This document shows, one piece after another, positions 1-55,514 of a DNA stretch of 55,514 nt. Within the stretch, counting starts at the first letter, position 1, and each line of letters starts with the position of its first letter. Under the pieces are notes generated by a model, which was not told where the DNA came from, ran no database searches, and saw only the letters and a list, made by a program, of their open reading frames with translations. The stretch lies in contig CAWBPM010000001.1 in the NCBI GenBank assembly GCA_963790825.1, positions 1 through 55,514 of the forward strand. The letters are read 5' to 3'. This DNA comes from Candidatus Levyibacteriota bacterium. Lineage in GTDB: Bacteria > Patescibacteriota > Microgenomatia > Levybacterales > UBA12049. The translations under genes and the position numbers were made by a program.

Positions 1-2088
1 CGACCAGCTTGGTGCAGCAGTGACACCTCCCGATATCAGGCAGGAACCGATCGCTACATCCGAGAGTTCTCCCCAGGTATTTGTTCCCGATCCGTAGAGA
101 AGATCTCCGGTGGTAACGGTTGTCTGTCCTGTACCGCCGTAGAGTGTACCTATAGCACTTCCCTGCCAAGTACCAGTACCAATTGTCCCGACCGTTGTCA
201 GGGAGGAGGAGGTAACACCGGTTCCCAGGGTTGTTGAGGAGAGAACGCTGTTGCCGGCGATCTGGTAAGCACCGCTGACACTGTTAAGGTTACCCGAGTG
301 GTCAAGGGTAAAGACCGTAGTACCGGATGCACTGGCAGTCAGGATATTCTGGTTGCCGGTTTCATTAAGGACGGCAAGGGCTTGACCACTCACAGCATTT
401 GTAATATTTAATCTTGCTAGTGATATATTTGCTTGATTAATAGGGATGTTGGTTATGGTAAATTCGTTATCAAAATTTAAAGTATCTAGCGAACTAAACG
501 TATTTGACTCATTTTTTACTGTTATGCCGCCGCTTCCTCCAGATCCGCCATTATCATTTGCGCAATCCCATGAGTTGGTGGAACCGTTCCATTTTAAAAG
601 TTGTTGGTTAGAGCAGCCTTGAATAAGAGACAAGCCTCCAGCGCTAAACTCCATACCCGATGGAGAAGTAAGGGTAGAGCTTGTTCCTGAACTTGCCAGG
701 CTTACTGTAACTGTCGGGCTCCATCCCTCCCCTGTTAATCCGGTAATTGAAATGCCATTGCCAGAAGTTAGACCATAAACATAATCTCCTGTTGTGTCTG
801 GACCCAATGCTACCGAATCAGGACCAATTATTACATTACCAGTTCCATCAACACTAATAGCACCGGTAAGAGTAGTAAAGGTTGGGACCCCTGACGTACT
901 ACCAATAAGTACTTGACCGGGTGTCGGCGGCAAAGTCGCCTGGATGCTTCCCGTCCCATTACCATAGAGAACTCCGTTACTTGTCAGTGATGAAACGCCT
1001 GTCCCACCGTTTGAAACATTAATAATGCCACTCTTAACTGCACCAGCATCAACAGATCCAGTAGAATCTATCGTAATATTATTTGCTATATCAGAATCAC
1101 TCAAACAACTATCACATCCTCCCCTACTATAAACCGTTGCGAGAGTAGAGTTATCGCTAATTGTAAGTCCTGATATGCTAATATCCGATCCGGCAGATAA
1201 AGATAATGAGCCGGTACTTCCTTGCAAAGAGGTTACACCGGTTACACTGTTAACGGTACCTGTAGCGGTCGCACTGATCGTAGGAGTCTGACCGCCACTG
1301 ATACTAATTCCTGTTCCAGCTTTTAGTCCATAGATTAAATTTGCTGCAAAAACACTTCCTGTACCCGCATCTACTGTATGATTATCGGTAGACAATCCGG
1401 AGTTCAATAAAGCATTACCGTTAACTGTTAATGTTTTTTTAACAGCTACATCATCAAGAAAATCAACGTTTTTTTTAAAAATACTTGGCACCTGAACACT
1501 AAAGACTGGATCCTGGCTGATATTTTGCGCAGCCAACACAGCTTGATTTATATTACGTTCTATTTTTCCCCCTGAGAAATGATTTCCGGGTAGTATTTTT
1601 ACACCACCAATAACCGCAATAAGAGCCAAAAAACTAATAAAGCCCGATAGTAGATATATTCTATTTTTATTCGAGGGAGGAATAGACTGGACAGATTGTT
1701 GTTGCGTTAACTCTAACTCTGGTTCTTGTATTACCACCCAATCATGATCAGTTGTGGTAAAGAAATTTGTTGACTCGGAAGAAATAGACGGAGAGAAAAC
1801 AGAAGTTGTTGATCTGGGTTTATATTCTCCTTGATTAGGTATGGACACAAACGCAGCCTGTGATTGAGTTGTTCCTGATTCTCCAGTTTCTTTGGTCTGC
1901 TCGGGAATGGCTACTTGTTTTTTTTGCTTATTTTTTATTTGCTGAAGATCATTAGAACTATATCGCCTCTGATTTCCTATTGTTCGCTCCGGTACCAGAG
2001 AACCTGCTGCATCCCAGCGGCGAAGTGTTTTCGTCGAAACTCCTAAAAAAGTCGCGGCTTCTTGAATTGTCAGTTGTTTATCACTCAT
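1..2088 (-). CDS. Giant membrane-anchored fibre protein, N-terminal 696 codons only (ORF runs off the left edge): MerR/excisionase-type HTH, Ser/Thr/Gln-rich linker, one TM helix, Gly/Thr/Ser-rich tail-fibre-like ectodomain; paralog of 51458..54937
   Basis: Absent from the ORF track because it has no in-window stop. Hand translation of the reverse strand from the ATG (complement of 2086-2088) gives MSDKQLTIQEAATFLGVSTKTLRRWDAAGSLVPERTIGNQRRY. The absence of any listed minus-strand ORF ending here indicates the frame stays open to base 1. A TM helix IYLLSGFISFLALIAVIGGV is encoded at about 1600-1659. Later segments (SVQVPSIFKKNVDFL, AGTGISISGGQTPTIS) align with the 51458 product (VEIPSIFGGNVEFL, AGTGISVTAGQTPTIS). 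Confidence 0.8.
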   Translation of the reverse strand, partial: MSDKQLTIQEAATFLGVSTKTLRRWDAAGSLVPERTIGNQRRYSSNDLQQIKNKQKKQVAIPEQTKETGESGTTQSQAAFVSIPNQGEYKPRSTTSVFSPSISSESTNFFTTTDHDWVVIQEPELELTQQQSVQSIPPSNKNRIYLLSGFISFLALIAVIGGVKILPGNHFSGGKIERNINQAVLAAQNISQDPVFSVQVPSIFKKNVDFLDDVAVKKTLTVNGNALLNSGLSTDNHTVDAGTGSVFAANLIYGLKAGTGISISGGQTPTISATATGTVNSVTGVTSLQGSTGSLSLSAGSDISISGLTISDNSTLATVYSRGGCDSCLSDSDIANNITIDSTGSVDAGAVKSGIINVSNGGTGVSSLTSNGVLYGNGTGSIQATLPPTPGQVLIGSTSGVPTFTTLTGAISVDGTGNVIIGPDSVALGPDTTGDYVYGLTSGNGISITGLTGEGWSPTVTVSLASSGTSSTLTSPSGMEFSAGGLSLIQGCSNQQLLKWNGSTNSWDCANDNGGSGGSGGITVKNESNTFSSLDTLNFDNEFTITNIPINQANISLARLNITNAVSGQALAVLNETGNQNILTASASGTTVFTLDHSGNLNSVSGAYQIAGNSVLSSTTLGTGVTSSSLTTVGTIGTGTWQGSAIGTLYGGTGQTTVTTGDLLYGSGTNTWGELSDVAIGSCLISGGVTAAPSWS
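194..369. repeat. Inverted copy of the 176-nt core of the fibre C-terminal cassette (matches 54029..54204 and 54560..54735 in reverse complement)
   Basis: Base-by-base comparison of the reverse complement of 194..369 with both plus-strand copies. It has one private difference (gaccActcggg versus gaccGctcggg). At the two sites where the plus-strand copies differ from each other, it agrees with one copy at each site. In addition, bases 1..20 are the exact reverse complement of 54383..54402. Confidence 0.9.
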
Positions 2089-2533
2089 ATGGGCAGCTAT
2101 GAGTTAATGTATAATAAACTTATACAATAAAGCTGTATGTCTAACTTTGTCTAACTATTATTACGACATATAAACATGGGTTTGTCAAGTATCTAATTTA
2201 AGTAGTTTAGCTTCGAAATTTTTACTTAGTATTTATCTTGTGACAATGTGAAAAGGTTGTGAAACTTTTTTGTTCATGTCAATAATAATTCGCAGTAATT
2301 GTTAAGAAGAATTTAAAACAATAAAACTTCTCTTTATCAATTCTTTGCTGCAAGGATATTTCAGGTGAATTTTTAAATATATCAAAAGCATAATATGTAC
2401 ATCATTATTACGTACACAAAAGTCCTCATCAGTGGTGGATTTAATGACGGAATTAGTATGGATAGAGCAAATTTTGCTAAGGTTAGTCTAAGTTTATGTC
2501 CAAGTTTCTTTTTTTTGTCCAACTTCAGTATAA

Positions 2534-3406
<873 letters not shown>

Positions 3407-3474
3407 TTAGAGAGCTTGGATAAACTGAGAAGAGAAAGTATCTCTTTTGAGCCGAATTTCAGTTAAATAAACTT

Positions 3475-4185
3475 ATGTATATTCCACTCATTATTTTTAT
3501 TTCGCTTGTTGGCATCCTACTTTTCTTATGGATTGTTTTTTTCTTTCTCATTTTTGCTTATACCAAACTTGCCAAACGTTTCTATATTTCTGAGCAGCAA
3601 AAATATAGTCTGAGACAACATCTTCAGGAAAGATCGGCAAGCTTGATTGAGGAGGCTCAAGAGAAGGCTTTGGTAATTATTACGGATGCAAACTCTAAAG
3701 CTCAGTTACTTTTAGAAAACACCAATCTATTAGAGAATGATGCAAAAGAGAATTTTAAGAAAGGTTTATTTTCTCTGACAATCGATCAACAGCAAGCGCT
3801 TCAGGTAGCATCGGAACAGCTAAAAAAACAATATCGGACTACAATTGATGCAATCCAACAGGAGAATATCAATGTATTAAAAACAGTATCAAAAGATATC
3901 GAGAGTGATATTGATACTGAGTTAAAAGATTTTACAAAAGCACTTCGTGATGAAACCATTGATTCTCAAAAAATAGCTCAGCAAAAAATTGAAGCTTCTT
4001 ATAAAGACACCGAGCAGGCAGTTGAGAAATACCGGACTGAGAGATTGCAAAAAGTCGATGAGAATATCTTTCAAGTTCTCCGTTTTGTAAGCTTGAAAGC
4101 TTTTGGTAAAGCTCTGTCTCTTGAAACACAACAAGAGCTGGTACTGGAAGCTTTAAATGAAGCAAAAAAACAGAAAGGATTCTAA
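3475..4185 (+). CDS. atpF: F-type ATP synthase subunit b-like protein (N-terminal TM helix plus long charged coiled coil)
   Basis: Hydrophobic N-terminus MYIPLIIFISLVGILLFLWIVFFFLIFA followed by a Glu/Lys/Gln-rich helical region. Position is immediately before delta/alpha. At 236 aa it is longer than typical b subunits. Confidence 0.55.
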   Translation: MYIPLIIFISLVGILLFLWIVFFFLIFAYTKLAKRFYISEQQKYSLRQHLQERSASLIEEAQEKALVIITDANSKAQLLLENTNLLENDAKENFKKGLFSLTIDQQQALQVASEQLKKQYRTTIDAIQQENINVLKTVSKDIESDIDTELKDFTKALRDETIDSQKIAQQKIEASYKDTEQAVEKYRTERLQKVDENIFQVLRFVSLKAFGKALSLETQQELVLEALNEAKKQKGF

Positions 4186-4189
4186 AATT

Positions 4190-4693
4190 ATGAACCCCAT
4201 CCACATCTTCAATCCCATTCTACAATATATCATCACTACTTCGGATGCCGAGCTGCTTTCGGCAGAAATTGATCAATTGTTGGTAGAGTTGTATGACACG
4301 AATGCAGATAAGTTTTCTGAGGCATTTAAAAGTAATTTATCAGCCGAAATAGCAGCCGCATTAAGAAAAGTCTTGGAAAATCAAGGAATTAGTTTCTCAA
4401 ATAGAGAGGAGATGAGAAAGTTTTTGTTGGAATTGCAGAAGGCATTGCGTGCATTACCAGTTCTGTCTCTTACGCTTGCTTTTTCCCCCTCTGAAAAATT
4501 CCTTACCAAGCTAAGTAGCTGGGCAAAAGAACATATGGAAAACCTCGTAATTCTTGAACTCAGTTATGATCCGGAGATTCTTGGCGGTGCTGTTATTGTT
4601 TCTAATGGTCATTATTATGATTTTTCCTTGATGAAAAAACTGGAGAGTATATTCCAGACGTATAAAGATCGAATTATTGAGCTTGGGAAATAA
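4190..4693 (+). CDS. atpH: F-type ATP synthase subunit delta (OSCP)
   Basis: Lies between the b-like gene and alpha. C-terminal segment DPEILGGAVIVSNGHYYDFSLMKKLESI resembles the OSCP C-terminal motif. Start moved to ATG 4190, just after the atpF stop; the track start 4157 overlaps atpF. Confidence 0.7.
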   Translation: MNPIHIFNPILQYIITTSDAELLSAEIDQLLVELYDTNADKFSEAFKSNLSAEIAAALRKVLENQGISFSNREEMRKFLLELQKALRALPVLSLTLAFSPSEKFLTKLSSWAKEHMENLVILELSYDPEILGGAVIVSNGHYYDFSLMKKLESIFQTYKDRIIELGK

Positions 4694-4698
4694 CTATT

Positions 4699-6273
4699 AT
4701 GAAAGATTTTAAATATTATTTAGAAACTTCCGGAGAGGTTGGGTTTGTAGAAGAATCACTGCAATCTATCGCTTATGCGAGCGGTCTACCGAAGGCCTGT
4801 TTACAAGAGATTATTCTTTTTGAAACTGGTGAAACAGGCATGGTTCTCTCACTTAAAAAAGATCAGGTAGAGATTCTCGTTTTTTCTAAATACCCGGTAA
4901 GAGTAGGAACCAAAGTCACCCGAACTAACCAGATCATGCAAATTCCGGTTGGTTTTTCTTATATCGGCAGGGTTATTGATCCTTTTGGCAATCTTATTGA
5001 TAAAATAGCTCCTTTTATTAAACCTGAAGAGTATACACCTATTGAAAGAAATCCTACAGGTATTAATACAAGACGCCGCATTAATAAATCATTTGAAAGC
5101 GGCGTAACCATGGTCGATATGCTCGTGCCGCTCGGATTCGGACAACGGGAACTTATTATCGGAGATAGGAAAACCGGAAAAACGAATTTTTTACTACAGA
5201 CTGTTCTTAACCAGGCCAGGCTTGGGGTTATTTGTATTTATGCTGCGATTGGCAAAAAACGTATGGACGTTAAAAAAGCTGAGAATTTTTTTATTAAAAA
5301 TAATATCATGAACCAGGTGGTGCTTATGGCCTCAAGCTCAGAAGATCCGGTTGGCAATATTTATCTTACTCCTTATGCTGCCATGTCTTTAGCAGAATAT
5401 TTCCGTGATCAAGGAAAGAATGTTTTACTGGTACTTGATGATATGTTTACCCATGCCAAGTTTTACCGCGAGATTTCACTTCTCGGAAGACGATTCCCCG
5501 GTAGAAATTCCTATCCTGCGGATATTTTTTATAGCCATGCACGCCTTATGGAACGAGCCGGTAATTTTATTACTCCACAAGGTGAGGTATCAATCACCTG
5601 CTTGCCGGTTATTGAAACTATTCAGGGCGATTTGTCCGGATTTATCCAGACAAACTTGATGTCCATGACTGACGGGCATATTTATTTTGATATTGATCTG
5701 TTTACTAAAGGCAGACGGCCTTCAATTAATCCGTTTCTCTCTGTCAGCAGAGTTGGAAGACAAACACAAACACCGTTGAAACGAAGCTTACAGCGGGAGA
5801 TTATGAGTTTTCTGACACTTCATGAAACATTGGAAAGTTTTTCCCATTTCGGAGCTGAAGCAACAACAAGTATTAAGGTAACTATGGCTAAAGGAGAAAA
5901 GCTGTTTGGTTTTTTCGAACAGGGTACCAATGATGTAGTTTCGGAAACGCTTCAGATTTTTCTTTTTGCTCTTGTCTGGACCGGTTTATGGGACCAGAAA
6001 CCAAGTATGCAATTAAAAACCGACATCAAAATTATTAGTGAGCGTTATAAATCCGATCTCAAGTTACAGAAACAAGTACAAGAAATCATCAATAAATCCA
6101 TGACGCTGAATGATTTATTGGCAAATTTACAAAAAAATTATAACGATATTCTTACCAACATAGGCTTTTCAGAACTCTCTGGCACTCAAACTACTACGAC
6201 TGATAAGCTTGGAGATGAACAAAAAACAGCGCAGACGGATATGACAAAAGTTACTCAAATAACAACAAATTAA
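4699..6273 (+). CDS. atpA: F-type ATP synthase subunit alpha
   Basis: Walker A GDRKTGKT and LLVLDDMFTHAKFYREISLLGRRFPGRNSYPADIFYSHARLMERA are typical alpha signatures. It carries an unusual Thr/Gln-rich C-terminal tail. Confidence 0.95.
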   Translation: MKDFKYYLETSGEVGFVEESLQSIAYASGLPKACLQEIILFETGETGMVLSLKKDQVEILVFSKYPVRVGTKVTRTNQIMQIPVGFSYIGRVIDPFGNLIDKIAPFIKPEEYTPIERNPTGINTRRRINKSFESGVTMVDMLVPLGFGQRELIIGDRKTGKTNFLLQTVLNQARLGVICIYAAIGKKRMDVKKAENFFIKNNIMNQVVLMASSSEDPVGNIYLTPYAAMSLAEYFRDQGKNVLLVLDDMFTHAKFYREISLLGRRFPGRNSYPADIFYSHARLMERAGNFITPQGEVSITCLPVIETIQGDLSGFIQTNLMSMTDGHIYFDIDLFTKGRRPSINPFLSVSRVGRQTQTPLKRSLQREIMSFLTLHETLESFSHFGAEATTSIKVTMAKGEKLFGFFEQGTNDVVSETLQIFLFALVWTGLWDQKPSMQLKTDIKIISERYKSDLKLQKQVQEIINKSMTLNDLLANLQKNYNDILTNIGFSELSGTQTTTTDKLGDEQKTAQTDMTKVTQITTN

Positions 6274-6278
6274 TTGCT

Positions 6279-8839
<2,561 letters not shown>

Positions 8840-8930
8840 TAGCTATAATAAGCGCTTTCATGCAGTTTCATATAAACGTATTAAAAAATCTAATAACACT
8901 AAGAGTTTTTCTTATGGGTCTTGACATAGA

Positions 8931-8939
8931 TGCTATACT
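8931..8939 (+). promoter_or_regulatory. Extended -10 promoter element TGCTATACT
   Basis: Exact TGnTAnAnT-type box 41 nt upstream of ATG 8980. The same 9-mer occurs upstream of leuS. Confidence 0.4.
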
Positions 8940-8979
8940 TTGTTAGCTTATATATAAGTAATTACCAGTATTACTTAAT

Positions 8980-9210
8980 ATGAATAATATGAATAGTGCT
9001 ATGCCTAATCAAAACATATCAATTGCTAATCTTCCAGATCTTCTTACTGTTCGTGAAGTTGCAGAGGTTCTTCGAGTATCTCCATTAACCATAAAACGCT
9101 GGGGTAAAAGGGGTAAACTGCCAGCAATTCGGATTAACTCACGGGGAGACCGCAGATATAAAAAAGAAGCAGTCCTTTGGCTGTTAGGAATTCAGCAAAA
9201 GAGTGAGTAA
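8980..9210 (+). CDS. Small excisionase/MerR-superfamily HTH DNA-binding protein
   Basis: LLTVREVAEVLRVSPLTIKRWGKRGKLPAIRINSRGDRRYKKEAV is a typical HTH_17-type pattern. The true start may be one of the in-frame ATGs a few codons downstream. Confidence 0.75.
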   Translation: MNNMNSAMPNQNISIANLPDLLTVREVAEVLRVSPLTIKRWGKRGKLPAIRINSRGDRRYKKEAVLWLLGIQQKSE

Positions 9211-9231
9211 TTGAAATCAAGAAGCGTCTTT

Positions 9232-9852
9232 TTATTCTTCTACAACATTGTCTATTGAAAAGTGATCCCACTGCGATTCCGGTACCCATAAATTTGGAAA
9301 ATGTCGCCATTCGTTCCAGCCGATAGACAGCGGTCTTACCCGAATACCATGCTGGTTTAGATAATCCGCAATTTCATTAGGTAAAGATGAAGCAGAATTG
9401 CCATAAATTATAACCGGTTTATTTTTTGCCAAGTTGTTAAAGGCATTTATTAGTTCACTCTCTTTTATTTCTGTACCGGAAATGTTTTTTATTGATAAAT
9501 AAGTAGGAATATTGATCGCTGTTCTGATATGTCCCTTATTAAATTCAGCACTGGAGCGAATATCTACAACTTGGACTTGGTCTTTTTGAAGTTCTTGAGA
9601 AAGTAAAAACGGATCATAACTTTCCTGTAAGGTTCGGGAACAGGAGAAGCAGTCTAGACTTACCGGTGCTGCGGATGGGTGTTTGATCGAACTTGGTGTT
9701 GTTACGAGTAAAAGGAATAAGAATCCGACGATGAAAACTATGCAAAATAGCACAATATAGTTTTTGTACCTAGCCAATAAAGATTTCTTATGAACACTAG
9801 GATATGTGGGTAATTCTATTTTATTTATTTTTGTTTGTTTCTTTTTCCTCAT
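9232..9852 (-). CDS. Membrane-anchored rhodanese-homology-domain protein, apparently lacking the catalytic Cys
   Basis: N-terminal TM helix. VVDIRSSAEFNKGHIRTAINIP and PVIIYGNSASS match the rhodanese fold, with Gly where the active-site Cys is normally found. Confidence 0.75.
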   Translation of the reverse strand: MRKKKQTKINKIELPTYPSVHKKSLLARYKNYIVLFCIVFIVGFLFLLLVTTPSSIKHPSAAPVSLDCFSCSRTLQESYDPFLLSQELQKDQVQVVDIRSSAEFNKGHIRTAINIPTYLSIKNISGTEIKESELINAFNNLAKNKPVIIYGNSASSLPNEIADYLNQHGIRVRPLSIGWNEWRHFPNLWVPESQWDHFSIDNVVEE

Positions 9853-9858
9853 AAATTT

Positions 9859-9864
9859 ATTATA
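9859..9864 (-). promoter_or_regulatory. -10 hexamer TATAAT 6 nt upstream of the rhodanese-gene ATG (possible leaderless transcript)
   Basis: The reverse strand reads TTTATAAT-AAATTT-ATG. Confidence 0.4.
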
Positions 9865-9927
9865 AATAATCTCATTTAATATGCAATCATCCCGCTGGTA
9901 AACTATTCCTTCAATCTATCACAGAAC

Positions 9928-12111
9928 TTATTCATAACGCAATGCATTCAAAGCAGAAATTTTCTTTGCCCTGGCCGCCGGGTACAAACCGGTAATAATA
10001 CCAACGATAAATGACGAGACAATGATGAATATGATTAAGAACAAAGGTATATAAGTAAGTTGCAAATAGCCCTGGCCGTTAGCAATAGCGAATATTGACA
10101 CAAGGAAAGAAAGTAAATCCCCCACCAAAAATCCTAAGGTCAGCCCTCCGATTCCGCCCGCCAAACCCATCATCATTGCTTCGGACAGGAAAAGATCTTG
10201 AATTTCTCCCGATACCATTCCCATTGTCTTCATACCACCAATTTCCCGTGTTCTTTCAAGTAACGAGACAGTAAGCGTGTTAAACATACCTAGTGAAGCA
10301 ACTCCCAATGCTACCATACCCAACAAACCGAGAACCAAGCGCAAATTGCTAAATAGACTTTGAATTTGCGCAACTGTATCTAAGGTGCTCGCCGTATTAA
10401 AACCCAATGTTTCAATTTGTTTACGAACCGCTGTCACATTGTTTTTATCGTCGACAAGAACCTTGAGCTGAGAATAATTGTTTACTTTAAGACTTTTAAT
10501 ATCGCTGAACGGGATATAAAAGTACGGATTACTGTCGTCGCTCACAACTCCGATGATTTTATAAGCAATTTCATCGGTCTCGCCTTTTCCTGGCATGTTT
10601 GGCATCAAAGCCCGTGAAACAATAAGAGAAACACTAAAAGTTTTCCCGACTGCCTGGGTACGCGGAATACTGAATTGATCCAAAAATCCGGTTGTAACAA
10701 TTGCCTGTTTCGAAACACCGCTCGTGAACTGCAAATTTTTCTGGGTGCTGCTATTTTGCTGCGTACCGTTAAGAGTAATAATCTGATTACCGTCAGCACC
10801 TGTTGTAATAGACGCATTCGCAAACATGGTATCCAGTTGGACTGTTGCGGCATCTGTCGCTGTGGGAGTCGATGTAGTGTCTGCAGAAGCGGATGAAACT
10901 GATGTCGTCAAACTACTTTCATCGGTATCATGATTGGTTGTAGAAGCACTGCTGGTTGCTACACCGAGTACTTGTTGAGCGGGTACTAATTCTTGGCCGG
11001 TAATCTGTAATTCATTTGCCTGAATACAAACTTGTTTCCAAACAGGCATTCCATTACTATCAAGTTCCGGCAGAACACTTCCGTCAGTTATTTCGTAGTA
11101 CAGCGGCACTGTTGCTTGAATCCATTTACTGACGAATATTTCCCGATTAGTATCATATGCAAAGTCTAGATTATTATGAATATCATATTCACCTCCCCAA
11201 TATGAAATTCCCCGCATTCCGCCTTCAATCCGTTTAACCACTCCTAAAACCTGTCCGTCGTCTGAACAAGACGACCAAGCTGTAGCATAAAGATCTGGTA
11301 AGATATTGAAATCAATAATTTTACCGTCTACTTTACTACCCAGAGAGGCAAGCGGCACGTGTGTTTCGGCTCCGGCTACTTCCCCAATGTTCGCAAACGT
11401 ATTATTATTATCAAACAGTTTCCCTTGAAGAAGTTTTGCATTGGTTAAAGTAAAATAAGGATTAGTTACGCCGTAAGCAATGATATCTGTTTTAGCATTA
11501 TTAATATTAATTTTACCAACCAACGAAACAGACGGAAGTACCTTTGTTACATGACTAAAACGGGAAATCTTCTGCAGAACCTGCTGTGACAGATGCAGCG
11601 CCGTATTACCTCCGGTAGTAACGTCAATAATTTTCAGCTCGTCAAGAGTGGCAACCTGATTTATGATTAACTGCTCAACGCCATATCCTAACGACAAAAG
11701 TAAAACAATGACACCGATTCCGACAGACATTCCTAAAATAGTAACCAGTGTACGGGTTTTTTTACTCAGTAAATTTTTATATCCGATAGCAATCAAATAG
11801 GAGCGGCTAATATTGGTTTGGCGGTTAACATCAAGCTTCTGGATTAAACTCCCCAGAGGCTTTTGTAAACTCTTATTCCAAAGCAGAATAAGATAGTTAA
11901 CCGGTCTTCCAAGTACTGGAATACTGGCTAACCCGTAAAATACTTTGTGAAGAGAAAAAACAATCAGCAGAATAAAGAAAGCCGAGAAATTAATTGTTGC
12001 CCGAATAATAAACGGTATTCCATGACGAATTAAGTTGAACAACTGGATCCAAAATCGTGGAGTTAACACAATACGTAAAGCCAGAAGATGTGATAAGAGT
12101 TTTTTCATCAT
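9928..12111 (-). CDS. MacB/FtsX-type ABC transporter permease with extra N-terminal TM region and an unusually large extracytoplasmic domain
   Basis: YKNLLSKKTRTLVTILGMSVGIGVIVLLLSLG is the MacB-type first TM. The C-terminal FtsX module is LGMFNTLTVSLLERTREIGGMKTMGM. About 440 aa lie between TM helices, including a Ser/Thr/Asp-rich linker (TSSASTTNHDTDESSLTTSVSSASADTTSTPTATD). There is a 4-nt ATGA overlap with the upstream ATPase gene. Confidence 0.85.
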   Translation of the reverse strand: MMKKLLSHLLALRIVLTPRFWIQLFNLIRHGIPFIIRATINFSAFFILLIVFSLHKVFYGLASIPVLGRPVNYLILLWNKSLQKPLGSLIQKLDVNRQTNISRSYLIAIGYKNLLSKKTRTLVTILGMSVGIGVIVLLLSLGYGVEQLIINQVATLDELKIIDVTTGGNTALHLSQQVLQKISRFSHVTKVLPSVSLVGKININNAKTDIIAYGVTNPYFTLTNAKLLQGKLFDNNNTFANIGEVAGAETHVPLASLGSKVDGKIIDFNILPDLYATAWSSCSDDGQVLGVVKRIEGGMRGISYWGGEYDIHNNLDFAYDTNREIFVSKWIQATVPLYYEITDGSVLPELDSNGMPVWKQVCIQANELQITGQELVPAQQVLGVATSSASTTNHDTDESSLTTSVSSASADTTSTPTATDAATVQLDTMFANASITTGADGNQIITLNGTQQNSSTQKNLQFTSGVSKQAIVTTGFLDQFSIPRTQAVGKTFSVSLIVSRALMPNMPGKGETDEIAYKIIGVVSDDSNPYFYIPFSDIKSLKVNNYSQLKVLVDDKNNVTAVRKQIETLGFNTASTLDTVAQIQSLFSNLRLVLGLLGMVALGVASLGMFNTLTVSLLERTREIGGMKTMGMVSGEIQDLFLSEAMMMGLAGGIGGLTLGFLVGDLLSFLVSIFAIANGQGYLQLTYIPLFLIIFIIVSSFIVGIITGLYPAARAKKISALNALRYE

Positions 12112-12908
12112 AGTCTCAGTTTTGCAAGCAACTTGGGATCGCGCACATTTGTTTCGATACCGCTGCCTGCTTCTCCGATATCTTTCTTACCTCGTAGTGT
12201 CCTAAGTTTGTCTTTACTGTTCTTTGGCTCATACTCTTCTACTACCTGACCATCAATCATATGAAATATTTTTGTCGCATACGGCAAATACTCCAAATCG
12301 TGCGTAACCATTACAATGCTTTTTCCTTCTTCAACCAAATCAAGAAATGTTTTTAATAACTCCTGTCCTGAAACAGTATCCAAATTCCCTGTTGGCTCGT
12401 CAGCTACTATCAAAATTGGATCAATCATGAGAGACCGCACCAAACTTATTTTTTGCTGCTGTCCTGATGATAGTTCAGTCGGTTTATAATCCGCCCATTG
12501 TCCCAAACCCACCTTTTGCAAAAGATTCATGGCTTTTTGTTTCGCTTCCTCAGAATCTTTATGCAAAAGATATAAAGGGAAGGTCACGTTTTCTATAACC
12601 GAAAACGAACTAACCCAAAGCGGCATCTGATAAATAATGCCTATGTGATGCCGGCGGTAATATGCCCGTTCGTCTTCTGAGATGCTGTAGAAATCCTGTC
12701 CATCCAGCATCACTTTCCCGCTGGTCGGGATTTCAAGTCCTAAAAGTGTATGCAGTAACGTAGACTTCCCGCAACCTGACGGGCCGAAAATAATGACAAA
12801 TTCTTTCTTCTTAATATCTACATTAATTCCCTTCAGCACTTCGATATCGCTTCCGCCGACATGGAATGATTTTTTAATTTCAATTGTTTTTAATATGTCG
12901 TCTGCCAT
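12108..12908 (-). CDS. ABC transporter ATP-binding protein (MacB/LolD-like)
   Basis: Walker A GPSGCGKST, signature LSSGQQQ, Walker B ILIVADEPTGNLD, H-loop VTHD. Confidence 0.95.
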   Translation of the reverse strand: MADDILKTIEIKKSFHVGGSDIEVLKGINVDIKKKEFVIIFGPSGCGKSTLLHTLLGLEIPTSGKVMLDGQDFYSISEDERAYYRRHHIGIIYQMPLWVSSFSVIENVTFPLYLLHKDSEEAKQKAMNLLQKVGLGQWADYKPTELSSGQQQKISLVRSLMIDPILIVADEPTGNLDTVSGQELLKTFLDLVEEGKSIVMVTHDLEYLPYATKIFHMIDGQVVEEYEPKNSKDKLRTLRGKKDIGEAGSGIETNVRDPKLLAKLRL

Positions 12909-12909
12909 A

Positions 12910-15900
12910 TTACTGATTTAATTTTTGTAAAAACCCGAATGTTTTCGCCAGATTATCAATGACTAGATTCAATGCTGCGGTTGTCGCTTTCGGCGTCGTA
13001 ACTACTGTGTCGAGAGATTTACCCAAATTTCCTGCCTTATCTTTGGATAGTGCTTGGAAATGATAAATCTTCGCCGGAGTAAGACCTGTGATAGTTACCG
13101 TATGATTTTCAGTTAAATTTGTATCCTGCTGGGTAGTTTGTCCGTACGTATTGCCTGTACCTTCGGCGTATTGAATTTGCGTCGTTCCTGGTTCATCGGT
13201 ATCCCACGTAATAACCAATTGGGCTTTTGCGTCTTGTCCGACACCGACAATTGTACTTTCAACATCCAAATTTAAAAGTTCCGGCGGCCTCAGATCGGCT
13301 GCCGTATGAATATGTGTCGGCTGGGCATCCGCTTCGTTCCCGGCTGCGTCTTTCCCTCGTATTTGAATCGTATAATCCGTACTGTCACGTAGGTTTTGTA
13401 GCACCATTTCATGCGTTTTTACCATTTGTAAAGTTATTTGGTCTTTAGCAGTGGCAGGTGCATCACTTGGATAATAGGTAATAATAGAGGTTACCGGTGC
13501 GTTAGTCGTCCATAGGATTCGAAGCGCTGCCGAAGGCAAACCGGCAATTTCCTGAATTTTCATGGCTGTTACTTTAGGAACGGGCAAGGTTGTGAAGGAG
13601 TAATCGTCGCCTGAGAATTGATTCCCTTCTTGGTCAAGACCAACAATTTGCAAATGATACGTTGTACCATCAGTCAAGTTATCCAAAAGAATTGTATCGA
13701 TCGTTTCCGACGTAGGAGTTGACTCGGTCTTCGTATTCCCATAGCTGGTAGTTAATCCATAATTAATATTTACGCTGGATGCGTTTTTAACGTCAAAAGA
13801 CACGTACGCACTATAGAGACTGATATTCGTAATTTTCACATTGGAAATAAACGGAGCAGCGTTAGTAGTAAATGTATATTCGTCGGATGTGCCCAAATTC
13901 CCATCCTCATCAGTCCAGAGTACTCTGTAGTAATACTCTGTCCCAGGCGTTAAACCGGTAAGAGTAATTTGATGGTTTGTTATTTGTTCTGATGAACCAA
14001 CTTCGTCTCCGTAATCTCCACTTTTAGTGCCGTATTTGACGAAGGAATTGGCTCCCCGACTCGTGGACCAGGAAATAATAGCTGTCTTCGTCTTAATTGT
14101 AGCCGACGGACTTGCGGTCATATCCGGCGACACCAGCCATTTACCGGTCGGATACATGGAAACTGTTTCCGACGGAGCAGAACAATTATTGGTAGAGTCA
14201 CAGGCTTTGACACAATAGTAATGTGTCTCTTGAATAATATTAGAATCAACAAACGATTTTCCGGTAGTCGACGCAAGATAACTAAAGTCACTTAGGTTAT
14301 CTGTGCAACTGGCGCTATCGCTAGTTGAACCATATACTTTATAAGTTGAGACTCCGGAACCGGTAGCAGTCGGTGGTTCCCAGGATAGAGCTAATTTCCA
14401 GCTGGAAACAGATTTAACCGAAATATCTGCAATATCCAAACTTCCCGGAATACCCGGGGCTGATGTATCAGCGGTAAAACTAACAGAAGAATAATTGTTA
14501 TAATCGATGTTTCCTGCTTCGTCCTTCGCTACGACATACATTATATTTTTCCCCGGTAGTGTCGCGTACGCGTCGGCTACCAGGTACGTAGTTGACAGAC
14601 CGATAGTATTAACATTTTGCGCAGTGGGCAATGCATTTACCGAATAGTAATACCGCAAACTACTCTGAACCCCATAATAAGACGCCGGCGGACTCCAGGA
14701 AAAAGCAAACGAATTAACCGTATTCGATGTCGGAGTAACTGTTAAGTTTTGCGGTCCTCCCGGAGAAGTCGAACTGTAATAGTAAGATATAGATTGATAA
14801 TTTGTAGCATAGTTTCCTGCATTATCCCTGGTTCGAAGATATAATGTGTTAACACCGGTTGTATAAGCAGAAACACTGGCAATTGAGGTGCTGGTTATCC
14901 CACAGGTGTCCACTGCTCCGCTTTGCCCTGTTTTATAACAATAATCTTGTATGCCAGACGCGCTGTCGGATGCGCCACTCCAATTGAAATTAAATAAGTT
15001 AACATTCGAATAACTTGACGGTGTAACAGTGAGTGTGGTCGGGTTAGTCGGCGAGTCGGAATCATAGCGATAGACAAACGGCGCTACGCTTGACGAAGAA
15101 ACGTTACCGGCATCGTCAACTGTTTTAATGAGCAAGTAATACGTATTACCGGAAGTTAAACTAGATGCGGTATAACTGGTCGTCGATTGCAGCGTCCCCG
15201 AAGCTGCCGGGTTCGCATTACTGTTGGTACCGAAATAAACATAATAGCCGGTAACACCGGAGCCGGTCGTGCCATCGGATGCACCACCTGTTGCTTCAGC
15301 TGCCGGCCAAGAGAAATAGGGACTCGAATAGTTATACCAATTATTGCTGGTTAAAGTCGCCGATTGCGTCGCCGTCGTGTAAGCTGAAAAATTGCTTGGA
15401 TTTGTAGGCGGTGCTGTATCAGAATAATATGTAAACGTATAACTACCTACAGTTCCTGAATAAACTCCGTCGCTTGACGTAAAGGCAAACTTTACCTGTA
15501 AATACCGAGCAGTTGGAGATGTGATTTTATCTGAATAAGTAACACCTGTGACTTTTTCTTGTGTCACTTGTGCCCAACTGGACCAAGTAGAATTATCTGA
15601 CGACGTTCTGGTATAGGCTGTAATTACCGTGTTTGCGCTTGGTGTAGCAGTATAGGATAAACCGCCGAATTTATAAACTGATGTTAAGTCATACGTTTGA
15701 GAAATGTATGTTCCACTGGTTTGGAATGCGCTGGTTGGAGTAGACATAACATAGGTGTATACTCCATCGCTAAATGTGTTCGTGCCGGGACCTGCAATAA
15801 CATAGATTTTGTTAACACCGTCACTGGCAGCTGCTCCTCCTTGGGAAATATTGGCGGGAGCATTTGTTATTGCTGTCCAGGTGTTTCCAGCAATTGAATA

Positions 15901-18900
15901 AGCATAACAATTTGCAACATTTCCTCCCCGGCAGGCGTAGAGTAAATCTCCACCGCTGTCAACCATAAACCCGTCGTTATAGACATTTGCACCTGACGGC
16001 AAATCTGCAACTACCGGGTCGCTCCAGGTATTACTTCCCGGAGTATAACGATAGAAAGACACAGTGTTATTTCCGCGTAAACCGTAAAGATATCCTCCCT
16101 TATAAATTAATTCCGCACCATAACTCATACTGCCCGGAGTAACAGCTCTTATAATCCAGCGGCTGCCTGCCGCTGCCTGCTTATCATATTCATAAAAAGC
16201 GGTGCTGCCTCCTGCCGGAACATAATAAATATAGCGGCTGCTGTCATAAACCATTGCTACTCCGGTATTTGGCATCACCGGCGGAGGATCCGTAGTCACC
16301 TCACTCCAGGCATCTGCGGCAATATCGTACATGAAAAACTTTTGTGTATACGTGTTACAAGTGGCATAGATCTGATTGGCAGTAGAGTCATATACTAACT
16401 TACCTCCAGTATAGAATCCACATGGAGCATCAGCCAAGCGCGTATCATCACCTGTTACCGGATTGTAACGGACAAACATATTGTCATAATTACCTCGAGT
16501 AATGTAATAATTATTTCCATCGCCTTTTATAATATCCGCACCATAGTTGAAGGTTCGATAATCAGTTCCCCAGAAAATTCCAGCGAATAATCCTATGTTC
16601 GGAATTTGCCAGGAATTACTGGCCGGATTATAGACATAGAAATTAGTATTATTTCCGCCTCTCAGAACATACAAGAGACCGTTGACTGCTCTCATAGTTG
16701 CTCCACTGGTTAAAGGTAACGGAGCATCTGCAAGTCTAGTCCAAGTACTGCTACCAAAATCATATTTATAGAGATATGGTTTTCCTGCAGCAGGAATGTA
16801 ATAAATTGCATTTGACACTGCATCATAACTTATCGTTGCCCCATCGTCATAGGCAGTAATCGGTAAATTTGACAGAACAGACCAAGTATTCGATGGAATA
16901 TCATAAGCTGAAAAGCCTGTGTTATCGTTACCGTTAACGCTACCTTGAATTGCATAAATTGTATTTTTACCGTCATAGGTTAAGTTTCCTCCAGTATAGA
17001 CCATGTTAGTTCCCTGATTCGTCGGAGCACCAAAAATAGTATTGGCAAGAGTAGTCCAAACATCATTTTGTGTATCATACCGCATAAGAGTATCATCGTT
17101 ATTCCCTTTAAGAGTGTAGATATAGCGGGAACCATCATATATTGATGCAGCTCCGTAATATACAGGTTGTGGGGCATCAGTTGCAGCAGCATCAGACCAA
17201 ACATCATTAGCGATATCATAGCGCCAAAACACCGCAGAATTATTGGCAGGAAAACCGTACAAATATCCGGGCGGCCCTTCGATTACATGACCGCCATAAT
17301 AAACATTGCCGGGAGCATTTGCTTTAGCGGTCCAAGTATCAGTGGTGATATTGTATTCATAAAAAGTATTGGTATTGTTACCCCTAAAAGTATATAGTTT
17401 GTTACTTGAGGCAACGTAAGCAAAGTGCCCGCCGTAATATATCCCCGCCGGAGGAAGTGATAAACGAGTTTGTTGCCAGAAACCGCTGGTAGTTGCCAAC
17501 TTAATTGTGTCATTGATCGTGCTGACAGCACTTGTTGTAGCTGTGGCAAAACTGCTGCTTCCTGAAATGCTTAGAATTTGACCGATAACACCTTTGTAAA
17601 TATAAGTAAACATAGATTTAGCAGCACTTACATTCCCTGATGCGTCTTTGGTTGCCAAAATCAAATAATAAGTACCGTTGGTCATTCCGCTGTTCACCAT
17701 ATATGTTGATGCCGACTGGAAATTGCCTGAAACTGTTGGATCGGCGTTTGAATTGGGACCAAAATAAACATAATAACCTGCCACACTCGTTTCCGAATCA
17801 CTGGCTCCACTCCAGGCAAAATAAGGATTCGTATAACCGTATATTCCATTACTTATCAGACTTACTCCACCGACTTGCTGAGAAGTCGCTGTGATAGAAG
17901 TCGGATTCGAAGGAGGATTTGTGTCTCCTGCATAGGTAATAGTAAAATCATCTAACCGCGGTGCCTGACTGAGGTCGCTGGATGCATTATAGTTTGCTTT
18001 TACTTTAATGTATCGATTTACCGCAGAAGCAATAGTGGTTCCACTTACTGTCTGCCATGCAGACCAATTTATCTTGTCCGGACTGGTACTTGTCTGAAAG
18101 CTGAGCGATGAATTACCTGGCACAGAAGAATCAGAAGTAAAAGAAGAAAAACTGTTTACATAAGTTAAATCGATCACATCACTGGTCCAGGTGGCTGTGG
18201 TATTCGGATAATTTGTCGTAGCGGGAGTATATTGGCTAACCCAAACAAGACTTTGGCCATATGATGCGTAGATGTTACCCGAACTGTCAATCTCTAAAGA
18301 CGCGCCATTATACGGCCCGATAGAATATGCATAAAGTGAAGAAAGATCCGGAAGTCTGCGCCAGGTGTTGGTAGCAATAGTATATTCCCAGAAATCAGTT
18401 TTATAATACCCTCCTAAAGCATAGATTTTCCCTCCGTAATACTGCATATCTGTTCCATAGTACGGACTAAACGGTACTGTACCGATCGTACTCCATGTAT
18501 TTGTGCCGATGTTGTATTTAAGAAATTTCGAACTTCCATTTCCCGGATAATAATAAATATAAATACCATCAGTTGTCAGACGGCCACCGGTATTCGCAGC
18601 TGTACCAGCAGGCAGATCTGCTGCTCCCGGATCATCCCAAGTATTACCCGAAATACTGTAACGCCAAAAAAGTAAGGTATTATTCCCTCTGGTGGCATAA
18701 ATATAATCACCCGTACCCGGATAGACTAAACTTGCCCCTCCGTTAACACCGGTAGGCGTGGTTGCAAGAGGCGTCCAAGTGTCACCTCCCGGATCGTATC
18801 TGGTAAAGGTACTTGCTCCACTTCCTGTTAAAAAGTAAAGCGAGCTGCCGGCTGTCGCCACTTTTACATCATCATTAAAATTCACCGGGGCAGTCGATAG

Positions 18901-20073
18901 AGCCGCCGACCAAGTGTTAGAGGATATTTGGTAACGGTACATTGTACCTGTGTTAGCACCGCGGGGGAAATAAATATAACCATTCAGATAAGCTAGATCC
19001 GAACCTGTACCCGGCGTATTAGGTAAATCAGCAACGCCTAAAAATCTATCGTTGGTATAGTCATATTTCCAGAAATCATATTGGCCGTTGCCGCGGAAAA
19101 CATAGATATAATTGTCCGACGAATTATAAACCAAACCTACATATTGCACGGCAACAGGCGTATTGGATACCGTTGTCCAGGTATCTGAAGCAATTGTATA
19201 TTTATAAAACGTTTGCGTTCCGCCTCCACGCGTCATATAGATAACGCCATTTACCACATCTGCGGACATATCGGTTGAAATGGTTGCCGGAATGGTAGAC
19301 GCAAGAGTGCTCCATGTACCAGAGGAAATCGTATATTTATAAAACGTTTGCGTACCGTTTCCCCTCGCAGTATAAAATGCTCCGCTGTAATAAATTAAAT
19401 GTGCTCCTGAGGAAATGCTTGCCGGTGTACTGGGCGCAACCGTCCAGGTATTTGAAGATGGATCATATTTCCAGAAATCGGATGTGCCTGCTCCTCTTAA
19501 GGCATAAATATACGTTCCATCCGTTCCAACCGACGCTCCTGCATAATCGAGATCCGGTAAAGTAGCCAAAGTTGTCCAGGAATTATTGATGATATCATAA
19601 CGTGTAAATACATTGCTGTATCCGCCAAAAATTGCATAAATATAATTCCCCAATACTACCATCCCTGCACCGGGGAAAGCCGAATGCGGCGCTGACGTTA
19701 AATTTTGCCAGCGGTTTTCACTAGGCAAATAACGATCAAATCGCTCATCATTATTGTGCAAGAGATAAATATTATTTCCATCACTAGTAATAGCTGCCTG
19801 ATCACTTAAGGTTAAATCCGGAGCCTTAAACGCATGCGGTCCCCAACTGCCGGCAGGCACCATGTTAACACTTCCTTGCTTGTTATCAGCTTCAGTACCA
19901 CTGAAATAACCTGTTTTAAAATCACTCTGAGAAGTAAAAACTTTTGAAGCGGCAAGAACTGATACAGGAGTAGAGAGAAAAAAGAACAGAATAATAAGAA
20001 TTACTATAACAAAATTATTTACATGTAAGAAGCCAGAATTTATTCTTATGGGATGGGCAGTTTTTCTTTTCAT
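12910..20073 (-). CDS. Giant (2387 aa) surface protein: N-terminal signal/anchor, two arrays of Kelch-like beta-propeller repeats, two beta-sandwich modules, and about nine FN3-like domains
   Basis: At least 22 hand-counted copies of the motif [FY]x[KRE]Y[DNT]xxx[ND]xW, for example FYKYTISSGTWSTL and FWKYDPSSNTWTVA. FN3-like units such as GYYVYFGTNSNANP...GNTYYLLIKTVDDAGNVS and LTGLTPGTEYYYRV. The stop lies 1 nt before the ABC ATPase start codon. Confidence 0.9.
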   Translation of the reverse strand: MKRKTAHPIRINSGFLHVNNFVIVILIILFFFLSTPVSVLAASKVFTSQSDFKTGYFSGTEADNKQGSVNMVPAGSWGPHAFKAPDLTLSDQAAITSDGNNIYLLHNNDERFDRYLPSENRWQNLTSAPHSAFPGAGMVVLGNYIYAIFGGYSNVFTRYDIINNSWTTLATLPDLDYAGASVGTDGTYIYALRGAGTSDFWKYDPSSNTWTVAPSTPASISSGAHLIYYSGAFYTARGNGTQTFYKYTISSGTWSTLASTIPATISTDMSADVVNGVIYMTRGGGTQTFYKYTIASDTWTTVSNTPVAVQYVGLVYNSSDNYIYVFRGNGQYDFWKYDYTNDRFLGVADLPNTPGTGSDLAYLNGYIYFPRGANTGTMYRYQISSNTWSAALSTAPVNFNDDVKVATAGSSLYFLTGSGASTFTRYDPGGDTWTPLATTPTGVNGGASLVYPGTGDYIYATRGNNTLLFWRYSISGNTWDDPGAADLPAGTAANTGGRLTTDGIYIYYYPGNGSSKFLKYNIGTNTWSTIGTVPFSPYYGTDMQYYGGKIYALGGYYKTDFWEYTIATNTWRRLPDLSSLYAYSIGPYNGASLEIDSSGNIYASYGQSLVWVSQYTPATTNYPNTTATWTSDVIDLTYVNSFSSFTSDSSVPGNSSLSFQTSTSPDKINWSAWQTVSGTTIASAVNRYIKVKANYNASSDLSQAPRLDDFTITYAGDTNPPSNPTSITATSQQVGGVSLISNGIYGYTNPYFAWSGASDSETSVAGYYVYFGPNSNADPTVSGNFQSASTYMVNSGMTNGTYYLILATKDASGNVSAAKSMFTYIYKGVIGQILSISGSSSFATATTSAVSTINDTIKLATTSGFWQQTRLSLPPAGIYYGGHFAYVASSNKLYTFRGNNTNTFYEYNITTDTWTAKANAPGNVYYGGHVIEGPPGYLYGFPANNSAVFWRYDIANDVWSDAAATDAPQPVYYGAASIYDGSRYIYTLKGNNDDTLMRYDTQNDVWTTLANTIFGAPTNQGTNMVYTGGNLTYDGKNTIYAIQGSVNGNDNTGFSAYDIPSNTWSVLSNLPITAYDDGATISYDAVSNAIYYIPAAGKPYLYKYDFGSSTWTRLADAPLPLTSGATMRAVNGLLYVLRGGNNTNFYVYNPASNSWQIPNIGLFAGIFWGTDYRTFNYGADIIKGDGNNYYITRGNYDNMFVRYNPVTGDDTRLADAPCGFYTGGKLVYDSTANQIYATCNTYTQKFFMYDIAADAWSEVTTDPPPVMPNTGVAMVYDSSRYIYYVPAGGSTAFYEYDKQAAAGSRWIIRAVTPGSMSYGAELIYKGGYLYGLRGNNTVSFYRYTPGSNTWSDPVVADLPSGANVYNDGFMVDSGGDLLYACRGGNVANCYAYSIAGNTWTAITNAPANISQGGAAASDGVNKIYVIAGPGTNTFSDGVYTYVMSTPTSAFQTSGTYISQTYDLTSVYKFGGLSYTATPSANTVITAYTRTSSDNSTWSSWAQVTQEKVTGVTYSDKITSPTARYLQVKFAFTSSDGVYSGTVGSYTFTYYSDTAPPTNPSNFSAYTTATQSATLTSNNWYNYSSPYFSWPAAEATGGASDGTTGSGVTGYYVYFGTNSNANPAASGTLQSTTSYTASSLTSGNTYYLLIKTVDDAGNVSSSSVAPFVYRYDSDSPTNPTTLTVTPSSYSNVNLFNFNWSGASDSASGIQDYCYKTGQSGAVDTCGITSTSIASVSAYTTGVNTLYLRTRDNAGNYATNYQSISYYYSSTSPGGPQNLTVTPTSNTVNSFAFSWSPPASYYGVQSSLRYYYSVNALPTAQNVNTIGLSTTYLVADAYATLPGKNIMYVVAKDEAGNIDYNNYSSVSFTADTSAPGIPGSLDIADISVKSVSSWKLALSWEPPTATGSGVSTYKVYGSTSDSASCTDNLSDFSYLASTTGKSFVDSNIIQETHYYCVKACDSTNNCSAPSETVSMYPTGKWLVSPDMTASPSATIKTKTAIISWSTSRGANSFVKYGTKSGDYGDEVGSSEQITNHQITLTGLTPGTEYYYRVLWTDEDGNLGTSDEYTFTTNAAPFISNVKITNISLYSAYVSFDVKNASSVNINYGLTTSYGNTKTESTPTSETIDTILLDNLTDGTTYHLQIVGLDQEGNQFSGDDYSFTTLPVPKVTAMKIQEIAGLPSAALRILWTTNAPVTSIITYYPSDAPATAKDQITLQMVKTHEMVLQNLRDSTDYTIQIRGKDAAGNEADAQPTHIHTAADLRPPELLNLDVESTIVGVGQDAKAQLVITWDTDEPGTTQIQYAEGTGNTYGQTTQQDTNLTENHTVTITGLTPAKIYHFQALSKDKAGNLGKSLDTVVTTPKATTAALNLVIDNLAKTFGFLQKLNQ

Positions 20074-20292
20074 TTCAACAAGATAATCCCAAAAAATGGG
20101 CCTTAATTCAGATTAGCAATTATTTGTGGAAGAGTCAATAGTTATATAAGACTACGATTTTATTGAACAAAATATTAGATCGATTTGTTAGTTTCTACTG
20201 TATTTACAAACAGGTAAAATGTGAAAAGTTTTGTAATAAAGTACAAGGTGATTGGTTAGAGATAATCTATCAAAATATAACAAAGTATAATT

Positions 20293-21168
20293 TTATACTG
20301 CTTTGTGATACGTGGCCTGGTGCTCTCGTTTGATTTTTTCACGGTCTGGATTCGTAAAATGCGTTTTGATAAATGACATCGTTTCTTTCGGATCTTGGGT
20401 ATTGACAAAAACACCGGTACCTACCTCAAATCCGCCAAGTGTTTTTTCACGCGGGATGAGACGCAGATGCCATTCTCCCCCCGGATAAATATAGAAATTA
20501 TAGGGAAATTCATGTCCGTGCCGAAGATCAAAAATAGTAATCAGTCGTGAAAGACTTTGTGCAAGATCGTTTATTTCTTCGTCGGTAATTTCTCCAAACA
20601 CTCGCCCGTGCTGCTTCGGCGCCAACCAAACTTCATCGGGCCATTGCGCAGAAGATGGTGAAAAAATGATGAAATGTTGCGTTTTAAGAGAATCCGTTAT
20701 CAATGAGAAATTCAGTCTGGGAATAGCAAGTTTTACGAACTCAGGAATAACGGCGAGCTGCGTATGTGGATGCGGCAGGCTTTCACCGCCTTTTTGTCCG
20801 TGATTATGAAAAATATAGACTTGTCCTTTATTTTTATGGGTAAGATAACGCTGTCTGAAGGTTTGGAAAATGAGCTTTACTTGACTAAGCGGTAATTCAT
20901 CAAAACTCTTATGATGATCAGGTGAGTTAATAATTACTTCATGAATTGGGGCAAAAGGGAATTTGTTCGGGATAACCCGGATTCTCCAGTTACTGTCCCC
21001 CGCTGCTCCACCTACCCGATAAATTTCTGTTTCGTCTTTTTCCCGTCCTACACAAAAAGGACAAACCGGCTCAAAGCCTTTTGCGATATCCGGCCGCTTG
21101 GCTCTTCTGGGTGCTGAAATTACCCATTGTCCGGAAAGTGAGTTTTGTAAAAATTTGAAATCTGCCAT
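20293..21168 (-). CDS. galT: Galactose-1-phosphate uridylyltransferase-family nucleotidyltransferase (HIT superfamily)
   Basis: Zinc-site CPFC near the N-terminus and the catalytic HPHTQL (HxHxQ) motif. Confidence 0.7.
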   Translation of the reverse strand: MADFKFLQNSLSGQWVISAPRRAKRPDIAKGFEPVCPFCVGREKDETEIYRVGGAAGDSNWRIRVIPNKFPFAPIHEVIINSPDHHKSFDELPLSQVKLIFQTFRQRYLTHKNKGQVYIFHNHGQKGGESLPHPHTQLAVIPEFVKLAIPRLNFSLITDSLKTQHFIIFSPSSAQWPDEVWLAPKQHGRVFGEITDEEINDLAQSLSRLITIFDLRHGHEFPYNFYIYPGGEWHLRLIPREKTLGGFEVGTGVFVNTQDPKETMSFIKTHFTNPDREKIKREHQATYHKAV

Positions 21169-21207
21169 AGATAAATTATTTTTTATTAGATTAATTAAAA
21201 TTGATTA

Positions 21208-22233
21208 TTACTCCTGATTAACAGGCGTTACAGAAGCAGCAGGAGTAGCGGGGATTACCGTTACAAACGGCGTAGGAGAAGAGATCATAGGAAGTGCTGT
21301 GTTTACCGATTCTTCCTGCGGAGCAGGTTGAGCAACAGATTGAGTAGGAGATGACGTTGTATTGAACGGACCAATACCGACAATCTTATTATCAGACGGC
21401 CGGTAAATAAATGCTATTCCCGCTTTCGGATAGAATAAAATTCTATCGCCATTTTGAGCATGAGCAAAAAGGGGTTGTGCTTGAAGTTTGGCTATGTCAG
21501 ATACAGTACCGGTCGTGGGTACTTCGCCTACCGGCAGTTCGACCAGATTTCCTACCTCATCGATTAGCTTCTGACTATCTGACTGCACATTCGTACCAAG
21601 TACATTCCTCTCTGACTGGCTATGCATATAATAAAACATTCCCCCACTGGCCAGGAAAAGAGCAGTTAAAAACGAGAGAAACAATAAAAGTGGCGTTATT
21701 GGCATAACCCGGGCATTCTCAAGCGGGGAATTTTGGGGAGGGCTAGTTGTTATTTTCTTTGCATCAGGAATAGTTTCTTGTGGGATAGCAGTAGTAGCTA
21801 CAACTATTTTTTCTTCCTGAGTGGTAAGCGGTTTCGCATCAACTTTTTGTACCTGAGGTTCTTGAGCTACTTCAGGATTTATAGGAATCTTCTCAACAAC
21901 TACATGCTCCACTTCCTGTTTTTGTGATGAGTTTTCAACTGTTACCGTCGGAATAGAAACTACCGTTGGTTGAGACAAGGAAGCAGGAGGAGTAAAAGGA
22001 ATGAAGGAAACCGGCACTTTTTGTGCTTCTGTCTCAGACTGCTTAACTTCTTCCTTAAGGATCGGGGCAGGCATAAGTGGTGGAGGTAGAGGCGGAGTAG
22101 TAAAATTGCTTAAGGTCTGCAAGTTATCAATGACAGGAGGTAGTGAACTTACGGAAGTGTCAGATGCTTGATTTACTGTAGATTGCACTATCGGAGGTGA
22201 GAAACGGCGAAAGAGTAATTTATCATCAGTCAT
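21208..22233 (-). CDS. Pro/Thr/Gln-rich membrane protein of unknown function
   Basis: Single TM helix PLLLFLSFLTALFLASGGMFYYM in mid-protein, flanked by low-complexity Pro-rich regions. ATG at 22233 is preferred over the TTG start of the track at 22269. Confidence 0.6.
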   Translation of the reverse strand: MTDDKLLFRRFSPPIVQSTVNQASDTSVSSLPPVIDNLQTLSNFTTPPLPPPLMPAPILKEEVKQSETEAQKVPVSFIPFTPPASLSQPTVVSIPTVTVENSSQKQEVEHVVVEKIPINPEVAQEPQVQKVDAKPLTTQEEKIVVATTAIPQETIPDAKKITTSPPQNSPLENARVMPITPLLLFLSFLTALFLASGGMFYYMHSQSERNVLGTNVQSDSQKLIDEVGNLVELPVGEVPTTGTVSDIAKLQAQPLFAHAQNGDRILFYPKAGIAFIYRPSDNKIVGIGPFNTTSSPTQSVAQPAPQEESVNTALPMISSPTPFVTVIPATPAASVTPVNQE

Positions 22234-22498
22234 AGTATTATAATAACGGATTATTGTTTTTCCAGTCAAGCAAGCATTTATTTTGAAATGTTATGCTTGG
22301 TCTTCGGATTATGTTTTGAAATCCTTCTTCTGACATTCATAATACTTGAAATACTTCTGGTAATACGCTTTGAAATACTCAATATGCTCCCACCTCTTCT
22401 GATTTCAGGATGCAATCTTTTCTCGTAGTCTCTTCGCATCTATTACTTGCTGTAATTAAAGATAATTCGTCACGAACCTATTTCAGGTTAGAAAATCA

Positions 22499-23434
22499 TT
22501 ATTGATGAGAAACGTAGTCGTATACTTCTTTTGAAATTTCTTGCATTCGTGATGCTGCAGTTTTTATATCTGATTTAGATACCATACAAAGCGCATATGG
22601 ACGATTCGGAAGATAGACAATACCGCAATCCTGGTAGATTTGTTTGTTAATCAAGCCAATTTTATGCGCAACCGGAATACCTGGCGGAACTCCTGCCGGC
22701 AGCATATTTTTAAACTCAGTTTTTGTCAGCATTTCAAGAATTTTCTCTGAGTCATCGTTGCTCAAAATACTTGCAAAATAAAGTGCTTTAAAAACAGAGA
22801 CATATTCTCTTGCAGTAATAATCGGACTTTCTCCTTGCAAGGTAAGCGGAATATCAAGACCTTCGTAGACAAATTTAAAATCGTCGTTGGTTATCTGGTC
22901 AGCCAAAACCAAGCTTGCCGTATTATCCGACTGTTGTAACGCAAGTTTTACTGCATCCGAAAGATTAATTTTATATCCAGCACCCTTTTTGTAGAGATTG
23001 CCATAATCAGAATTTAGTTCACTTTGCCTAATACTTACTACTGGATCTTTGCTTATCCCCTGCTGTTCTTTTTTATGATAATACGCCATAACTACGGGCA
23101 CTTTTAGTAAAGACGCAGCAGTAAACTCATCGTTTGCATTAATTCCGATTGATGTTCCTGTCGGTAAATACTCAAAATACAACGCGAAATCATTTTGATA
23201 TGGGACAGTTTCCGTATTAAGTTTATTTCTGAGTGGCAAAAAATTAATGAGTATATCGTTCTGGAAAGTCTGTAGTACCCGTTTACTAATAAGTGGGTAA
23301 CGCTTCTGCATGGTTGCAAAATCATAATTATTTTGTGACACCTGCTGCCACAGGATAAAAAGCACTACATTAGTAATGATACTCAGGAAAAAAAATATAA
23401 AAATAATAGAATAACGTGTAAAACGAATATTCAT
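22499..23434 (-). CDS. Class A beta-lactamase-like serine hydrolase (PBP/beta-lactamase fold), membrane-anchored
   Basis: SxxK (ASLLK), SDN (QQSDNTAS) and a KTG-like HKIG motif in the correct order. N-terminal TM helix. Confidence 0.75.
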   Translation of the reverse strand: MNIRFTRYSIIFIFFFLSIITNVVLFILWQQVSQNNYDFATMQKRYPLISKRVLQTFQNDILINFLPLRNKLNTETVPYQNDFALYFEYLPTGTSIGINANDEFTAASLLKVPVVMAYYHKKEQQGISKDPVVSIRQSELNSDYGNLYKKGAGYKINLSDAVKLALQQSDNTASLVLADQITNDDFKFVYEGLDIPLTLQGESPIITAREYVSVFKALYFASILSNDDSEKILEMLTKTEFKNMLPAGVPPGIPVAHKIGLINKQIYQDCGIVYLPNRPYALCMVSKSDIKTAASRMQEISKEVYDYVSHQ

Positions 23435-23697
23435 TGAAAAAGTTGTTGTCTAATAGTAAGCTAATCAGACAAAAACGTCAAGATTGTCGAATATCTATTA
23501 TAATATAACCTAGGGCTTGCTAGGGCTTGAACATATGTTAGTTTTACATCAAGGCTAGATACCTAAGAAATATGAGGATCTCGATATAAAAGGCTTCGCC
23601 TCTATCCCGCGAAGAAAACATCTATTTTCTTCCTAAGTTATTAATTTTTGAGTAAGCTATCCAAGTTGAGACATTTGTAATAATCTGAAAATGTCTC

Positions 23698-23970
23698 TCA
23701 TGTGTCTAATAAAATTTTGCCACTTAAGCACGTAATAATCACCCCCTTCCTCCAATATTTCTTAATCAAATCGGGCTCTAAAATAGTTTCCCCTAATTTT
23801 TCGCTCTCCGCTTTAAAAATCAATGACTCTATCCACTTAACTGTTCGATAAATCTGACTAAAAATAAAAACAGTACTGAAACTACTAAAAGGTTTTAGAA
23901 GTGGCTGGTAAATATGTTGTGAAAGTTGCCTTGTGAAAAACATAACCGTAATTAATGAAGGTAATATCAA
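23698..23970 (-). CDS. Hypothetical 90-aa ORF in an AT-rich islet (doubtful)
   Basis: Only an open frame with no recognisable motif. It lies in an otherwise non-coding AT-rich stretch. Confidence 0.2.
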   Translation of the reverse strand: MILPSLITVMFFTRQLSQHIYQPLLKPFSSFSTVFIFSQIYRTVKWIESLIFKAESEKLGETILEPDLIKKYWRKGVIITCLSGKILLDT

Positions 23971-24266
23971 TTAAAAGGTATTGGACATAGCCTGTCAATA
24001 GATTTTTAATTTTGAATAAAATCGTATAGTAATGCATATTATTGCATATAGATATGTACTTGCATTTTGTTTAAAATCAGTAGTAATATAAGAAGTGGCA
24101 GGGACTCTATGGAAAAAACGTGAGATTAAATAATCTATTCTCTGGCAGATATGACAAACTTCTGCCACCAAGGAATTTGCTTGTAAAAATAGTAAGGTAG
24201 CTTTAAAATTAAAAAGTTTTAAAGATAAATCTTTTGTTAATTATATTATTAATTTTTTATTTTTTT

Positions 24267-24557
24267 ATGGACAATTTATATACAGTAAAACAGATAGCTT
24301 TTCTTTTAAAAGTACACCCCCTTTCTGTTCGCAGGTATATCAGGGAAGGAAAATTAAAAGCGATTAAATCAGGAGGAAATGTCAGGATTACGGAATCCGA
24401 ACTGCAAGGCTTTAATAAAGAATTAATGCCGGGAGAAAAAAATAAAGCAATGTTTATGAAAAATAAATCATTAAATGTTAAAACATTCACCGTCTCGGAT
24501 CCATTTTTTCAACTCAAAGGTCGTGGAGCAACGCTGCATATTTTAAATAGTTCATAA
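24267..24557 (+). CDS. Excisionase/MerR-superfamily HTH protein, candidate antitoxin
   Basis: YTVKQIAFLLKVHPLSVRRYIREGKLKAIKSGGNVRITESEL. ATG at 24267 is preferred over the track start. A candidate promoter TTGTAA-N17-TAAAAT lies about 60-90 nt upstream. The next gene starts 31 nt downstream. Confidence 0.7.
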   Translation: MDNLYTVKQIAFLLKVHPLSVRRYIREGKLKAIKSGGNVRITESELQGFNKELMPGEKNKAMFMKNKSLNVKTFTVSDPFFQLKGRGATLHILNSS

Positions 24558-24588
24558 TACTAAATAATATATCAATATATAAAACAGT

Positions 24589-25011
24589 ATGGCATTGAGT
24601 AAGAAAGTTTTTATAGCACCGGATGTCTTTACGGCTTTTATTGATCGGGTGCATCCTAAATATGAAGAATCGCTTCACTACTTCAATTTCTTCGCTGAGC
24701 AGGAATATCAGCTTTTCACCGATATACAAACACTGATTACCGTATATAACCAAATAGTTAAAGATATCAGTCCTTCTCTGGCAAAAGATTTTCTCAAGAC
24801 AATCACAATGAGTAATATTAATCTGCTGTACGCCGATGGGAATGATATGAAAGCCGCTTTTAAAACCCTTCTTGCATATCAAACGACTGAACTGACGTTT
24901 AATGAAGCAATTATGGCAGTTCTGGCTACTAGGCGTTCTATTCCTCAAGTTTGTACATTTTCTTATTTACGTCCACTTTTCGGATTGACTATCTTCTACT
25001 TACCGGTATAA
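24589..25011 (+). CDS. PIN-domain-like protein, candidate VapC-type toxin (possibly degenerate)
   Basis: N-terminal VFIAPDVFTAFID and C-terminal LTFNEAIMAVLATRRSIPQVCTFS resemble the first and last PIN motifs, but the final TFD Asp is replaced by Ser. Size is 140 aa. Confidence 0.45.
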   Translation: MALSKKVFIAPDVFTAFIDRVHPKYEESLHYFNFFAEQEYQLFTDIQTLITVYNQIVKDISPSLAKDFLKTITMSNINLLYADGNDMKAAFKTLLAYQTTELTFNEAIMAVLATRRSIPQVCTFSYLRPLFGLTIFYLPV

Positions 25012-25039
25012 TTGAGGATTTACCTTGAAAATGGAGCGT

Positions 25040-25057
25040 AAAAAGGGGATACTCCCC
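25040..25057 (-). terminator. Rho-independent terminator-like hairpin (GGGGA-GTA-TCCCC followed by TTTTT on the minus strand)
   Basis: The plus strand reads AAAAAGGGGATACTCCCC. The U-tract exists only for minus-strand transcription. The site is about 625 nt downstream of the tagA-like gene. Confidence 0.45.
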
Positions 25058-25681
25058 AGCAGAGCCACGCAGGGTAGTTCATTAAGAGAAGCGAGACCAA
25101 GGTAAATGTTTTATCTATACATCTATTGATTGATTATACGAAGAATTTGATCTAGCACAAAACCCTTTCTATGCTACAGATGAAACATAACTAAACTAGA
25201 ATTTATCCATTATATCCACATTATTATATAAACCCAAACTACAGGATGATATCAGAATACAAATTAATGTATCAATTTTATTATAAGTTTTATCGTAATG
25301 TGGACAAGGTTGTGGAAAAGAATTAAAAGAAATTAAGAGGATATTATGGAAAATTATTGATTGAGGTGAATAACTAGAAAAAGTTGTTTCTTTATATGAC
25401 ATGTAGAGTGAATTACCCGAATCCTTTTGTGATCCGAAGATCACTTTCCCACTTTCTGTTTGTAGTAGATACCCGAGAATTAAATTTTGCAGAAGTTCTC
25501 ATTTTTCTTCATCTTTACTTCATAATTCAATAATATTTCTAAATGTAATTTTCTTGTTGAAAAAGGTTTCGGGTAGAAAAATGCCTTATGATTTGTTGTC
25601 GAGTGTCTTGAATAAAGTCTTCCCGCAACTAATTCAGATTTTCTCTTTGTCAAGAATTCTAGAATAGGAGATTTGCTTTGT

Positions 25682-26500
25682 CTATTTATTTTTATAAAGA
25701 GAAAATCTTTCTAGTAATACTAAATACCCAAACTTAAATAGCGCCAATTGCCTTCTCCACCGCCAGGGCTCATGGATTAAGCGGTATAGCCATTCTAGTC
25801 CTAGTCTGCGAATTGGCTTTGGCGCTCGATTAACATTTCCGCTAATGTAGTCAAATGCTCCTCCTACCCCCATGGCAATTCTTACTGGAATTGTCGATAG
25901 ATGCTTTGCTATCCAATCTTCTTGTTTGGGAAAACCAAAAGCAATAAAAAGTATATCAATCTCGATCATTTCATTCCCCGATAATTCCCGATTCTCCGCT
26001 GTGGGCATTTTTATTCCCGAACCAGATGGGTCATTTTTAGCCTGATCTTCCTCTTTCCACTCATTCTGGGCATAGCTGACCCCAAGACCCGGATACCTAC
26101 TGTTCAAGCGCTTAGCCACTCGCTCTGCTATACCAGCCTTACCACCTAAAAAGCCTATGTTTACAACCTTTCTTGCATTTTTCCTATTCACTTCCGCAGC
26201 CATTTGGCAGATACGCTCCATTAGGTCAACCCCTATAATCCGCTTCTGAAATGGACTTCCAAGTAGCCATCCTGCCACCATTACACCTATGCCATCGGGA
26301 ATTGCAATTCGTGCCCGATTGAGAACCTCCCGATAGGTTTTGTGTCTAGACGCATAGACAAGAATCTCAGGGTTAGGTGTAACAATATAATATTTTTCGT
26401 GTGTATCAGCTAAACTTTCTTTAATATACTCTAAGATTTCATATGCAGGGTTGTTTGTTATAGCTACATCTAATATTGATTGTTTTCTCAGTTGTATCAT
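25682..26500 (-). CDS. WecB/TagA/CpsF-family glycosyltransferase
   Basis: PDGIGVMVA, FLGGKAGIAE, FGFPKQEDWI and MGVGGAFDYISGNVNRAP...GLEWLYRLIHEPWRWRR are family hallmarks. Confidence 0.9.
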   Translation of the reverse strand: MIQLRKQSILDVAITNNPAYEILEYIKESLADTHEKYYIVTPNPEILVYASRHKTYREVLNRARIAIPDGIGVMVAGWLLGSPFQKRIIGVDLMERICQMAAEVNRKNARKVVNIGFLGGKAGIAERVAKRLNSRYPGLGVSYAQNEWKEEDQAKNDPSGSGIKMPTAENRELSGNEMIEIDILFIAFGFPKQEDWIAKHLSTIPVRIAMGVGGAFDYISGNVNRAPKPIRRLGLEWLYRLIHEPWRWRRQLALFKFGYLVLLERFSLYKNK

Positions 26501-26761
26501 ATATTCATATAGGTTTATATTTCTTCAAGGCAAATGTGTCAAATGATGTTTTATGAGTATAAACAATACTCTATTTTACTGCCTGTTAAAATAAAAACTT
26601 AAAGTTAATTGCTAAAAATATCTTCTTTTCAATTATATAAATACTATATTAATTATTATTATGAAATCTTATTGTGAAAAAATAAATTAATAATTATTAC
26701 CATTCTAAGATTATCCTACTATAAGATATCTCGAAAAACTTTGTAGGCATAGGCCTTCGTT

Positions 26762-27808
26762 TTACTTCCTGGCAATACTTCTTTTATATAATTCTATATT
26801 CTCAATTGCTACGCCTGTACCTCTCACTACGCACAAAAGAGCATCATCCGCAACATGACATGGGACACCGGTTACTTGACTCATTAGCTTGTCAAAATTC
26901 TTAAGAAGAGAGGTTCCTCCGCTGAGAACAATACCTTTATCGATAATGTCACTCGCCAGTTCAGGCGGACATTGCTCAAGCACTTCTTTGGCTCCTTGAA
27001 TAATATCAAGAAGTATAGGCATGATCGCTTCTTTTACTTGTGCTTCTGTTATCTCAATGCTCCGTGGAAGCCCGGTAATATTATCCCGTCCTCGAATTTC
27101 CATTTTTCTAAGTTCACTTTCTTTGGCATGCGGATCAAGATAAGCATTTGCCAGAGAAATTTTTATTTGTTCTGCCGTTGTGTCACCGACGAGTAAATTA
27201 AATTTTCTCCTGACGAAGTTCGCAATTGCCTCATCAATCTTGTTTCCTGCAACTCGAACAGAGCTATGAACGACTACTCCGCCCAGGGAAATAACCGCTG
27301 ATTCAGTTGATCCTCCTCCGGTGTTGACAATCATGTGTCCGGCAGCTTGGGCAATCGGTATTTTTGCACCAATCGCAGCAGCAAGGGGTTCGTCAATAAG
27401 ATAAGCAACCTTTGCGCCCGCTGCCATAGTTGCATCTAAAACCGCTCTTCTTTCAACCTGAGTAACACCCGAGGGAATACAAACCATAACCTCAGGTTTA
27501 AGAAATCGCCTGTTCCCGCAAGCCTTATCGATAAAGTACGAAAGCATTGCCTCAGTAATCGTATAATCTGCAATAACCCCATCCCTCAGAGGCCGAAGCG
27601 CGATAACATTACCCGGAGTTCTTCCTAGCATTTCTTTTGCTTGTTTTCCGACTGCGACCACCCGATTCTCTTCAGCAGTTACCGCCACAACCGTAGGCTC
27701 ATTAAGCACAATTCCTTCCCCCGCAAGATAAACTAATGTGTTAGCGGTACCCAGGTCAATACCAATTCGTTTCGATGTGGGAATAGTAAAAAGGTTCGCA
27801 ATATCCAT
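26762..27808 (-). CDS. mreB: Rod-shape-determining protein MreB
   Basis: IGIDLGTANTLVY, actin-fold phosphate and adenosine motifs, and full-length similarity to MreB. Confidence 0.95.
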   Translation of the reverse strand: MDIANLFTIPTSKRIGIDLGTANTLVYLAGEGIVLNEPTVVAVTAEENRVVAVGKQAKEMLGRTPGNVIALRPLRDGVIADYTITEAMLSYFIDKACGNRRFLKPEVMVCIPSGVTQVERRAVLDATMAAGAKVAYLIDEPLAAAIGAKIPIAQAAGHMIVNTGGGSTESAVISLGGVVVHSSVRVAGNKIDEAIANFVRRKFNLLVGDTTAEQIKISLANAYLDPHAKESELRKMEIRGRDNITGLPRSIEITEAQVKEAIMPILLDIIQGAKEVLEQCPPELASDIIDKGIVLSGGTSLLKNFDKLMSQVTGVPCHVADDALLCVVRGTGVAIENIELYKRSIARK

Positions 27809-27814
27809 ATATGG

Positions 27815-27823
27815 TCTATATCA
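27815..27823 (-). promoter_or_regulatory. Extended -10 element TGATATAGA 6 nt upstream of the mreB ATG (possible leaderless transcript)
   Basis: The reverse strand reads TTGATATAGA-CCATAT-ATG. Confidence 0.4.
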
Positions 27824-27952
27824 AAATATATCCTATATATATCAAAACTTGGGATAGGCGTATAAATTTGATTATATCCATGGTCTTGATGGCTTGCAAG
27901 GGTTATTTTCCGCAGCTATAATACAAAGAAAGTAGAGATTAAAACATAATAT

Positions 27953-29209
27953 ATGCGCTCTTTAGCAAAATTTGACCGTTCAGCTGTAAAGCAAATTCTG
28001 ATTTCTCTTTCAATTTTATTATTCCTTATTGGCTGTACGGCTCTGGTTATTCTCTACGGTAAAGGTTATCGCGTTGGTTTTTTGAAAGGTCAACCGAATG
28101 TTGCCAAAACCGGCATTTTAAATGCATCAAGCCTTCCGACCGGCGCCGATGTTTCAGTGAGTGGACATCTGACTACTGCAACAAATAACACTGTCAATTT
28201 ATTACCTGGTCAATATACGGTTCGAATCACCAAAGATGGCTATTCACCCTGGGAAAAAAATGTGATCATTCGAGAGCAGATTGTAACCAATGCGGATGCG
28301 ACACTTTTTCTTTCAGCTCCAACATTACAAAACATATCGGCAATCGGTGTCTTAAATCCCATCCTTGATCCAACAGGCACCAAACTTGCATTTACTATTG
28401 CTTCGGAGTCTGCAAAGCGTAATGGGATTTATGTCCTCGACATGACAGCCAGAACATTTCCGGTTTTACCGCTTCAGAGCTCTTCTATTCAAATTGCCGA
28501 TGACAGCGTAGATACGTTCTCAACCGCAAATCTGTCCTGGTCACCAGACAGCCAACAAATCCTCGCGAGTGTCTCGGGCAGCCTGGAAAGTCCTACAGAT
28601 TATCTTTTAAGTGCTAATCAATTAAATTCTTCTCCTCAAGATATCACGGCAATTCTACAAACTACTTTAGACACCTGGAATAGTCAAAAAGCGGATAATG
28701 ACCGCGTTCGCTTGCAGACATTAAGTGCAAATGTTAAAAATATGATTACTCACAATTTCCAGATTTTATCCTGGTCACCCGATGATAAAAAAATTCTTTA
28801 CGTCGCATCCAGTTCTGCAAATTTGCCTATCATTATCACTCCGCGCCGAATTGGTAATAATCCTCTCTACGAAAGGCGGGATATTAAGAAAGACGCAGTT
28901 TATGTGTATGACTTGGTTGAAGATGTAAATACGAAAATTATTGACACAACGCCACCGCTTTGCGCAGAGGACAGTGCGAGCTGCAGTCAGACACTGCAAT
29001 GGTATCCCGATTCGGCACATCTGATTTATGTGCATGATCATAAAATCGATATTGTTGAAACGGACGGATCAAATACTACCACCGTATACGCCGGTCCATT
29101 CGATGAGCATTATGTTTATCCTTGGCCGGATGGAACAAAAATAGTTATCTTAACCAACCTCGGCAATACTGAGATAGCTCCAACACTATACACAATTGGC
29201 ATCAGATAG
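27953..29209 (+). CDS. Membrane-anchored PEGA-domain plus TolB-like beta-propeller protein
   Basis: N-terminal TM helix. PEGA-like LPTGADVSVSG...LLPGQYTVRITKDGYSPWEKNV. Repeated SWSPDSQQIL, SWSPDDKKILY and QWYPDSAHLIY motifs. Confidence 0.8.
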   Translation: MRSLAKFDRSAVKQILISLSILLFLIGCTALVILYGKGYRVGFLKGQPNVAKTGILNASSLPTGADVSVSGHLTTATNNTVNLLPGQYTVRITKDGYSPWEKNVIIREQIVTNADATLFLSAPTLQNISAIGVLNPILDPTGTKLAFTIASESAKRNGIYVLDMTARTFPVLPLQSSSIQIADDSVDTFSTANLSWSPDSQQILASVSGSLESPTDYLLSANQLNSSPQDITAILQTTLDTWNSQKADNDRVRLQTLSANVKNMITHNFQILSWSPDDKKILYVASSSANLPIIITPRRIGNNPLYERRDIKKDAVYVYDLVEDVNTKIIDTTPPLCAEDSASCSQTLQWYPDSAHLIYVHDHKIDIVETDGSNTTTVYAGPFDEHYVYPWPDGTKIVILTNLGNTEIAPTLYTIGIR

Positions 29210-29259
29210 AAAAAATGTAATGAGTGGCCTACGCCAAATTGCAACTTTAAGAAGGCTTC

Positions 29260-29964
29260 TTAGGTTTGACTTTTGGGGAGTGCTATAACGAAAAGCCTTT
29301 TCCAAGTTGTTCCTGGCGGCCAGCAGGTTTGAAGAATCAGTTTCTGTTCAGATCCATGGCTATTAACCAAATATGATACGTCTGACGCGTCACCAATTTC
29401 GCTACTGCTAACAACATAATTATAGCGTAGGTTTTGATAAAACAGAACAATATCATCTCCTGCTTTGAGATCTTTTAATAAATAAAATACAGCGTTGTAG
29501 CGGCCGACATTCCACCAATTATCTGTAGAATGGGCAAAGAGATAGATATCGCCAGTCATGCCCGGAAGTACCGTTCCTTTGGCGTGTGCTACGCCTTGCT
29601 GAAGCACGGGAAGAAAGATATTTGGGTTGTTCGGATCAATATTCGGGAAAATCTTTGCGCTGGCGCCGATTTTAGGAATAACAATACTAAACTCCGGATC
29701 TTTTGGAATTAAGATTTGTTCCTTCTCTCCTCCAAGCAGTAGTCCAAATCCCGAAGATGAGGACTTACTCACTGGTGATTTGGCACTTTTTGGTTGTACG
29801 TTTTGGACAATAAAATGGACTCCGCGGGCTTGATCTATCCGGTATGTGAGCTCAGCAATTAATGCGGGACCGAATGTAACCGCTACGCCATACAAACTGA
29901 GAAGTATAAGGAAATTGCCCAGTGTGCGAAGAAAAAGAAATGAAAAGACTTCAGACCGATTCAT
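29260..29964 (-). CDS. Sortase-family transpeptidase
   Basis: N-terminal TM helix, His motif YLFAHST, catalytic LILQTCWPPG (TLxTC) and downstream Arg (KRLFV). Start set at ATG 29964 because the longer track ORF (to 30021) runs into the tRNA-Arg gene. Confidence 0.85.
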   Translation of the reverse strand: MNRSEVFSFLFLRTLGNFLILLSLYGVAVTFGPALIAELTYRIDQARGVHFIVQNVQPKSAKSPVSKSSSSGFGLLLGGEKEQILIPKDPEFSIVIPKIGASAKIFPNIDPNNPNIFLPVLQQGVAHAKGTVLPGMTGDIYLFAHSTDNWWNVGRYNAVFYLLKDLKAGDDIVLFYQNLRYNYVVSSSEIGDASDVSYLVNSHGSEQKLILQTCWPPGTTWKRLFVIALPKSQT

Positions 29965-29989
29965 AGTAAGTAGCAAGATAATTATTCTG

Positions 29990-30061
29990 TACCATCGAGA
30001 GGAATCGAACCTCCATCTCACCCTTAGGACGGGTTTGCTCTATCCATTGAGCTACGACGGC
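29990..30061 (-). tRNA. tRNA-Arg (anticodon CCU), no encoded CCA
   Basis: Hand-folded cloverleaf: acceptor GCCGTCG/CGATGGT, D-arm GCTC-AATGGATA-GAGC, anticodon loop GUCCUAA, T-arm GGAGG-TTCGATT-CCTCT. Confidence 0.85.
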
Positions 30062-30212
30062 ATATGTAAAGTTGAGTCTGCAAGATAAAAAACACATAAA
30101 CATATTCTGACCTGTTTTAAATATCCATCAAGTCATTAATATGTCTAGTAATAGATAGATATATTAAGTAATATCTCTTATTATATCAACTTTAATTTTA
30201 GCTTCTGGTTGT

Positions 30213-30221
30213 ATTCTAGCA
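30213..30221 (-). promoter_or_regulatory. Extended -10 element TGCTAGAAT about 150 nt upstream of tRNA-Arg
   Basis: The reverse strand reads TGTGCTAGAATAC. The identical 9-mer occurs upstream of the M16 peptidase gene. Confidence 0.35.
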
Positions 30222-30250
30222 CAGAAGGACGTAAAATAGGAATGCGTTAA

Positions 30251-30322
30251 CGGGGTGTAGCGAATCGGTATCGCGCTGCTTTCGGGTAGCAGAGACAGGA
30301 GGTTCAATTCCTCTCACCCCGA
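30251..30322 (+). tRNA. tRNA-Pro (anticodon CGG), no encoded CCA
   Basis: Hand-folded cloverleaf: perfect acceptor CGGGGTG/CACCCCG, D-arm GCGA/TCGC, anticodon stem CTGCT/AGCAG with loop TTCGGGT, T-arm GGAGG-TTCAATT-CCTCT. Confidence 0.9.
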
Positions 30323-30327
30323 CACTT

Positions 30328-31104
30328 CTACTCCATATCCCTAATCGTCCAGAAGTCGGAAGCCAGTTTGCTAATAGTCAAGTATTCATAAGGCATTAAG
30401 CAATATCCCTTGATGCCCCACGAAGTTCCCCAGCTGTTACGGATGAGAAATTGCTCTTTGCTGTCATCGTAGCCTACGACCATTACTGCGTGACCGCCAA
30501 GTAATCGTTCATTCTTTTCCGGAAATGGAACAATACCGGTTTTTGCTACTTGCGAAGATTCAAAACTTTCATAAACGGAAAATCCGAAGACAAAAGGAAA
30601 ACCCAAAGAAAGCGTATGTTTCATCTCGGAAATATTTACTAGTCGGTAATAGGAGGTAATTTGATAATTGAGCGCATCGGTATATGCTTTAGCTGGTGGT
30701 TCTTGCGTAAACTCATCAATAAAATACGGCCATTCTACTTCCGGACAGACACCGAGCTTCACGAGCGTTTTAATCCCGTCTCTAAGCATCGCACCGCTGT
30801 CTGTATTTGTAGTATGCTCAATTACTCGCTCGTTGTAGTAAATAAATAAACGGCTGAAGTCAAAGACTTTTTTCAAGGCTTGCTTCTTCAAATAGTCAAG
30901 GTTACCGGCTAAGGCATTGGCAGTGCAGCTGCCAAGCTGTCCCTGATTTTGGATTGGCGAATCATTTGGACGAAGGTCAACACGAGACAGGAGTTTCTCC
31001 AGAGCAACCATTTTATATTTGCTGTAAAGTTTATCCCTGTGATCCGGAAGATCAGGAATCCAGCCGTAAATCGGACGCCGTGCAGTCAAAGTGTAAATAG
31101 ACAT
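30328..31104 (-). CDS. Papain-family (C1) cysteine peptidase without a signal peptide
   Basis: QGQLGSCTANA (catalytic Cys), GGHAVMVVGYDD (His) and IRNSWGTSWG (Asn-Ser-Trp) in canonical order. Confidence 0.85.
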   Translation of the reverse strand: MSIYTLTARRPIYGWIPDLPDHRDKLYSKYKMVALEKLLSRVDLRPNDSPIQNQGQLGSCTANALAGNLDYLKKQALKKVFDFSRLFIYYNERVIEHTTNTDSGAMLRDGIKTLVKLGVCPEVEWPYFIDEFTQEPPAKAYTDALNYQITSYYRLVNISEMKHTLSLGFPFVFGFSVYESFESSQVAKTGIVPFPEKNERLLGGHAVMVVGYDDSKEQFLIRNSWGTSWGIKGYCLMPYEYLTISKLASDFWTIRDME

Positions 31105-31289
31105 AGCCCTACTATAAAAAGGTTATGCAATTTTTGCAAGAGGATAAAACTTAGAAGAAGAACTATTTCGCTTCCTTCTTAACCTTAGAATTCAAAAAAT
31201 GATTGGGTAATATAATGGTATGATATATTAATGCAATTAAAGAAAACCACCTCATAAATATGCAAAATTATTGTAGAAACTAGCAACTA

Positions 31290-31589
31290 TTACCCTAAGA
31301 TATTGCCTTTTAGATCGGTGTAATGCCACGATACTGCGTTTGTATATGTATTTTCGCACTGCCCACAGCCACATATCTTAGCTTTTACTGCAACTTTACC
31401 AATATCTTTACGAGCTTTTTCTGCTAAGACATCCAGAGCCTGTTGGTATACAAAAATTTCCGTAGGGAAAATTGTTGTACGTGGTCTTTTCTCAGAATCA
31501 GCCAGCCCAACATTCACTTCTCTGTTTACCCCTTGGAACAAAGTGTCAACCGGACTGACATTTTCTAAACGCTCATTCATTATCATCAA
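31290..31589 (-). CDS. Hypothetical small protein
   Basis: Open frame with a CGCGQC motif and no recognised family. It sits between a terminator and the peptidase gene. Confidence 0.45.
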   Translation of the reverse strand: MMIMNERLENVSPVDTLFQGVNREVNVGLADSEKRPRTTIFPTEIFVYQQALDVLAEKARKDIGKVAVKAKICGCGQCENTYTNAVSWHYTDLKGNILG

Positions 31590-31619
31590 CTCCTTTCTGC
31601 ACTTCTATAAATTTAATAC

Positions 31620-31643
31620 AAAAAATCTCCCTTTTGGGGAGAC
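31620..31643 (-). terminator. Rho-independent terminator downstream of ndk
   Basis: The minus strand reads GTCTCCCC-AAAA-GGGAGA followed by TTTTTT. Confidence 0.7.
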
Positions 31644-31778
31644 TTGTTATAGCTGTTTACTACAAATCTCCCATCACTGCATCTGAATAGTGAAAAGAGA
31701 GATTTGAAACTTACAAACTGCTAAATTAGACATATCGTGAGTATAGTATTGTTCAACTTAATTTGTCAAGAGAAACAA

Positions 31779-32351
31779 TCAGACGTGCTCTTCGGCGCGT
31801 TTATAGGAAAAGATTTCTTCCGGGCTAAACCAAAGCGTTTTTTCAAAATTCGCTTCTTCGATACTGCCTGAAATATGGATTAAATTGGAAACTCCACGCT
31901 TTTCTGCATTCGCATACGCTGCTGAATCAGTGGAATAATCACCTCGAATAGTTCCCGGAGCAGCATTCACCGGCATTGTGGGACCTGCTAGGGCAAGGAC
32001 ATTGTCAACCGCGTGCCGTCCCTCAATAAGCATAGCAACCACTGGTCCTGACTGTACATAATCTAAAAGCCATTTAACTACCATTTTCCCCAAAACCATC
32101 GGGTCATCGCTGCCGAGATCCTTTTTCGCGTCTTTTCCGTATTTAGTGTAGGTTGCTAACGTTTTAGTTCCCAAGCGCTCAATAGTGGAAACTTTGTTGG
32201 TTCCGTAGTGTTTATGAAAATGGTCTTCTTTAGGCTTAAGCATTTTCATTGCCACAATCTTAAGTCCCATGCGCTCAAAACGATGAGTAATTTCCCCAAC
32301 TAATCCTCGCTTGACTCCATCCGGTTTAACAAAAACAACTGTCTGTTCCAT
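31779..32351 (-). CDS. ndk: Nucleoside diphosphate kinase with a ~40-aa internal insertion
   Basis: TVVFVKPDGVKRGLVGEI...RFERMGLKIVAMKM, GPVVAMLIEG and NLIHISGS (catalytic His). It is 190 aa versus the usual ~140-150. Confidence 0.85.
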   Translation of the reverse strand: MEQTVVFVKPDGVKRGLVGEITHRFERMGLKIVAMKMLKPKEDHFHKHYGTNKVSTIERLGTKTLATYTKYGKDAKKDLGSDDPMVLGKMVVKWLLDYVQSGPVVAMLIEGRHAVDNVLALAGPTMPVNAAPGTIRGDYSTDSAAYANAEKRGVSNLIHISGSIEEANFEKTLWFSPEEIFSYKRAEEHV

Positions 32352-32352
32352 A

Positions 32353-33627
32353 TTATAATTCTACCACTTTTTCTAACTTTTCTCTATTAGCGTAATTGCC
32401 GATAACTGCTAGGTTCAATCCTTGATTGACAAAGTATTTTTTACCGACAGTATCAACTTGGTCTTTCGTGACTGCGTCAATTTTCCTAAGCACCTCATCG
32501 GGATTTAAGATTTCTTTTTCCAAAAGTTCTTCATGCGCATAATATCCGGCTACCGAACGGCTGTCTTCAAGTTCCAGCACCAGGTGTCCCTTTAAAAATT
32601 CTTTCGCTTTTCTAAGTTCGTCGTCTTTAATATCCATTGCCCCGCTTCCGACCCTTTTATATTCCTCCATAATAACAGAAATTGCCTCATCTACTCGTTT
32701 TGGATCAATTCCCGCCATCGTAACGACACTGCCGCAATCCAGATAATGATCGGAGTGTGTCCGAACATAATAGGCCAGTCCCCGCTTCTCTCTGACATCA
32801 TGAAAGAGCCGTGAGCTCATGCCTCCGCCCAGAATAGACGCAAGTACCGACAATTCATACCGATCAGGAGAATCCAACGGCACACTTCGAACGCCAAGCG
32901 CGATATGGACTTGCTCTGTTTGTTTTTCCCGAAGTAAAAGATTGGGTTTTTCCTGCGCCTCTTTTATTTTTTCATATTGTTTGGTCGCAAATTTTTTCAT
33001 GGGCGAAAAATAGGTATTTGTCAGTTCTTTTATTTTTCTTTCGTCGATTCCTCCGGCAATAACTACTGTTATATTGTCCGCGCTGTAGAGGCTGTTCATA
33101 TAGGTTACGAAGTCTTCCCTGATAATCTTTTTAATAATCTCTTTCTCGCCTGCAATATCCCATCCCATTGGTGTGTCTCCATAGAGAAGAGATTCATAAA
33201 TGTCGCCGATTTTCCGCATTGGTGTGTCCTCGTACATGTTAATTTCCTCAATAATGACGCCTTTTTCTTTATCTATTTCTACTTGGTCAAGCTTGCTGTG
33301 CATGAGCATGTCAGAGAGGAGATCAATGCAAAGTTCAATGTTATTTTTCCCGGCTTTTACATAATAACCGGTTGTTTCTTTACCCGTAAACGCATTAAAT
33401 TCTCCGCCTATGCCATCAATGAGGCTTGAGATGTCCATAGCAGTCGGACGCCTGTCTGTGCCCTTAAATGCCATGTGTTCTAAGAAGTGAGAAATTCCGT
33501 TATTTTGTTTATTTTCGTAGCGGCTGCCAGCCCCTACCATAACCAAAACTGTAGCACTTTCAAAAGAAGGCATAGGAACAGTTAGGAGACGAAGTCCATT
33601 CGGAAGAACTGTTCGATTAAATAGCAT
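32353..33627 (-). CDS. M16-family (pitrilysin-like) zinc peptidase
   Basis: HFLEHMAFKGT (HxxEH). ATG 33627 is preferred to the upstream track start because a TGCTAGAAT box lies inside the extension. Confidence 0.9.
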   Translation of the reverse strand: MLFNRTVLPNGLRLLTVPMPSFESATVLVMVGAGSRYENKQNNGISHFLEHMAFKGTDRRPTAMDISSLIDGIGGEFNAFTGKETTGYYVKAGKNNIELCIDLLSDMLMHSKLDQVEIDKEKGVIIEEINMYEDTPMRKIGDIYESLLYGDTPMGWDIAGEKEIIKKIIREDFVTYMNSLYSADNITVVIAGGIDERKIKELTNTYFSPMKKFATKQYEKIKEAQEKPNLLLREKQTEQVHIALGVRSVPLDSPDRYELSVLASILGGGMSSRLFHDVREKRGLAYYVRTHSDHYLDCGSVVTMAGIDPKRVDEAISVIMEEYKRVGSGAMDIKDDELRKAKEFLKGHLVLELEDSRSVAGYYAHEELLEKEILNPDEVLRKIDAVTKDQVDTVGKKYFVNQGLNLAVIGNYANREKLEKVVEL

Positions 33628-33634
33628 ACGTGGT

Positions 33635-33643
33635 ATTCTAGCA
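33635..33643 (-). promoter_or_regulatory. Extended -10 element TGCTAGAAT 7 nt upstream of the M16 peptidase ATG (possible leaderless transcript)
   Basis: The reverse strand reads TGCTAGAAT-ACCACGT-ATG. Confidence 0.45.
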
Positions 33644-33738
33644 CGAAGGGTTGTCTTTGCCAAGGAGGGTTTATGTGGCTATTCAGTTAATTCCAAACAA
33701 AACTAACTGAATATCGGGAAAACTAAATACACCTGAAG

Positions 33739-35454
33739 CTACATTCTCTCCGGTGCGGCAATGCCGAGGAGACCCAGGCCTTTTTTAAGAGTTTCACCTA
33801 CTGCTTCTGTTAAAGCAAGCCTGAAATGTTCAGTTTCTTTCTCTTGTTTAAGTATCGGCATTTTCTGATAAAATAAATTAAAATCTTGTGCCAGCTCAAA
33901 AAGATAGAGACATAAAGTGCTTGGACTAAAGCTCTCGGCAGCTTCCTGAACAATCTCCTGAAAATGGAGAAGCTTTCTCAGTAACTGCAATTCTTCAGGC
34001 TGAAAATCTGAATAAGCAATAATAAATTCAGCCTTTTCCAACCCTGCTTTTTTCAACACACTTTGAGTTCTGGCATAGGTATATTGAAGATACGGGCCGG
34101 AGTTACCTTGCATATTTAAAAGATCATCCCAATCAAAAATAATATCCTGCTCCGGACTACGCCTTAAATCATTCCATTTAATCGCACCGATTGCAACTTG
34201 CTTAGCGAGATTTATATCTCCATTGGCTGAAAATTTTTGTGCTCTCGTTATTGCTTCTGCTAATACTTTTTCCAACCAAATCACATTTCCTTTTCTGGTT
34301 GACATTTTCTGGTCTTTGAAGCGGTAATGACCGTGTTTTATGTGAATCCTCTGTTCTTCCTTAAACCAACCAAGTATTTTTTCAAGTCTATATAATTGTC
34401 TGAAATAGAGGGTTTGTTCTGCTCCAACTTCATTGATGATTGTAATATCCTTCCCATAATGCTCAAGCCTAAACTGATCAGTAGTCAAATCTCTGGTCGC
34501 ATATAACGTTGCCCCATCTTTTTTCAGAATCATGAGTGGTGGCAACTTTGTCTCCTTCGGAAACTGAACAATTTTGGCTCCTTCATCTCCTGCTTCAAGT
34601 AAACCTCTTTTCTTAAGCTCATCAATTACCGACTGCATTTTGTCTTCAAAAAACGCTTCTCCATATCCCCTGCCCTGATTTTCAGTAAACGAAATGCCTA
34701 ACTCCTTATAAATCACATTAAATTCTTTCCATGACCAGTCAATACATTTTTGCCATAGCCTTCGCGCTTCCGGATCTCCGTCCTCAAGTTTTTTAAACCA
34801 TTCACGAGCTTCAACTTCAAGTTCCGGTTGCTTTTCAGCTTCTTGATGAAATTTCACATATAGCTCAACAAGTTCTTTTACTGGTCGATCTGACTTCTCA
34901 ATGTCCTCTTCATTTCCCCACTTTTTGATCGCATAAATTTGCTTTCCGAACTGCGTTCCCCAATCACCGACATGATTATCTCTATATACTTCCCATCCCG
35001 TTGCTTCTAATAAATTTGCAATTGTGTCCCCGATAATTGTTGACCTAAGATGACCTATTGTGAAAGGTTTTGCTATATTTGGAGAGGAGTATTCGACAAC
35101 GACTTTTTTTCCTTTATGTATCTCTTCTATATCTTTTAATAATGCGTCATTTGAAGATGATTGCAAATTCCTTACTACAAATGCAGGTTTGATCCAAAAA
35201 TTAATAAACCCCGGCTTTACAATTTCGATCTTTTCAATCTCCTCTCTCAAATTCTCTGTTAAGCTGTTTTTTATCTCCCCGGCTATATCAAACGGCGATT
35301 TTCCCAGCTTTTTCGAAGCAAGAAAAGAAATATTAGTCGTATAGTCTCCACGATTCGGATCTTGGGAAATTTGTACTTGAACGGGCACGTCGGAAATTCC
35401 CATTTGCCTTAGTATTTGTTCTAATTCTTTTTTAATTCGTTTTTGTAATAACAT
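33739..35454 (-). CDS. argS: Arginyl-tRNA synthetase
   Basis: SSPNIAKPFTIGHLRS (HIGH region), KMSTRKG (KMSKS-like) and a C-terminal anticodon-binding domain ending in M. Confidence 0.95.
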   Translation of the reverse strand: MLLQKRIKKELEQILRQMGISDVPVQVQISQDPNRGDYTTNISFLASKKLGKSPFDIAGEIKNSLTENLREEIEKIEIVKPGFINFWIKPAFVVRNLQSSSNDALLKDIEEIHKGKKVVVEYSSPNIAKPFTIGHLRSTIIGDTIANLLEATGWEVYRDNHVGDWGTQFGKQIYAIKKWGNEEDIEKSDRPVKELVELYVKFHQEAEKQPELEVEAREWFKKLEDGDPEARRLWQKCIDWSWKEFNVIYKELGISFTENQGRGYGEAFFEDKMQSVIDELKKRGLLEAGDEGAKIVQFPKETKLPPLMILKKDGATLYATRDLTTDQFRLEHYGKDITIINEVGAEQTLYFRQLYRLEKILGWFKEEQRIHIKHGHYRFKDQKMSTRKGNVIWLEKVLAEAITRAQKFSANGDINLAKQVAIGAIKWNDLRRSPEQDIIFDWDDLLNMQGNSGPYLQYTYARTQSVLKKAGLEKAEFIIAYSDFQPEELQLLRKLLHFQEIVQEAAESFSPSTLCLYLFELAQDFNLFYQKMPILKQEKETEHFRLALTEAVGETLKKGLGLLGIAAPERM

Positions 35455-35609
35455 AAGCTTTCATATTATACACGATTTTTTCATTCTTTAGATTTTGGAG
35501 ATAATTAGTCGTTGTAGAGCCTGCTTGTGATTTTTAGCTCAGTTCTACAGCGAAAATCGTTGTTTTAGGTCTTGCAATTTACAGAAAGAGATGATAGCGT
35601 AAAAGTACT

Positions 35610-35999
35610 ATGAAAATTCTTCTGGTTGATGATGATGGAGCTTTGGTTACTATCCTAAGTGCTACTTTCTCTCAAAATGTCATTGATACAATTACAGCTC
35701 CCGATGGCAAGACCGGCATTGAAATGGCAAAAACTGAAAAGCCGGATTTTATTCTTCTAGATCAGGTTTTACCCGATATCCAGGGAAACGAAGTTCTGGC
35801 AACGCTCAAAGAGTCGCTTGAGACAAAAGAGATTCCTGTCGCTATGCTTTCAAATTATAGTGATACACAGCTGATGCAGGAGGCATTAAATAAAGGAGCG
35901 ATGGATTACATCCTCAAATATCAGATTGAGCCTCAGGACTTAGTCAATAAAGTCCAACAACTCTATAAAGAAGCAAGAGCGCTGGTGGGAGGAGCTTAG
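35610..35999 (+). CDS. Single-domain response regulator (receiver only)
   Basis: KILLVDDD, phospho-acceptor context DFILLDQVLPD, no output domain. Confidence 0.9.
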   Translation: MKILLVDDDGALVTILSATFSQNVIDTITAPDGKTGIEMAKTEKPDFILLDQVLPDIQGNEVLATLKESLETKEIPVAMLSNYSDTQLMQEALNKGAMDYILKYQIEPQDLVNKVQQLYKEARALVGGA

Positions 36000-36004
36000 G
36001 GAGA

Positions 36005-36367
36005 ATGGACACAAAACCCGATTATCAAAAAACCCTCACTAACGTGATCAAAAAACAGATAGCTATCTTCGGTCCGACAATTACCTTTGTAGAACTGCGA
36101 AAAATTAAAGGATTACAAATTAGTACGTCGGGAGATGTGTTGTCATTAAGCGATGACCCATCTCAAACTATGCAATCGCTTATTGACAATTTTACCCAGC
36201 TTTCTCCTTTTATCACCAGGAGAATCATTGAGCCGCTTTACCCGAAGTACAAAAGCTCCATCGCAGGTATCCAAGCTCAGCGTCAAGTTACAAATAGTCT
36301 CCATCAGGATTTTTTCTTCCAAGCTTCCTTGCCAGGAGATACGAAAGAAATAAAAAGTTTCAATTAG
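36005..36367 (+). CDS. Hypothetical protein between the response regulator and the histidine kinase
   Basis: Open frame tightly packed in the operon, with a 5-nt gap upstream and a 34-nt gap downstream. No motif recognised. Confidence 0.55.
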   Translation: MDTKPDYQKTLTNVIKKQIAIFGPTITFVELRKIKGLQISTSGDVLSLSDDPSQTMQSLIDNFTQLSPFITRRIIEPLYPKYKSSIAGIQAQRQVTNSLHQDFFFQASLPGDTKEIKSFN

Positions 36368-36401
36368 TATTAAGGTATAAAGCGAGTAAAAATATATTGG
36401 T

Positions 36402-38120
36402 ATGAATCTGCCCATTCTACTACCGATTATTAGTACCATTTTTTTTGGGATACTTGCTGTGTTTTACTCCCTAAGAGAGGAAAAGGTAAGAAAAATTCTT
36501 CGTGTTAGTGATATTAGTAGAAGACAGAACCTTTATGAAATTGCTATTCTGAAAGAAATTCAGGACAGAGTCGGTTATTCCTTTGATGCTGAGAAGGTAA
36601 TTGACGTTATAACAGGCAGTATACGAACGCTTATCTCCTATTCAACCACTTCGTCTTTGTTGGTTCGTGATCATACGTGGATACTAAAAAATTATCTCGA
36701 GGAAGGAGTCAGTCAGGAATTTCTCACTGCAGTAAAAAACAGTATGTCGGCATCGGTTACCGCATTGTCCGGAGAAAGTCCCAATATTATTAAAGAAACT
36801 GTTTCAGGTGTCGTTGTTGATAGCCAAAATCATAAGGAATTAGCTTCCTATTTCCATATTCCACTTATGGTAAATGAACGTGTCGTAGGACTGATTACCA
36901 TTGCTTCAACCAAACAGAATATTTACAAAGAAGAAGATATGCTGACTCTATACCGAATAGCCAATCAGGCGGCGCTCGCTTTGTCTAGACTGGAAAATGT
37001 GTTGTCCATTGAAAAAGAGAAGCTTAATGCAATGATTGCGAGCCTGGTTGATGGAGTCTTTATGGTAGATATGAATAGTCAATTACTAATGATGAATCAA
37101 GCCACAAAAAACTATCTGAAAATTATGAAAGATGATCCAACAATTATTGATATTTTAAAAGCCATGCCGAATACTTATAATTTCGGCTTGAAAATCCAAC
37201 AGGCAATTCTGGAAAATAAAACCATCGCACAAAAAGAAGTACAAATTAGCAACAGTTTTTTTGAAATTTATATCACACCTGTCCTAAAGCCGTTGTGGCT
37301 CGGTATAGAACAATTCGATTCTCCTCTTCAAACTGTCATCGGTGCATCAATTCTTATCCACGATGTAACCTTAGAAAAATCTGCCGAACGAATGAAAGAA
37401 GATTTTACCAATATCATTGTCCACGAACTTCGCAGTCCGGTAACAGCGATTAAAGCAGCTTCGCAATTTATTATCAGCGATAATAACAAGCTGCAAGACG
37501 AGGACAGGCGAAAAATGCTGCTACTTATTAACAATCAAGCAATTAAGCTGCTTGATGATATTGCGTTGATCCTTGATGCCGCCAAGCTGCAAGCGGGATT
37601 ATTCACGTTGCAAAAGGTCGACACGGATTTAGCAAAACTAATCGCTGAGAAACTTAATTTTTTTAGACCTGAAGCTGACAGTAAACATATTGAACTTAGT
37701 GAAAACATGCAACCCGATTTGCCGCTTATTTCTGTCGATCCGATTCATACCTCGCAGGTTATTAATAATCTTCTCTCGAACAGCTTAAAATTTACTCCAA
37801 TAGGTGGAAAAATCAGTATTACTGCTGCGAAAGAAAATGATTCAATTCGAGTTTCGGTAATAGATAATGGCTCGGGTATTGCGAAAGATAAACAAAGCAG
37901 TCTATTTGAAAAATTCTCTCAAGTACAAACACCGAATGCCCACGTCGGTACAGGACTAGGTCTTTACATCGTCAAAGGAATTGTCCAAGCACACGGCGGA
38001 ACAGTATCACTAACCTCTGATTTGGGTGTAGGAACAATAATTACTTTTACCCTTCCTCTTCATCCTCATCCGAATGAAACTGCTGTTCCTCAGTCCATGA
38101 CTCAACCTATAACAAACTAA
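36402..38120 (+). CDS. Sensor histidine kinase (one TM, GAF-like and PAS-like regions, HisKA, HATPase_c)
   Basis: H-box HELRSPVTAI, N-box NLLSNSLKFT, and G-boxes DNGSGI and GTGLGL. Confidence 0.9.
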   Translation: MNLPILLPIISTIFFGILAVFYSLREEKVRKILRVSDISRRQNLYEIAILKEIQDRVGYSFDAEKVIDVITGSIRTLISYSTTSSLLVRDHTWILKNYLEEGVSQEFLTAVKNSMSASVTALSGESPNIIKETVSGVVVDSQNHKELASYFHIPLMVNERVVGLITIASTKQNIYKEEDMLTLYRIANQAALALSRLENVLSIEKEKLNAMIASLVDGVFMVDMNSQLLMMNQATKNYLKIMKDDPTIIDILKAMPNTYNFGLKIQQAILENKTIAQKEVQISNSFFEIYITPVLKPLWLGIEQFDSPLQTVIGASILIHDVTLEKSAERMKEDFTNIIVHELRSPVTAIKAASQFIISDNNKLQDEDRRKMLLLINNQAIKLLDDIALILDAAKLQAGLFTLQKVDTDLAKLIAEKLNFFRPEADSKHIELSENMQPDLPLISVDPIHTSQVINNLLSNSLKFTPIGGKISITAAKENDSIRVSVIDNGSGIAKDKQSSLFEKFSQVQTPNAHVGTGLGLYIVKGIVQAHGGTVSLTSDLGVGTIITFTLPLHPHPNETAVPQSMTQPITN

Positions 38121-38169
38121 GGCTTTAGCAAATCCTGTTTGCTGTCTGATTCTTCTTTCCTGCGTTTAA

Positions 38170-39393
38170 TCAATAAATAATTGACAGCAATATAAGATAA
38201 TACCCGACACTTATTGCCCAAGGTAAAGACTGGACGCGAAGATCGATATGTAAATTACCGAAATAAGAAACAATTGTTTGAAAATACATAAGAAAAGGCA
38301 AACTAAGAAATAATAAGCCCCGTCCTAATGGAGTAAAGAGAAAACCCGCAATAACAGACAGACTCCCCAGTACCATCAGAATAGGAATCGTCCAGAGTAC
38401 CAAACCATTAACTAAAATTGATAGCAAACCATATTGTCCGAAAGTAGTTAGAAGAATAGGGATGGTAGCAATTTGTGAAACGAAAGTAGTTTGAACATCA
38501 TCGGAAAAAGGGTTATGAGTTTTATTTTTGTTATTCCCCTGGTTTACGGAAGCAAAAAACGAAGGTTTCATCATGATAATTCCTAGGGTCGAAGCAAATG
38601 AGAGCTGAAAACCTACGTCAAAAAAAAGATTGGGGCTAAAAAAGAGCATTACATATGCGGTTATCATAAGCCCAAACGGAACAAAATACTGTCTGCCAAA
38701 AAGTGTTGCTCCAAACCCGATACCAGCCATGATTGTTGCCCTGAGAATTGAGGGCTGCATCCCGGATAAAAAAGCATAAAAAATAATAATGACAATTGTG
38801 ATGAGTATTGCCTGTTTTCGTCTAAGAAACCCCGATAAGACAGCGAGAACCGCTCCCGAAACCAAACTAACATTCATTCCCGATGCGGCAATAACATGCA
38901 TCACGCCCACTGAGCGGAGTGAATCAAGAAAATCCTGTGGCATATTTTCTTTCAAACCAAAGACAATACCTAAAAGCAGTTTTGACGAAGTAGAGGGTAA
39001 CGTCGAATCATACAATTGGGTAATAAGGTTACGAATATTCCCTGAGACGTGATAAAAAATATTATTATCTTCGGCAACGATTCTGATCTTGGGAAAATAC
39101 ATACTTGTTAAGAGTCTACCTTTATACATCTTTACTTGTACTTTGCCTGAAACTTGCAGTAAATCGCCGTATTCATATGTTGGATCTTGTAATGTTGTAA
39201 TAAATATTTGCTCGCTATTTCTAGGCTGAAGACTAAGACTTTGCAGCCGGTTAGTGCTCGGCGAATTAGTTAATCTGGCAGTAAAACTGACCGCTTGTCT
39301 ATCACGATAGTGGGTTTCGCTGTTGAAAAAAATACTGCACCTGATGACAAAAGCTAGAAGAAGAAAAGTAATGACACTAATCTGTTTGAACAT
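38170..39393 (-). CDS. comEC: ComEC/Rec2-family DNA internalisation channel protein, short form without the metallo-beta-lactamase domain
   Basis: N-terminal OB-like region, then a polytopic Competence domain with GVMHVIAASGMNVS. At 407 aa it ends right after the membrane domain. Confidence 0.8.
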   Translation of the reverse strand: MFKQISVITFLLLAFVIRCSIFFNSETHYRDRQAVSFTARLTNSPSTNRLQSLSLQPRNSEQIFITTLQDPTYEYGDLLQVSGKVQVKMYKGRLLTSMYFPKIRIVAEDNNIFYHVSGNIRNLITQLYDSTLPSTSSKLLLGIVFGLKENMPQDFLDSLRSVGVMHVIAASGMNVSLVSGAVLAVLSGFLRRKQAILITIVIIIFYAFLSGMQPSILRATIMAGIGFGATLFGRQYFVPFGLMITAYVMLFFSPNLFFDVGFQLSFASTLGIIMMKPSFFASVNQGNNKNKTHNPFSDDVQTTFVSQIATIPILLTTFGQYGLLSILVNGLVLWTIPILMVLGSLSVIAGFLFTPLGRGLLFLSLPFLMYFQTIVSYFGNLHIDLRVQSLPWAISVGYYLILLSIIY

Positions 39394-39413
39394 ATCATAA
39401 ACGTGTAAATTTA

Positions 39414-40067
39414 CTAATTGAGAGAGACTTTATCTTTAATCTCAGAAAATACTTTTGTGTTGACAACTTTTTTCGTTTGCAAATCTTCTATATTAATATA
39501 TGGACGGTTTTCAATTATTTTATCGGCAGTTACTTTCCCGACTCCGGGCAAATTATCCAGCTCCGCCTCGCTTGCCGAATTTATTGGAATCAAAGAAGTA
39601 CCTCCCGCCAGTTCATCTTGTCCCGTACTGACTCCCCCGCTTGAATTATCACCAAGAAAAGGAAGATAAATTTTTGCTCCATCGACAAGCTTTTGTGCAA
39701 GGTTAGTATTTTGAGCAATTTTTTTGTGGTCTGCATTTGCTGTAAATCCTCCGGCTTTAACAACTGCGTCTTGTAACCTGCTATCCGCGTTCAATGTATA
39801 CACGCCCGGATTTTGCACTGCCCCTTCTATGTCAATCGTAATAGTACCTACAATTTTCGTACTCGAAGAGACAGGTTGCGTCGAGTCACTATCTACTGCT
39901 TGGCGCACTTGGTTATCAGATGGGAATGTTTCCGAAGAAGATGAGTTGCTGCTTGTAAATAAATTGAATAAACCGTAGCCTAAAAATAAGAAGCCTATTA
40001 CTCCAAGGGCTATTAATACTTGATATTCTTTAATAAGCGAACCATATTTCTCCCATAACTCTTCCAT
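39414..40067 (-). CDS. comEA: ComEA-like DNA receptor (TM anchor, SLBB-like domain, helix-hairpin-helix)
   Basis: C-terminal INSASEAELDNLPGVGKVTADKIIENRPY is a tandem HhH motif. The upstream segment GAVQNPGVYTL...GG is SLBB-like. Confidence 0.85.
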   Translation of the reverse strand: MEELWEKYGSLIKEYQVLIALGVIGFLFLGYGLFNLFTSSNSSSSETFPSDNQVRQAVDSDSTQPVSSSTKIVGTITIDIEGAVQNPGVYTLNADSRLQDAVVKAGGFTANADHKKIAQNTNLAQKLVDGAKIYLPFLGDNSSGGVSTGQDELAGGTSLIPINSASEAELDNLPGVGKVTADKIIENRPYINIEDLQTKKVVNTKVFSEIKDKVSLN

Positions 40068-40135
40068 ATGTTTTCAGGGTAGCACACTTTTGCCATTTTA
40101 TGGAAGAGCTTAAAAGAAAATATGACTTTATTTTT

Positions 40136-43100
40136 CTATATAACGAAGTTAATAATTTTACCGGGAATATAGACAATTTTTTTAACCGTTTTTTTTCTGA
40201 GATAGCGTGATACACCTTCCTGGATACTTGCTAACTCTTCTATCTTTTTTTGATTTGACAGCTCGTTTACTTCTGTCATCAACGTTCCTCTCAGCTTTCC
40301 ATTAATCTGTATCGCCATCGTCACAGTAGATTTTTTAAGAGCCTTCTCGTCAAAAGATGGCCAAACGCTGGTGTGGATCGAAAACTTCTCTCCTAGCCGC
40401 TCCCAGAGCTCTTCAGCTATATGCGGAGAGAAGGGCGCAATCAGTTGCAAAAAAGTTTTTGCTTCTTCATGGTTAATGCTGTCTTCTTTTGCGAGAAAAT
40501 TGTACCAGGACATTAATTTCGCAATTGCTGTATTAAAGCGCAGCGCCTCTATATCTTCAGTCACACCTTTTATCGTTTCGTTTTGCATCAATATCCCCTT
40601 CTGACTCGAACTAATTTCATAAGAGATATTTCGGGTTTCGAACAGTTTCCATACTCTCTTTAAAAACCTACTCATAGCTTCAATCCCACTGTCTTTAAAG
40701 TTTCCTTCCTCGCTAAATGGACCTAAGAACATTAAATATGTCCGAAGTGCGTCTGCCCCAAATTTTTTAATGTACAAATCCGGAGTGACAATGTTTCCCT
40801 TACTCTTACTCATCTTAGCTCCTTCCTTAATAATCAAACCATGCGCGTAAAAACGGGTAAACGGTTCCTCAAACGTTATTAAACCAAGGCCGTGAAAAAC
40901 CATTGTCAAAAATCGTGCGTATAAAAGATGCAGCACTGCATGCTCAGCCCCGCCAATACATATATTCACCGGTAACCATTTTTTTACCCGCTCCCTATCA
41001 AATACTTCACTATCTATATCAGTTGAGGTATAACGAAAGAAGTACCAGGCACTATCAAGAAACGTATCTGAAACATCGGTTTCACGACGGGCCATTTCAT
41101 GACACTCAGGGCACTTCGTTTCATAAAAGCTGGAATAATGATCAAGCGGCGCCCGTCCTGTCCCAAGCGGTTTATAATCCTCAATGTAAGGAAGCGTAAC
41201 AGGAAGATTTTCCTCAGGATACCAGCCCGCACTATTCCAGTCTTTTGTTTTTAACCCCTGTTGACTTAGCCACCCTTTGTTTTGTTTTGCACAATTTTCA
41301 CAGTAAATCATCGGGATCGGTGGTCCCCAATAACGCTGCCGTGAAATTAACCAATCGCGCAAGTGATATGTCGTTTTCCGCTGTCCAATTCCCTTTCCTT
41401 CAAGAGATTCAATAACTTTTCCAAGTGTCTCTGGAATAAACAAACCATTCCACTCTTCTGAATTAACGATCACACCTTCCCCTATATAAGGCTCATACCC
41501 CATCATGAGAAAATCGGCTTTATCATTCCAGCGCAAATTTAATCCTTTTTTAAGAGCAACATCTCTTTTTTGCTTGCAAAGCATATCCCTGCTCATTGTC
41601 CAAATCGGAAGAGTTTCAAATTCTTTTAGTTCAAATACGGTTTTAAAGGTATACTTATCTTCGTAAGGTTCTGCTTGACTTAACCATTCAAATTTACCAT
41701 TCTCTTTTAACCTTAAAGTAATAAAATCTATATAAATATCTTGCTTTGTAGCCTGGAAATAATATTTAGCATTTTTATCATCGGGAAACATATTTGATAT
41801 TGTAAAACCCTTTTCTTTAAGCCTCTCCTTCCACCAGTCCGTATCCTCTTCAAAGATAAAGAGATCTAAATCTTCATTCTCTCTAAATTGTTTCCCGACT
41901 TGTATAGCAACTGCCCAACCACCCCAAATGGCAATTTTCTTACCTGTTTTTTTTGCTGTCTTTAATATGTCAATTAAAACTTCTTTATGAAGATTAGTTC
42001 TTTTTTCATAGTAAGATTTTGCATTTTCATCCACATACTCTCTTTGAGGCAGAATTACAGGTTTAATCGGCAAATTGAATTTCTTCGCGAATTCAAAGTC
42101 GCGTTCGTCGTGCCCGGGAACTGCCATAATCGCACCAGTACCGAAGTCCATCAATACATAATCAGATATCCAGACAGGAATTAGTTCATGATTGACGGGA
42201 TTCTCGGCATACAAACCGGTAAACACTCCAGTTTTTTCTTTTTCCTCTCGTCTTTCTTCACTGGACTTTTGTTTGCTCAGCAAAATATATTTCTCCAGCT
42301 TTTCTCTATCTATTTCTTTACCTTTTGATATGGTTTGAAGTATTTCTCCAACTGCCGGATGCTCTGGAGAAAGGACTAAAAATGCTGCGCCGAATAATGT
42401 ATCCGGCCTGGTCGTAAAAACTTTTATTTTGAATTTTGAATTTTGAATTTTGAATTCTATTTCCGCCCCATCCTTCTTGCCAATCCAAGCCCGTTGGGCA
42501 GTTTTTACTTTTTCAGTCCAATTAATATGGTCTAGATTATGCAGAAGTTTATCTGCATAATTGGTAGTTCTGAAAAACCACTGTTCCAGATCTCTTTTTT
42601 CTACCTCAGTCCCGCATCGCTCACAAACCCCGACAGTTACCTCATTTAATTTTTCTTCATTCGCTTTGGATTTTGTAAGCACTTGCTCATCTGATAAAAC
42701 AGTTTTGCATGATGGACAAAAATTCACCGGAGCTTTCTTTCGGTATGCCAATCCTGCCTTAAAAAGCTCTGTGAAAATCCATTGCGTCCAGCGATAATAC
42801 CCGGGCTTCCATGTTTCAACTGTTCGCGACCAATCAAACGAATTACCAATCGCATGCATCTGGCGATAAAAATTCTCTTCGGATTTTTTCGCTTGCTCCA
42901 TTGGATGACTGCCAATTTTTAATGCGTAGTTTTCTGAGTGAATTCCAAATCCATCAAGACCAATTGGTTCAAAAACATCATTTCCTCTCATCCTCATAAA
43001 ACGACCATAGACGTCTGGTCCGGTCTGAGCAAACACATTTCCTACATGTAAACCTTCGGCTGAAGGGTAAGGAAACATCATAAGATTATAAAACGGCTTT

Positions 43101-43228
43101 TTAGCAAGCGTTAAATCCGGTTGATAGATCCTTTCTTTTAGCCATTTAGCTTGCCATTTCAGCTCAATCTCAAATGGTTGATATTCTGTTTTCTGCGTTT
43201 GCGGCTGTCTTTGATTGACTTTCTTCAT
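40136..43228 (-). CDS. leuS: Leucyl-tRNA synthetase with a ~170-180-aa extra domain inserted after the editing domain
   Basis: PYPSAEGLHVGNV (HIGH), KMSKSKGN, RDWLISRQRYWGPPIP and AVPGHDERDFEFAKKFNLPI. It is 1030 aa versus roughly 800-880 for typical bacterial enzymes. Confidence 0.95.
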   Translation of the reverse strand: MKKVNQRQPQTQKTEYQPFEIELKWQAKWLKERIYQPDLTLAKKPFYNLMMFPYPSAEGLHVGNVFAQTGPDVYGRFMRMRGNDVFEPIGLDGFGIHSENYALKIGSHPMEQAKKSEENFYRQMHAIGNSFDWSRTVETWKPGYYRWTQWIFTELFKAGLAYRKKAPVNFCPSCKTVLSDEQVLTKSKANEEKLNEVTVGVCERCGTEVEKRDLEQWFFRTTNYADKLLHNLDHINWTEKVKTAQRAWIGKKDGAEIEFKIQNSKFKIKVFTTRPDTLFGAAFLVLSPEHPAVGEILQTISKGKEIDREKLEKYILLSKQKSSEERREEKEKTGVFTGLYAENPVNHELIPVWISDYVLMDFGTGAIMAVPGHDERDFEFAKKFNLPIKPVILPQREYVDENAKSYYEKRTNLHKEVLIDILKTAKKTGKKIAIWGGWAVAIQVGKQFRENEDLDLFIFEEDTDWWKERLKEKGFTISNMFPDDKNAKYYFQATKQDIYIDFITLRLKENGKFEWLSQAEPYEDKYTFKTVFELKEFETLPIWTMSRDMLCKQKRDVALKKGLNLRWNDKADFLMMGYEPYIGEGVIVNSEEWNGLFIPETLGKVIESLEGKGIGQRKTTYHLRDWLISRQRYWGPPIPMIYCENCAKQNKGWLSQQGLKTKDWNSAGWYPEENLPVTLPYIEDYKPLGTGRAPLDHYSSFYETKCPECHEMARRETDVSDTFLDSAWYFFRYTSTDIDSEVFDRERVKKWLPVNICIGGAEHAVLHLLYARFLTMVFHGLGLITFEEPFTRFYAHGLIIKEGAKMSKSKGNIVTPDLYIKKFGADALRTYLMFLGPFSEEGNFKDSGIEAMSRFLKRVWKLFETRNISYEISSSQKGILMQNETIKGVTEDIEALRFNTAIAKLMSWYNFLAKEDSINHEEAKTFLQLIAPFSPHIAEELWERLGEKFSIHTSVWPSFDEKALKKSTVTMAIQINGKLRGTLMTEVNELSNQKKIEELASIQEGVSRYLRKKTVKKIVYIPGKIINFVI
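42427..42454. repeat. Perfect 4 x TTTTGAA heptanucleotide tandem repeat inside the leuS coding sequence
   Basis: Read directly: ttttgaa ttttgaa ttttgaa ttttgaa. It encodes ...EFKIQNSKFKIK... on the minus strand. Confidence 0.95.
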
Positions 43229-43235
43229 ACACAGA

Positions 43236-43244
43236 AGTATAGCA
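43236..43244 (-). promoter_or_regulatory. Extended -10 element TGCTATACT 7 nt upstream of the leuS ATG (possible leaderless transcript)
   Basis: The reverse strand reads TGCTATACT-TCTGTGT-ATG. Confidence 0.45.
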
Positions 43245-43389
43245 TAGCTTACTTCCTGAAAAAAGTATTCTCAATAAATGATTTTGATTGATCTATTTAG
43301 ATAGTTTTATTGTAGAACTTCTCACACGAAAAAAAGGTAGATAAGCTTGTTTTTTCTCTTTAAATCGCCTACTATAAAAAGCACGACCT

Positions 43390-44097
43390 ATGTTGCCTTT
43401 CCCAATGATCATTTTCTCTATATCTGTACTATTTCTAAATCCTATTAAAGTTTACGCATATACCATGAGTAACGACCAACTCATTCTCCAGATGGGAAAT
43501 ATAAATTCTTCGACACGTCCTCAAAATGCGATGCCTACAGAAAGCGAGGTTTCAGGACAAAATCAGGTTTTGGGAAATAATTACACTATTTCTTTCGGTC
43601 TCTCTTCAAATACCAAGCAGAGTTTAACCTTTAATTTCTCAAATCCAGTTATTGATTTTGGACCGCTGTCAGGTATCAATCCCATTACTAGAACTGCAAC
43701 TTTTTCAATCACCTCTCTTTTTCCTTCAGAGGTTATGGCTCAAGAAGATCATGAGCTTGTGAACCAAAACGGAGATAAAATTCCCGACACAACCTGCGAT
43801 AATGGTACATGCAGCGAAGATTCCGGATCTACCTGGACAAGCGCACTAACATATGGATTCGGATTCAGATGTGATAACCTGATGGGTAATCTTTGCGCCA
43901 GTCTTTTCCAAACCGCGAATACTTTCTCCCAATTTGCTAATCAAGAAAAAGCTGAGCAGGAAGAAATATTGGCAAAAACTAATGGAAGCAGAATTATGCA
44001 GAAAGGCCAGATTACATATGAGCTAAACATCTCCGGCACTCAACCTAAGGGAATATACGAGAATACCATAAGCTATATCGCTATGCCTGAGTATTAA
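43390..44097 (+). CDS. Secreted protein, tentatively WxL-like cell-surface protein
   Basis: Signal peptide. The C-terminal GIYENTISYIAMPEY resembles the terminal G.Y..TLTW.L...P motif of WxL domains, with Tyr in place of Trp. Family call is tentative. Confidence 0.6.
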   Translation: MLPFPMIIFSISVLFLNPIKVYAYTMSNDQLILQMGNINSSTRPQNAMPTESEVSGQNQVLGNNYTISFGLSSNTKQSLTFNFSNPVIDFGPLSGINPITRTATFSITSLFPSEVMAQEDHELVNQNGDKIPDTTCDNGTCSEDSGSTWTSALTYGFGFRCDNLMGNLCASLFQTANTFSQFANQEKAEQEEILAKTNGSRIMQKGQITYELNISGTQPKGIYENTISYIAMPEY

Positions 44098-44101
44098 TAA
44101 T

Positions 44102-45091
44102 ATGCTTCAACTTTTTTTACCCTTCTTCTTTGGTCTTTTTCTTGCTGGCAGTAGTTATCTATTTCTGCCAGATCATTACGTTTATGCTGACAACACAATA
44201 TTTAATTTATCTCCTACGCTGATTAGTATTAAAACTAAGTCTCCTGCGGATATTAATTTTCCATTGCATATAGAGAATCTCAGTAATGGAGACGTTGTAC
44301 TTGAAGTTATACTGAGACCATTTACTCCGGGCAAAACAGAAGGAGTTCCCCAAGTATATATCAATTTCAATAATGATTTACTTCTGCGAAAAATAGAAAT
44401 AAAAGATTCTAGTCAAATGGTCATAGATAAAGAGCTGAAGCTCGGTCCGAAAAGCAAAAAGACGCTTATAGTTCATATTCCTGTCTCTGGGTCTGATCCG
44501 GAAAGCGATCATTATTTCTCGATATTTTTTATTACTGAACCTCCTAAGCCTCCTGAGGTAATTTCTCAGGACATACAAGCCTCAAGCCTGATCCGTACAG
44601 GCGTAGCAGCTACAGTTTTATTGTCGATAAATGACCATGAGTCTGAATCTGTAATGGTTTCCGATTTTACAACCAATTCTTTCATTCAGCATGGACCGGT
44701 ACCGTTTCGGGTTTTAGTCACTAACAAAGGCAGACATTTTGTTAGATTAAATGGACAGGTTGGTATTAAAAATATATTTGGTCAGGAAATTGGTAGTATC
44801 TCTCTACTTCCGGCAAATATTTTGGCAAATAGTTCACGTACTCTCAGTAGTGAAAGTAGCCACGATTCAAACCTGGATAATCTCCAGAACCAAGCTGTCA
44901 TATGGGGTGAAATCTTTCTTCTTGGACCATACACCGCGACACTTAGCCTTGTAAATCCAGATGGTACTATCGTTCTCGAAAAAACTACTCATTTCTTCGC
45001 TTTTCCCTATGGATTTGGATTGGGAATAGTCTTAATAATACTTCTGATTGGATTTCTTATATCCCGAGTGAAGAAAAAACTATCTTCTTAG
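44102..45091 (+). CDS. Surface protein with signal peptide and C-terminal TM anchor, tentatively DUF916/DUF3324-like partner of WxL proteins
   Basis: Signal peptide, two beta-rich halves, and a C-terminal FGLGIVLIILLIGFLISRVKKKLSS anchor with a basic tail. The start is 4 nt after the preceding stop. Confidence 0.6.
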   Translation: MLQLFLPFFFGLFLAGSSYLFLPDHYVYADNTIFNLSPTLISIKTKSPADINFPLHIENLSNGDVVLEVILRPFTPGKTEGVPQVYINFNNDLLLRKIEIKDSSQMVIDKELKLGPKSKKTLIVHIPVSGSDPESDHYFSIFFITEPPKPPEVISQDIQASSLIRTGVAATVLLSINDHESESVMVSDFTTNSFIQHGPVPFRVLVTNKGRHFVRLNGQVGIKNIFGQEIGSISLLPANILANSSRTLSSESSHDSNLDNLQNQAVIWGEIFLLGPYTATLSLVNPDGTIVLEKTTHFFAFPYGFGLGIVLIILLIGFLISRVKKKLSS

Positions 45092-46372
45092 CTTCATAAT
45101 TATGGATGGCACTAACCTATGTTAATTGCGACGAAGCTTTTGTACTAAGATATGTCTAGACCTACTTGACATAATATAATTAGATCCGGCATTTCAGGAA
45201 ATGTTTCCCGAGAGTATCTCAGCATCAAGAAGGAAAACTGATTAGAAAGATATTTAGTATGAATACTCTTTGTTTTTTTGTTTCTTAAAGAAAATGGCTA
45301 GGTGTAAAAAAGTTCTATATTCTCGATGCTCAATAGGTTAATCGATTTCAGAACGTATTAACAGCGCAATTAAATTACGTATATAGTATATAGAGTGTTT
45401 CGAGGCTAAATCAAGCTTTAGGATAATTCAAGATAATGGGTATAGATATATAGAAAGGTTACTTGTTGTAAAATATTTCTTGAATTTAAATTGAGCTGGT
45501 TTTACAATCTAATAGTAACGATTGCAAGAGGTAGCAGACGACATGCTTGTTTGTTAAAAATATATCTTTTGCTCAATAAATATTAATTCAGAAAAATTTG
45601 ATTTACAATAAATCTTATATTAAAGAATAGGTCGATAAAAAACCGAGAGAAGTATAGAAATTTATCTCTTTTACAATTTTTTTTCTAGCCAACATTATCT
45701 TTATATCGATAAAATCTCTTATATGAAAAAGTGAGCAATGAATTTAAATGAAGGATAATTTTAATTCAATGTATCTTCATCGATAAATGTACATTGTGTC
45801 ACTAGAAAGTATTAATTAGTAAAGGTGCTCCTAGTTATTAATTTTCTTTTATGCAAGCAAGTTTTTGTATTATATTCGTGATTTCTTTTAAATCAAGGCT
45901 AATTGATGCTTTTATATATCTTTAGATATAATCTAATTAATTATCGGGTGTATTCAATAAAGTAGTATTTTACTAGAACTAACTGTATTTTAATTTTTTC
46001 AGATTATTATTTTCACACTTTTTCTCTTTTTTTTCGTATCTTTAGACTATCAATTAATATCTTATGCCATCATCACTTTACTTCTATAGGATATTGACAT
46101 AATCAATTAAACTCGTTTAGGCTGTAATAAGGTATGAAAAATTTAAGTCTTTCTTTTTTTGATAATCGGTATAATCCGTATAATCTCGAAGCTATCTGTC
46201 TAGAAGCTATATTGTGAAATTAATTAGAGATAAATATTTGCCTTGTGAAAATGCGGTTTTCATTTGCTTAAAAAGCAAATACTTATGCAATCAATATTTA
46301 AACAGAGAAAATAGGATGAGATTGACTAGTATTAATTACAACATAAGTATTCAAAGAGAATCAAGTTAATCT

Positions 46373-49300
46373 ATGAATGCTATTTTAAATAACTTCAAAA
46401 ACTATTTACTATCAGGATCAGAAGGATCAGCCAAAGCAACAATAAAGAATTACCTAGCTGATATTCGTAAGTTCATATTCTGGTACGAAAAGCAGTTAGG
46501 GAAGTCGTTTGCCATATCTGATGTCACTCAGCAAATAGTAAATGAATACGAAAAGAGCCTAAAAATAGATGCAGAGAGTGCCAAAATAGCAGAAAGCAGT
46601 GTAGAGCGCTATACATCTTCTCTTCGTAAATTTCTTCAGTACGCTCAGAAGGAGGGGCTGATTTCCTGGACATTAAGTTATTCCACAGCCTTAGCAGGAG
46701 AATCAAAAGATATCTGGCATCTTAAGTCATTTCAGAATTTTCTTTACCGGGAAAAAACATCACCTCTTACTATAAAAAACTATATCAATGACGTTAAACA
46801 ATTTCTATCTTGGGTCACCGCAGTCTCCTGGGTGGAAACCAGTTGGAAAATAAAAGAGAAAAATATTTTTGCCAAAATTGATAACATGCTTATTAAGGAG
46901 TACAAATCGCGCCTCTTTTACGAAGCGCGGCTTTCCCCGCTTTCAATCAATCGGAAGCTATCTTCTGTCAGGCGTTTTTGTCTTTGGGCACAGCAAAATG
47001 GTTTACTCGAGAAAAACATCAGTATTTGTAGTTCTAATGTCAACCCTAAAATGATTACTTCTGAAAATCTGAAAACAATTGCTTTATCTGAGTACCCTCA
47101 CGCAGCCTCGTCTTCGCAGATGACAGATTTATCTTCGAAAGTACGGTCAAAAAAAGCCTATTCTTCTTTTCCTCCATTTAGATTCTGGCAAAAGACATCT
47201 CGGGGAATCAATTTCCTTGTCGATTATACACTGGTATTGGGAATTGTTAGGGTTATTGAGGCTACGGGACATGTTATCTGGATTATTTCAGGAAAAAATA
47301 TTTTCCAAGACAACGCAAGTGTATTTTATCAGGGAAAACTTGGACGATTATATTTGAAGAACAAAGCGAAAGGCAAGCAGGATTATCGATCATTTCTACC
47401 AATTGCTAATGTTAAAAAGGAAATTTACGCTCCTCTTGGCATCTCAATCAAATATCTCCCTTTGTATAAAAGATTCTTTTATCATCTTCGCCATTCCCGA
47501 CCTGAATGGTATAAAAGATATCATTCCTATACATTATCTCACTATCTTCATTTGGGAATTTTTATTATTTGCGTGTCTGTAGTAGGCATAAAAGTTGCAA
47601 ATGTCTTAGCACAAGAGCCACTTCAAGTGCTACGTACTCCGCTTTTACCGATTTCTCAAGCTCCACCCAGAATTTTATCTTTTAAAGAAAAATTGACAGA
47701 TATCAGTGGCAGACCAATAACCGCAACAACGAAACTGCGGTTTGCTCTTTATAATGATCCTGCAGCTTCGGGATCGGCATTAATCTGGCAAGAAGTACGA
47801 GACGTACAACCAAATATTGACGGTTTATTTACTGTTGATTTGGGAAAGGATACAACACTTCCTGTAAGTATATTTACGCAAAACCCCAGCCTCTATCTGG
47901 GAACCACGATAGAGAATCAATCGGAGCTTGCTCCACGTCAACCAGTAGCAACACAAACGTATGTCGAGGATAGTCAAACTGTGCAGGGACTCTCCCCGAT
48001 CACCCAGTTTGGAGCAGGAGAAAAAAATGTGCTTTTGACTCTCGATTCAACAGGTAATTTAACAATTGGAGATAATGCATCTCCTACTTTTGAGGCTACG
48101 GGTGGACAGTTTCAATTGTCGGGTCAAGGACTGCTTTTAACGACTGGGACCGGATCAAACACCGATATCACTCTTGCTCCTGATGGACTGGGAGAAATTG
48201 ATGTGCAAAAACCACTTTATAACAGCAATAATTTTACTCTCCCCGGAGCAACCCCAGGCTCCCTGCAGGTCAATGACTCACTATCAGTACTAGCCTCAAC
48301 CAGCGCGTATCCTGTGCTTAATATTGTTCAGACGCTGGCAGGACCATTGATTGCTGCTTCATCGAGCGGATCAACAAAATTTAGTGTTGATTTTCTCGGC
48401 GCAGGCTTTTTTGCAGACAATCTGACAGTCAATGGTGGCAATATCACAACCAATCAAACTACAGCAAGCTTATTTAGCAGCAATGCGATTAATCTAAATA
48501 TTGGGCATGATGCAAGTGCGTTGTCTTTGGGTGCTGAGACTGGTGTTGCAACGATTAATAATGCTGAGACTGATGTAGCAGGAAATTTTACTATTCAAGG
48601 AACAAGTGGCCAAACAATAACCGGGGCTGGAGCAGGAATCTTTTTCTCCGGTAATGGCACGCACGTAATCTCTGCGGGGTCAGGCACCCTTACACTCGGA
48701 CAAGCTCAGATAAATGGCAATCTTACGCTAGCTGATAATACTGCTATTTTGCCTTCCACAAATAATGGAAATGATAATTTAGGCTCTTCTGATAATCCAT
48801 TCAGAACGCTTTATGTAAATAATATTGTTTCTCCTGCATTGTCTCAAGCTGCAAATTATCTCCAGTCACAAAATGGCTCCCTTTTTCCGATAAACCCAAC
48901 AAATGATTTTCTACTCGGCGGAAACGCAACCAGCTCAGCTTTATGGCAGGTATTTGGTTCAGGACTAAACGCCGGCACAGCTTCAAGTTCGGGAAATTTG
49001 ACCTTTATCCATCCAACTACAACTATTTCTGAACTTAATGGCGGTAGTTTAAACTTCCAGGTTTCACCCGGTGGAGATAGCTTAGCTAGTTCTGCTCTCT
49101 TCATTGCGCAATCCGGTAATATTGGTATTAATACTATTCATCCGGATTTCAAATTAGACATTCAGGACTTCCAAATAGCCACAGCCGCTGCCCAGATATA
49201 TAACACAAGCGAAGGAGTAGACGCTGATGGATTACTAGTAAAACTGGGATATACAGGAAACGGAACTCAACCTACTTCGGCTAATGGCTATATTGGAAAT

Positions 49301-51313
49301 CGGTTCATTAGCTTTGTCAACGGTGTTGGGACTACGGAAGGTGCAATTCAATCTGATGGAGCTGGAGGCATTGAATATAAAACAACTGGAGCTGATTTTG
49401 CCGAATACTTTAGCAAATCAGACCCAACGGAACCAATATCTTCAGGAGATATTATCTGCCAAACAGATAGCGGAGTACACAGATGCGATAGTCAATCAGC
49501 AATAATTGGCGTTGTATCCGAGCATCCTGGCTTCACCGGGGGCGAAGATGGACCGAATAAAATTCTCGTTGCTTTAAATGGACAGGTACTTGTAAACGTA
49601 CTTACGACTAACGGGATTATTAAGTCCGGTGACCCAATCACAACTTCAGATATTCCAGGTATCGGTGTAAAAGCTAGCAAAGCCGGTCAAATTATTGGTA
49701 GAGCTTTAGAAAGTTACAGCGCAGATCCCTATACTGCTGGTGAGATTACTGTACTTATTTCACCGTCGTGGTTTGATCCAAATGTCTATTTAACCAATAG
49801 TGGGAACCTTAATATTTCTTCGAGCTCAACTGGAAACACCTATAGCGTGACTGAGGCTGATGGTAACTTTGCTACTCAGGTCGGTAACTTTAGTAAAGCA
49901 ACAATTGCTTCTTTGCAAACAGGCGTGATTGGTGCGCAGGAATTATTGGTTGACAGCTCAGCAACGATTCTAGGAACCTTGAAAGTAGGAATAATTCAAG
50001 CCTCAGAGATAAGTACAAATAGCATTTTTATCGGGGGGCAAAGCCTTAAAGATTATGTGTTAGGTATCATAAAAACACAGCCGATCGTCTCGCCTCTTGC
50101 CGATATTGATATGGTCCATACAAATACCATATCGCCTCTGTCAGATACAAGTAACATCTCTGTATCTCTAAATGACTCTAAGTTTTCTATTCATAATTCT
50201 CAATCTGCATCTTCAGAGGCTGTTGCAACGATTGATAACAATGGAAATGCTACCTTTAGTGGTACTCTTCGGGCAAATAAGATTATTGCATCAGATATTG
50301 AAGGGATTGATAATTTGCCGTCTGCGTCACCATCCGCAATATATGTCACGAACATTACCAACATATCAAATAATTACACTAATGCATCAAATTCTGCGAC
50401 TCCTACCCCCACAATCTCACCAACTACACCAGATCTGGTACAAGCTTCACAGAACGCTTTTTCTACGCCAAGCGGTATACTTACGAGCTTCACCGATACG
50501 GGTGTTGCCAATTTGGCATCAGTCTCTGCGTTTCTTTCTTATGTGCCGAATCTTGAGGCTGATGTTGCCACATTTACCCAAGGGATTATGTCTTTCGGAC
50601 CAACTAGCCTGTCCGATGTTTCTATCGCAGGACAATTATCACTTGGCGGGAATACAATTTATTCCGATAACAGCATTAATGTCATAGGAGCTGACTTGAA
50701 TTTGCAACCCTTACGCCAAGGTGGTGTTTCGATTATGGGAGGATTAGTGGAAATTGACACCGCAGGAAATCTAAATGTTAGCGGCAATGCGGTCTTCGCT
50801 AAAAATGTCCAAGTCTCAGGCACACTTAGTGCTAGCTTAATAAGTCCTCTTCCCGGTAAGGATCTTATAGTTCAGTTGGATCCGGAAAATACAACTCAAA
50901 CTTCTCCTTCTTTTGCTATTCATAACGCATCGGGCAGTGGCGTCTTTGCAATTAACGAACTAGGCAGTTTGATCGCTTCAGGCAGTGGTACGTTTGCAGA
51001 GCTCGCTGCTCAAGGATTCAGTATTGTAAGAGGAGCTCAAGCTGATACTTCAGTTATAGAAACGGTTGCAACTTCATCGGCTGGGGTAGGAACTATACTT
51101 TCAGGTCAAACTGAAAGAACAATTATCACTCCTTTTGTCAAAGCAACCTCGCTTATTTATCTTACTCCTACCTCTAATACTTTTGGTTTGCAACCCTATG
51201 TGGCAAGACAAATACCGGAAGACAAACAAAATCAGACCAAAGGCTCATTTACTGTACAGATTCCTAGGGTTCTTCCTGAGGACATAAGCTTTAATTGGTG
51301 GATCGTTAATTAA
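46373..51313 (+). CDS. Giant (1646 aa) membrane protein: two tandem integrase-type SAM-like (core-binding) domains, TM helix, tail-fibre-like ectodomain
   Basis: Domain 1: FKNYLLSGSEGSAKATIKNYLADIRKFIFWY...SVERYTSSLRKFLQYAQKEGLI. Domain 2: FQNFLYREKTSPLTIKNYINDVKQFLSWV...SPLSINRKLSSVRRFCLWAQQNGLL. No recombinase catalytic domain follows. TM helix LHLGIFIICVSVVGIKVANVLA at about 47550-47615. Fibre motifs include IGINTIHPDFKLDIQD and GADFAEYF...IIGVVSEHPGF...GDPITTSDIPGIGVKA. Confidence 0.9.
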   Translation: MNAILNNFKNYLLSGSEGSAKATIKNYLADIRKFIFWYEKQLGKSFAISDVTQQIVNEYEKSLKIDAESAKIAESSVERYTSSLRKFLQYAQKEGLISWTLSYSTALAGESKDIWHLKSFQNFLYREKTSPLTIKNYINDVKQFLSWVTAVSWVETSWKIKEKNIFAKIDNMLIKEYKSRLFYEARLSPLSINRKLSSVRRFCLWAQQNGLLEKNISICSSNVNPKMITSENLKTIALSEYPHAASSSQMTDLSSKVRSKKAYSSFPPFRFWQKTSRGINFLVDYTLVLGIVRVIEATGHVIWIISGKNIFQDNASVFYQGKLGRLYLKNKAKGKQDYRSFLPIANVKKEIYAPLGISIKYLPLYKRFFYHLRHSRPEWYKRYHSYTLSHYLHLGIFIICVSVVGIKVANVLAQEPLQVLRTPLLPISQAPPRILSFKEKLTDISGRPITATTKLRFALYNDPAASGSALIWQEVRDVQPNIDGLFTVDLGKDTTLPVSIFTQNPSLYLGTTIENQSELAPRQPVATQTYVEDSQTVQGLSPITQFGAGEKNVLLTLDSTGNLTIGDNASPTFEATGGQFQLSGQGLLLTTGTGSNTDITLAPDGLGEIDVQKPLYNSNNFTLPGATPGSLQVNDSLSVLASTSAYPVLNIVQTLAGPLIAASSSGSTKFSVDFLGAGFFADNLTVNGGNITTNQTTASLFSSNAINLNIGHDASALSLGAETGVATINNAETDVAGNFTIQGTSGQTITGAGAGIFFSGNGTHVISAGSGTLTLGQAQINGNLTLADNTAILPSTNNGNDNLGSSDNPFRTLYVNNIVSPALSQAANYLQSQNGSLFPINPTNDFLLGGNATSSALWQVFGSGLNAGTASSSGNLTFIHPTTTISELNGGSLNFQVSPGGDSLASSALFIAQSGNIGINTIHPDFKLDIQDFQIATAAAQIYNTSEGVDADGLLVKLGYTGNGTQPTSANGYIGNRFISFVNGVGTTEGAIQSDGAGGIEYKTTGADFAEYFSKSDPTEPISSGDIICQTDSGVHRCDSQSAIIGVVSEHPGFTGGEDGPNKILVALNGQVLVNVLTTNGIIKSGDPITTSDIPGIGVKASKAGQIIGRALESYSADPYTAGEITVLISPSWFDPNVYLTNSGNLNISSSSTGNTYSVTEADGNFATQVGNFSKATIASLQTGVIGAQELLVDSSATILGTLKVGIIQASEISTNSIFIGGQSLKDYVLGIIKTQPIVSPLADIDMVHTNTISPLSDTSNISVSLNDSKFSIHNSQSASSEAVATIDNNGNATFSGTLRANKIIASDIEGIDNLPSASPSAIYVTNITNISNNYTNASNSATPTPTISPTTPDLVQASQNAFSTPSGILTSFTDTGVANLASVSAFLSYVPNLEADVATFTQGIMSFGPTSLSDVSIAGQLSLGGNTIYSDNSINVIGADLNLQPLRQGGVSIMGGLVEIDTAGNLNVSGNAVFAKNVQVSGTLSASLISPLPGKDLIVQLDPENTTQTSPSFAIHNASGSGVFAINELGSLIASGSGTFAELAAQGFSIVRGAQADTSVIETVATSSAGVGTILSGQTERTIITPFVKATSLIYLTPTSNTFGLQPYVARQIPEDKQNQTKGSFTVQIPRVLPEDISFNWWIVN

Positions 51314-51457
51314 TCATACTCATTTTACTGAAATAGTCCTTGACATTTATCTCTACTATTGGTTCAATTATATTATCCTAGAAAAACTTAATCAACTTAA
51401 GTTCAAATGATAAAGTTTTCATAAAGAATTTTGGATAAGTTTTTATAGGACTATAAG

Positions 51458-54400
51458 ATGCTGCCCTATCTAAATAATCAAGAAACGTACTCAATTCAGG
51501 ATGCCGCTAATTTTCTCGGGATTTCGCCGCAGACTCTTCGTAGGCTCGAAGAACGAGGTATTTTGATTCCGGAGCGGACAGAAGGAAATCATCGTAGGTA
51601 CACACAGGAAGCTTTAGCTACTTACAAAAAAAATAAAAAAAGAGTTGGGACATCTACTTTGATAACTCCACAAGTACGTAATTTTGGAAGTGAGGCAACC
51701 GCTACAATTAGCAACACATCTTCACAACCTGGTATACAAATCATTTCCCCTACTCAACCCATACAGAAACAACCATCTTTAAATACTGTAAGTCAAATAT
51801 CTAATCAGCCAGTACCATCGGTAACCGATCAGCTGAGAAATATTATAAAGTTTGGTAAACCGCAAGCAGATCTTGTTCAGGAAATTGAAAGTCCCTTCCC
51901 CCTTGAAACGAATGGTTACGAAGTAATAGAGAACCCTGAGCAGAGTCAGCCAAAATCCCATGGTTTCCCTAAAAAACCGTCTATTATTTTCAGTGGAGTA
52001 TTAGCTGTTATCTTACTGATCTTCTTCAGCTTGTTATTCTTTAATCGAAATTCCTCGCTAAAAACCTCAACTACAACAAGCCAAACAAATAATAGCAAGT
52101 ACCAAAATATGTATTCAGGGAAAAAACCACTTACTTCAGATCTTGTTTTTAAAGTAGAAATTCCAAGTATATTTGGTGGTAATGTAGAATTCTTGCAAAA
52201 CCTTACCGTTGATAAAAATCTCACTGTAAAAGGTAAAGCAATTTTTAATAGCGGAATTTCTACTAATAACCAAAATATCGATGCGGGAAATGGGACGATT
52301 ACTGCGAGTAATGTGTTGTATGGGATTAAAGCAGGAACTGGAATATCAGTTACTGCAGGCCAAACTCCAACCATCTCAAATTCCGGGGTTACATCTCTAC
52401 AAAACCAGACAGGAAGCTTGCAATTAACTGCGGGATCTGGAATTAGTATTTCAGGCTTAACTATTAGCGCTACTGGTGCTAATTCTTCAAGTTTATCAAG
52501 TTCATATTGGCAACAATCAGGAAACTCTCTTTTCCCTACTACTTTATCAAATGATATTTTAATTGGCGGGAATACTTTGTCTTCTGCCTTATTTTCCGTA
52601 TCTGGAACGACCGGTAATGTAGGAGTATCAGGCACAGTAAATTTTAGTGGTTTAAACGCTTCATCGCCTGTTTTTACCGATGCGTCAAAAAACTTAACAA
52701 ATACAGGAATACTGGACATCGGACACGGCGGTACCGGACAAACTAGTTTTTCATCAAATGCTGTTTTGTTTGGTAATGGTACAGGACCACTTAATTCCAC
52801 GTCTCCACCAACCGCCGGCCAAGTATTGATGGGCAATTTGTCCGGAGTCCCAACATTTACCACCCTCACCGGTGGTATTAGCGTTGATGGAGCAGGTAAT
52901 GTTTCAATAGGATCACACGTTGTCACATTAGGTCCGAATACTACTGGAAACTATCAATCTGGAACAACTGCCGGGAATGGGATATCAGTTAGTGGAACTC
53001 CTGATGCGGGTTGGAGTCCTACGATAGCTATTAATCTTACTTCCTCCGGAGTCAGTAGTAGCACCAGTGCAAATTCAGGATTAGAATCTACCGCTTCTGG
53101 ACTTTCCCTTTTACGTGGATGCGGTAACGGACAAATCTTAAAGTGGGATGCAGACTTAGATCTTTGGGAATGTAATAACGATGCGGGTGCTGGATCAAAT
53201 GCAATTATCAATGTAACCGGCAACAGCTACAGTTCAATTGATACTAGTACTCTTAATTTTTCGAATGATTTCTCGCTCAACGAATCTCCTCTCGGTCAAA
53301 CCAATATAGCGATTGACTACGCTACTTCATATATTACAAGAAGTAACCAGAACGAAACAATTAGTGGTGTTTGGAATTTTAGTAATGGAATAGGAATTGG
53401 CACCACTACTCCTGGAGCTCAACTAAATATTAGTAGCGCAAGTACCGGCAAAGCTCTTGCTATTTTTAATGAAATAGGAGACCAAAATATTCTGACTGCT
53501 TCAAGTTCTGGCAACACTGTTTTTACCATCGATAATACGGGAGCTATCATAACCGGCAGTTATCAAGGAACAACTATTGCAGCTCAATATGGCGGTACCG
53601 GACAGTCCAGCTATACTGCCGGAGATCTCCTTTACGCTACCGGAGCGACTAGTTTAGGTAAACTCTCTGCTGGATCTGGTAATAACGGTAGGGTTCTAAC
53701 TGTTGTCGCCGGCCTACCGGTCTGGGCTTCAGTTTCCGGAGGAGTAGGCGGACTCTGTACTGATTGTGTTATTAATGATCCAAGTTCTAATGCCTTCAAT
53801 ACAATTACTCCAACTGCGAGCAACGTGACCGGCCTCTCAGTCGCTCAAGCATCAGGAGGCAATGTTGATATTTTCAATGTCACTAATAATGGAGGAGGTA
53901 CAACATATCTACAAGTAGCAAGTAATGGCAATATTCTTCTGCCTAATTCCTTCCTTGGTATCGGTACCACCTCACCCATCAGTCTTCTAGATACCGAAGG
54001 AAAAGTAACCGGTAAAGCCTTAGTCTCGCTTAATGAAACCGGCAACCAGAATATCCTGACTGCCAGTGCATCCGGTACTACGGTCTTTACCCTTGACCGC
54101 TCGGGTAACCTTAACAGTGTCAGCGGTGCTTACCAGATCGCCGGTAACAGCGTTCTCTCCTCAACAACCCTGGGAACCGGTGTTACCTCCTCCTCCCTGA
54201 CAACAGTCGGAACACTCACCTCCGGTACCTGGAACGCAACACTTATCACCAGTCAGTACGGCGGTACAGGATTCAACAATAGTGCAGCTGCCCAATACGC
54301 TCTCCCGTACTACTCGGCAACCGGAGTCTTAGGCGGAACTTTGGCAGTCGGAACAACCGGACAATGTCTGGTTGGCAATACCACTGCTGCACCAAGCTGG

Positions 54401-54937
54401 TCGTCTTGTACCGGACTGGGCACCAATTACTTCCAGAGAAATACCACTACCCTCTCTCCGGCAACAGCCAGCGATTCACTCCTCCTGGCTGACTCGGGAA
54501 CTACGACTAACTTCAGGCTGGAAGTCAACGGGAAACAAACCGGTAAAGCCTTAGTCTCGCTTAATGAAACCGGCAACCAGAATATCCTGACTGCCAGTGC
54601 ATCCGGTACTACGGTCTTTACCCTTGACCGCTCGGGTAACCTTAACAGTGTCAGCGGTGCTTACCAGATCGCCGGCAACAGCGTTCTCTCCTCAACAACC
54701 CTGGGAACCGGTGTTACTTCCTCCTCCCTGACAACAGTCGGAACACTCACCTCCGGTACCTGGAACGCAACACTTATCACCAGTCAGTACGGCGGTACAG
54801 GATTCAACAATAGTGCAGCTGCCCAATACGCTCTCCCGTACTACTCGGCAACCGGAGTCTTAGGCGGAACTTTGGCAGTCGGAACAACCGGACAATGTCT
54901 GGTTGGCAATTCCAATGGACAAGTGCCACAAACATGA
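51458..54937 (+). CDS. Giant (at least 1159 aa) membrane protein: MerR/excisionase-type HTH, low-complexity linker, TM helix, tail-fibre-like ectodomain; the C-terminus appears artificially or recombinationally truncated
   Basis: YSIQDAANFLGISPQTLRRLEERGILIPERTEGNHRRY. TM helix IIFSGVLAVILLIFFSLLFF at about 51980-52050. Fibre motifs IGIGTTTPGAQLNISS and LGIGTTSPISLLDTEG. Repeated modules of the form GKAL..NE.G.QNILTAS.SG.TVFT.D and YGGTG. The last 9 codons (SNGQVPQT plus stop) are antisense to a glycosyltransferase gene. Confidence 0.85.
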   Translation: MLPYLNNQETYSIQDAANFLGISPQTLRRLEERGILIPERTEGNHRRYTQEALATYKKNKKRVGTSTLITPQVRNFGSEATATISNTSSQPGIQIISPTQPIQKQPSLNTVSQISNQPVPSVTDQLRNIIKFGKPQADLVQEIESPFPLETNGYEVIENPEQSQPKSHGFPKKPSIIFSGVLAVILLIFFSLLFFNRNSSLKTSTTTSQTNNSKYQNMYSGKKPLTSDLVFKVEIPSIFGGNVEFLQNLTVDKNLTVKGKAIFNSGISTNNQNIDAGNGTITASNVLYGIKAGTGISVTAGQTPTISNSGVTSLQNQTGSLQLTAGSGISISGLTISATGANSSSLSSSYWQQSGNSLFPTTLSNDILIGGNTLSSALFSVSGTTGNVGVSGTVNFSGLNASSPVFTDASKNLTNTGILDIGHGGTGQTSFSSNAVLFGNGTGPLNSTSPPTAGQVLMGNLSGVPTFTTLTGGISVDGAGNVSIGSHVVTLGPNTTGNYQSGTTAGNGISVSGTPDAGWSPTIAINLTSSGVSSSTSANSGLESTASGLSLLRGCGNGQILKWDADLDLWECNNDAGAGSNAIINVTGNSYSSIDTSTLNFSNDFSLNESPLGQTNIAIDYATSYITRSNQNETISGVWNFSNGIGIGTTTPGAQLNISSASTGKALAIFNEIGDQNILTASSSGNTVFTIDNTGAIITGSYQGTTIAAQYGGTGQSSYTAGDLLYATGATSLGKLSAGSGNNGRVLTVVAGLPVWASVSGGVGGLCTDCVINDPSSNAFNTITPTASNVTGLSVAQASGGNVDIFNVTNNGGGTTYLQVASNGNILLPNSFLGIGTTSPISLLDTEGKVTGKALVSLNETGNQNILTASASGTTVFTLDRSGNLNSVSGAYQIAGNSVLSSTTLGTGVTSSSLTTVGTLTSGTWNATLITSQYGGTGFNNSAAAQYALPYYSATGVLGGTLAVGTTGQCLVGNTTAAPSWSSCTGLGTNYFQRNTTTLSPATASDSLLLADSGTTTNFRLEVNGKQTGKALVSLNETGNQNILTASASGTTVFTLDRSGNLNSVSGAYQIAGNSVLSSTTLGTGVTSSSLTTVGTLTSGTWNATLITSQYGGTGFNNSAAAQYALPYYSATGVLGGTLAVGTTGQCLVGNSNGQVPQT
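54007..54379 (+). repeat. Direct repeat copy 1 of the 373-nt fibre C-terminal cassette
   Basis: Base-by-base identical to 54538..54910 except at 54145 (T versus C) and 54187 (C versus T), both synonymous. The offset of 531 nt keeps the reading frame. Confidence 0.95.
54538..54910 (+). repeat. Direct repeat copy 2 of the 373-nt fibre C-terminal cassette, ending at the breakpoint
   Basis: See copy 1. After 54910 the similarity to the sequence following copy 1 (accactgctgcaccaagctgg...) stops abruptly. Confidence 0.95.
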
Positions 54938-55514
54938 ACGGTAAAAAGCATATAGTCACCCCGTAAGCATGATAGTTAACAGCAATAACAACCAGCAAGC
55001 CCGTCAGGAAGGTCTTCATTTTGTTCCAAGAACCGGCCTGATCATTGATCCTGTGCGCGCAATAAAGCGATGCCAGGGCCAAGGCAGGAAGAACAGCATA
55101 CGGTCGAAATTCAAAAGAATGGAATACCAAATTCTGATTAAGGGCCATGATCATAAACGCAACGAAATACCCTACCCACGAACGGAAATAATAATGACCA
55201 ACTTTATATAACAGCCAAAAGCCAATAATAGTTATAAGAATATGCGGGATCGCCAACCCCCATTTATTCATGCCAAACCAATGAATAAAAAAATAATTCA
55301 ACAAATATTCCCCTGGGAAAGTGGAATGATCCCCGTAGGTTTGATGTAGCCAGAAAGGTTTAAAAGCTCCTTGCATGCAATGGAATTGATAAACCTCGTC
55401 ACCCAATAGCTCCCTCCTGCCTAACTTCATAAATCTTAAATACAACCCATAACAAGAAATAAGCAGTGCCACGATCGCGGGCATATTCTTCTTAAAGGCA
55501 AATGGAAATTTGAG
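54911..55514 (-). pseudogene. N-terminal fragment of a GT-C-fold (ArnT/PMT-like, GT39/GT83-type) membrane glycosyltransferase, truncated at 54910/54911; the 5' end may extend off-window
   Basis: Polytopic hydrophobic sequence with a first-loop LLGDEVYQ (acidic DE motif) and STFPGEYLLNYFFIHWFG. The frame is still open upstream of ATG 55484 to the window edge. Only about 200 aa are present, whereas such enzymes are usually more than 400 aa. The ORF tail PDIVRLFRLPKFRLRLRL... is antisense to the fibre cassette. Confidence 0.5.

What the first reader, a model, noticed from the sequence alone, without database searches (positions are those of the whole stretch)
194..369. Inverted near-identical cassette links the two edge genes, indicating gene conversion and allowing tip swapping by inversion
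The 176 nt at 194..369 are the reverse complement of 54029..54204 and 54560..54735, with only 1-2 differences. At the two sites where the plus-strand copies differ, the inverted copy matches one copy at each site. This mosaic pattern is expected from gene conversion. Bases 1..20 also match 54383..54402 exactly in reverse complement, although the sequence between these blocks has diverged. Homologous recombination between these inverted repeats would invert about 54 kb. Because the repeats lie inside the two genes, it would exchange their distal C-terminal tips. This is reminiscent of invertible tail-fibre tips in phages, but no invertase is visible here.
Basis: partly seen in the sequence, partly recalled or inferred. 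Interest (0 to 1): 0.65.

Follow-up and report, generated by a model that had tools for sequence, protein, structure and literature searches.

The report
Shared repeat module in fibre genes
The inverted 176-base "cassette" is real, but it is one of at least 14 near-identical copies of a repeat module shared by four giant surface-fibre genes of a tiny uncultured (Levybacteria) bacterium; ordinary homologous recombination keeps the copies alike, and nothing found here points to a programmed inversion switch.

Summary
Window 194-369 is the reverse complement of 54029-54204 and 54560-54735, with 2 differences each.

The window is a whole contig (C1) of a 4-contig, 1.46-Mb Levybacteria genome. The cassette is not a 3-copy feature: the genome has 28 matches, 14 of them full-length at 98% identity or more. 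They lie in tandem arrays of 531-nt and 579-nt units in four paralogous MerR-HTH/membrane-anchored fibre genes. Three contig ends, including the window's left end, break inside these arrays.

In gene 1 the cassette starts a patch of at least 355 nt. This patch is GC3-rich like the arrays (0.52, against 0.28 in the gene head). It begins inside a homologous but diverged module. Third-codon identity jumps from 0.2-0.5 to about 1.0. That is a gene-conversion or recombination tract running from the arrays into gene 1.

RecA is present. No invertase, other recombinase or reverse transcriptase lies near any of these genes. The 53.6 kb between the copies is housekeeping DNA (ATP synthase, LeuRS, ArgRS, MreB).

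Inversion is mechanically possible but has no support, and it could not be tested because no reads or close relatives were available. Gene 2's "tip" is a junction that truncates two genes.

Verdict: ordinary concerted evolution in a repeat family.

The parts
194..369 (-). Cassette copy in gene 1. It comprises the 3' part of module H (LNETGNQNILTASASGTTVFTLDHSGNL) plus module A (NSVSGAYQIAGNSVLSSTTLGTGVTSSSLTTVG).
   Evidence: It is 100% identical to C2:744526-744701 and 98-99% identical to 12 other full copies.
15..369 (-). Full recombination tract seen in gene 1 (modules H-A-B3). It is array-type, GC3-rich sequence grafted onto the native head.
   Evidence: There are 5 mismatches in 355 nt against C2:747227-747581. 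GC3 is 0.52 here and 0.28 in the gene 1 head. The upstream boundary at 369/370 lies inside a homologous H-like module (GQALAV|LNETG against GKALVS|LNETG).
1..22 (-). Contig tip: a 22-mer (coding TAAPSWS) shared exactly with the 531-nt units. Positions 1-14 no longer match the C2 H-A-B3 copy.
   Evidence: There are exact 22-nt matches to C1:54382-54403 and to 10 places in C2 and C4. Mismatch positions are listed.
1..2088 (-). Gene 1. It consists of a MerR-type HTH, a TM helix and a fibre ectodomain. 696 codons are seen, and the C-terminus runs off the contig end.
   Evidence: PF00376 MerR, 3.7e-11. One search shows that the window is the whole contig.
51458..54937 (+). Gene 2, a paralogue of gene 1 (1159 aa). 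It has a native AT-rich head (aa 1-847) followed by 1.7 array units.
   Evidence: The heads are 51% identical at the amino-acid level. GC3 is 0.29 in the head and 0.53 in the array part.
53999..54529 (+). Array unit 1 of gene 2 (531 nt, modules H-A-B1-C1). It contains cassette copy 54029-54204.
   Evidence: Direct repeat D1. It is 99% identical to the C4 and C2 units. Module map.
54530..54917 (+). Array unit 2 of gene 2, truncated after module B1. It contains cassette copy 54560-54735.
54804..55514 (-). Fragment of a PMT_2-type membrane glycosyltransferase gene. Its last 37 codons are the antisense of the repeat unit. The junction at about 54917/54918 truncates both this gene and gene 2.
   Evidence: PF13231 match at 8.8e-07 covering residues 75-199. 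tblastn and the junction view are.

Best explanation
The 176-nt block is part of a modular coding repeat: the end of module H plus module A. This repeat builds the extracellular shafts of at least four paralogous fibre genes in this Levybacteria genome. Each gene encodes a MerR-type HTH, a TM helix and a giant fibre.

The modules are combined into 531-nt (H-A-B1-C1), 579-nt (H-D) and other units. These units form young tandem arrays that are 98-100% identical. The arrays occur in gene 2, in a >=3431-aa gene at the right end of contig C2, and in a ~3400-aa gene at the left end of contig C4.

Gene 1 and gene 2 have old, diverged, AT-rich heads. Their distal parts are array-type, GC3-rich DNA. 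In gene 1 the identity starts abruptly inside a homologous H-like module and runs to the contig end.

The most likely mechanism is RecA-dependent homologous recombination among the copies: gene conversion or crossover between loci, plus unequal exchange within arrays. This recently overwrote or replaced the distal part of gene 1, and earlier that of gene 2, with array sequence, and it keeps all copies nearly identical (concerted evolution).

The inverted orientation only reflects that genes 1 and 2 lie on opposite strands. The contig ends there because the assembler could not resolve the repeat.

Shown here: copy number, identity profile, tract boundaries, composition jump, reticulate variants, presence of RecA, and absence of nearby recombinases or a reverse transcriptase.

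Inferred: the recombination mechanism itself, its direction (array to gene 1, from composition), and its recency.
For: -: the window is the whole contig C1.
- 28 matches in the genome, 14 full length at >=98%.
- the copies sit in tandem arrays at C2:743.4-751.0 kb (contig end at 751017) and C4:1-7000 (contig start).
- module maps show H joined to A, D or a, and A joined to B1 or B3.
- gene 1's upstream flank is unique, and its downstream flank is shared only with C2:747581. Core sites 71 and 117 show all four haplotypes among the 14 copies.
- the gene 1 and gene 2 heads are 51% identical in amino acids, with third-position identity of 0.2-0.5. In the cassette this is 0.97-1.0. Identical codons at same-amino-acid positions are 56/58 inside and 100/252 outside.
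- GC3 is 0.52-0.53 in the cassette and array, 0.28-0.29 in the two heads, and 0.35 genome-wide.
- 5 mismatches in 355 nt between C1:15-369 and C2:747227-747581.
- RecA is present.
- a complete Levybacteria genome of another genus (G024) has several paralogous fibre genes but no DNA block of >=90% identity between them. The identity here is therefore recent and lineage-specific, not a family-wide constraint.
- H and A-B modules hit relatives independently, which fits modular evolution.
Against: - No reads were available, so neither the copy-number structure nor the contig tip could be verified independently.
- The four-gamete evidence rests on a single pair of sites, and recurrent mutation could mimic it.
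- The composition jump could equally reflect horizontal acquisition of the array modules followed by spread, or GC-biased conversion. Direction is therefore inferred, not shown.
- The 3' end of the tract in gene 1 is not seen because the contig ends.
- The C4 array carries many single-base insertions, so parts of this assembly are of low quality.
Confidence: 0.75

Rival explanations
1. Recombination between the inverted cassettes recurrently flips the 53.6-kb interior. Because both gene heads and their promoters lie inside the segment, each flip would swap the distal fibre parts of genes 1 and 2. This would be a RecA-dependent phase-variation switch of the Campylobacter fetus sap type.
For: - The geometry is correct: the heads point outward and the inverted copies lie within both reading frames.
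- 176-204 nt of near-identity is a workable substrate for RecA, and RecA is present.
- The left contig break is at the repeat.
Against: - The interior is core housekeeping DNA: the ATP synthase operon, LeuRS, ArgRS, MreB, NDK and ComEC.
- No invertase or other recombinase is nearby.
- The cassette has at least 11 other full copies in other genes, so this pair is not special.
- The right contig end is not at the repeat. The contig exits the array into a 597-nt stub, so C1 is not the contig one expects for a flip-flop segment bounded by its repeats.
- Gene 2's 'tip' is a 67-aa truncated unit without the C-terminal chaperone-type domain that the C2 and C4 giants carry.
- No orientation data could be obtained.
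Confidence: 0.05
2. The extent of identity at the window's left tip is an assembly effect. The last few hundred bases of contig C1 would then have been extended with reads that belong to the C2 or C4 arrays. The real gene 1 would share only a shorter stretch with the cassette.
For: - The block lies within 369 nt of a contig end.
- The tip changes partner twice: 15-369 resembles C2:747227, and 1-22 resembles the 531-nt units.
- The assembly has low-quality, indel-rich array sequence in C4 and a suspicious junction that truncates two genes at 54917/8.
Against: - The join is in frame and sits inside a module that gene 1 shares at protein level. It continues into a module (B3) that fits the canonical family motif.
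- C1:15-369 differs from the C2 copy at 5 positions, as expected for a separate locus.
- A graph path can switch only where the true sequence already shares at least k identical bases, so a substantial identical stretch must be real.
Confidence: 0.12
3. A dedicated diversification system produces the pattern: a diversity-generating retroelement, or a shufflon / Gin-type site-specific system.
For: - CPR genomes are known to be rich in DGRs (own knowledge).
- Repeated near-identical blocks occur in surface-protein genes.
- The neighbouring gene 46373-51313 carries integrase-type SAM-like domains.
Against: - The genome has no RVT_1 reverse transcriptase.
- The differences between copies are A/G and C/T at three sites, not adenine-specific.
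- The only Phage_integrase catalytic domains are at C2:503 kb and C4:68.7 kb, and the resolvase-type domains are at C4:161-168 kb and C2:187 kb. None is near an array.
- No integrase catalytic domain was found for the 46373-51313 protein.
Confidence: 0.02

Closest known systems
Concerted evolution of DNA-identical tandem repeats in bacterial surface proteins and between paralogues. Examples are the Rib/alpha-C repeats of group B streptococci, the SasG/Aap repeats, and tufA/tufB-type interlocus gene conversion (own knowledge).
   Same: The coding repeats are nearly identical at synonymous sites. A patch of identity is embedded in diverged paralogues. The process depends on the general recombination machinery. 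Such repeats break assemblies.
   Different: Here the repeats are combinatorial: sub-modules H, A, a, B1, B3, C1, C2 and D are joined in several orders. They are shared by four genes that carry a cytoplasmic MerR-type HTH head. They are also compositionally distinct (GC3 about 0.2 higher) from the rest of the genome.
Campylobacter fetus sap locus: RecA-dependent inversion between oppositely oriented S-layer gene homologues that share a conserved segment (Dworkin and Blaser, 1996-1997; own knowledge, not read here).
   Same: Oppositely oriented surface-protein paralogues share a conserved block of a few hundred bases. Homologous recombination, not site-specific recombination, would be the mechanism.
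   Different: In C. fetus a small segment of about 6 kb carries the single promoter and inverts among silent cassettes, and both orientations have been demonstrated. Here the segment is 53.6 kb of housekeeping genes, both genes have their own heads, and no orientation variants were observed.
Invertible tail-fibre tip switches of phages Mu (Gin/G segment) and P1 (Cin/C segment), and the R64 shufflon (Rci) (own knowledge).
   Same: The idea is the same: alternative C-terminal fibre parts are exchanged by inversion between inverted repeats inside the coding region.
   Different: Those systems use a dedicated adjacent recombinase and short (19-34 bp) crossover sites around a segment of a few kb. 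None of these features is present here.
Mycoplasma genitalium MgPa/MgPar and Neisseria pilE/pilS segmental gene conversion (own knowledge).
   Same: RecA-dependent transfer of segments between an expressed surface-protein gene and dispersed partial copies yields mosaic genes.
   Different: Those systems have silent, promoter-less archives of variable sequence flanked by conserved sequence. Here the shared segments are nearly invariant, so exchange homogenises more than it diversifies.
Gene conversion between two giant fibre genes in another Levybacteria genome
   Same: It concerns the same protein family and the same phenomenon: a block of a few hundred bases identical between paralogous giant fibre genes.
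   Different: That case involved two neighbouring genes and one block. Here there is a multi-copy module family across four genes on three contigs, including an inverted pair.

Membership tests
Interlocus gene conversion / concerted evolution of paralogous repeats | A sharply bounded patch of near-identity inside otherwise diverged homologous sequence | tested here: met
   Identity is ~99% over 194-369 (98.6% over 15-369 against C2). The flanks are at baseline, about 50-60% nucleotide identity.
Interlocus gene conversion / concerted evolution of paralogous repeats | Synonymous sites homogenised, so identity is not explained by protein-level selection | tested here: met
   Third-position identity is 0.97-1.0 inside the patch and 0.2-0.5 outside. 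Identical codons are 56/58 inside and 100/252 outside.
Interlocus gene conversion / concerted evolution of paralogous repeats | Reticulate (non-tree-like) distribution of variants among copies | tested here: inconclusive
   Core sites 71 and 117 show all four haplotypes among the 14 copies, and the His/Arg variant occurs in both H-A and H-D units. Only one informative pair of sites is available.
Interlocus gene conversion / concerted evolution of paralogous repeats | Homologous recombination machinery present | tested here: met
   There are two RecA (PF00154) matches, at C3:349869-350645 and C2:1685-2323.
Site-specific invertible fibre-tip switch (Gin/Cin/Hin type) | Serine invertase gene adjacent to the invertible segment | tested here: not met
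   No resolvase domain is in the window. The four genomic matches are 500-590-aa proteins at C4:161-168 kb and C2:187 kb.
Site-specific invertible fibre-tip switch (Gin/Cin/Hin type) | A short segment of a few kb that carries alternative C-terminal exons, bounded by short crossover sites | tested here: not met
   The segment is 53.6 kb of housekeeping genes. The repeats are 176-204-nt coding modules present at least 14 times.
Site-specific invertible fibre-tip switch (Gin/Cin/Hin type) | Both orientations present in a population | not testable with these tools
   No sequencing runs were listed for three different stretches.
Shufflon (Rci tyrosine recombinase) | Adjacent tyrosine recombinase with a catalytic domain | tested here: not met
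   PF00589 matches only at C2:503 kb and C4:68.7 kb. The neighbouring 1646-aa protein matched only N-terminal SAM-like domains.
RecA-dependent inversion between inverted surface-protein paralogues (C. fetus sap type) | Oppositely oriented paralogues that share a conserved recombination block | tested here: met
RecA-dependent inversion between inverted surface-protein paralogues (C. fetus sap type) | Observed alternative orientations / a single promoter serving several silent copies | not testable with these tools
   No reads and no close relatives were available. Both genes have their own N-terminal heads.
Diversity-generating retroelement | Reverse transcriptase plus a template/variable repeat pair that differs at adenines | tested here: not met
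   The genome has no RVT_1 match. The differences are A/G, C/T and C/T.

The most novel reading that the evidence does not exclude
The near-invariant H and A modules may act as portable homology anchors. RecA would use them to reshuffle the variable modules (B1, B3, C1, C2, D) and the whole distal shafts among the four MerR-headed fibre genes, including by inversion between oppositely oriented genes. A 1.5-Mb CPR episymbiont would then have a recombinational system for varying its attachment fibres without any dedicated recombinase. The GC3 excess of the arrays would be the footprint of frequent GC-biased conversion.
Probability: 0.12. Interest if true: 0.6.

Novelty: new member of a known kind. 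Interest (0 to 1): 0.25.

Why it matters
Practical value. This repeat family is why the genome assembly breaks at three contig ends. Gene 1, and possibly gene 2, are heads of giant fibre genes whose tails probably lie on contigs C4 and C2. Anyone annotating or comparing these MerR-headed fibres should know that their lengths and tips in this assembly are not reliable.

Biological value. The case documents very recent amplification and inter-gene homogenisation of fibre modules in a CPR bacterium, with a clear compositional signature. That is a useful, though unsurprising, data point on how the surface apparatus of these episymbionts evolves. If long reads were to show alternative junctions, it would become a case of recombinational surface variation in CPR.

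Tried and rejected
1. Read-level test of orientation. The look-up of sequencing runs listed no run for three different stretches, so read laying could not be used.

2. Other assemblies or strains.
- An exact 32-mer of the cassette had no hit in metagenome contigs.
- Exact-protein look-ups of gene 2 and of the gene next to gene 1 found nothing.
- A protein-guided scan of metagenome contigs gave only relatives at 38-40% identity.
- The 40 nearest species genomes held no member of the same genus; the best match was 39% identical.
No synteny or junction comparison was therefore possible.

3. Generality. In the complete Levybacteria genome G024, the paralogous fibre genes share no DNA block of >=90% identity. 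This rejects the idea that the identity is a family-wide constraint.

4. DGR, invertase and shufflon readings were rejected.

5. Structure of the 184-aa unit. AlphaFold2 with a 20-row alignment gave mean pLDDT 60 and pTM 0.37. That is too poor to use, so no fold search was made. Pfam, PHROGs and PDB sequence searches hit only the N-terminal MerR HTH.

6. A BLAST-based collection of ungapped 388-nt blocks recovered only 7 copies because tandem HSPs merged. The 14-copy comparison was used instead.

7. Literature searches for CPR giant-protein repeats and for the C. fetus sap system returned nothing directly useful. Comparisons with known systems therefore rest on my own knowledge.
Full report
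**Observation.** Window 194-369 is the reverse complement of 54029-54204 and 54560-54735. Each right-hand copy differs from the left copy at exactly two positions (98.9% identity). The looser block is 184-387 (204 nt, ~95%). Bases 1-22 match 54382-54403 exactly in reverse complement. Chance is excluded (E about 1e-85 within the genome). That pattern is tree-like and does not by itself indicate conversion.

The window is an entire contig, C1, of a 4-contig, 1.46-Mb genome. Earlier notes of this scan call it Levybacteria, a CPR/Patescibacteria lineage. The cassette has 28 matches in the genome. Fourteen are full length at 98% identity or more: three in C1, four in C2:744.5-751.0 kb and seven in C4:0.4-5.5 kb.
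- C2 is 751,017 bp long, and its copies run to its very end.
- C4's copies begin at its first bases.
- So three contig ends (C1-left, C2-right, C4-left) break inside one repeat family.
- The C2 end encodes a >=3431-aa open frame whose N-terminus is off the contig.
- The C4 start encodes a ~3400-aa frame, interrupted by frameshifts, whose N-terminus is also off the contig.
- Both end in similar C-terminal regions.
- Gene 1 (window 2088..1, minus strand; 696 codons) has the opposite defect: a complete head and no tail.

**Anatomy of the repeat.** Translation and motif mapping show a combinatorial set of modules:
- H: ...GKALVSLNETGNQNILTASASGTTVFTLD[H/R]SGNL
- A: NSVSGAYQIAGNSVLSSTTLGTGVTSSSLTTVG
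- a: a shorter variant of A
- B1, B3, C1, C2 and D

They are joined as H-A-B1-C1 (531 nt), H-D (579 nt), H-A-B1-C2, a-B1-C1 and a single H-A-B3.
- Gene 1 is: unique head, then H-A-B3, then the contig end.
- Gene 2 is: unique head, then H-A-B1-C1, then H-A-B1, then a stop.

Outside this genome, H-like and A-B-like segments hit many CPR fibre proteins independently of one another. They are therefore old protein modules. Only their DNA-level identity here is young.

**Evidence for recent recombination.** Genes 1 and 2 are old paralogues. Their heads share 51% amino-acid identity, and third-codon-position identity is 0.2-0.5, which is saturated. In the cassette windows, third-position identity is 0.97-1.0. 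Among positions with the same amino acid, 56 of 58 codons are identical inside the cassette, against 100 of 252 upstream.

The upstream edge of identity in gene 1 (369/370) falls inside a module that is homologous at protein level (GQALAV|LNETG against GKALVS|LNETG) but diverged in DNA. This is the signature of a homology-dependent conversion or crossover tract, not of an insertion.

Downstream, gene 1 stays 98.6% identical (5 mismatches in 355 nt) to the single H-A-B3 unit of the C2 giant (C2:747227-747581). All other copies switch to B1 directly after the cassette.

Across the 14 copies, core sites 71 and 117 occur in all four combinations, and the His/Arg variant of H occurs in both H-A and H-D units. 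This points to exchange among copies, although it rests on few sites.

The composition suggests a direction. The cassette and array have GC3 of 0.52-0.53. The two gene heads have 0.28-0.29, and the genome-wide value is 0.35. This confirms an earlier first-reader note. The distal parts of genes 1 and 2 are therefore array-type DNA joined to native heads. RecA is encoded.

In a complete Levybacteria genome of another genus (G024), several paralogous fibre genes, some on opposite strands, share no DNA block of 90% identity or more. The identity here is thus a recent, lineage-specific event.

**The inversion idea.** Both heads lie inside the segment and point outward, so an exchange between the inverted copies would flip 53.6 kb and swap what lies distal to the cassette. 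Nothing marks this as a programmed or recurrent event:
- The interior holds the ATP synthase operon, LeuRS, ArgRS, MreB, NDK, ComEC/ComEA, a two-component pair, a sortase and other ordinary genes.
- Resolvase-type domains occur only at C4:161-168 kb and C2:187 kb, in proteins of 500-590 aa.
- Integrase catalytic domains occur only at C2:503 kb and C4:68.7 kb.
- There is no reverse transcriptase.
- The pair is not special, because eleven further full copies exist.

Gene 2's distal end is not a functional tip. Array homology stops at about 54917. This junction is either a rearrangement scar or a chimeric join.

A tidy alternative topology is that genes 1 and 2 are the two missing heads of the C4 and C2 giants. 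The orientations of the open contig ends would fit the order rc(C4)-C1-rc(C2). This cannot be decided here.

Orientation variants could not be tested. No sequencing runs were listed, and no near relatives or alternative assemblies were retrievable.

**Assembly caveats.** The C4 array carries scattered single-base insertions relative to clean units, which look like unpolished long-read consensus. Its frameshifts are probably errors. The C1 tip changes partner twice within 369 nt. I give about 12% to the possibility that the extent of identity at the tip is inflated by assembly. Against that, the join is in frame, lies in a homologous module, and the tip differs from the C2 copy at five sites.

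**Comparison with known systems.** The best fit is ordinary concerted evolution and interlocus gene conversion of DNA-identical repeats in bacterial surface proteins (own knowledge).

It would not work like the Gin/Cin/Hin or shufflon switches, whose defining features (an adjacent recombinase, short crossover sites, a small segment) were tested here and not met.

**Verdict.** Inversion-driven tip swapping is unsupported and untested. The feature is a new instance of a known kind and is of modest interest. Its main value is that it explains the assembly breaks and warns that fibre gene lengths and tips in this assembly are unreliable.

Noticed in passing
window 54880-54940 (junction ~54917/54918) and 54804-55514: One breakpoint truncates both gene 2 and a convergent PMT_2-type glycosyltransferase gene, which continues as 37 codons of antisense repeat. 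The contig then ends 597 nt later inside that glycosyltransferase gene. This is either a rearrangement scar or a chimeric join.
   Followed up: partly
genome contig C4:1-7000: The fibre array at the C4 start contains many single-base insertions and a few longer inserts relative to clean 531-nt units. They break the frame into at least 5 ORFs. This looks like unpolished long-read consensus, not pseudogenisation.
   Followed up: partly
window 1-400 and 53999-54917; C2:743.9-751.0 kb: The repeat arrays have GC3 of 0.47-0.55, against 0.28-0.29 in the heads of the same genes and 0.35 genome-wide. Possible causes are foreign origin of the modules or GC-biased gene conversion in a frequently recombining array.
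   Followed up: partly
genome C3:349869-350645 and C2:1685-2323: A 1.46-Mb CPR genome has two strong RecA (PF00154) matches. The second covers only profile positions 50-262 and lies close to the left end of contig C2.
   Followed up: no
window 40136-43228 (-): The LeuRS carries an inserted domain (residues ~418-573) that matches the aminoglycoside-2''-adenylyltransferase / nucleotidyltransferase families (PF10706, 2e-09).
   Followed up: no
window 46373-51313 (+): A 1646-aa protein directly upstream of gene 2 has two N-terminal integrase-type SAM-like domains and a Peptidase_G2 / intramolecular-chaperone match, with no integrase catalytic domain found. It is a second kind of fibre with a DNA-binding head.
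   Followed up: no
window 12910-20073 (-): A 2387-aa protein has Kelch repeats and FN3 domains. Its DNA contains diverged internal repeats (repeat finder families D2 and D3 at 18380-19512).
   Followed up: no
genome C3:418266-418543 and C4:239554-239844: The right ends of contigs C3 and C4 share a 291-nt, 90%-identical inverted match in a gene encoding KYTLILDLSQTEEELLKNMH... This is another contig break caused by a paralogue. C2-left and C3-left both end inside penicillin-binding-protein-like genes.
   Followed up: no

What the first reader, a model, noticed from the sequence alone, without database searches (positions are those of the whole stretch)
46373..51313. Two integrase-type SAM-like DNA-binding domains are fused, via a TM helix, to a 1200-aa tail-fibre-like ectodomain
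Residues about 1-100 and about 115-215 each match the N-terminal core-binding (SAM-like) domain pattern of tyrosine recombinases: F..YL......T...Y..D...F..W, then S...R..S.LR.F..YA...GL. No catalytic recombinase domain follows. Instead there is a ~170-aa linker, a strong TM helix (about 47550-47615) and a long extracellular region with phage-fibre motifs. A cytoplasmic DNA-binding module tethered to a giant surface fibre is not a described architecture to my knowledge. With the two MerR-HTH fibres in the same window it suggests a family of membrane-tethered DNA binders. They might be ToxR-like sensors of contact with another cell, or they might link the nucleoid or incoming DNA to an attachment site.
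Basis: partly seen in the sequence, partly recalled or inferred. Interest (0 to 1): 0.8.

Follow-up and report, generated by a model that had tools for sequence, protein, structure and literature searches.

The report
Membrane fibre with integrase-type DNA-binding tail
A giant phage-fibre-like surface protein, conserved across Levybacteria (tiny uncultured bacteria), carries inside the cell two copies of the DNA-gripping domain of integrase enzymes but no enzyme part, so it may couple what the cell touches directly to its DNA.

Summary
ORF 46373-51313 is one uninterrupted 1646-aa gene. It has two Pfam-significant tyrosine-recombinase core-binding (SAM-like) domains and no catalytic domain. A conserved basic linker follows, then one strong TM helix (aa 394-412) and a 1230-aa acidic ectodomain.

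It is not an assembly artefact. An exhaustive profile search finds 255 clusters at E<=1e-30. 251 loci occur in species-representative genomes, almost all labelled Levybacteria or Patescibacteria. All 36 complete orthologues I recovered keep the whole architecture in one ORF. SAM domain 2 is the best-conserved segment.

The ectodomain contains a phi29 gp12-type auto-chaperone domain. Its cleavage motif DFAEYF (aa 1008) is identical to the start of the released gp12 fragment.

I also found a gene-specific invariant element of three tandem 9-nt repeats (GTATAATCC-type, 46161-46194) in the 5' region of 76 of 79 orthologues.

Two MerR-HTH/TM/fibre genes are also in the window.

DNA binding and signalling remain inferred. 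Databases mislabel the family as 'site-specific integrase', and I found no paper describing it.

My best reading is a membrane-anchored, probably trimeric, host-recognition fibre. Its cytoplasmic tandem CB domains bind nucleic acid, possibly its own repeat element.

The parts
46373..51313 (+). Whole gene, 1646 aa: tandem CB domains, linker, TM, fibre ectodomain
   Evidence: Single ORF. Orthologues with the same architecture in 80 species-representative loci.
46373..46672 (+). SAM-like / core-binding domain 1 (aa 1-100), cytoplasmic
   Evidence: Pfam PF02899 best stretch 6-95. AF2 4-helix bundle, pLDDT ~90. Invariant K25 N26 Y27 D30 F34 W37 S76 R79 S82 F87.
46706..47020 (+). SAM-like / core-binding domain 2 (aa 112-216), cytoplasmic; best-conserved segment of the protein
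   Evidence: NCBIfam XerC N-terminal positions 2-90 match aa 119-216. Second Pfam stretch. 0.95 bits/residue across 36 orthologues. Invariant T133 K135 N136 Y137 D140 F144 W147 N193 R194 K195 L196 S198.
47021..47158 (+). Variable, low-confidence spacer (aa 217-262)
   Evidence: No detectable conservation, 0/36. pLDDT <50.
47159..47551 (+). Conserved basic juxtamembrane region (aa 263-393). Motifs YS.FPP.R..QK, an amphipathic helix (aa 267-306), FYAPL.IS and RP.WYK.YHSY
   Evidence: Alignments A1/A2. 36/36 orthologues. The hydrophobic stretch at aa 287-305 is not a TM: mean KD 1.29, ~3 charges, positive charge on both sides.
47552..47608 (+). Transmembrane helix (aa 394-412), a signal-anchor giving N-in/C-out
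   Evidence: KD 2.35. Family mean 1.98. AF2 helix 386-414.
47660..47857 (+). Membrane-proximal beta-sandwich domain (aa ~430-495), motif PPRILSFQGRLTD..NPI
   Evidence: pLDDT ~90. The profile containing it hits 22,763 proteins at E<=1e-3.
47858..49393 (+). Fibre shaft (aa 496-1007). Gly/Ser/Thr/Asn-rich; its length varies between orthologues (total protein 1346 to >3800 aa)
   Evidence: 60-aa match to a Synechococcus phage tail fibre.
49394..49774 (+). phi29 gp12-type auto-chaperone (Peptidase_G2) domain, aa 1008-1134. It begins with the cleavage motif DFAEYF (nt 49394-49411); predicted autocleavage is A1007|D1008
   Evidence: Pfam PF11962, 26.9 bits against cut-off 25. Foldseek 3gqh_A E=3e-5, TMt 0.57; 3suc E=2.4e-5. 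phmmer alignment starts at residue 1 (DFAEYFES) of the released gp12 fragment. DxAE at the same relative position in 25/36 orthologues.
49775..51310 (+). Conserved distal ~510 aa, including the C-terminal beta domain (aa ~1401-1646; pLDDT 86-90 for aa 1559-1646)
   Evidence: Present at the extreme C-terminus of 35/36 complete orthologues, 48% median identity. Model.
46161..46194 (+). Invariant gene-specific cis element GATAATCG GTATAATCC GTATAATC TCGAAGCTA. It has three tandem 9-nt repeats, each holding a TATAAT-like hexamer, and lies 204 nt upstream of the ATG
   Evidence: k-mer enrichment. Present in 76 of 79 orthologous 5' regions, ~2 bits at 12 or more positions. All 66 hits with <=2 mismatches in 1.21 Mb of loci lie at this gene. 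It is the only full site in the window.
43390..45091 (+). Co-conserved upstream gene pair: a secreted 235-aa protein and a 329-aa protein with a signal peptide and a C-terminal anchor
   Evidence: Homologues upstream on the same strand in 60 and 66 of 81 loci. No Pfam family.
51458..54937 (+). MerR-HTH (aa 11-55), TM (~aa 175-196) and fibre protein, 1159 aa
   Evidence: Relatives named 'MerR family transcriptional regulator, partial'.
1..2088 (-). Second MerR-HTH, TM and fibre protein. The N-terminal 696 aa are in the window; the C-terminus runs off the start

Best explanation
This is a real, lineage-wide (Levybacteria, Patescibacteria) single-pass membrane protein with its N-terminus inside and its C-terminus outside.

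Outside (shown by homology and structure prediction): a long acidic fibre of phage tail-fibre type. It is probably folded and trimerised by an internal phi29 gp12-like auto-chaperone domain. It is probably self-cleaved at A1007|D1008, which would leave a ~600-aa shaft on the membrane anchor and a conserved ~640-aa distal fragment. By analogy with Bdellovibrio MAT fibres, it most likely serves to recognise or attach to another cell or surface (inferred).

Inside (shown): two tandem, catalytically orphaned tyrosine-recombinase core-binding domains and a conserved basic juxtamembrane region. These are the most strongly conserved parts of the protein.

Inferred mechanism: a trimeric fibre would cluster six weak CB domains at the membrane, where they bind nucleic acid, most likely double-stranded DNA. 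In a cell only a few hundred nm wide, the chromosome is always within reach of the membrane. The best candidate target is the invariant triple 9-bp repeat in the gene's own 5' region. Binding there would make the protein a one-polypeptide, ToxR-like membrane-bound regulator that ties fibre assembly or engagement to its own, and perhaps other, transcription.

My estimates for each step: architecture and topology ~0.95; surface fibre with autoprocessing ~0.7; nucleic-acid binding by the tail ~0.45; the own-leader repeat as the target ~0.2.
For: Architecture.

Not an artefact, and a conserved family: 16 word-search homologues covering ~99% of aa 1-501. 255 clusters at E<=1e-30, and 137/161 sequences with two SAM-like regions. 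251 genomic loci, of which the best 80 are Levybacteria or Patescibacteria. 36/36 complete orthologues carry both ends in one ORF.

The cytoplasmic part is under the strongest constraint: SAM2 0.95 bits/residue, against 0.37 for the shaft.

Topology follows the positive-inside rule across 62 relatives.

gp12-like module and cleavage motif. In some homologues an S74 chaperone sits at the same place.

Cis element: specific to this gene and as conserved as the gene itself. In a metagenome-wide scan, every occurrence with the TCGWRSCT extension and enough downstream sequence precedes a family member. No conserved RNA fold was found, so it acts as a primary-sequence (DNA or linear RNA) signal.

Recurrence of the design with another DNA-binding fold (MerR HTH) in two more genes of the window and in other Patescibacteria.

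Analogies from papers: the MAT fibres of Bdellovibrio are surface-displayed phage-like trimers with S74 autoprocessing (PMC10769870). MyRF is a membrane-bound DNA-binding protein built with a phage tailspike chaperone domain (PMC8326128).
Against: No experiment or computation here shows DNA binding. Isolated CB domains of recombinases are weak DNA binders (my own knowledge).

The repeat element contains perfect -10 hexamers. It may simply be a strong or multiple promoter, or a sigma-pause site of a highly expressed surface-protein gene, recognised by RNA polymerase or by some other factor.

A 9-bp repeat spacing is not the usual 10-11 bp for same-face binding.

The link between three repeats and a trimer is numerology until tested. 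Trimerisation itself is inferred from gp12 and S74 homology; the monomer AF2 model of the shaft is poor (pLDDT <50).

The gp12-like domain is internal, not C-terminal as in phages, so cleavage is not certain.

Synteny is weak evidence, because all loci come from one lineage.

Topology was not checked with a dedicated predictor.
Confidence: 0.45

Rival explanations
1. The cytoplasmic CB domains no longer bind nucleic acid. They act as a protein-protein or cytoskeletal anchor, as the HTH of RodZ binds MreB, or as an assembly platform that positions the fibre at a pole or attachment organelle.
For: DNA-binding folds are reused for protein binding in membrane proteins such as RodZ (my own knowledge). 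The conserved juxtamembrane motifs look like an interaction surface. Strong conservation fits any specific partner.
Against: The canonical CB signature (T.KNY..D...F..W, S.NRKLSSLR) and the basic residues are retained in both copies. The tail is net positive across the family. The same position is occupied by a different DNA-binding fold (MerR HTH) in sister fibres. That is easier to explain by a shared nucleic-acid ligand than by a shared protein partner.
Confidence: 0.25
2. The tail is a latent transcription factor released by proteolysis, as in MyRF, Notch or RsgI. Fibre engagement or assembly triggers intramembrane or juxtamembrane cleavage, and the soluble tandem-CB fragment then acts on DNA.
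For: There is precedent for membrane-bound factors with phage chaperone domains (PMC8326128). The protein has an autoproteolytic module. The disordered spacer at aa 217-262 could be a cleavage region.
Against: The gp12-like cleavage site lies outside the cell, ~600 aa from the membrane, so it cannot free the tail. [quoted passage not shown] No site-2 protease or rhomboid is linked in the window.
Confidence: 0.1
3. The tail is a tether for the nucleoid or for incoming DNA. It holds chromosomal or imported DNA at the site of the fibre, non-specifically or at many sites, for example to orient the chromosome towards the host contact or to receive DNA from ComEC.
For: comEC and comEA lie a few kb upstream (38170-40067). 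They recur in 17 and 24 of the 81 loci, partly limited by flank length. The tail is basic. Six CB domains per trimer would give avidity.
Against: comEA and comEC are divergently oriented and separated from the fibre gene by leuS. The synteny is within a single lineage, so it says little. Nothing links CB domains to ssDNA, which is the form that enters through ComEC (my own knowledge).
Confidence: 0.1
4. The N-terminal 390 aa plus the TM act only as an unusually long export or anchoring leader that is removed, for example by signal peptidase at the conserved L-A-A 12-20 residues after the TM. The mature fibre would then not be coupled to the CB domains.
For: A conserved (A/V)LAA motif follows the TM in most relatives.
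Against: The motif lies further from the hydrophobic core than typical signal-peptidase sites. Two folded domains that are the best-conserved part of a 1.3-6 kb-codon gene are not expected for a disposable leader.
Confidence: 0.07
5. The gene is an artefact: a misassembly or a frameshifted join of an integrase remnant with a fibre gene.
For: The gene lies on a metagenome-type contig. GC rises from 0.36 to 0.43 along the gene. One orthologue (L001) is split by frameshifts.
Against: The same fusion is found in one ORF in 36/36 complete orthologues from independent projects, and in over 130 cluster representatives. The conserved linker and TM bridge the two parts. L001 comes from a single 434-kb contig with several frameshifts in this one gene, which suggests sequencing errors.
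Confidence: 0.01

Closest known systems
Tyrosine recombinases XerC/XerD/XerA and phage integrases (N-terminal core-binding / SAM-like domain, PF02899/PF13495/PF13102)
   Same: Both N-terminal domains match the CB-domain profiles above Pfam cut-offs and have the 4-helix fold. The signature residues are kept.
   Different: There is no catalytic domain at all. The CB domain is duplicated in tandem. It is followed by a TM helix and an extracellular fibre. The protein is not a recombinase, although public annotation calls it one.
ToxR/CadC/TcpP-type membrane-bound one-component transcription regulators
   Same: An N-terminal cytoplasmic domain of DNA-binding type, a single TM, and a C-terminal extracytoplasmic part. 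This is a plausible route from an outside event to DNA without a phosphorelay.
   Different: The DNA-binding fold is different (CB rather than OmpR-type winged helix). The extracytoplasmic part is a >1200-aa phage-like fibre, not a small sensor domain. Regulation is not shown.
MyRF (eukaryotic membrane-bound transcription factor with a phage tailspike ICA domain; PMC8326128)
   Same: It combines a DNA-binding domain, a TM helix and a phage-derived trimerising, autocleaving chaperone module in one polypeptide.
   Different: The domain order differs. In MyRF the chaperone domain is cytoplasmic, lies between the DBD and the TM, and releases the DBD. Here it is extracellular and distal. It is the G2 (gp12) type rather than S74, the DBD is of a different type, and there is no homology outside the chaperone idea.
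Bdellovibrio bacteriovorus MAT (mosaic adhesive trimer) fibres and bacterial 'tail fiber domain-containing' surface proteins (PMC10769870)
   Same: A chromosomally encoded, phage-like fibre on the surface of a bacterium that lives on other bacteria. It has an autoproteolytic chaperone module (S74 in MAT and in some homologues here), conserved ends, and a variable middle or tip.
   Different: MAT fibres are secreted with a signal peptide and held by an N-terminal surface-binding domain. This family is anchored by a TM helix and has a 390-aa cytoplasmic tail with DNA-binding-type domains. Foldseek similarity to Bd2133 is only weak.
Bacteriophage phi29 pre-neck appendage gp12 (Peptidase_G2 auto-chaperone)
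   Same: The fold of aa 1008-1134 and the DFAEYF start of the released fragment are shared.
   Different: In gp12 the module is the C-terminus of a virion tailspike. Here another ~510 conserved residues follow it, and the protein is cellular and membrane-anchored.
RodZ (HTH, TM and periplasmic domain)
   Same: A cytoplasmic HTH-type domain fused by one TM to an extracytoplasmic domain. It shows that such tails can bind proteins (MreB) instead of DNA.
   Different: There is no homology, and RodZ has a small extracytoplasmic part. It is used here only as a mechanistic alternative.

Membership tests
Tyrosine recombinase / phage integrase | C-terminal catalytic domain (PF00589) with the R-K-H-R-H/W-Y active site | tested here: not met
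   No PF00589 hit at E<=1. XerC/XerD/XerA models match only their first ~80-107 positions, with scores of 30-57 bits against cut-offs of 220-335. The sequence after aa 220 is linker, TM and fibre.
Tyrosine recombinase / phage integrase | N-terminal core-binding (SAM-like) 4-helix domain | tested here: met
   PF02899 51.2 bits (cut-off 22.3), two stretches; PF13495 and PF13102 above cut-off. AF2 plus Foldseek to the XerA, IntI and Brujita N-domains. PDB profile hits 3nrw and 5hxy.
Membrane-bound one-component regulators (ToxR-like) | Cytoplasmic N-terminal DNA-binding domain, single TM, extracytoplasmic C-terminal domain | tested here: met
   Topology from hydrophobicity and charge bias in this protein and 62 relatives. 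The fold of the DNA-binding-type domain differs from ToxR's winged helix.
Membrane-bound one-component regulators (ToxR-like) | Sequence-specific DNA binding and transcriptional control while membrane-bound | not testable with these tools
   There is only a candidate target: the invariant triple repeat at 46161-46194. It needs EMSA or a reporter assay.
Phage tail fibre/tailspike with G2 auto-chaperone (phi29 gp12 type) | Peptidase_G2 domain with the D-x-A-E cleavage motif | tested here: met
   PF11962 26.9 bits against cut-off 25. DFAEYF aligns with residue 1 of the released gp12 fragment 3gqh. Foldseek E=3e-5, TMt 0.57. DxAE in 25/36 orthologues.
Phage tail fibre/tailspike with G2 auto-chaperone (phi29 gp12 type) | The chaperone is the extreme C-terminus and is discarded after trimer folding; the protein is part of a virion | tested here: not met
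   ~510 conserved residues follow the domain. The context is chromosomal, with ATP synthase, MreB, LeuRS and ComEC nearby, and no phage genes. Only one 60-aa phage match and no PHROG fibre family.
Phage tail fibre/tailspike with G2 auto-chaperone (phi29 gp12 type) | Homotrimeric beta-helical or fibre shaft; actual self-cleavage | not testable with these tools
   The monomer AF2 model of the shaft has pLDDT <50. No multimer prediction or biochemistry was available.
MyRF-type membrane transcription factor | The ICA/chaperone domain lies between the DBD and the TM on the cytoplasmic side, so autocleavage frees the DBD | tested here: not met
   The order here is DBD, TM, fibre, chaperone. The definition is taken from PMC8326128.
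Bdellovibrio MAT fibre superfamily | Invariant N-terminal surface-anchoring domain after a signal peptide; trimeric beta-prism shaft; S74 or non-S74 tips | tested here: inconclusive
   There is no signal peptide; a TM anchor is used instead. Foldseek hits to Bd2133 are weak (E 0.3-0.75). S74 is present in some homologues. The resemblance is functional, and homology is unproven.

The most novel reading that the evidence does not exclude
Levybacteria, and with MerR-HTH variants other Patescibacteria, possess a previously unrecognised class of 'fibre-tethered DNA-binding proteins'. Each is a single polypeptide in which a trimeric, phage-derived host-recognition fibre is wired through one TM helix to tandem recombinase core-binding domains. 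These domains bind an invariant triple 9-bp repeat at the gene's own promoter region. Contact with, or assembly on, another cell would then be read out directly as a change in transcription or in chromosome anchoring, with no kinase, second messenger or released factor. It would be a bacterial counterpart of MyRF/Notch logic, built from mobile-element parts (integrase CB domain, excisionase/MerR HTH, tail fibre, gp12 chaperone).
Probability: 0.15. Interest if true: 0.85.

Novelty: new variant of a known kind. Interest (0 to 1): 0.66.

Why it matters
Patescibacteria are mostly uncultured, tiny, host-dependent cells. How they recognise partners and turn contact into gene regulation is largely unknown, and they have few classical signalling systems.

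This is a core, syntenic gene of a whole candidate phylum. It hard-wires a giant phage-like surface fibre to the most conserved part of the protein, a pair of DNA-binding-type domains. It is therefore an obvious candidate for that missing link, and it can be tested with recombinant fragments without culturing the organism.

There are three further consequences:
- Hundreds of database entries called 'site-specific integrase' or 'XerD' are not recombinases, which inflates counts of mobile elements in CPR genomes.
- Recombinase core-binding domains can be exapted without the catalytic domain.
- The work yields a sharply defined, gene-specific cis element whose binder can now be looked for.

Tried and rejected
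- **Second TM.** I tested the hydrophobic stretch at aa 287-305 as a second TM, which would put the CB domains outside. Rejected: family mean KD 1.29, ~3 charged residues, positive charge on both flanks.
- **Structured RNA in the 5' region.** Rfam at gathering cut-off finds only two tRNAs in the window. RNAalifold on 39 leaders gives no pairs. Single-sequence folds of 76 leaders are no more stable than shuffles (mean z -0.16).
- **Uniqueness of the 17-mer core.** A metagenome scan shows the 17-mer core of the repeat is not globally unique. Many unrelated hits are microsatellite-like 9-mers. Only the version extended by TCGWRSCT is specific to this family.
- **Shared motif with the MerR-fibre gene.** I tested a shared TCGARGCTA(A) motif between this leader and the MerR-fibre gene at 1-2088(-). 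The exact 9-mer occurs only at these two places in the window. A slightly relaxed pattern is common in the loci, including inside coding sequence, so I make no claim.
- **Repeats and promoter scan of the 1.28-kb upstream gap.** Nothing beyond chance.
- **Top PDB sequence hit.** The top hit of the CB profile, 9i5v chain 14 'RaiA', looked like a link to ribosomes or RNA. The paper models only 34 residues of the RaiA part of a 400-aa protein, so it is a red herring.
- **Phage origin of the ectodomain.** Only one 60-aa tblastn hit in 50,697 phage records and no PHROG fibre family.
- **Literature.** Six searches for a description of the architecture found nothing relevant.
- **Upstream gene pair.** Pfam on the conserved upstream pair and its larger paralogues gave no family.
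Full report
**1. What is in the window.**

Nucleotides 46373-51313 (+) form one uninterrupted ORF of 1646 codons.

Pfam finds Phage_int_SAM_1 (E=1.6e-13; 51.2 bits against a cut-off of 22.3; two stretches). It also finds SAM_4 and SAM_5. No integrase catalytic domain appears even at E<=1. NCBIfam XerC/XerD/XerA models match only through their first ~80-107 positions, once at aa 5-98 and once at aa 119-231. Their scores are five- to six-fold below the family cut-offs.

An AlphaFold2 model of aa 1-501, built on 14 sequences, gives:
- two four-helix bundles (pLDDT ~85-95 and ~80-88);
- a disordered spacer (aa 219-261);
- a long helix (aa 267-306);
- a TM helix (aa 386-414);
- a confident beta-sandwich (aa 435-490).

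Foldseek's best PDB matches are the N-terminal domains of XerA, integron integrase, Brujita integrase and several stand-alone integrase N-domains.

The N-terminal 390 aa are basic: K+R 60 against D+E 30. The 1230-aa C-terminal part is acidic: 42 against 94.

**2. The fusion is real and defines a large family.**

A word-indexed search with aa 1-501 returned 16 proteins at 33-40% identity, most of them covering nearly the whole query. All named ones come from Patescibacteria or Levybacteria MAGs and are called 'site-specific integrase, partial' or 'XerD'.

I then ran an exhaustive HMM search with a profile of only the linker, TM and first ectodomain (alignment A2). This avoided flooding by true recombinases. 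It found 255 representative clusters at E<=1e-30, 3594 at 1e-10 and 22,763 at 1e-3. In the top 150 the match begins at residue ~235-290 of proteins 1300-6048 aa long. Local HMMs of the two SAM-like domains detect two copies in 137 of 161 sequences. The exceptions are mostly N-terminally truncated fragments, plus a few variants with one partial copy.

In one-genome-per-species GTDB contigs, 251 loci encode a relative. The best 80 are nearly all labelled Levybacteria, Levyibacteriota or Patescibacteria. The 'uncultured Gammaproteobacteria' titles on many third-party (TPA) MAG assemblies, and a few other phylum names, sit in the same synteny and are probably mislabels.

In all 80 loci the N-terminal module, TM and ectodomain lie in one ORF. 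The 36 ORFs complete at both ends range from 1346 to 3784 aa, and 35 of the 36 end with the same conserved C-terminal module as the window protein. One orthologue, on a 434-kb contig (L001), is broken by several frameshifts. These are most simply sequencing errors.

Conservation per segment across the 36 orthologues is highest in SAM domain 2 (0.95 bits/residue). It is followed by the TM plus first ectodomain and the C-terminal domain (0.80 each), the juxtamembrane region (0.71) and SAM domain 1 (0.68). The shaft is lowest (0.37), and the spacer at aa 217-262 is not conserved at all. The cytoplasmic tail is therefore a selected part of the protein, not a decaying integrase remnant.

**3. Topology.**

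In 62 relatives the TM averages KD 1.98 with at most one charged residue. The earlier hydrophobic stretch (aa 287-305 here) averages 1.29, carries about three charged residues and has positive charge on both sides. I read it as an amphipathic cytoplasmic helix, not a second TM.

Net charge is about +7 for the N-terminal domains, +11 for the juxtamembrane region and -2.5 per 100 residues for the ectodomain. There is no signal peptide. Together these give an N-in/C-out type II arrangement. A dedicated predictor was not available.

**4. The ectodomain.**

Pfam finds Peptidase_G2 at aa 986-1057. The AF2 model of aa 960-1646 is confident only for aa ~1009-1134 and aa ~1559-1646. This is expected for a monomer model of a fibre.

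Foldseek matches the first confident domain to phi29 gp12, both the premature form 3suc (E=2.4e-5) and the released C-terminal fragment 3gqh (E=3e-5, TMt 0.57). A phmmer alignment shows that DFAEYF at aa 1008-1013 aligns with residues 1-6 (DFAEYFES) of that released fragment. The gp12 autocleavage junction is thus reproduced, as A1007|D1008. A DxAE motif lies at the same distance from the C-terminus (505-683 aa) in 25 of 36 complete orthologues. Some homologues of the C-terminal region carry a Peptidase_S74 chaperone instead.

Unlike in phages, about 510 well-conserved residues follow the chaperone domain. The genomic context is chromosomal, with F-type ATP synthase, MreB, sortase, LeuRS, ComEA and ComEC. 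Only a 60-aa stretch matches a phage tail fibre.

The nearest functional precedent is the MAT fibre family of Bdellovibrio. These are phage-like trimers on the predator surface, many with S74 autoprocessing, that are used for prey recognition (PMC10769870).

**5. Neighbourhood.**

The order comEC(-), comEA(-), leuS(-), then a secreted 235-aa protein(+), a 329-aa protein with a signal peptide and C-terminal anchor(+), and then the fibre gene(+) recurs in the loci. leuS occurs in 50 of 81 loci, and the two small genes in 60 and 66 of 81 loci.

In many loci the pair is duplicated as ~480-aa plus ~330-aa genes. A divergent ~295-aa Ig-like secreted protein then sits directly upstream of the fibre gene. 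In the window that space is a 1.28-kb ORF-free AT-rich gap. This is a cell-surface gene cluster. Because all loci come from one lineage, synteny alone says little about function.

**6. A gene-specific cis element (new).**

k-mer counting in the 500 nt upstream of 78 orthologues (the window copy included) revealed 12-mers shared by 40 of them, against at most 4 in shuffles. Anchored alignment gives the element (G)ATAATCn-GTATAATCC-GTATAATC-TCGWRGCTA. It consists of three tandem 9-nt repeats, each holding a TATAAT-like hexamer. Twelve or more positions carry ~2 bits in 76 distinct sequences whose proteins are only ~40% identical.

In the window it is at 46161-46194, 204 nt before the ATG; 57-90 nt is more usual. 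In 1.21 Mb of flanking sequence, on both strands, all 66 matches with <=2 mismatches lie at the 5' end of this gene. The window has only this site.

A metagenome-wide scan shows that the bare 17-mer also occurs in unrelated repeats. Every hit extended by TCGWRSCT, with enough downstream sequence, is followed by a family member (20 cases). In about half of the loci a sigma-70-like TTGACA-N17/18-TATTCT box lies ~46 nt upstream.

I found no conserved RNA structure. The element therefore works as primary sequence. It could be a protein-binding site on DNA, a linear RNA motif, or an unusual tandem -10, promoter or pause signal. It is the obvious candidate ligand for the protein's own tandem CB domains, but that link is inference only.

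**7. The sister architecture.**

ORF 51458-54937 and the ORF on the minus strand from 2088 to the window edge each have a MerR/excisionase-type HTH at the N-terminus. Each then has a low-complexity linker, one TM helix and a fibre-like ectodomain. Relatives elsewhere are annotated 'MerR family transcriptional regulator, partial'. So two unrelated DNA-binding folds, both typical of mobile-element proteins, occupy the same cytoplasmic position on fibre proteins of this organism.

**8. Interpretation.**

Shown:
- a conserved N-in/C-out membrane protein;
- tandem catalytically orphaned CB domains inside the cell;
- a gp12-type phage-like fibre outside;
- an invariant gene-specific upstream element.

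Inferred:
- the fibre is trimeric and self-cleaving (from gp12 and S74 homology);
- it mediates recognition of, or attachment to, a partner cell (from MAT fibres and the lifestyle of Patescibacteria);
- the tail binds nucleic acid (from CB homology, basic charge, and the parallel use of a MerR HTH);
- its target may be the triple repeat, giving a ToxR-like membrane-bound autoregulator.

The rivals are a RodZ-like protein anchor, a proteolytically released factor, a nucleoid or incoming-DNA tether, and a removable leader. They are listed with their tests. MyRF (PMC8326128) shows that nature has combined a DNA-binding domain, a TM helix and a phage chaperone domain before. It did so in a different order and with a different logic, so this protein is not a member of that family.

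**9. Novelty and score.**

I found no description of this architecture, and public names are wrong. Both halves belong to known kinds: membrane-tethered proteins with DNA-binding domains, and cellular phage-like fibres. Their combination is new, as are the orphan tandem CB domains and the dedicated cis element. I rate it a new variant of a known kind, with interest 0.66. The architecture is solid and surprising and is testable in vitro, but its function is still unproven.

Noticed in passing
window 46161-46194 (+); the same element in L001-L081 upstream of the orthologous gene: Invariant triple 9-nt repeat (G)ATAATCn GTATAATCC GTATAATC TCGWRGCTA. It is specific to the 5' region of this gene family. 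It has no conserved RNA fold and is not in Rfam. In about half of the loci a TTGACA-N17/18-TATTCTAATAGTATG box lies ~46 nt upstream.
   Followed up: yes
window starts of ORFs 12910-20073(-), 36402-38120(+), 51458-54937(+), 1-2088(-): The hexamer CTGCCC occurs 20 times in the window (both strands), and four of those lie within ~15 nt of a start codon. The genes are a giant Kelch/FN3 protein, a GAF histidine kinase and both MerR-HTH fibres. About 0.2 would be expected by chance. In many orthologues of the target, (A/T)CTGCC(C) also sits near the ATG, sometimes before it and sometimes in codons 4-6, so it is independent of the reading frame.
   Followed up: partly
window 45092-46372: A 1.28-kb AT-rich stretch with no ORF of >=60 aa upstream of the gene. 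In many related loci the equivalent space holds a divergently transcribed ~295-aa secreted Ig-like (Big_6/CarboxypepD_reg) protein gene. No notable repeats, promoters or terminators beyond chance.
   Followed up: partly
window 43390-44097 and 44102-45091 (+): A conserved pair of surface proteins: a secreted 235-aa protein, and a 329-aa protein with a signal peptide and a C-terminal TM followed by basic residues. The pair is always upstream of the fibre gene and is often duplicated as ~480-aa plus ~330-aa pairs. No Pfam family. The layout recalls WxL/DUF916-type clusters of Firmicutes, but that is from memory only.
   Followed up: partly
window 2570-3406 (+): A small membrane protein (probable start at MKYLQ..., signal peptide, C-terminal multi-TM part). 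Its central domain is 32% identical to aa 1022-1133 of the fibre, which is the gp12-like chaperone fold. It has no Pfam or PHROG hit.
   Followed up: no
window 40136-43228 (-): The leucyl-tRNA synthetase carries an extra ~155-aa insertion (aa 418-573), just after the editing domain. The insertion matches nucleotidyltransferase families (Aminoglyc_resit PF10706 E=2e-9; NTP_transf_5).
   Followed up: no
window 12910-20073 (-), with 12108-12908 and 9928-12111: A 2387-aa Kelch-repeat, FN3 and Ig surface protein lies directly upstream of an ABC ATPase and a MacB/FtsX-type permease. This may be a dedicated export or anchoring unit.
   Followed up: no
L001 8001-14730: The orthologue on a 434-kb contig is split into at least five frame segments. 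These are probably long-read indel errors, but a pseudogene is not excluded.
   Followed up: partly
homologues P0190, P0198, P0199: Homologues of the C-terminal region carry a Peptidase_S74 chaperone (P0190: aa 520-571) instead of the G2 type found here. This implies swapping of the auto-chaperone module within one fibre family.
   Followed up: partly
leaders of orthologues; window 46010 (+), 46244 (-), 2247 (-): TTTTCACA/TGTGAAAA was the most widespread 8-mer in the 5' regions (58 of 78). It is often present in two or three copies and in either orientation. It also occurs three times upstream of the MerR-fibre gene at 1-2088(-).
   Followed up: no
PDB 9i5v chain 14 (Porphyromonas gingivalis ribosome): A 401-aa chain named RaiA has an N-terminal region (aa 7-102) that matches the CB-domain profile at E=4e-8. 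Only 34 residues of the RaiA part are modelled, so it may be a Xer-like/RaiA fusion or a merged gene model.
   Followed up: partly
window 29990-30061 (-) and 30251-30322 (+): Two tRNA genes. The mechanical GTG start of the sortase ORF 29260-30021 lies inside the first tRNA, so the real start must be further downstream.
   Followed up: no

What the first reader, a model, noticed from the sequence alone, without database searches (positions are those of the whole stretch)
51458..54937. MerR-type HTH, TM helix and giant fibre: a second kind of DNA-binding-domain-tethered surface protein, present twice
Both edge genes begin with a clear MerR/excisionase-type HTH: IQDAANFLGISPQTLRRLEERGILIPERTEGNHRRY here and IQEAATFLGVSTKTLRRWDAAGSLVPERTIGNQRRY in 1..2088. 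A ~110-aa low-complexity linker follows, then a single TM helix and a fibre-like ectodomain with IGIGTT.P...L motifs and repeated GGTG modules. The topology places the HTH in the cytoplasm and the fibre outside, analogous to ToxR/CadC-type one-component regulators but with an ectodomain of more than 900 aa. Two free-standing HTH_17-type proteins (8980 and 24267) are also encoded in the window. This may be a contact-sensing or adhesion system of an episymbiotic cell.
Basis: partly seen in the sequence, partly recalled or inferred. Interest (0 to 1): 0.75.

Follow-up and report, generated by a model that had tools for sequence, protein, structure and literature searches.

The report
DNA-binding head tethered to giant fibre
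Two genes at the ends of this window encode membrane proteins with a small DNA-binding domain inside the cell and a giant fibre outside, and relatives across a whole group of ultra-small bacteria carry a conserved DNA motif at their own promoter, which suggests the fibre protein controls its own gene from the membrane.

Summary
Gene A (51458..54937, +) and gene B (1..2088, -) each start with a MerR-type winged HTH that passes Pfam's cut-off. A disordered linker, one TM helix and a Gly/Ser/Thr-rich repetitive ectodomain follow. The fusion is not a sequencing artefact. More than 70 Microgenomates (CPR) genomes keep it, in proteins of up to 7185 aa.

Complete relatives end in tailspike-type intramolecular-chaperone domains. 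Gene A does not, because it breaks off at 54917, a deletion or misassembly point.

Gene B's orthologues almost always lie divergent from an unusual ATP-synthase operon. TTRGACA sites start just after the extended -10 box of their promoters, as direct repeats 10 bp apart and inverted copies 17-20 bp apart. These sites are present when the HTH recognition helix is canonical (56/73 loci) and absent when it is altered (0/7, gene A included).

The best reading is a membrane-tethered, BldC/RacA-like autoregulator. Binding of the HTH to these sites is inferred, not shown. Contact sensing is untested.

Transmembrane regulators with MerR-type heads have already been catalogued, so this is a new variant of a known kind. 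It is a large, coherent and apparently undescribed family.

The parts
51458..54937 (+). Gene A: HTH-linker-TM-fibre protein, 1159 aa as assembled. It is the A-type paralogue that follows gene C.
   Evidence: ORF; Pfam MerR/HTH_17/MerR_1; the order C-like gene then A-like gene is conserved in L017 and L025
51476..51646 (+). Gene A winged HTH (aa 7-63), a MerR-type DNA-binding domain only
   Evidence: pLDDT 86-91. Foldseek matches NmlR, RacA-DNA and BldC-DNA (rmsd 1.7-1.9 A, TM-score on target 0.70-0.76)
51647..51967 (+). Disordered, low-complexity cytoplasmic linker (aa 64-170)
   Evidence: pLDDT below 50; S/P/Q/T/I-rich; not conserved among relatives
51983..52051 (+). Single TM helix (about aa 176-198)
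   Evidence: Kyte-Doolittle 2.97; AlphaFold helix 178-195
52052..54917 (+). Repetitive Gly/Ser/Thr-rich ectodomain. The membrane-proximal module (aa about 230-340) is conserved in the family.
   Evidence: Alignment A1/A3; 1059 representative clusters match aa 215-701
53999..54386 (+). First copy of a 388-nt internal repeat (531-nt period)
   Evidence: 98.2% identity to 54530-54917. 204 nt of it are 94.6% identical to gene B at 184-387
54530..54917 (+). Second copy of the repeat. Identity stops at 54917, the breakpoint that truncates gene A.
   Evidence: The Pfam PMT_2 match of the minus-strand ORF 54804..55484 ends at its aa 189, which is base 54918
1..2088 (-). Gene B: HTH-linker-TM-fibre protein, first 696 aa (C-terminus off the window). 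It is the syntenic orthologue of the family.
   Evidence: About 65 of 73 non-redundant related loci have the same divergent arrangement with the ATP-synthase operon
2160..2188 (-). Gene B promoter: TTGACA, 17-bp spacer containing TG, then cgTAAT (extended -10)
   Evidence: Read from the sequence. The layout TTGACA-N14-TGt-(c/a)gTAAT is conserved in 70 loci aligned on TTGACA
2138..2154 (-). Two TTAGACA sites 10 bp apart, starting 5 nt after the -10 box: candidate operator
   Evidence: Family-wide enrichment and positions
2476..2523 (-). Distal cluster of TTGGACA-type sites (two exact, two degenerate), 47-94 bp upstream of the -35 box of the first ATP-synthase-operon gene
   Evidence: promoter at 2570-2598
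2633..3406 (+). p278: first gene of the ATP-synthase operon and the conserved divergent neighbour of gene B. It has an ectodomain homologous to the chaperone-like region of gene C's fibre and a C-terminal hairpin resembling ATP synthase subunit c.
   Evidence: BLASTP against gene C aa 1022-1133, E=5e-11. The only PDB sequence hits are subunit c. Orthologues found in 66 loci
46373..51313 (+). Gene C: two Phage_int_SAM-like domains, TM, fibre, Peptidase_G2 chaperone domain. It is the upstream partner of gene A.
   Evidence: Pfam; C-like genes precede A-like genes in L017 and L025

Best explanation
Genes A and B belong to a family of single-pass membrane proteins found across the Microgenomates (CPR).

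Anatomy. The cytoplasmic N-terminus is a MerR-type winged HTH. It consists of the DNA-binding domain alone, as in BldC and RacA, with no dimerisation helix and no effector domain. A disordered tether of 30-160 aa links it to one TM helix. Outside lies a giant repetitive fibre, giving proteins of 0.7 to more than 7 thousand aa in all. In complete members the fibre ends in the intramolecular-chaperone domains of trimeric phage tailspikes.

Most likely mechanism (inferred). The tethered HTH binds an array of TTRGACA sites that begins about 5 nt after the extended -10 box of the fibre gene's own strong promoter. It thereby represses or meters transcription of this very long, secreted product from the membrane. 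This makes it a transmembrane transcription regulator whose 'sensor' domain is the fibre itself. Because the fibre is probably a trimer, several HTHs would sit together. That fits arrays of two to six sites on one face of the helix.

Shown: the architecture, its conservation, the synteny, the motif, and the co-variation of the motif with the recognition helix.

Inferred: DNA binding by this HTH, repression, and trimerisation.

Unknown: whether fibre assembly or contact changes binding.

Gene A is a truncated paralogue with a diverged helix and no canonical sites.
For: HTH. It passes Pfam's cut-off and is confidently folded. Its closest structures are DNA-bound MerR-family domains, including BldC and RacA.

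Conservation. The HTH is nearly invariant while the linker is not.

Topology. One TM helix lies at aa 80-220 in all relatives, and the charge bias follows the positive-inside rule.

Motif enrichment. TTGGACA is the most enriched 7-mer in the 200 bp upstream of the fibre gene. It occurs in 51 of 74 loci, 77 times against 2.4 expected.

Motif position. The bin -100..-1 holds 125 TTRGACA sites, against about 1-2 per bin elsewhere.

Spacing. Direct spacing peaks at 10 bp, with further peaks at 20-22 and 32 bp. Forward-to-inverted spacing is 17-20 bp.

Not an RNA hairpin. Seven site pairs would give A.C mismatches and none is compensated.

The sites follow the fibre gene, not the ATP-synthase operon. 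Paralogues with no such operon nearby (L029, L033, L035, L073) still have them.

Co-variation. Loci with the canonical helix [STAG]KTLRRW have two or more exact sites in 56 of 73 cases. Loci with an altered helix have them in 0 of 7 (Fisher p=1e-4).

Precedents. BldC binds variable numbers of direct repeats head to tail (PMC5859096). Transmembrane regulators with MerR-type heads exist (PMC10269533, supplementary file 4).

Tandem double-HTH variants (about 20 of 50) argue that the head really is used to bind DNA.

Tailspike-type C-termini.
Against: - No binding data exist.
- Another factor could read the sites. One candidate is the 76-aa HTH protein at 8980..9210, which is 82-93% identical across relatives.
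- The co-variation test is not corrected for phylogeny, and 17 of 73 canonical loci have fewer than two exact sites.
- A second conserved motif, GATAAGATTA twice upstream of the -35 box, shows that other regulators also act here.
- The promoter does not have the classical MerR layout. The spacer is 17 bp and the sites lie downstream of the -10 box.
- Gene A, the object of the finding, lacks the sites.
- The ectodomain could not be modelled, so 'trimeric fibre' rests on domain families seen in relatives.
Confidence: 0.5

Rival explanations
1. Contact or adhesion sensor. The state of the fibre, bound to a host cell or under load, is passed through the TM helix to the HTH. The HTH then switches a regulon that includes the neighbouring ATP-synthase operon, as ToxR and CadC do.
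For: - The topology matches that of transmembrane regulators.
- About 65 of 73 loci lie divergent from the ATP-synthase operon.
- In the window a second site cluster lies 47-94 bp upstream of that operon's -35 box.
Against: - Across loci where the two promoters are well separated, sites show only a weak excess 100-450 bp upstream of the p278 gene, far below the peak at the fibre promoter.
- No clusters occur elsewhere in the window or in the 10-kb flanks.
- A single TM helix followed by a disordered linker of about 100 aa is a poor conduit for a conformational signal.
- Nothing here bears on host contact.
Confidence: 0.15
2. Architectural anchor. The HTH ties a chromosomal locus to the membrane at the base of the fibre, as RacA ties the Bacillus chromosome to the cell pole. 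It would have no primary role in transcription.
For: - RacA-DNA is among the best structural matches and is also a weak sequence hit.
- Multi-site arrays would suit avid anchoring by a trimer.
- The family is conserved and near-universal in one clade.
Against: - The sites overlap the transcription start of the protein's own gene. This is the classic position of an autorepressor, and it is hard to occupy without affecting transcription.
- Only one cluster per locus is seen in the DNA held.
Confidence: 0.12
3. The HTH no longer binds DNA. It serves as a protein-interaction or folding module, as the HTH of RodZ binds MreB, and the TTRGACA sites are read by a separate soluble regulator.
For: - A very conserved 76-aa HTH protein is encoded nearby in several genomes.
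- RodZ shows that an HTH-TM-ectodomain protein can use its HTH for protein binding (general knowledge).
Against: - The recognition helix and wing (KTLRRW, RTxGNQRRY) are the most conserved parts of the protein.
- The sites disappear exactly where that helix changes.
- Tandem double-HTH variants exist.
Confidence: 0.12
4. Releasable transcription factor. Proteolysis within or near the membrane frees the HTH once the fibre is assembled or pulled, as in Notch, MYRF or RsgI-type signalling.
For: - One protein combines a DNA-binding domain, a TM helix and tailspike chaperone domains, which recalls MYRF (general knowledge; the lead came).
- The long disordered linker could hold a cleavage site.
Against: - The self-cleaving chaperone domains lie at the far extracellular C-terminus, so their cleavage cannot free the HTH.
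- No protease gene is linked in the loci examined.
- No conserved motif was found in the linker.
Confidence: 0.05
5. Artefact. The HTH is a separate small gene joined to the fibre gene by a sequencing or assembly error.
For: The contig ends lie in repeats, and gene A's 3' end is a breakpoint.
Against: The same uninterrupted HTH-TM-fibre frame occurs in more than 70 independent assemblies.
Confidence: 0.01

Closest known systems
Transmembrane transcription regulators (ToxR, CadC, TcpP and the wider class surveyed in PMC10269533)
   Same: A cytoplasmic N-terminal DNA-binding domain, a single TM helix and an extracytoplasmic C-terminal part in one polypeptide. The survey lists MerR (386), MerR_1 (350) and HTH_17 (151) heads among 50,302 such proteins.
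   Different: ToxR and CadC use an OmpR-type winged helix and a small periplasmic sensor. Here the head is MerR-type and the outside part is a repetitive fibre of up to about 7000 aa with tailspike chaperone domains. The searchable text of that survey does not mention Patescibacteria.
BldC (Streptomyces), a MerR-like protein made of the DNA-binding domain only
   Same: The same minimal winged HTH with no coiled coil or effector domain (Foldseek rmsd 1.7-1.9 A; NCBIfam HTH_BldC hit for gene B, E=5e-8 but below the cut-off). BldC binds variable numbers of direct repeats head to tail (PMC5859096). The candidate operator here is an array of 2-6 direct repeats 10 bp apart.
   Different: BldC is a free 68-aa protein that recognises AT-rich AATT-type repeats. 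Here the domain is tethered to the membrane, the repeat is TTRGACA, and an inverted copy is often added.
RacA (Bacillus subtilis chromosome anchor)
   Same: A MerR-like winged HTH used at the membrane to hold DNA. It is a top structural match.
   Different: RacA reaches the membrane through DivIVA, binds GC-rich palindromes as a symmetric dimer, and has no TM helix or ectodomain.
Phage tailspikes and tail fibres with C-terminal intramolecular chaperones (Peptidase_G2 as in phi29 gp12; Peptidase_S74 as in endosialidase)
   Same: Complete family members and gene C carry Peptidase_G2 and K1-lyase_C-like C-termini. Some relatives without an HTH carry Peptidase_S74.
   Different: These are chromosomal genes of cells, anchored by an N-terminal TM helix. 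The repeat region has no PHROGs or Pfam match. Gene A as assembled lacks the C-terminal domains.
MYRF (eukaryotic membrane-bound transcription factor)
   Same: One polypeptide combines a DNA-binding domain, a TM helix and a phage-tailspike chaperone domain that drives trimerisation (general knowledge).
   Different: In MYRF the chaperone domain lies between the DNA-binding domain and the TM helix, on the cytoplasmic side, and its cleavage releases the factor. Here it is extracellular and C-terminal.

Membership tests
Classical MerR-family transcription regulators | N-terminal winged HTH matching the MerR profiles | tested here: met
   PF00376 E=7e-12 (gene A) and 4e-11 (gene B), both above the cut-off
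Classical MerR-family transcription regulators | Long coiled-coil dimerisation helix after the HTH | tested here: not met
   The MerR_1 match covers only profile positions 1-45 of 69. AlphaFold shows helix 50-63 and then disorder.
Classical MerR-family transcription regulators | C-terminal effector-binding domain | tested here: not met
   A low-complexity linker, a TM helix and the fibre follow instead
Classical MerR-family transcription regulators | Operator dyad inside an over-long 19-20 bp spacer between the -35 and -10 boxes | tested here: not met
   The spacer is 17 bp with an extended -10 box, and the sites start after the -10 box
BldC-like MerR proteins (DNA-binding domain only) | Minimal winged HTH that is structurally BldC-like | tested here: met
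   Foldseek matches 6ama and 6amk, TM-score on target 0.70-0.76, rmsd 1.7-1.9 A
BldC-like MerR proteins (DNA-binding domain only) | Small free-standing protein | tested here: not met
   The domain is fused to a membrane protein of 700-7000 aa
BldC-like MerR proteins (DNA-binding domain only) | Cooperative head-to-tail binding to direct repeats | not testable with these tools
   Candidate arrays of direct repeats 10 bp apart exist. Binding was not measured.
Transmembrane transcription regulators | A recognised DNA-binding domain and at least one TM region in the same protein | tested here: met
Transmembrane transcription regulators | Regulates transcription while in the membrane | not testable with these tools
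   Indirect support only: conserved sites at the protein's own promoter that co-vary with the recognition helix
ToxR/CadC family proper | OmpR-type (Trans_reg_C) winged helix | tested here: not met
   No Trans_reg_C hit. The head is MerR-type.
Tailspike-like fibres with an intramolecular chaperone | C-terminal Peptidase_G2 or Peptidase_S74 auto-processing domain | tested here: not met
   Gene A's ectodomain has no Pfam hit and is truncated at 54917. The feature is met in gene C and in the complete orthologues L025 and L069. Gene B's C-terminus lies outside the window.
Tailspike-like fibres with an intramolecular chaperone | Homotrimeric fibre | not testable with these tools
   Only monomer predictions could be run, and they gave pLDDT 30-45 for the ectodomain

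The most novel reading that the evidence does not exclude
The fibre and its HTH form a one-protein link from the cell surface to the promoter. The assembly, load or host-contact state of a giant trimeric attachment fibre sets how its three tethered BldC-like heads occupy the TTRGACA array. This would control the fibre gene and the divergent operon. That operon encodes an F-type ATPase whose subunit-c-like first gene has no ion-binding carboxylate and carries an ectodomain homologous to the fibre's C-terminal region. In this reading the surface fibre and an atypical rotary ATPase are parts of one envelope machine of ultra-small episymbiotic bacteria.
Probability: 0.12. Interest if true: 0.9.

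Novelty: new variant of a known kind. Interest (0 to 1): 0.66.

Why it matters
Microgenomates and other CPR bacteria are uncultured and very small, and they are thought to live attached to other cells. How they build and control their surface structures is largely unknown.

This family gives a concrete, testable case. It is a very large surface fibre whose own N-terminus appears to read a defined DNA motif at its own promoter. The HTH and a 60-bp DNA fragment are enough for a binding test.

If the mechanism holds, it extends membrane-bound transcription regulators to a structural surface protein. It would also give the first predicted regulator-operator pair conserved across a CPR class.

The fixed neighbourhood with an unusual ATP-synthase operon raises a second question, namely what that ATPase does. 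Its subunit-c-like protein lacks the ion-binding carboxylate and carries a fibre-like ectodomain.

Public annotation names these proteins 'MerR family transcriptional regulator, partial'. That label hides what they are.

Tried and rejected
1. RNA hairpin in the 5' leader (AACUUGGACA pairing with UGUCCAAGUU). Rejected. Seven site pairs would give A.C mismatches and none is compensated. Several Levybacteria have only direct repeats.

2. Classical MerR promoter with a 19-20 bp spacer. This looked likely at first. Rejected after aligning 70 promoters, which show a 17-bp spacer and an extended -10 box.

3. Sites shared with the promoter of the first ATP-synthase-operon gene. Only a weak excess was seen. 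The CTGCC element before the start codon occurs in 41 of 73 fibre genes but in only 5 of 66 p278 genes.

4. Structure of the ectodomain. AlphaFold on aa 1-347 and on the Cys-containing module at aa 509-678 gave pLDDT 30-45 outside the HTH and TM helix, which is unusable.

5. PHROGs and Pfam on the ectodomain gave no hits. NCBIfam gave one sub-threshold ectodomain hit (TIGR03066, aa 848-916, E=0.001, 19 bits against a 93-bit cut-off).

6. Rfam on the window found only two tRNAs.

7. Literature searches for this architecture in CPR found nothing specific.

8. The first search for related loci attempt failed because the alignment was too diverse.

9. Fusion artefact rejected (see rival explanations).

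Full report
**1. The observation**

Gene A is an ORF at 51458..54937 (+) of 1159 aa. Gene B is the reverse strand of 1..2088 and gives 696 aa before it leaves the window. Both start with a MerR-type winged HTH that passes Pfam's curated cut-offs. PF00376 scores E=7e-12 for A and 4e-11 for B, and HTH_17 and MerR_1 also pass.

NCBIfam gives only sub-threshold hits, to HspR, BldC, excisionase and the IS607 N-terminus. These are all proteins that use the same minimal domain.

A Kyte-Doolittle scan finds exactly one strongly hydrophobic segment in each protein, at A about 176-198 and B about 145-165. The stretch between the HTH and the TM helix is S/P/Q/T/I-rich. The part after the TM helix is 14% each of Thr, Gly and Ser.

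AlphaFold on A residues 1-347 gives pLDDT 86-91 for residues 7-63 (strand, two helices, wing, third helix). It gives below 50 for residues 64-170, a helix at 178-195, and no usable model of the ectodomain.

A and B are 39% identical over about 700 aa. They also share 204 nt at 94.6% DNA identity, which points to recent exchange between repeat modules.

**2. Gene A is truncated**

Gene A contains a 388-nt repeat with a 531-nt period at 98% identity. That identity stops at 54917. On the other strand an ORF runs from 55484 to 54804. Its Pfam PMT_2 match ends at its residue 189, which is base 54918. So two converging genes both break at one point, 597 bp from the end of the contig. The window is the whole contig.

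Complete relatives are much longer and end in domains that gene A lacks (section 4). Gene A's stop codon is therefore a deletion or misassembly junction, not its native end.

**3. The fusion is real and widespread**

A search of the 5.8-billion-protein collection returned 11 or more proteins of 745-1896 aa with MerR/HTH_17 heads. They come from Levybacteria, Amesbacteria and other Patescibacteria, and NCBI names them 'MerR family transcriptional regulator, partial'.

A scan of GTDB species representatives confirmed 226 relatives. The 80 that were fetched carry titles of Levy-, Ames-, Woese- and Shapirobacteria, plus many with placeholder names.

In these loci the HTH, one TM helix at aa 80-220 and a long ORF lie in one frame. 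Complete ORFs are 720-3420 aa, and many others run off their contigs at more than 2000-3600 aa.

A profile-free search with A's ectodomain (aa 215-701) found 1059 representative clusters with proteins of up to 7185 aa. Of the 166 proteins held:
- 50 begin with the HTH and then one TM helix, and about 20 of these have a tandem double HTH;
- 49 begin directly with a TM helix;
- the rest are fragments.

Across 66 relatives the N-flank of the TM helix is richer in K+R than the C-flank (3.05 against 1.73; N>C in 47, N<C in 11). This fits a cytoplasmic HTH.

**4. The outside part**

The ectodomain of A has no Pfam or PHROGs hit.

Complete HTH-bearing relatives (L025 at 2455 aa, L069 at 3014 aa) end with a Peptidase_G2 intramolecular-chaperone domain and a K1-lyase_C-like domain, and with a '...W(W/F)IV(N/D)' tail. 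Gene C (46373..51313) ends the same way. Some relatives without an HTH carry Peptidase_S74.

These domains are hallmarks of trimeric phage tailspikes (established knowledge). The fibre is therefore probably a trimer, but this is inferred.

Gene C has two Phage_int_SAM-like domains where A and B have the HTH. The same kind of fibre thus comes with different DNA-binding heads.

The order [about 240 aa][about 330 aa]-gap-[C-like]-[A-like] is conserved in L017 and L025.

**5. Synteny of gene B**

All eight homologues looked up by exact sequence lie next to the F-type ATPase operon. About 65 of the 73 non-redundant GTDB loci have the same arrangement. The fibre gene is divergent from the gene order p278-b-delta-alpha-gamma-beta-epsilon, at a distance of 200-2300 bp. 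This is the arrangement of gene B in the window.

The other flanks differ between loci. Sequence identity among the fibre N-termini is only about 30-40%. The pairing is therefore maintained and not merely inherited.

**6. A conserved operator-like array**

The upstream regions show repeated AACTTGGACA/AACTTAGACA words. The numbers are as follows.

- TTGGACA is the most enriched 7-mer in the 200 bp upstream of the fibre gene. It occurs in 51 of 74 loci, 77 times against 2.4 expected.
- The bin -100..-1 holds 82 forward and 43 reverse TTRGACA sites. The background is about 1-2 per bin.
- 66 of 73 loci have at least one site, 55 have two or more, and 30 have three or more.
- Direct spacing peaks at 10 bp (19 cases), with 20-22 and 32 bp as multiples. 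Forward-to-reverse spacing is 17-20 bp in 24 of 36 cases.

Aligned on the -35 box, the promoters read TTGACA-N14-TGt-(c/a)gTAAT. This is a 17-bp spacer with an extended -10 box. The first site begins about 5 nt after the -10 box, so it lies over the expected transcription start.

In the window the elements lie at these positions:
- the promoter at 2160-2188 (-);
- two TTAGACA sites at 2138-2154;
- a second cluster at 2476-2523, upstream of the p278 promoter at 2570-2598.

Within the 55-kb window exact sites cluster nowhere else.

**7. Who reads the sites?**

An RNA hairpin is unlikely. Seven forward/inverted pairs would form A.C mismatches, six would form G.U pairs, and none is compensated. 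Some genomes have only direct repeats.

The sites follow the fibre gene and not the ATPase operon. Paralogues with no such operon nearby still have them (L029, L033, L035, L073).

The sites also co-vary with the fibre's own recognition helix. Loci with [STAG]KTLRRW have two or more exact sites in 56 of 73 cases. Loci with an altered helix have none in 7 of 7 cases (Fisher p=1.1e-4, not corrected for phylogeny). The altered set is gene A with SPQTLRRL, L025, L039, L053, L003 and the double-HTH proteins of L004 and L008. L025 shows a different inverted repeat (AACCTAT...ATAGGTT) at the same place.

The best structural matches of the HTH are DNA-bound MerR-family domains. They include BldC (rmsd 1.7-1.9 A) and RacA. 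BldC, which is likewise a DNA-binding domain alone, binds variable numbers of direct repeats head to tail (PMC5859096).

Taken together, the most economical reading is autoregulation by the tethered HTH. A trimeric fibre would bring several heads to an array on one face of the DNA. One further idea is pure inference. The N-terminal HTH of a nascent chain could bind in cis while the very long remainder is still being made and exported, which would meter initiation.

**8. What is not shown**

No binding has been measured. The 76-aa HTH protein (8980..9210) is 82-93% identical across genomes and often lies near this locus, so it is a serious alternative reader. A second conserved element, GATAAGATTA twice upstream of the -35 box in about 25 loci, shows that further factors act here. 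Nothing here tests contact sensing.

**9. Comparison with known systems**

Transmembrane transcription regulators are widespread and include MerR-type heads: 386 MerR, 350 MerR_1 and 151 HTH_17 among 50,302 (PMC10269533). The general kind is therefore known.

Three things were not found in the literature searched:
- the giant tailspike-like ectodomain;
- the clade-wide family with its fixed neighbour;
- the conserved array of direct repeats.

The proteins fail the tests for classical MerR regulators. They have no coiled coil, no effector domain and no 19-20 bp spacer. They also fail the test for ToxR/CadC proper, since they have no OmpR-type helix. They are BldC-like in fold but not free-standing.

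**10. Verdict**

The architecture is confirmed and the family is large. The mechanism is plausible and directly testable. Gene A is a truncated, diverged paralogue, and gene B is the informative copy. I rate this a new variant of a known kind, with interest 0.66.

Noticed in passing
window 2633..3406 (+), with orthologues in 66 loci: The first gene of the ATP-synthase operon has a signal/TM segment and then an ectodomain homologous to gene C's chaperone-like region (E=5e-11). Its C-terminal hairpin finds only ATP synthase subunit c in the PDB (E=0.046). The ion-binding Glu of subunit c aligns with Leu, and no orthologue has an acidic residue in that helix. No subunit a or canonical subunit c gene is annotated in the eight loci with Pfam data.
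   Followed up: partly
window 54917/54918: Gene A's repeat identity and the Pfam match of the converging PMT_2 glycosyltransferase ORF (54804..55484, -) end at the same base. Both genes are truncated here, 597 bp from the contig end. This is a deletion or a chimeric assembly join.
   Followed up: partly
window 2089..2097 (-), and positions -9..-6 before the start codon in 41 of 73 related fibre genes: A CTGCC(C) word lies directly before the ATG of the fibre gene. No Shine-Dalgarno-like sequence is present. It occurs before only 5 of 66 p278 genes (p278 is the first ATP-synthase-operon gene). In the window it occurs only before gene B and the p278 gene, among 32 genes checked.
   Followed up: partly
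L013, L023, L050, L061, L063-L067 and other loci, 8-30 bp upstream of the -35 box of the fibre gene: Two direct copies of GATAAGATTA about 11 bp apart occur in roughly 25 loci. This is a second conserved cis-element, distinct from TTRGACA. It is absent from gene B's promoter in the window.
   Followed up: no
window 8980..9210 (+): This 76-aa HTH_17/MerR protein lies just after the epsilon-subunit gene. It is 82-93% identical in seven other genomes, far more conserved than the ATPase beta subunit (about 60%). It may be a global DNA-binding protein.
   Followed up: partly
window 46162..46194: A 33-nt element with two GTATAATC words 10 bp apart, followed by TCGARGC, lies about 190 bp upstream of gene C. 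It is about 91% identical upstream of the C-like genes of L017 and L025.
   Followed up: partly
window 45092..46372: A 1281-bp stretch upstream of gene C has no ORF of 100 aa or more, 27% GC (window mean 40%) and no Rfam hit. A comparable gap exists in L017 (3 kb) and L025 (0.8 kb).
   Followed up: partly
window 40136..43228 (-): A 1030-aa leucyl-tRNA synthetase carries an extra segment at aa 418-573 that matches the aminoglycoside-2''-adenylyltransferase/nucleotidyltransferase profile (PF10706, E=2e-9).
   Followed up: no
window 12910..20073 (-): A 2387-aa protein with Kelch repeats and fibronectin type III domains lies next to a MacB/FtsX-type ABC transporter (9928..12908). It is another giant surface protein in the same contig.
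   Followed up: no
window 184..387 and 54011..54214 / 54542..54745: A 204-nt stretch is 94.6% identical between genes A and B, which are otherwise 39% identical as proteins. This suggests recent gene conversion between fibre modules.
   Followed up: no
L009-L088 record titles: About 35 of the 80 related genome records are titled 'uncultured Gammaproteobacteria' although their gene content matches Microgenomates. These are probably placeholder names in a third-party assembly set.
   Followed up: no
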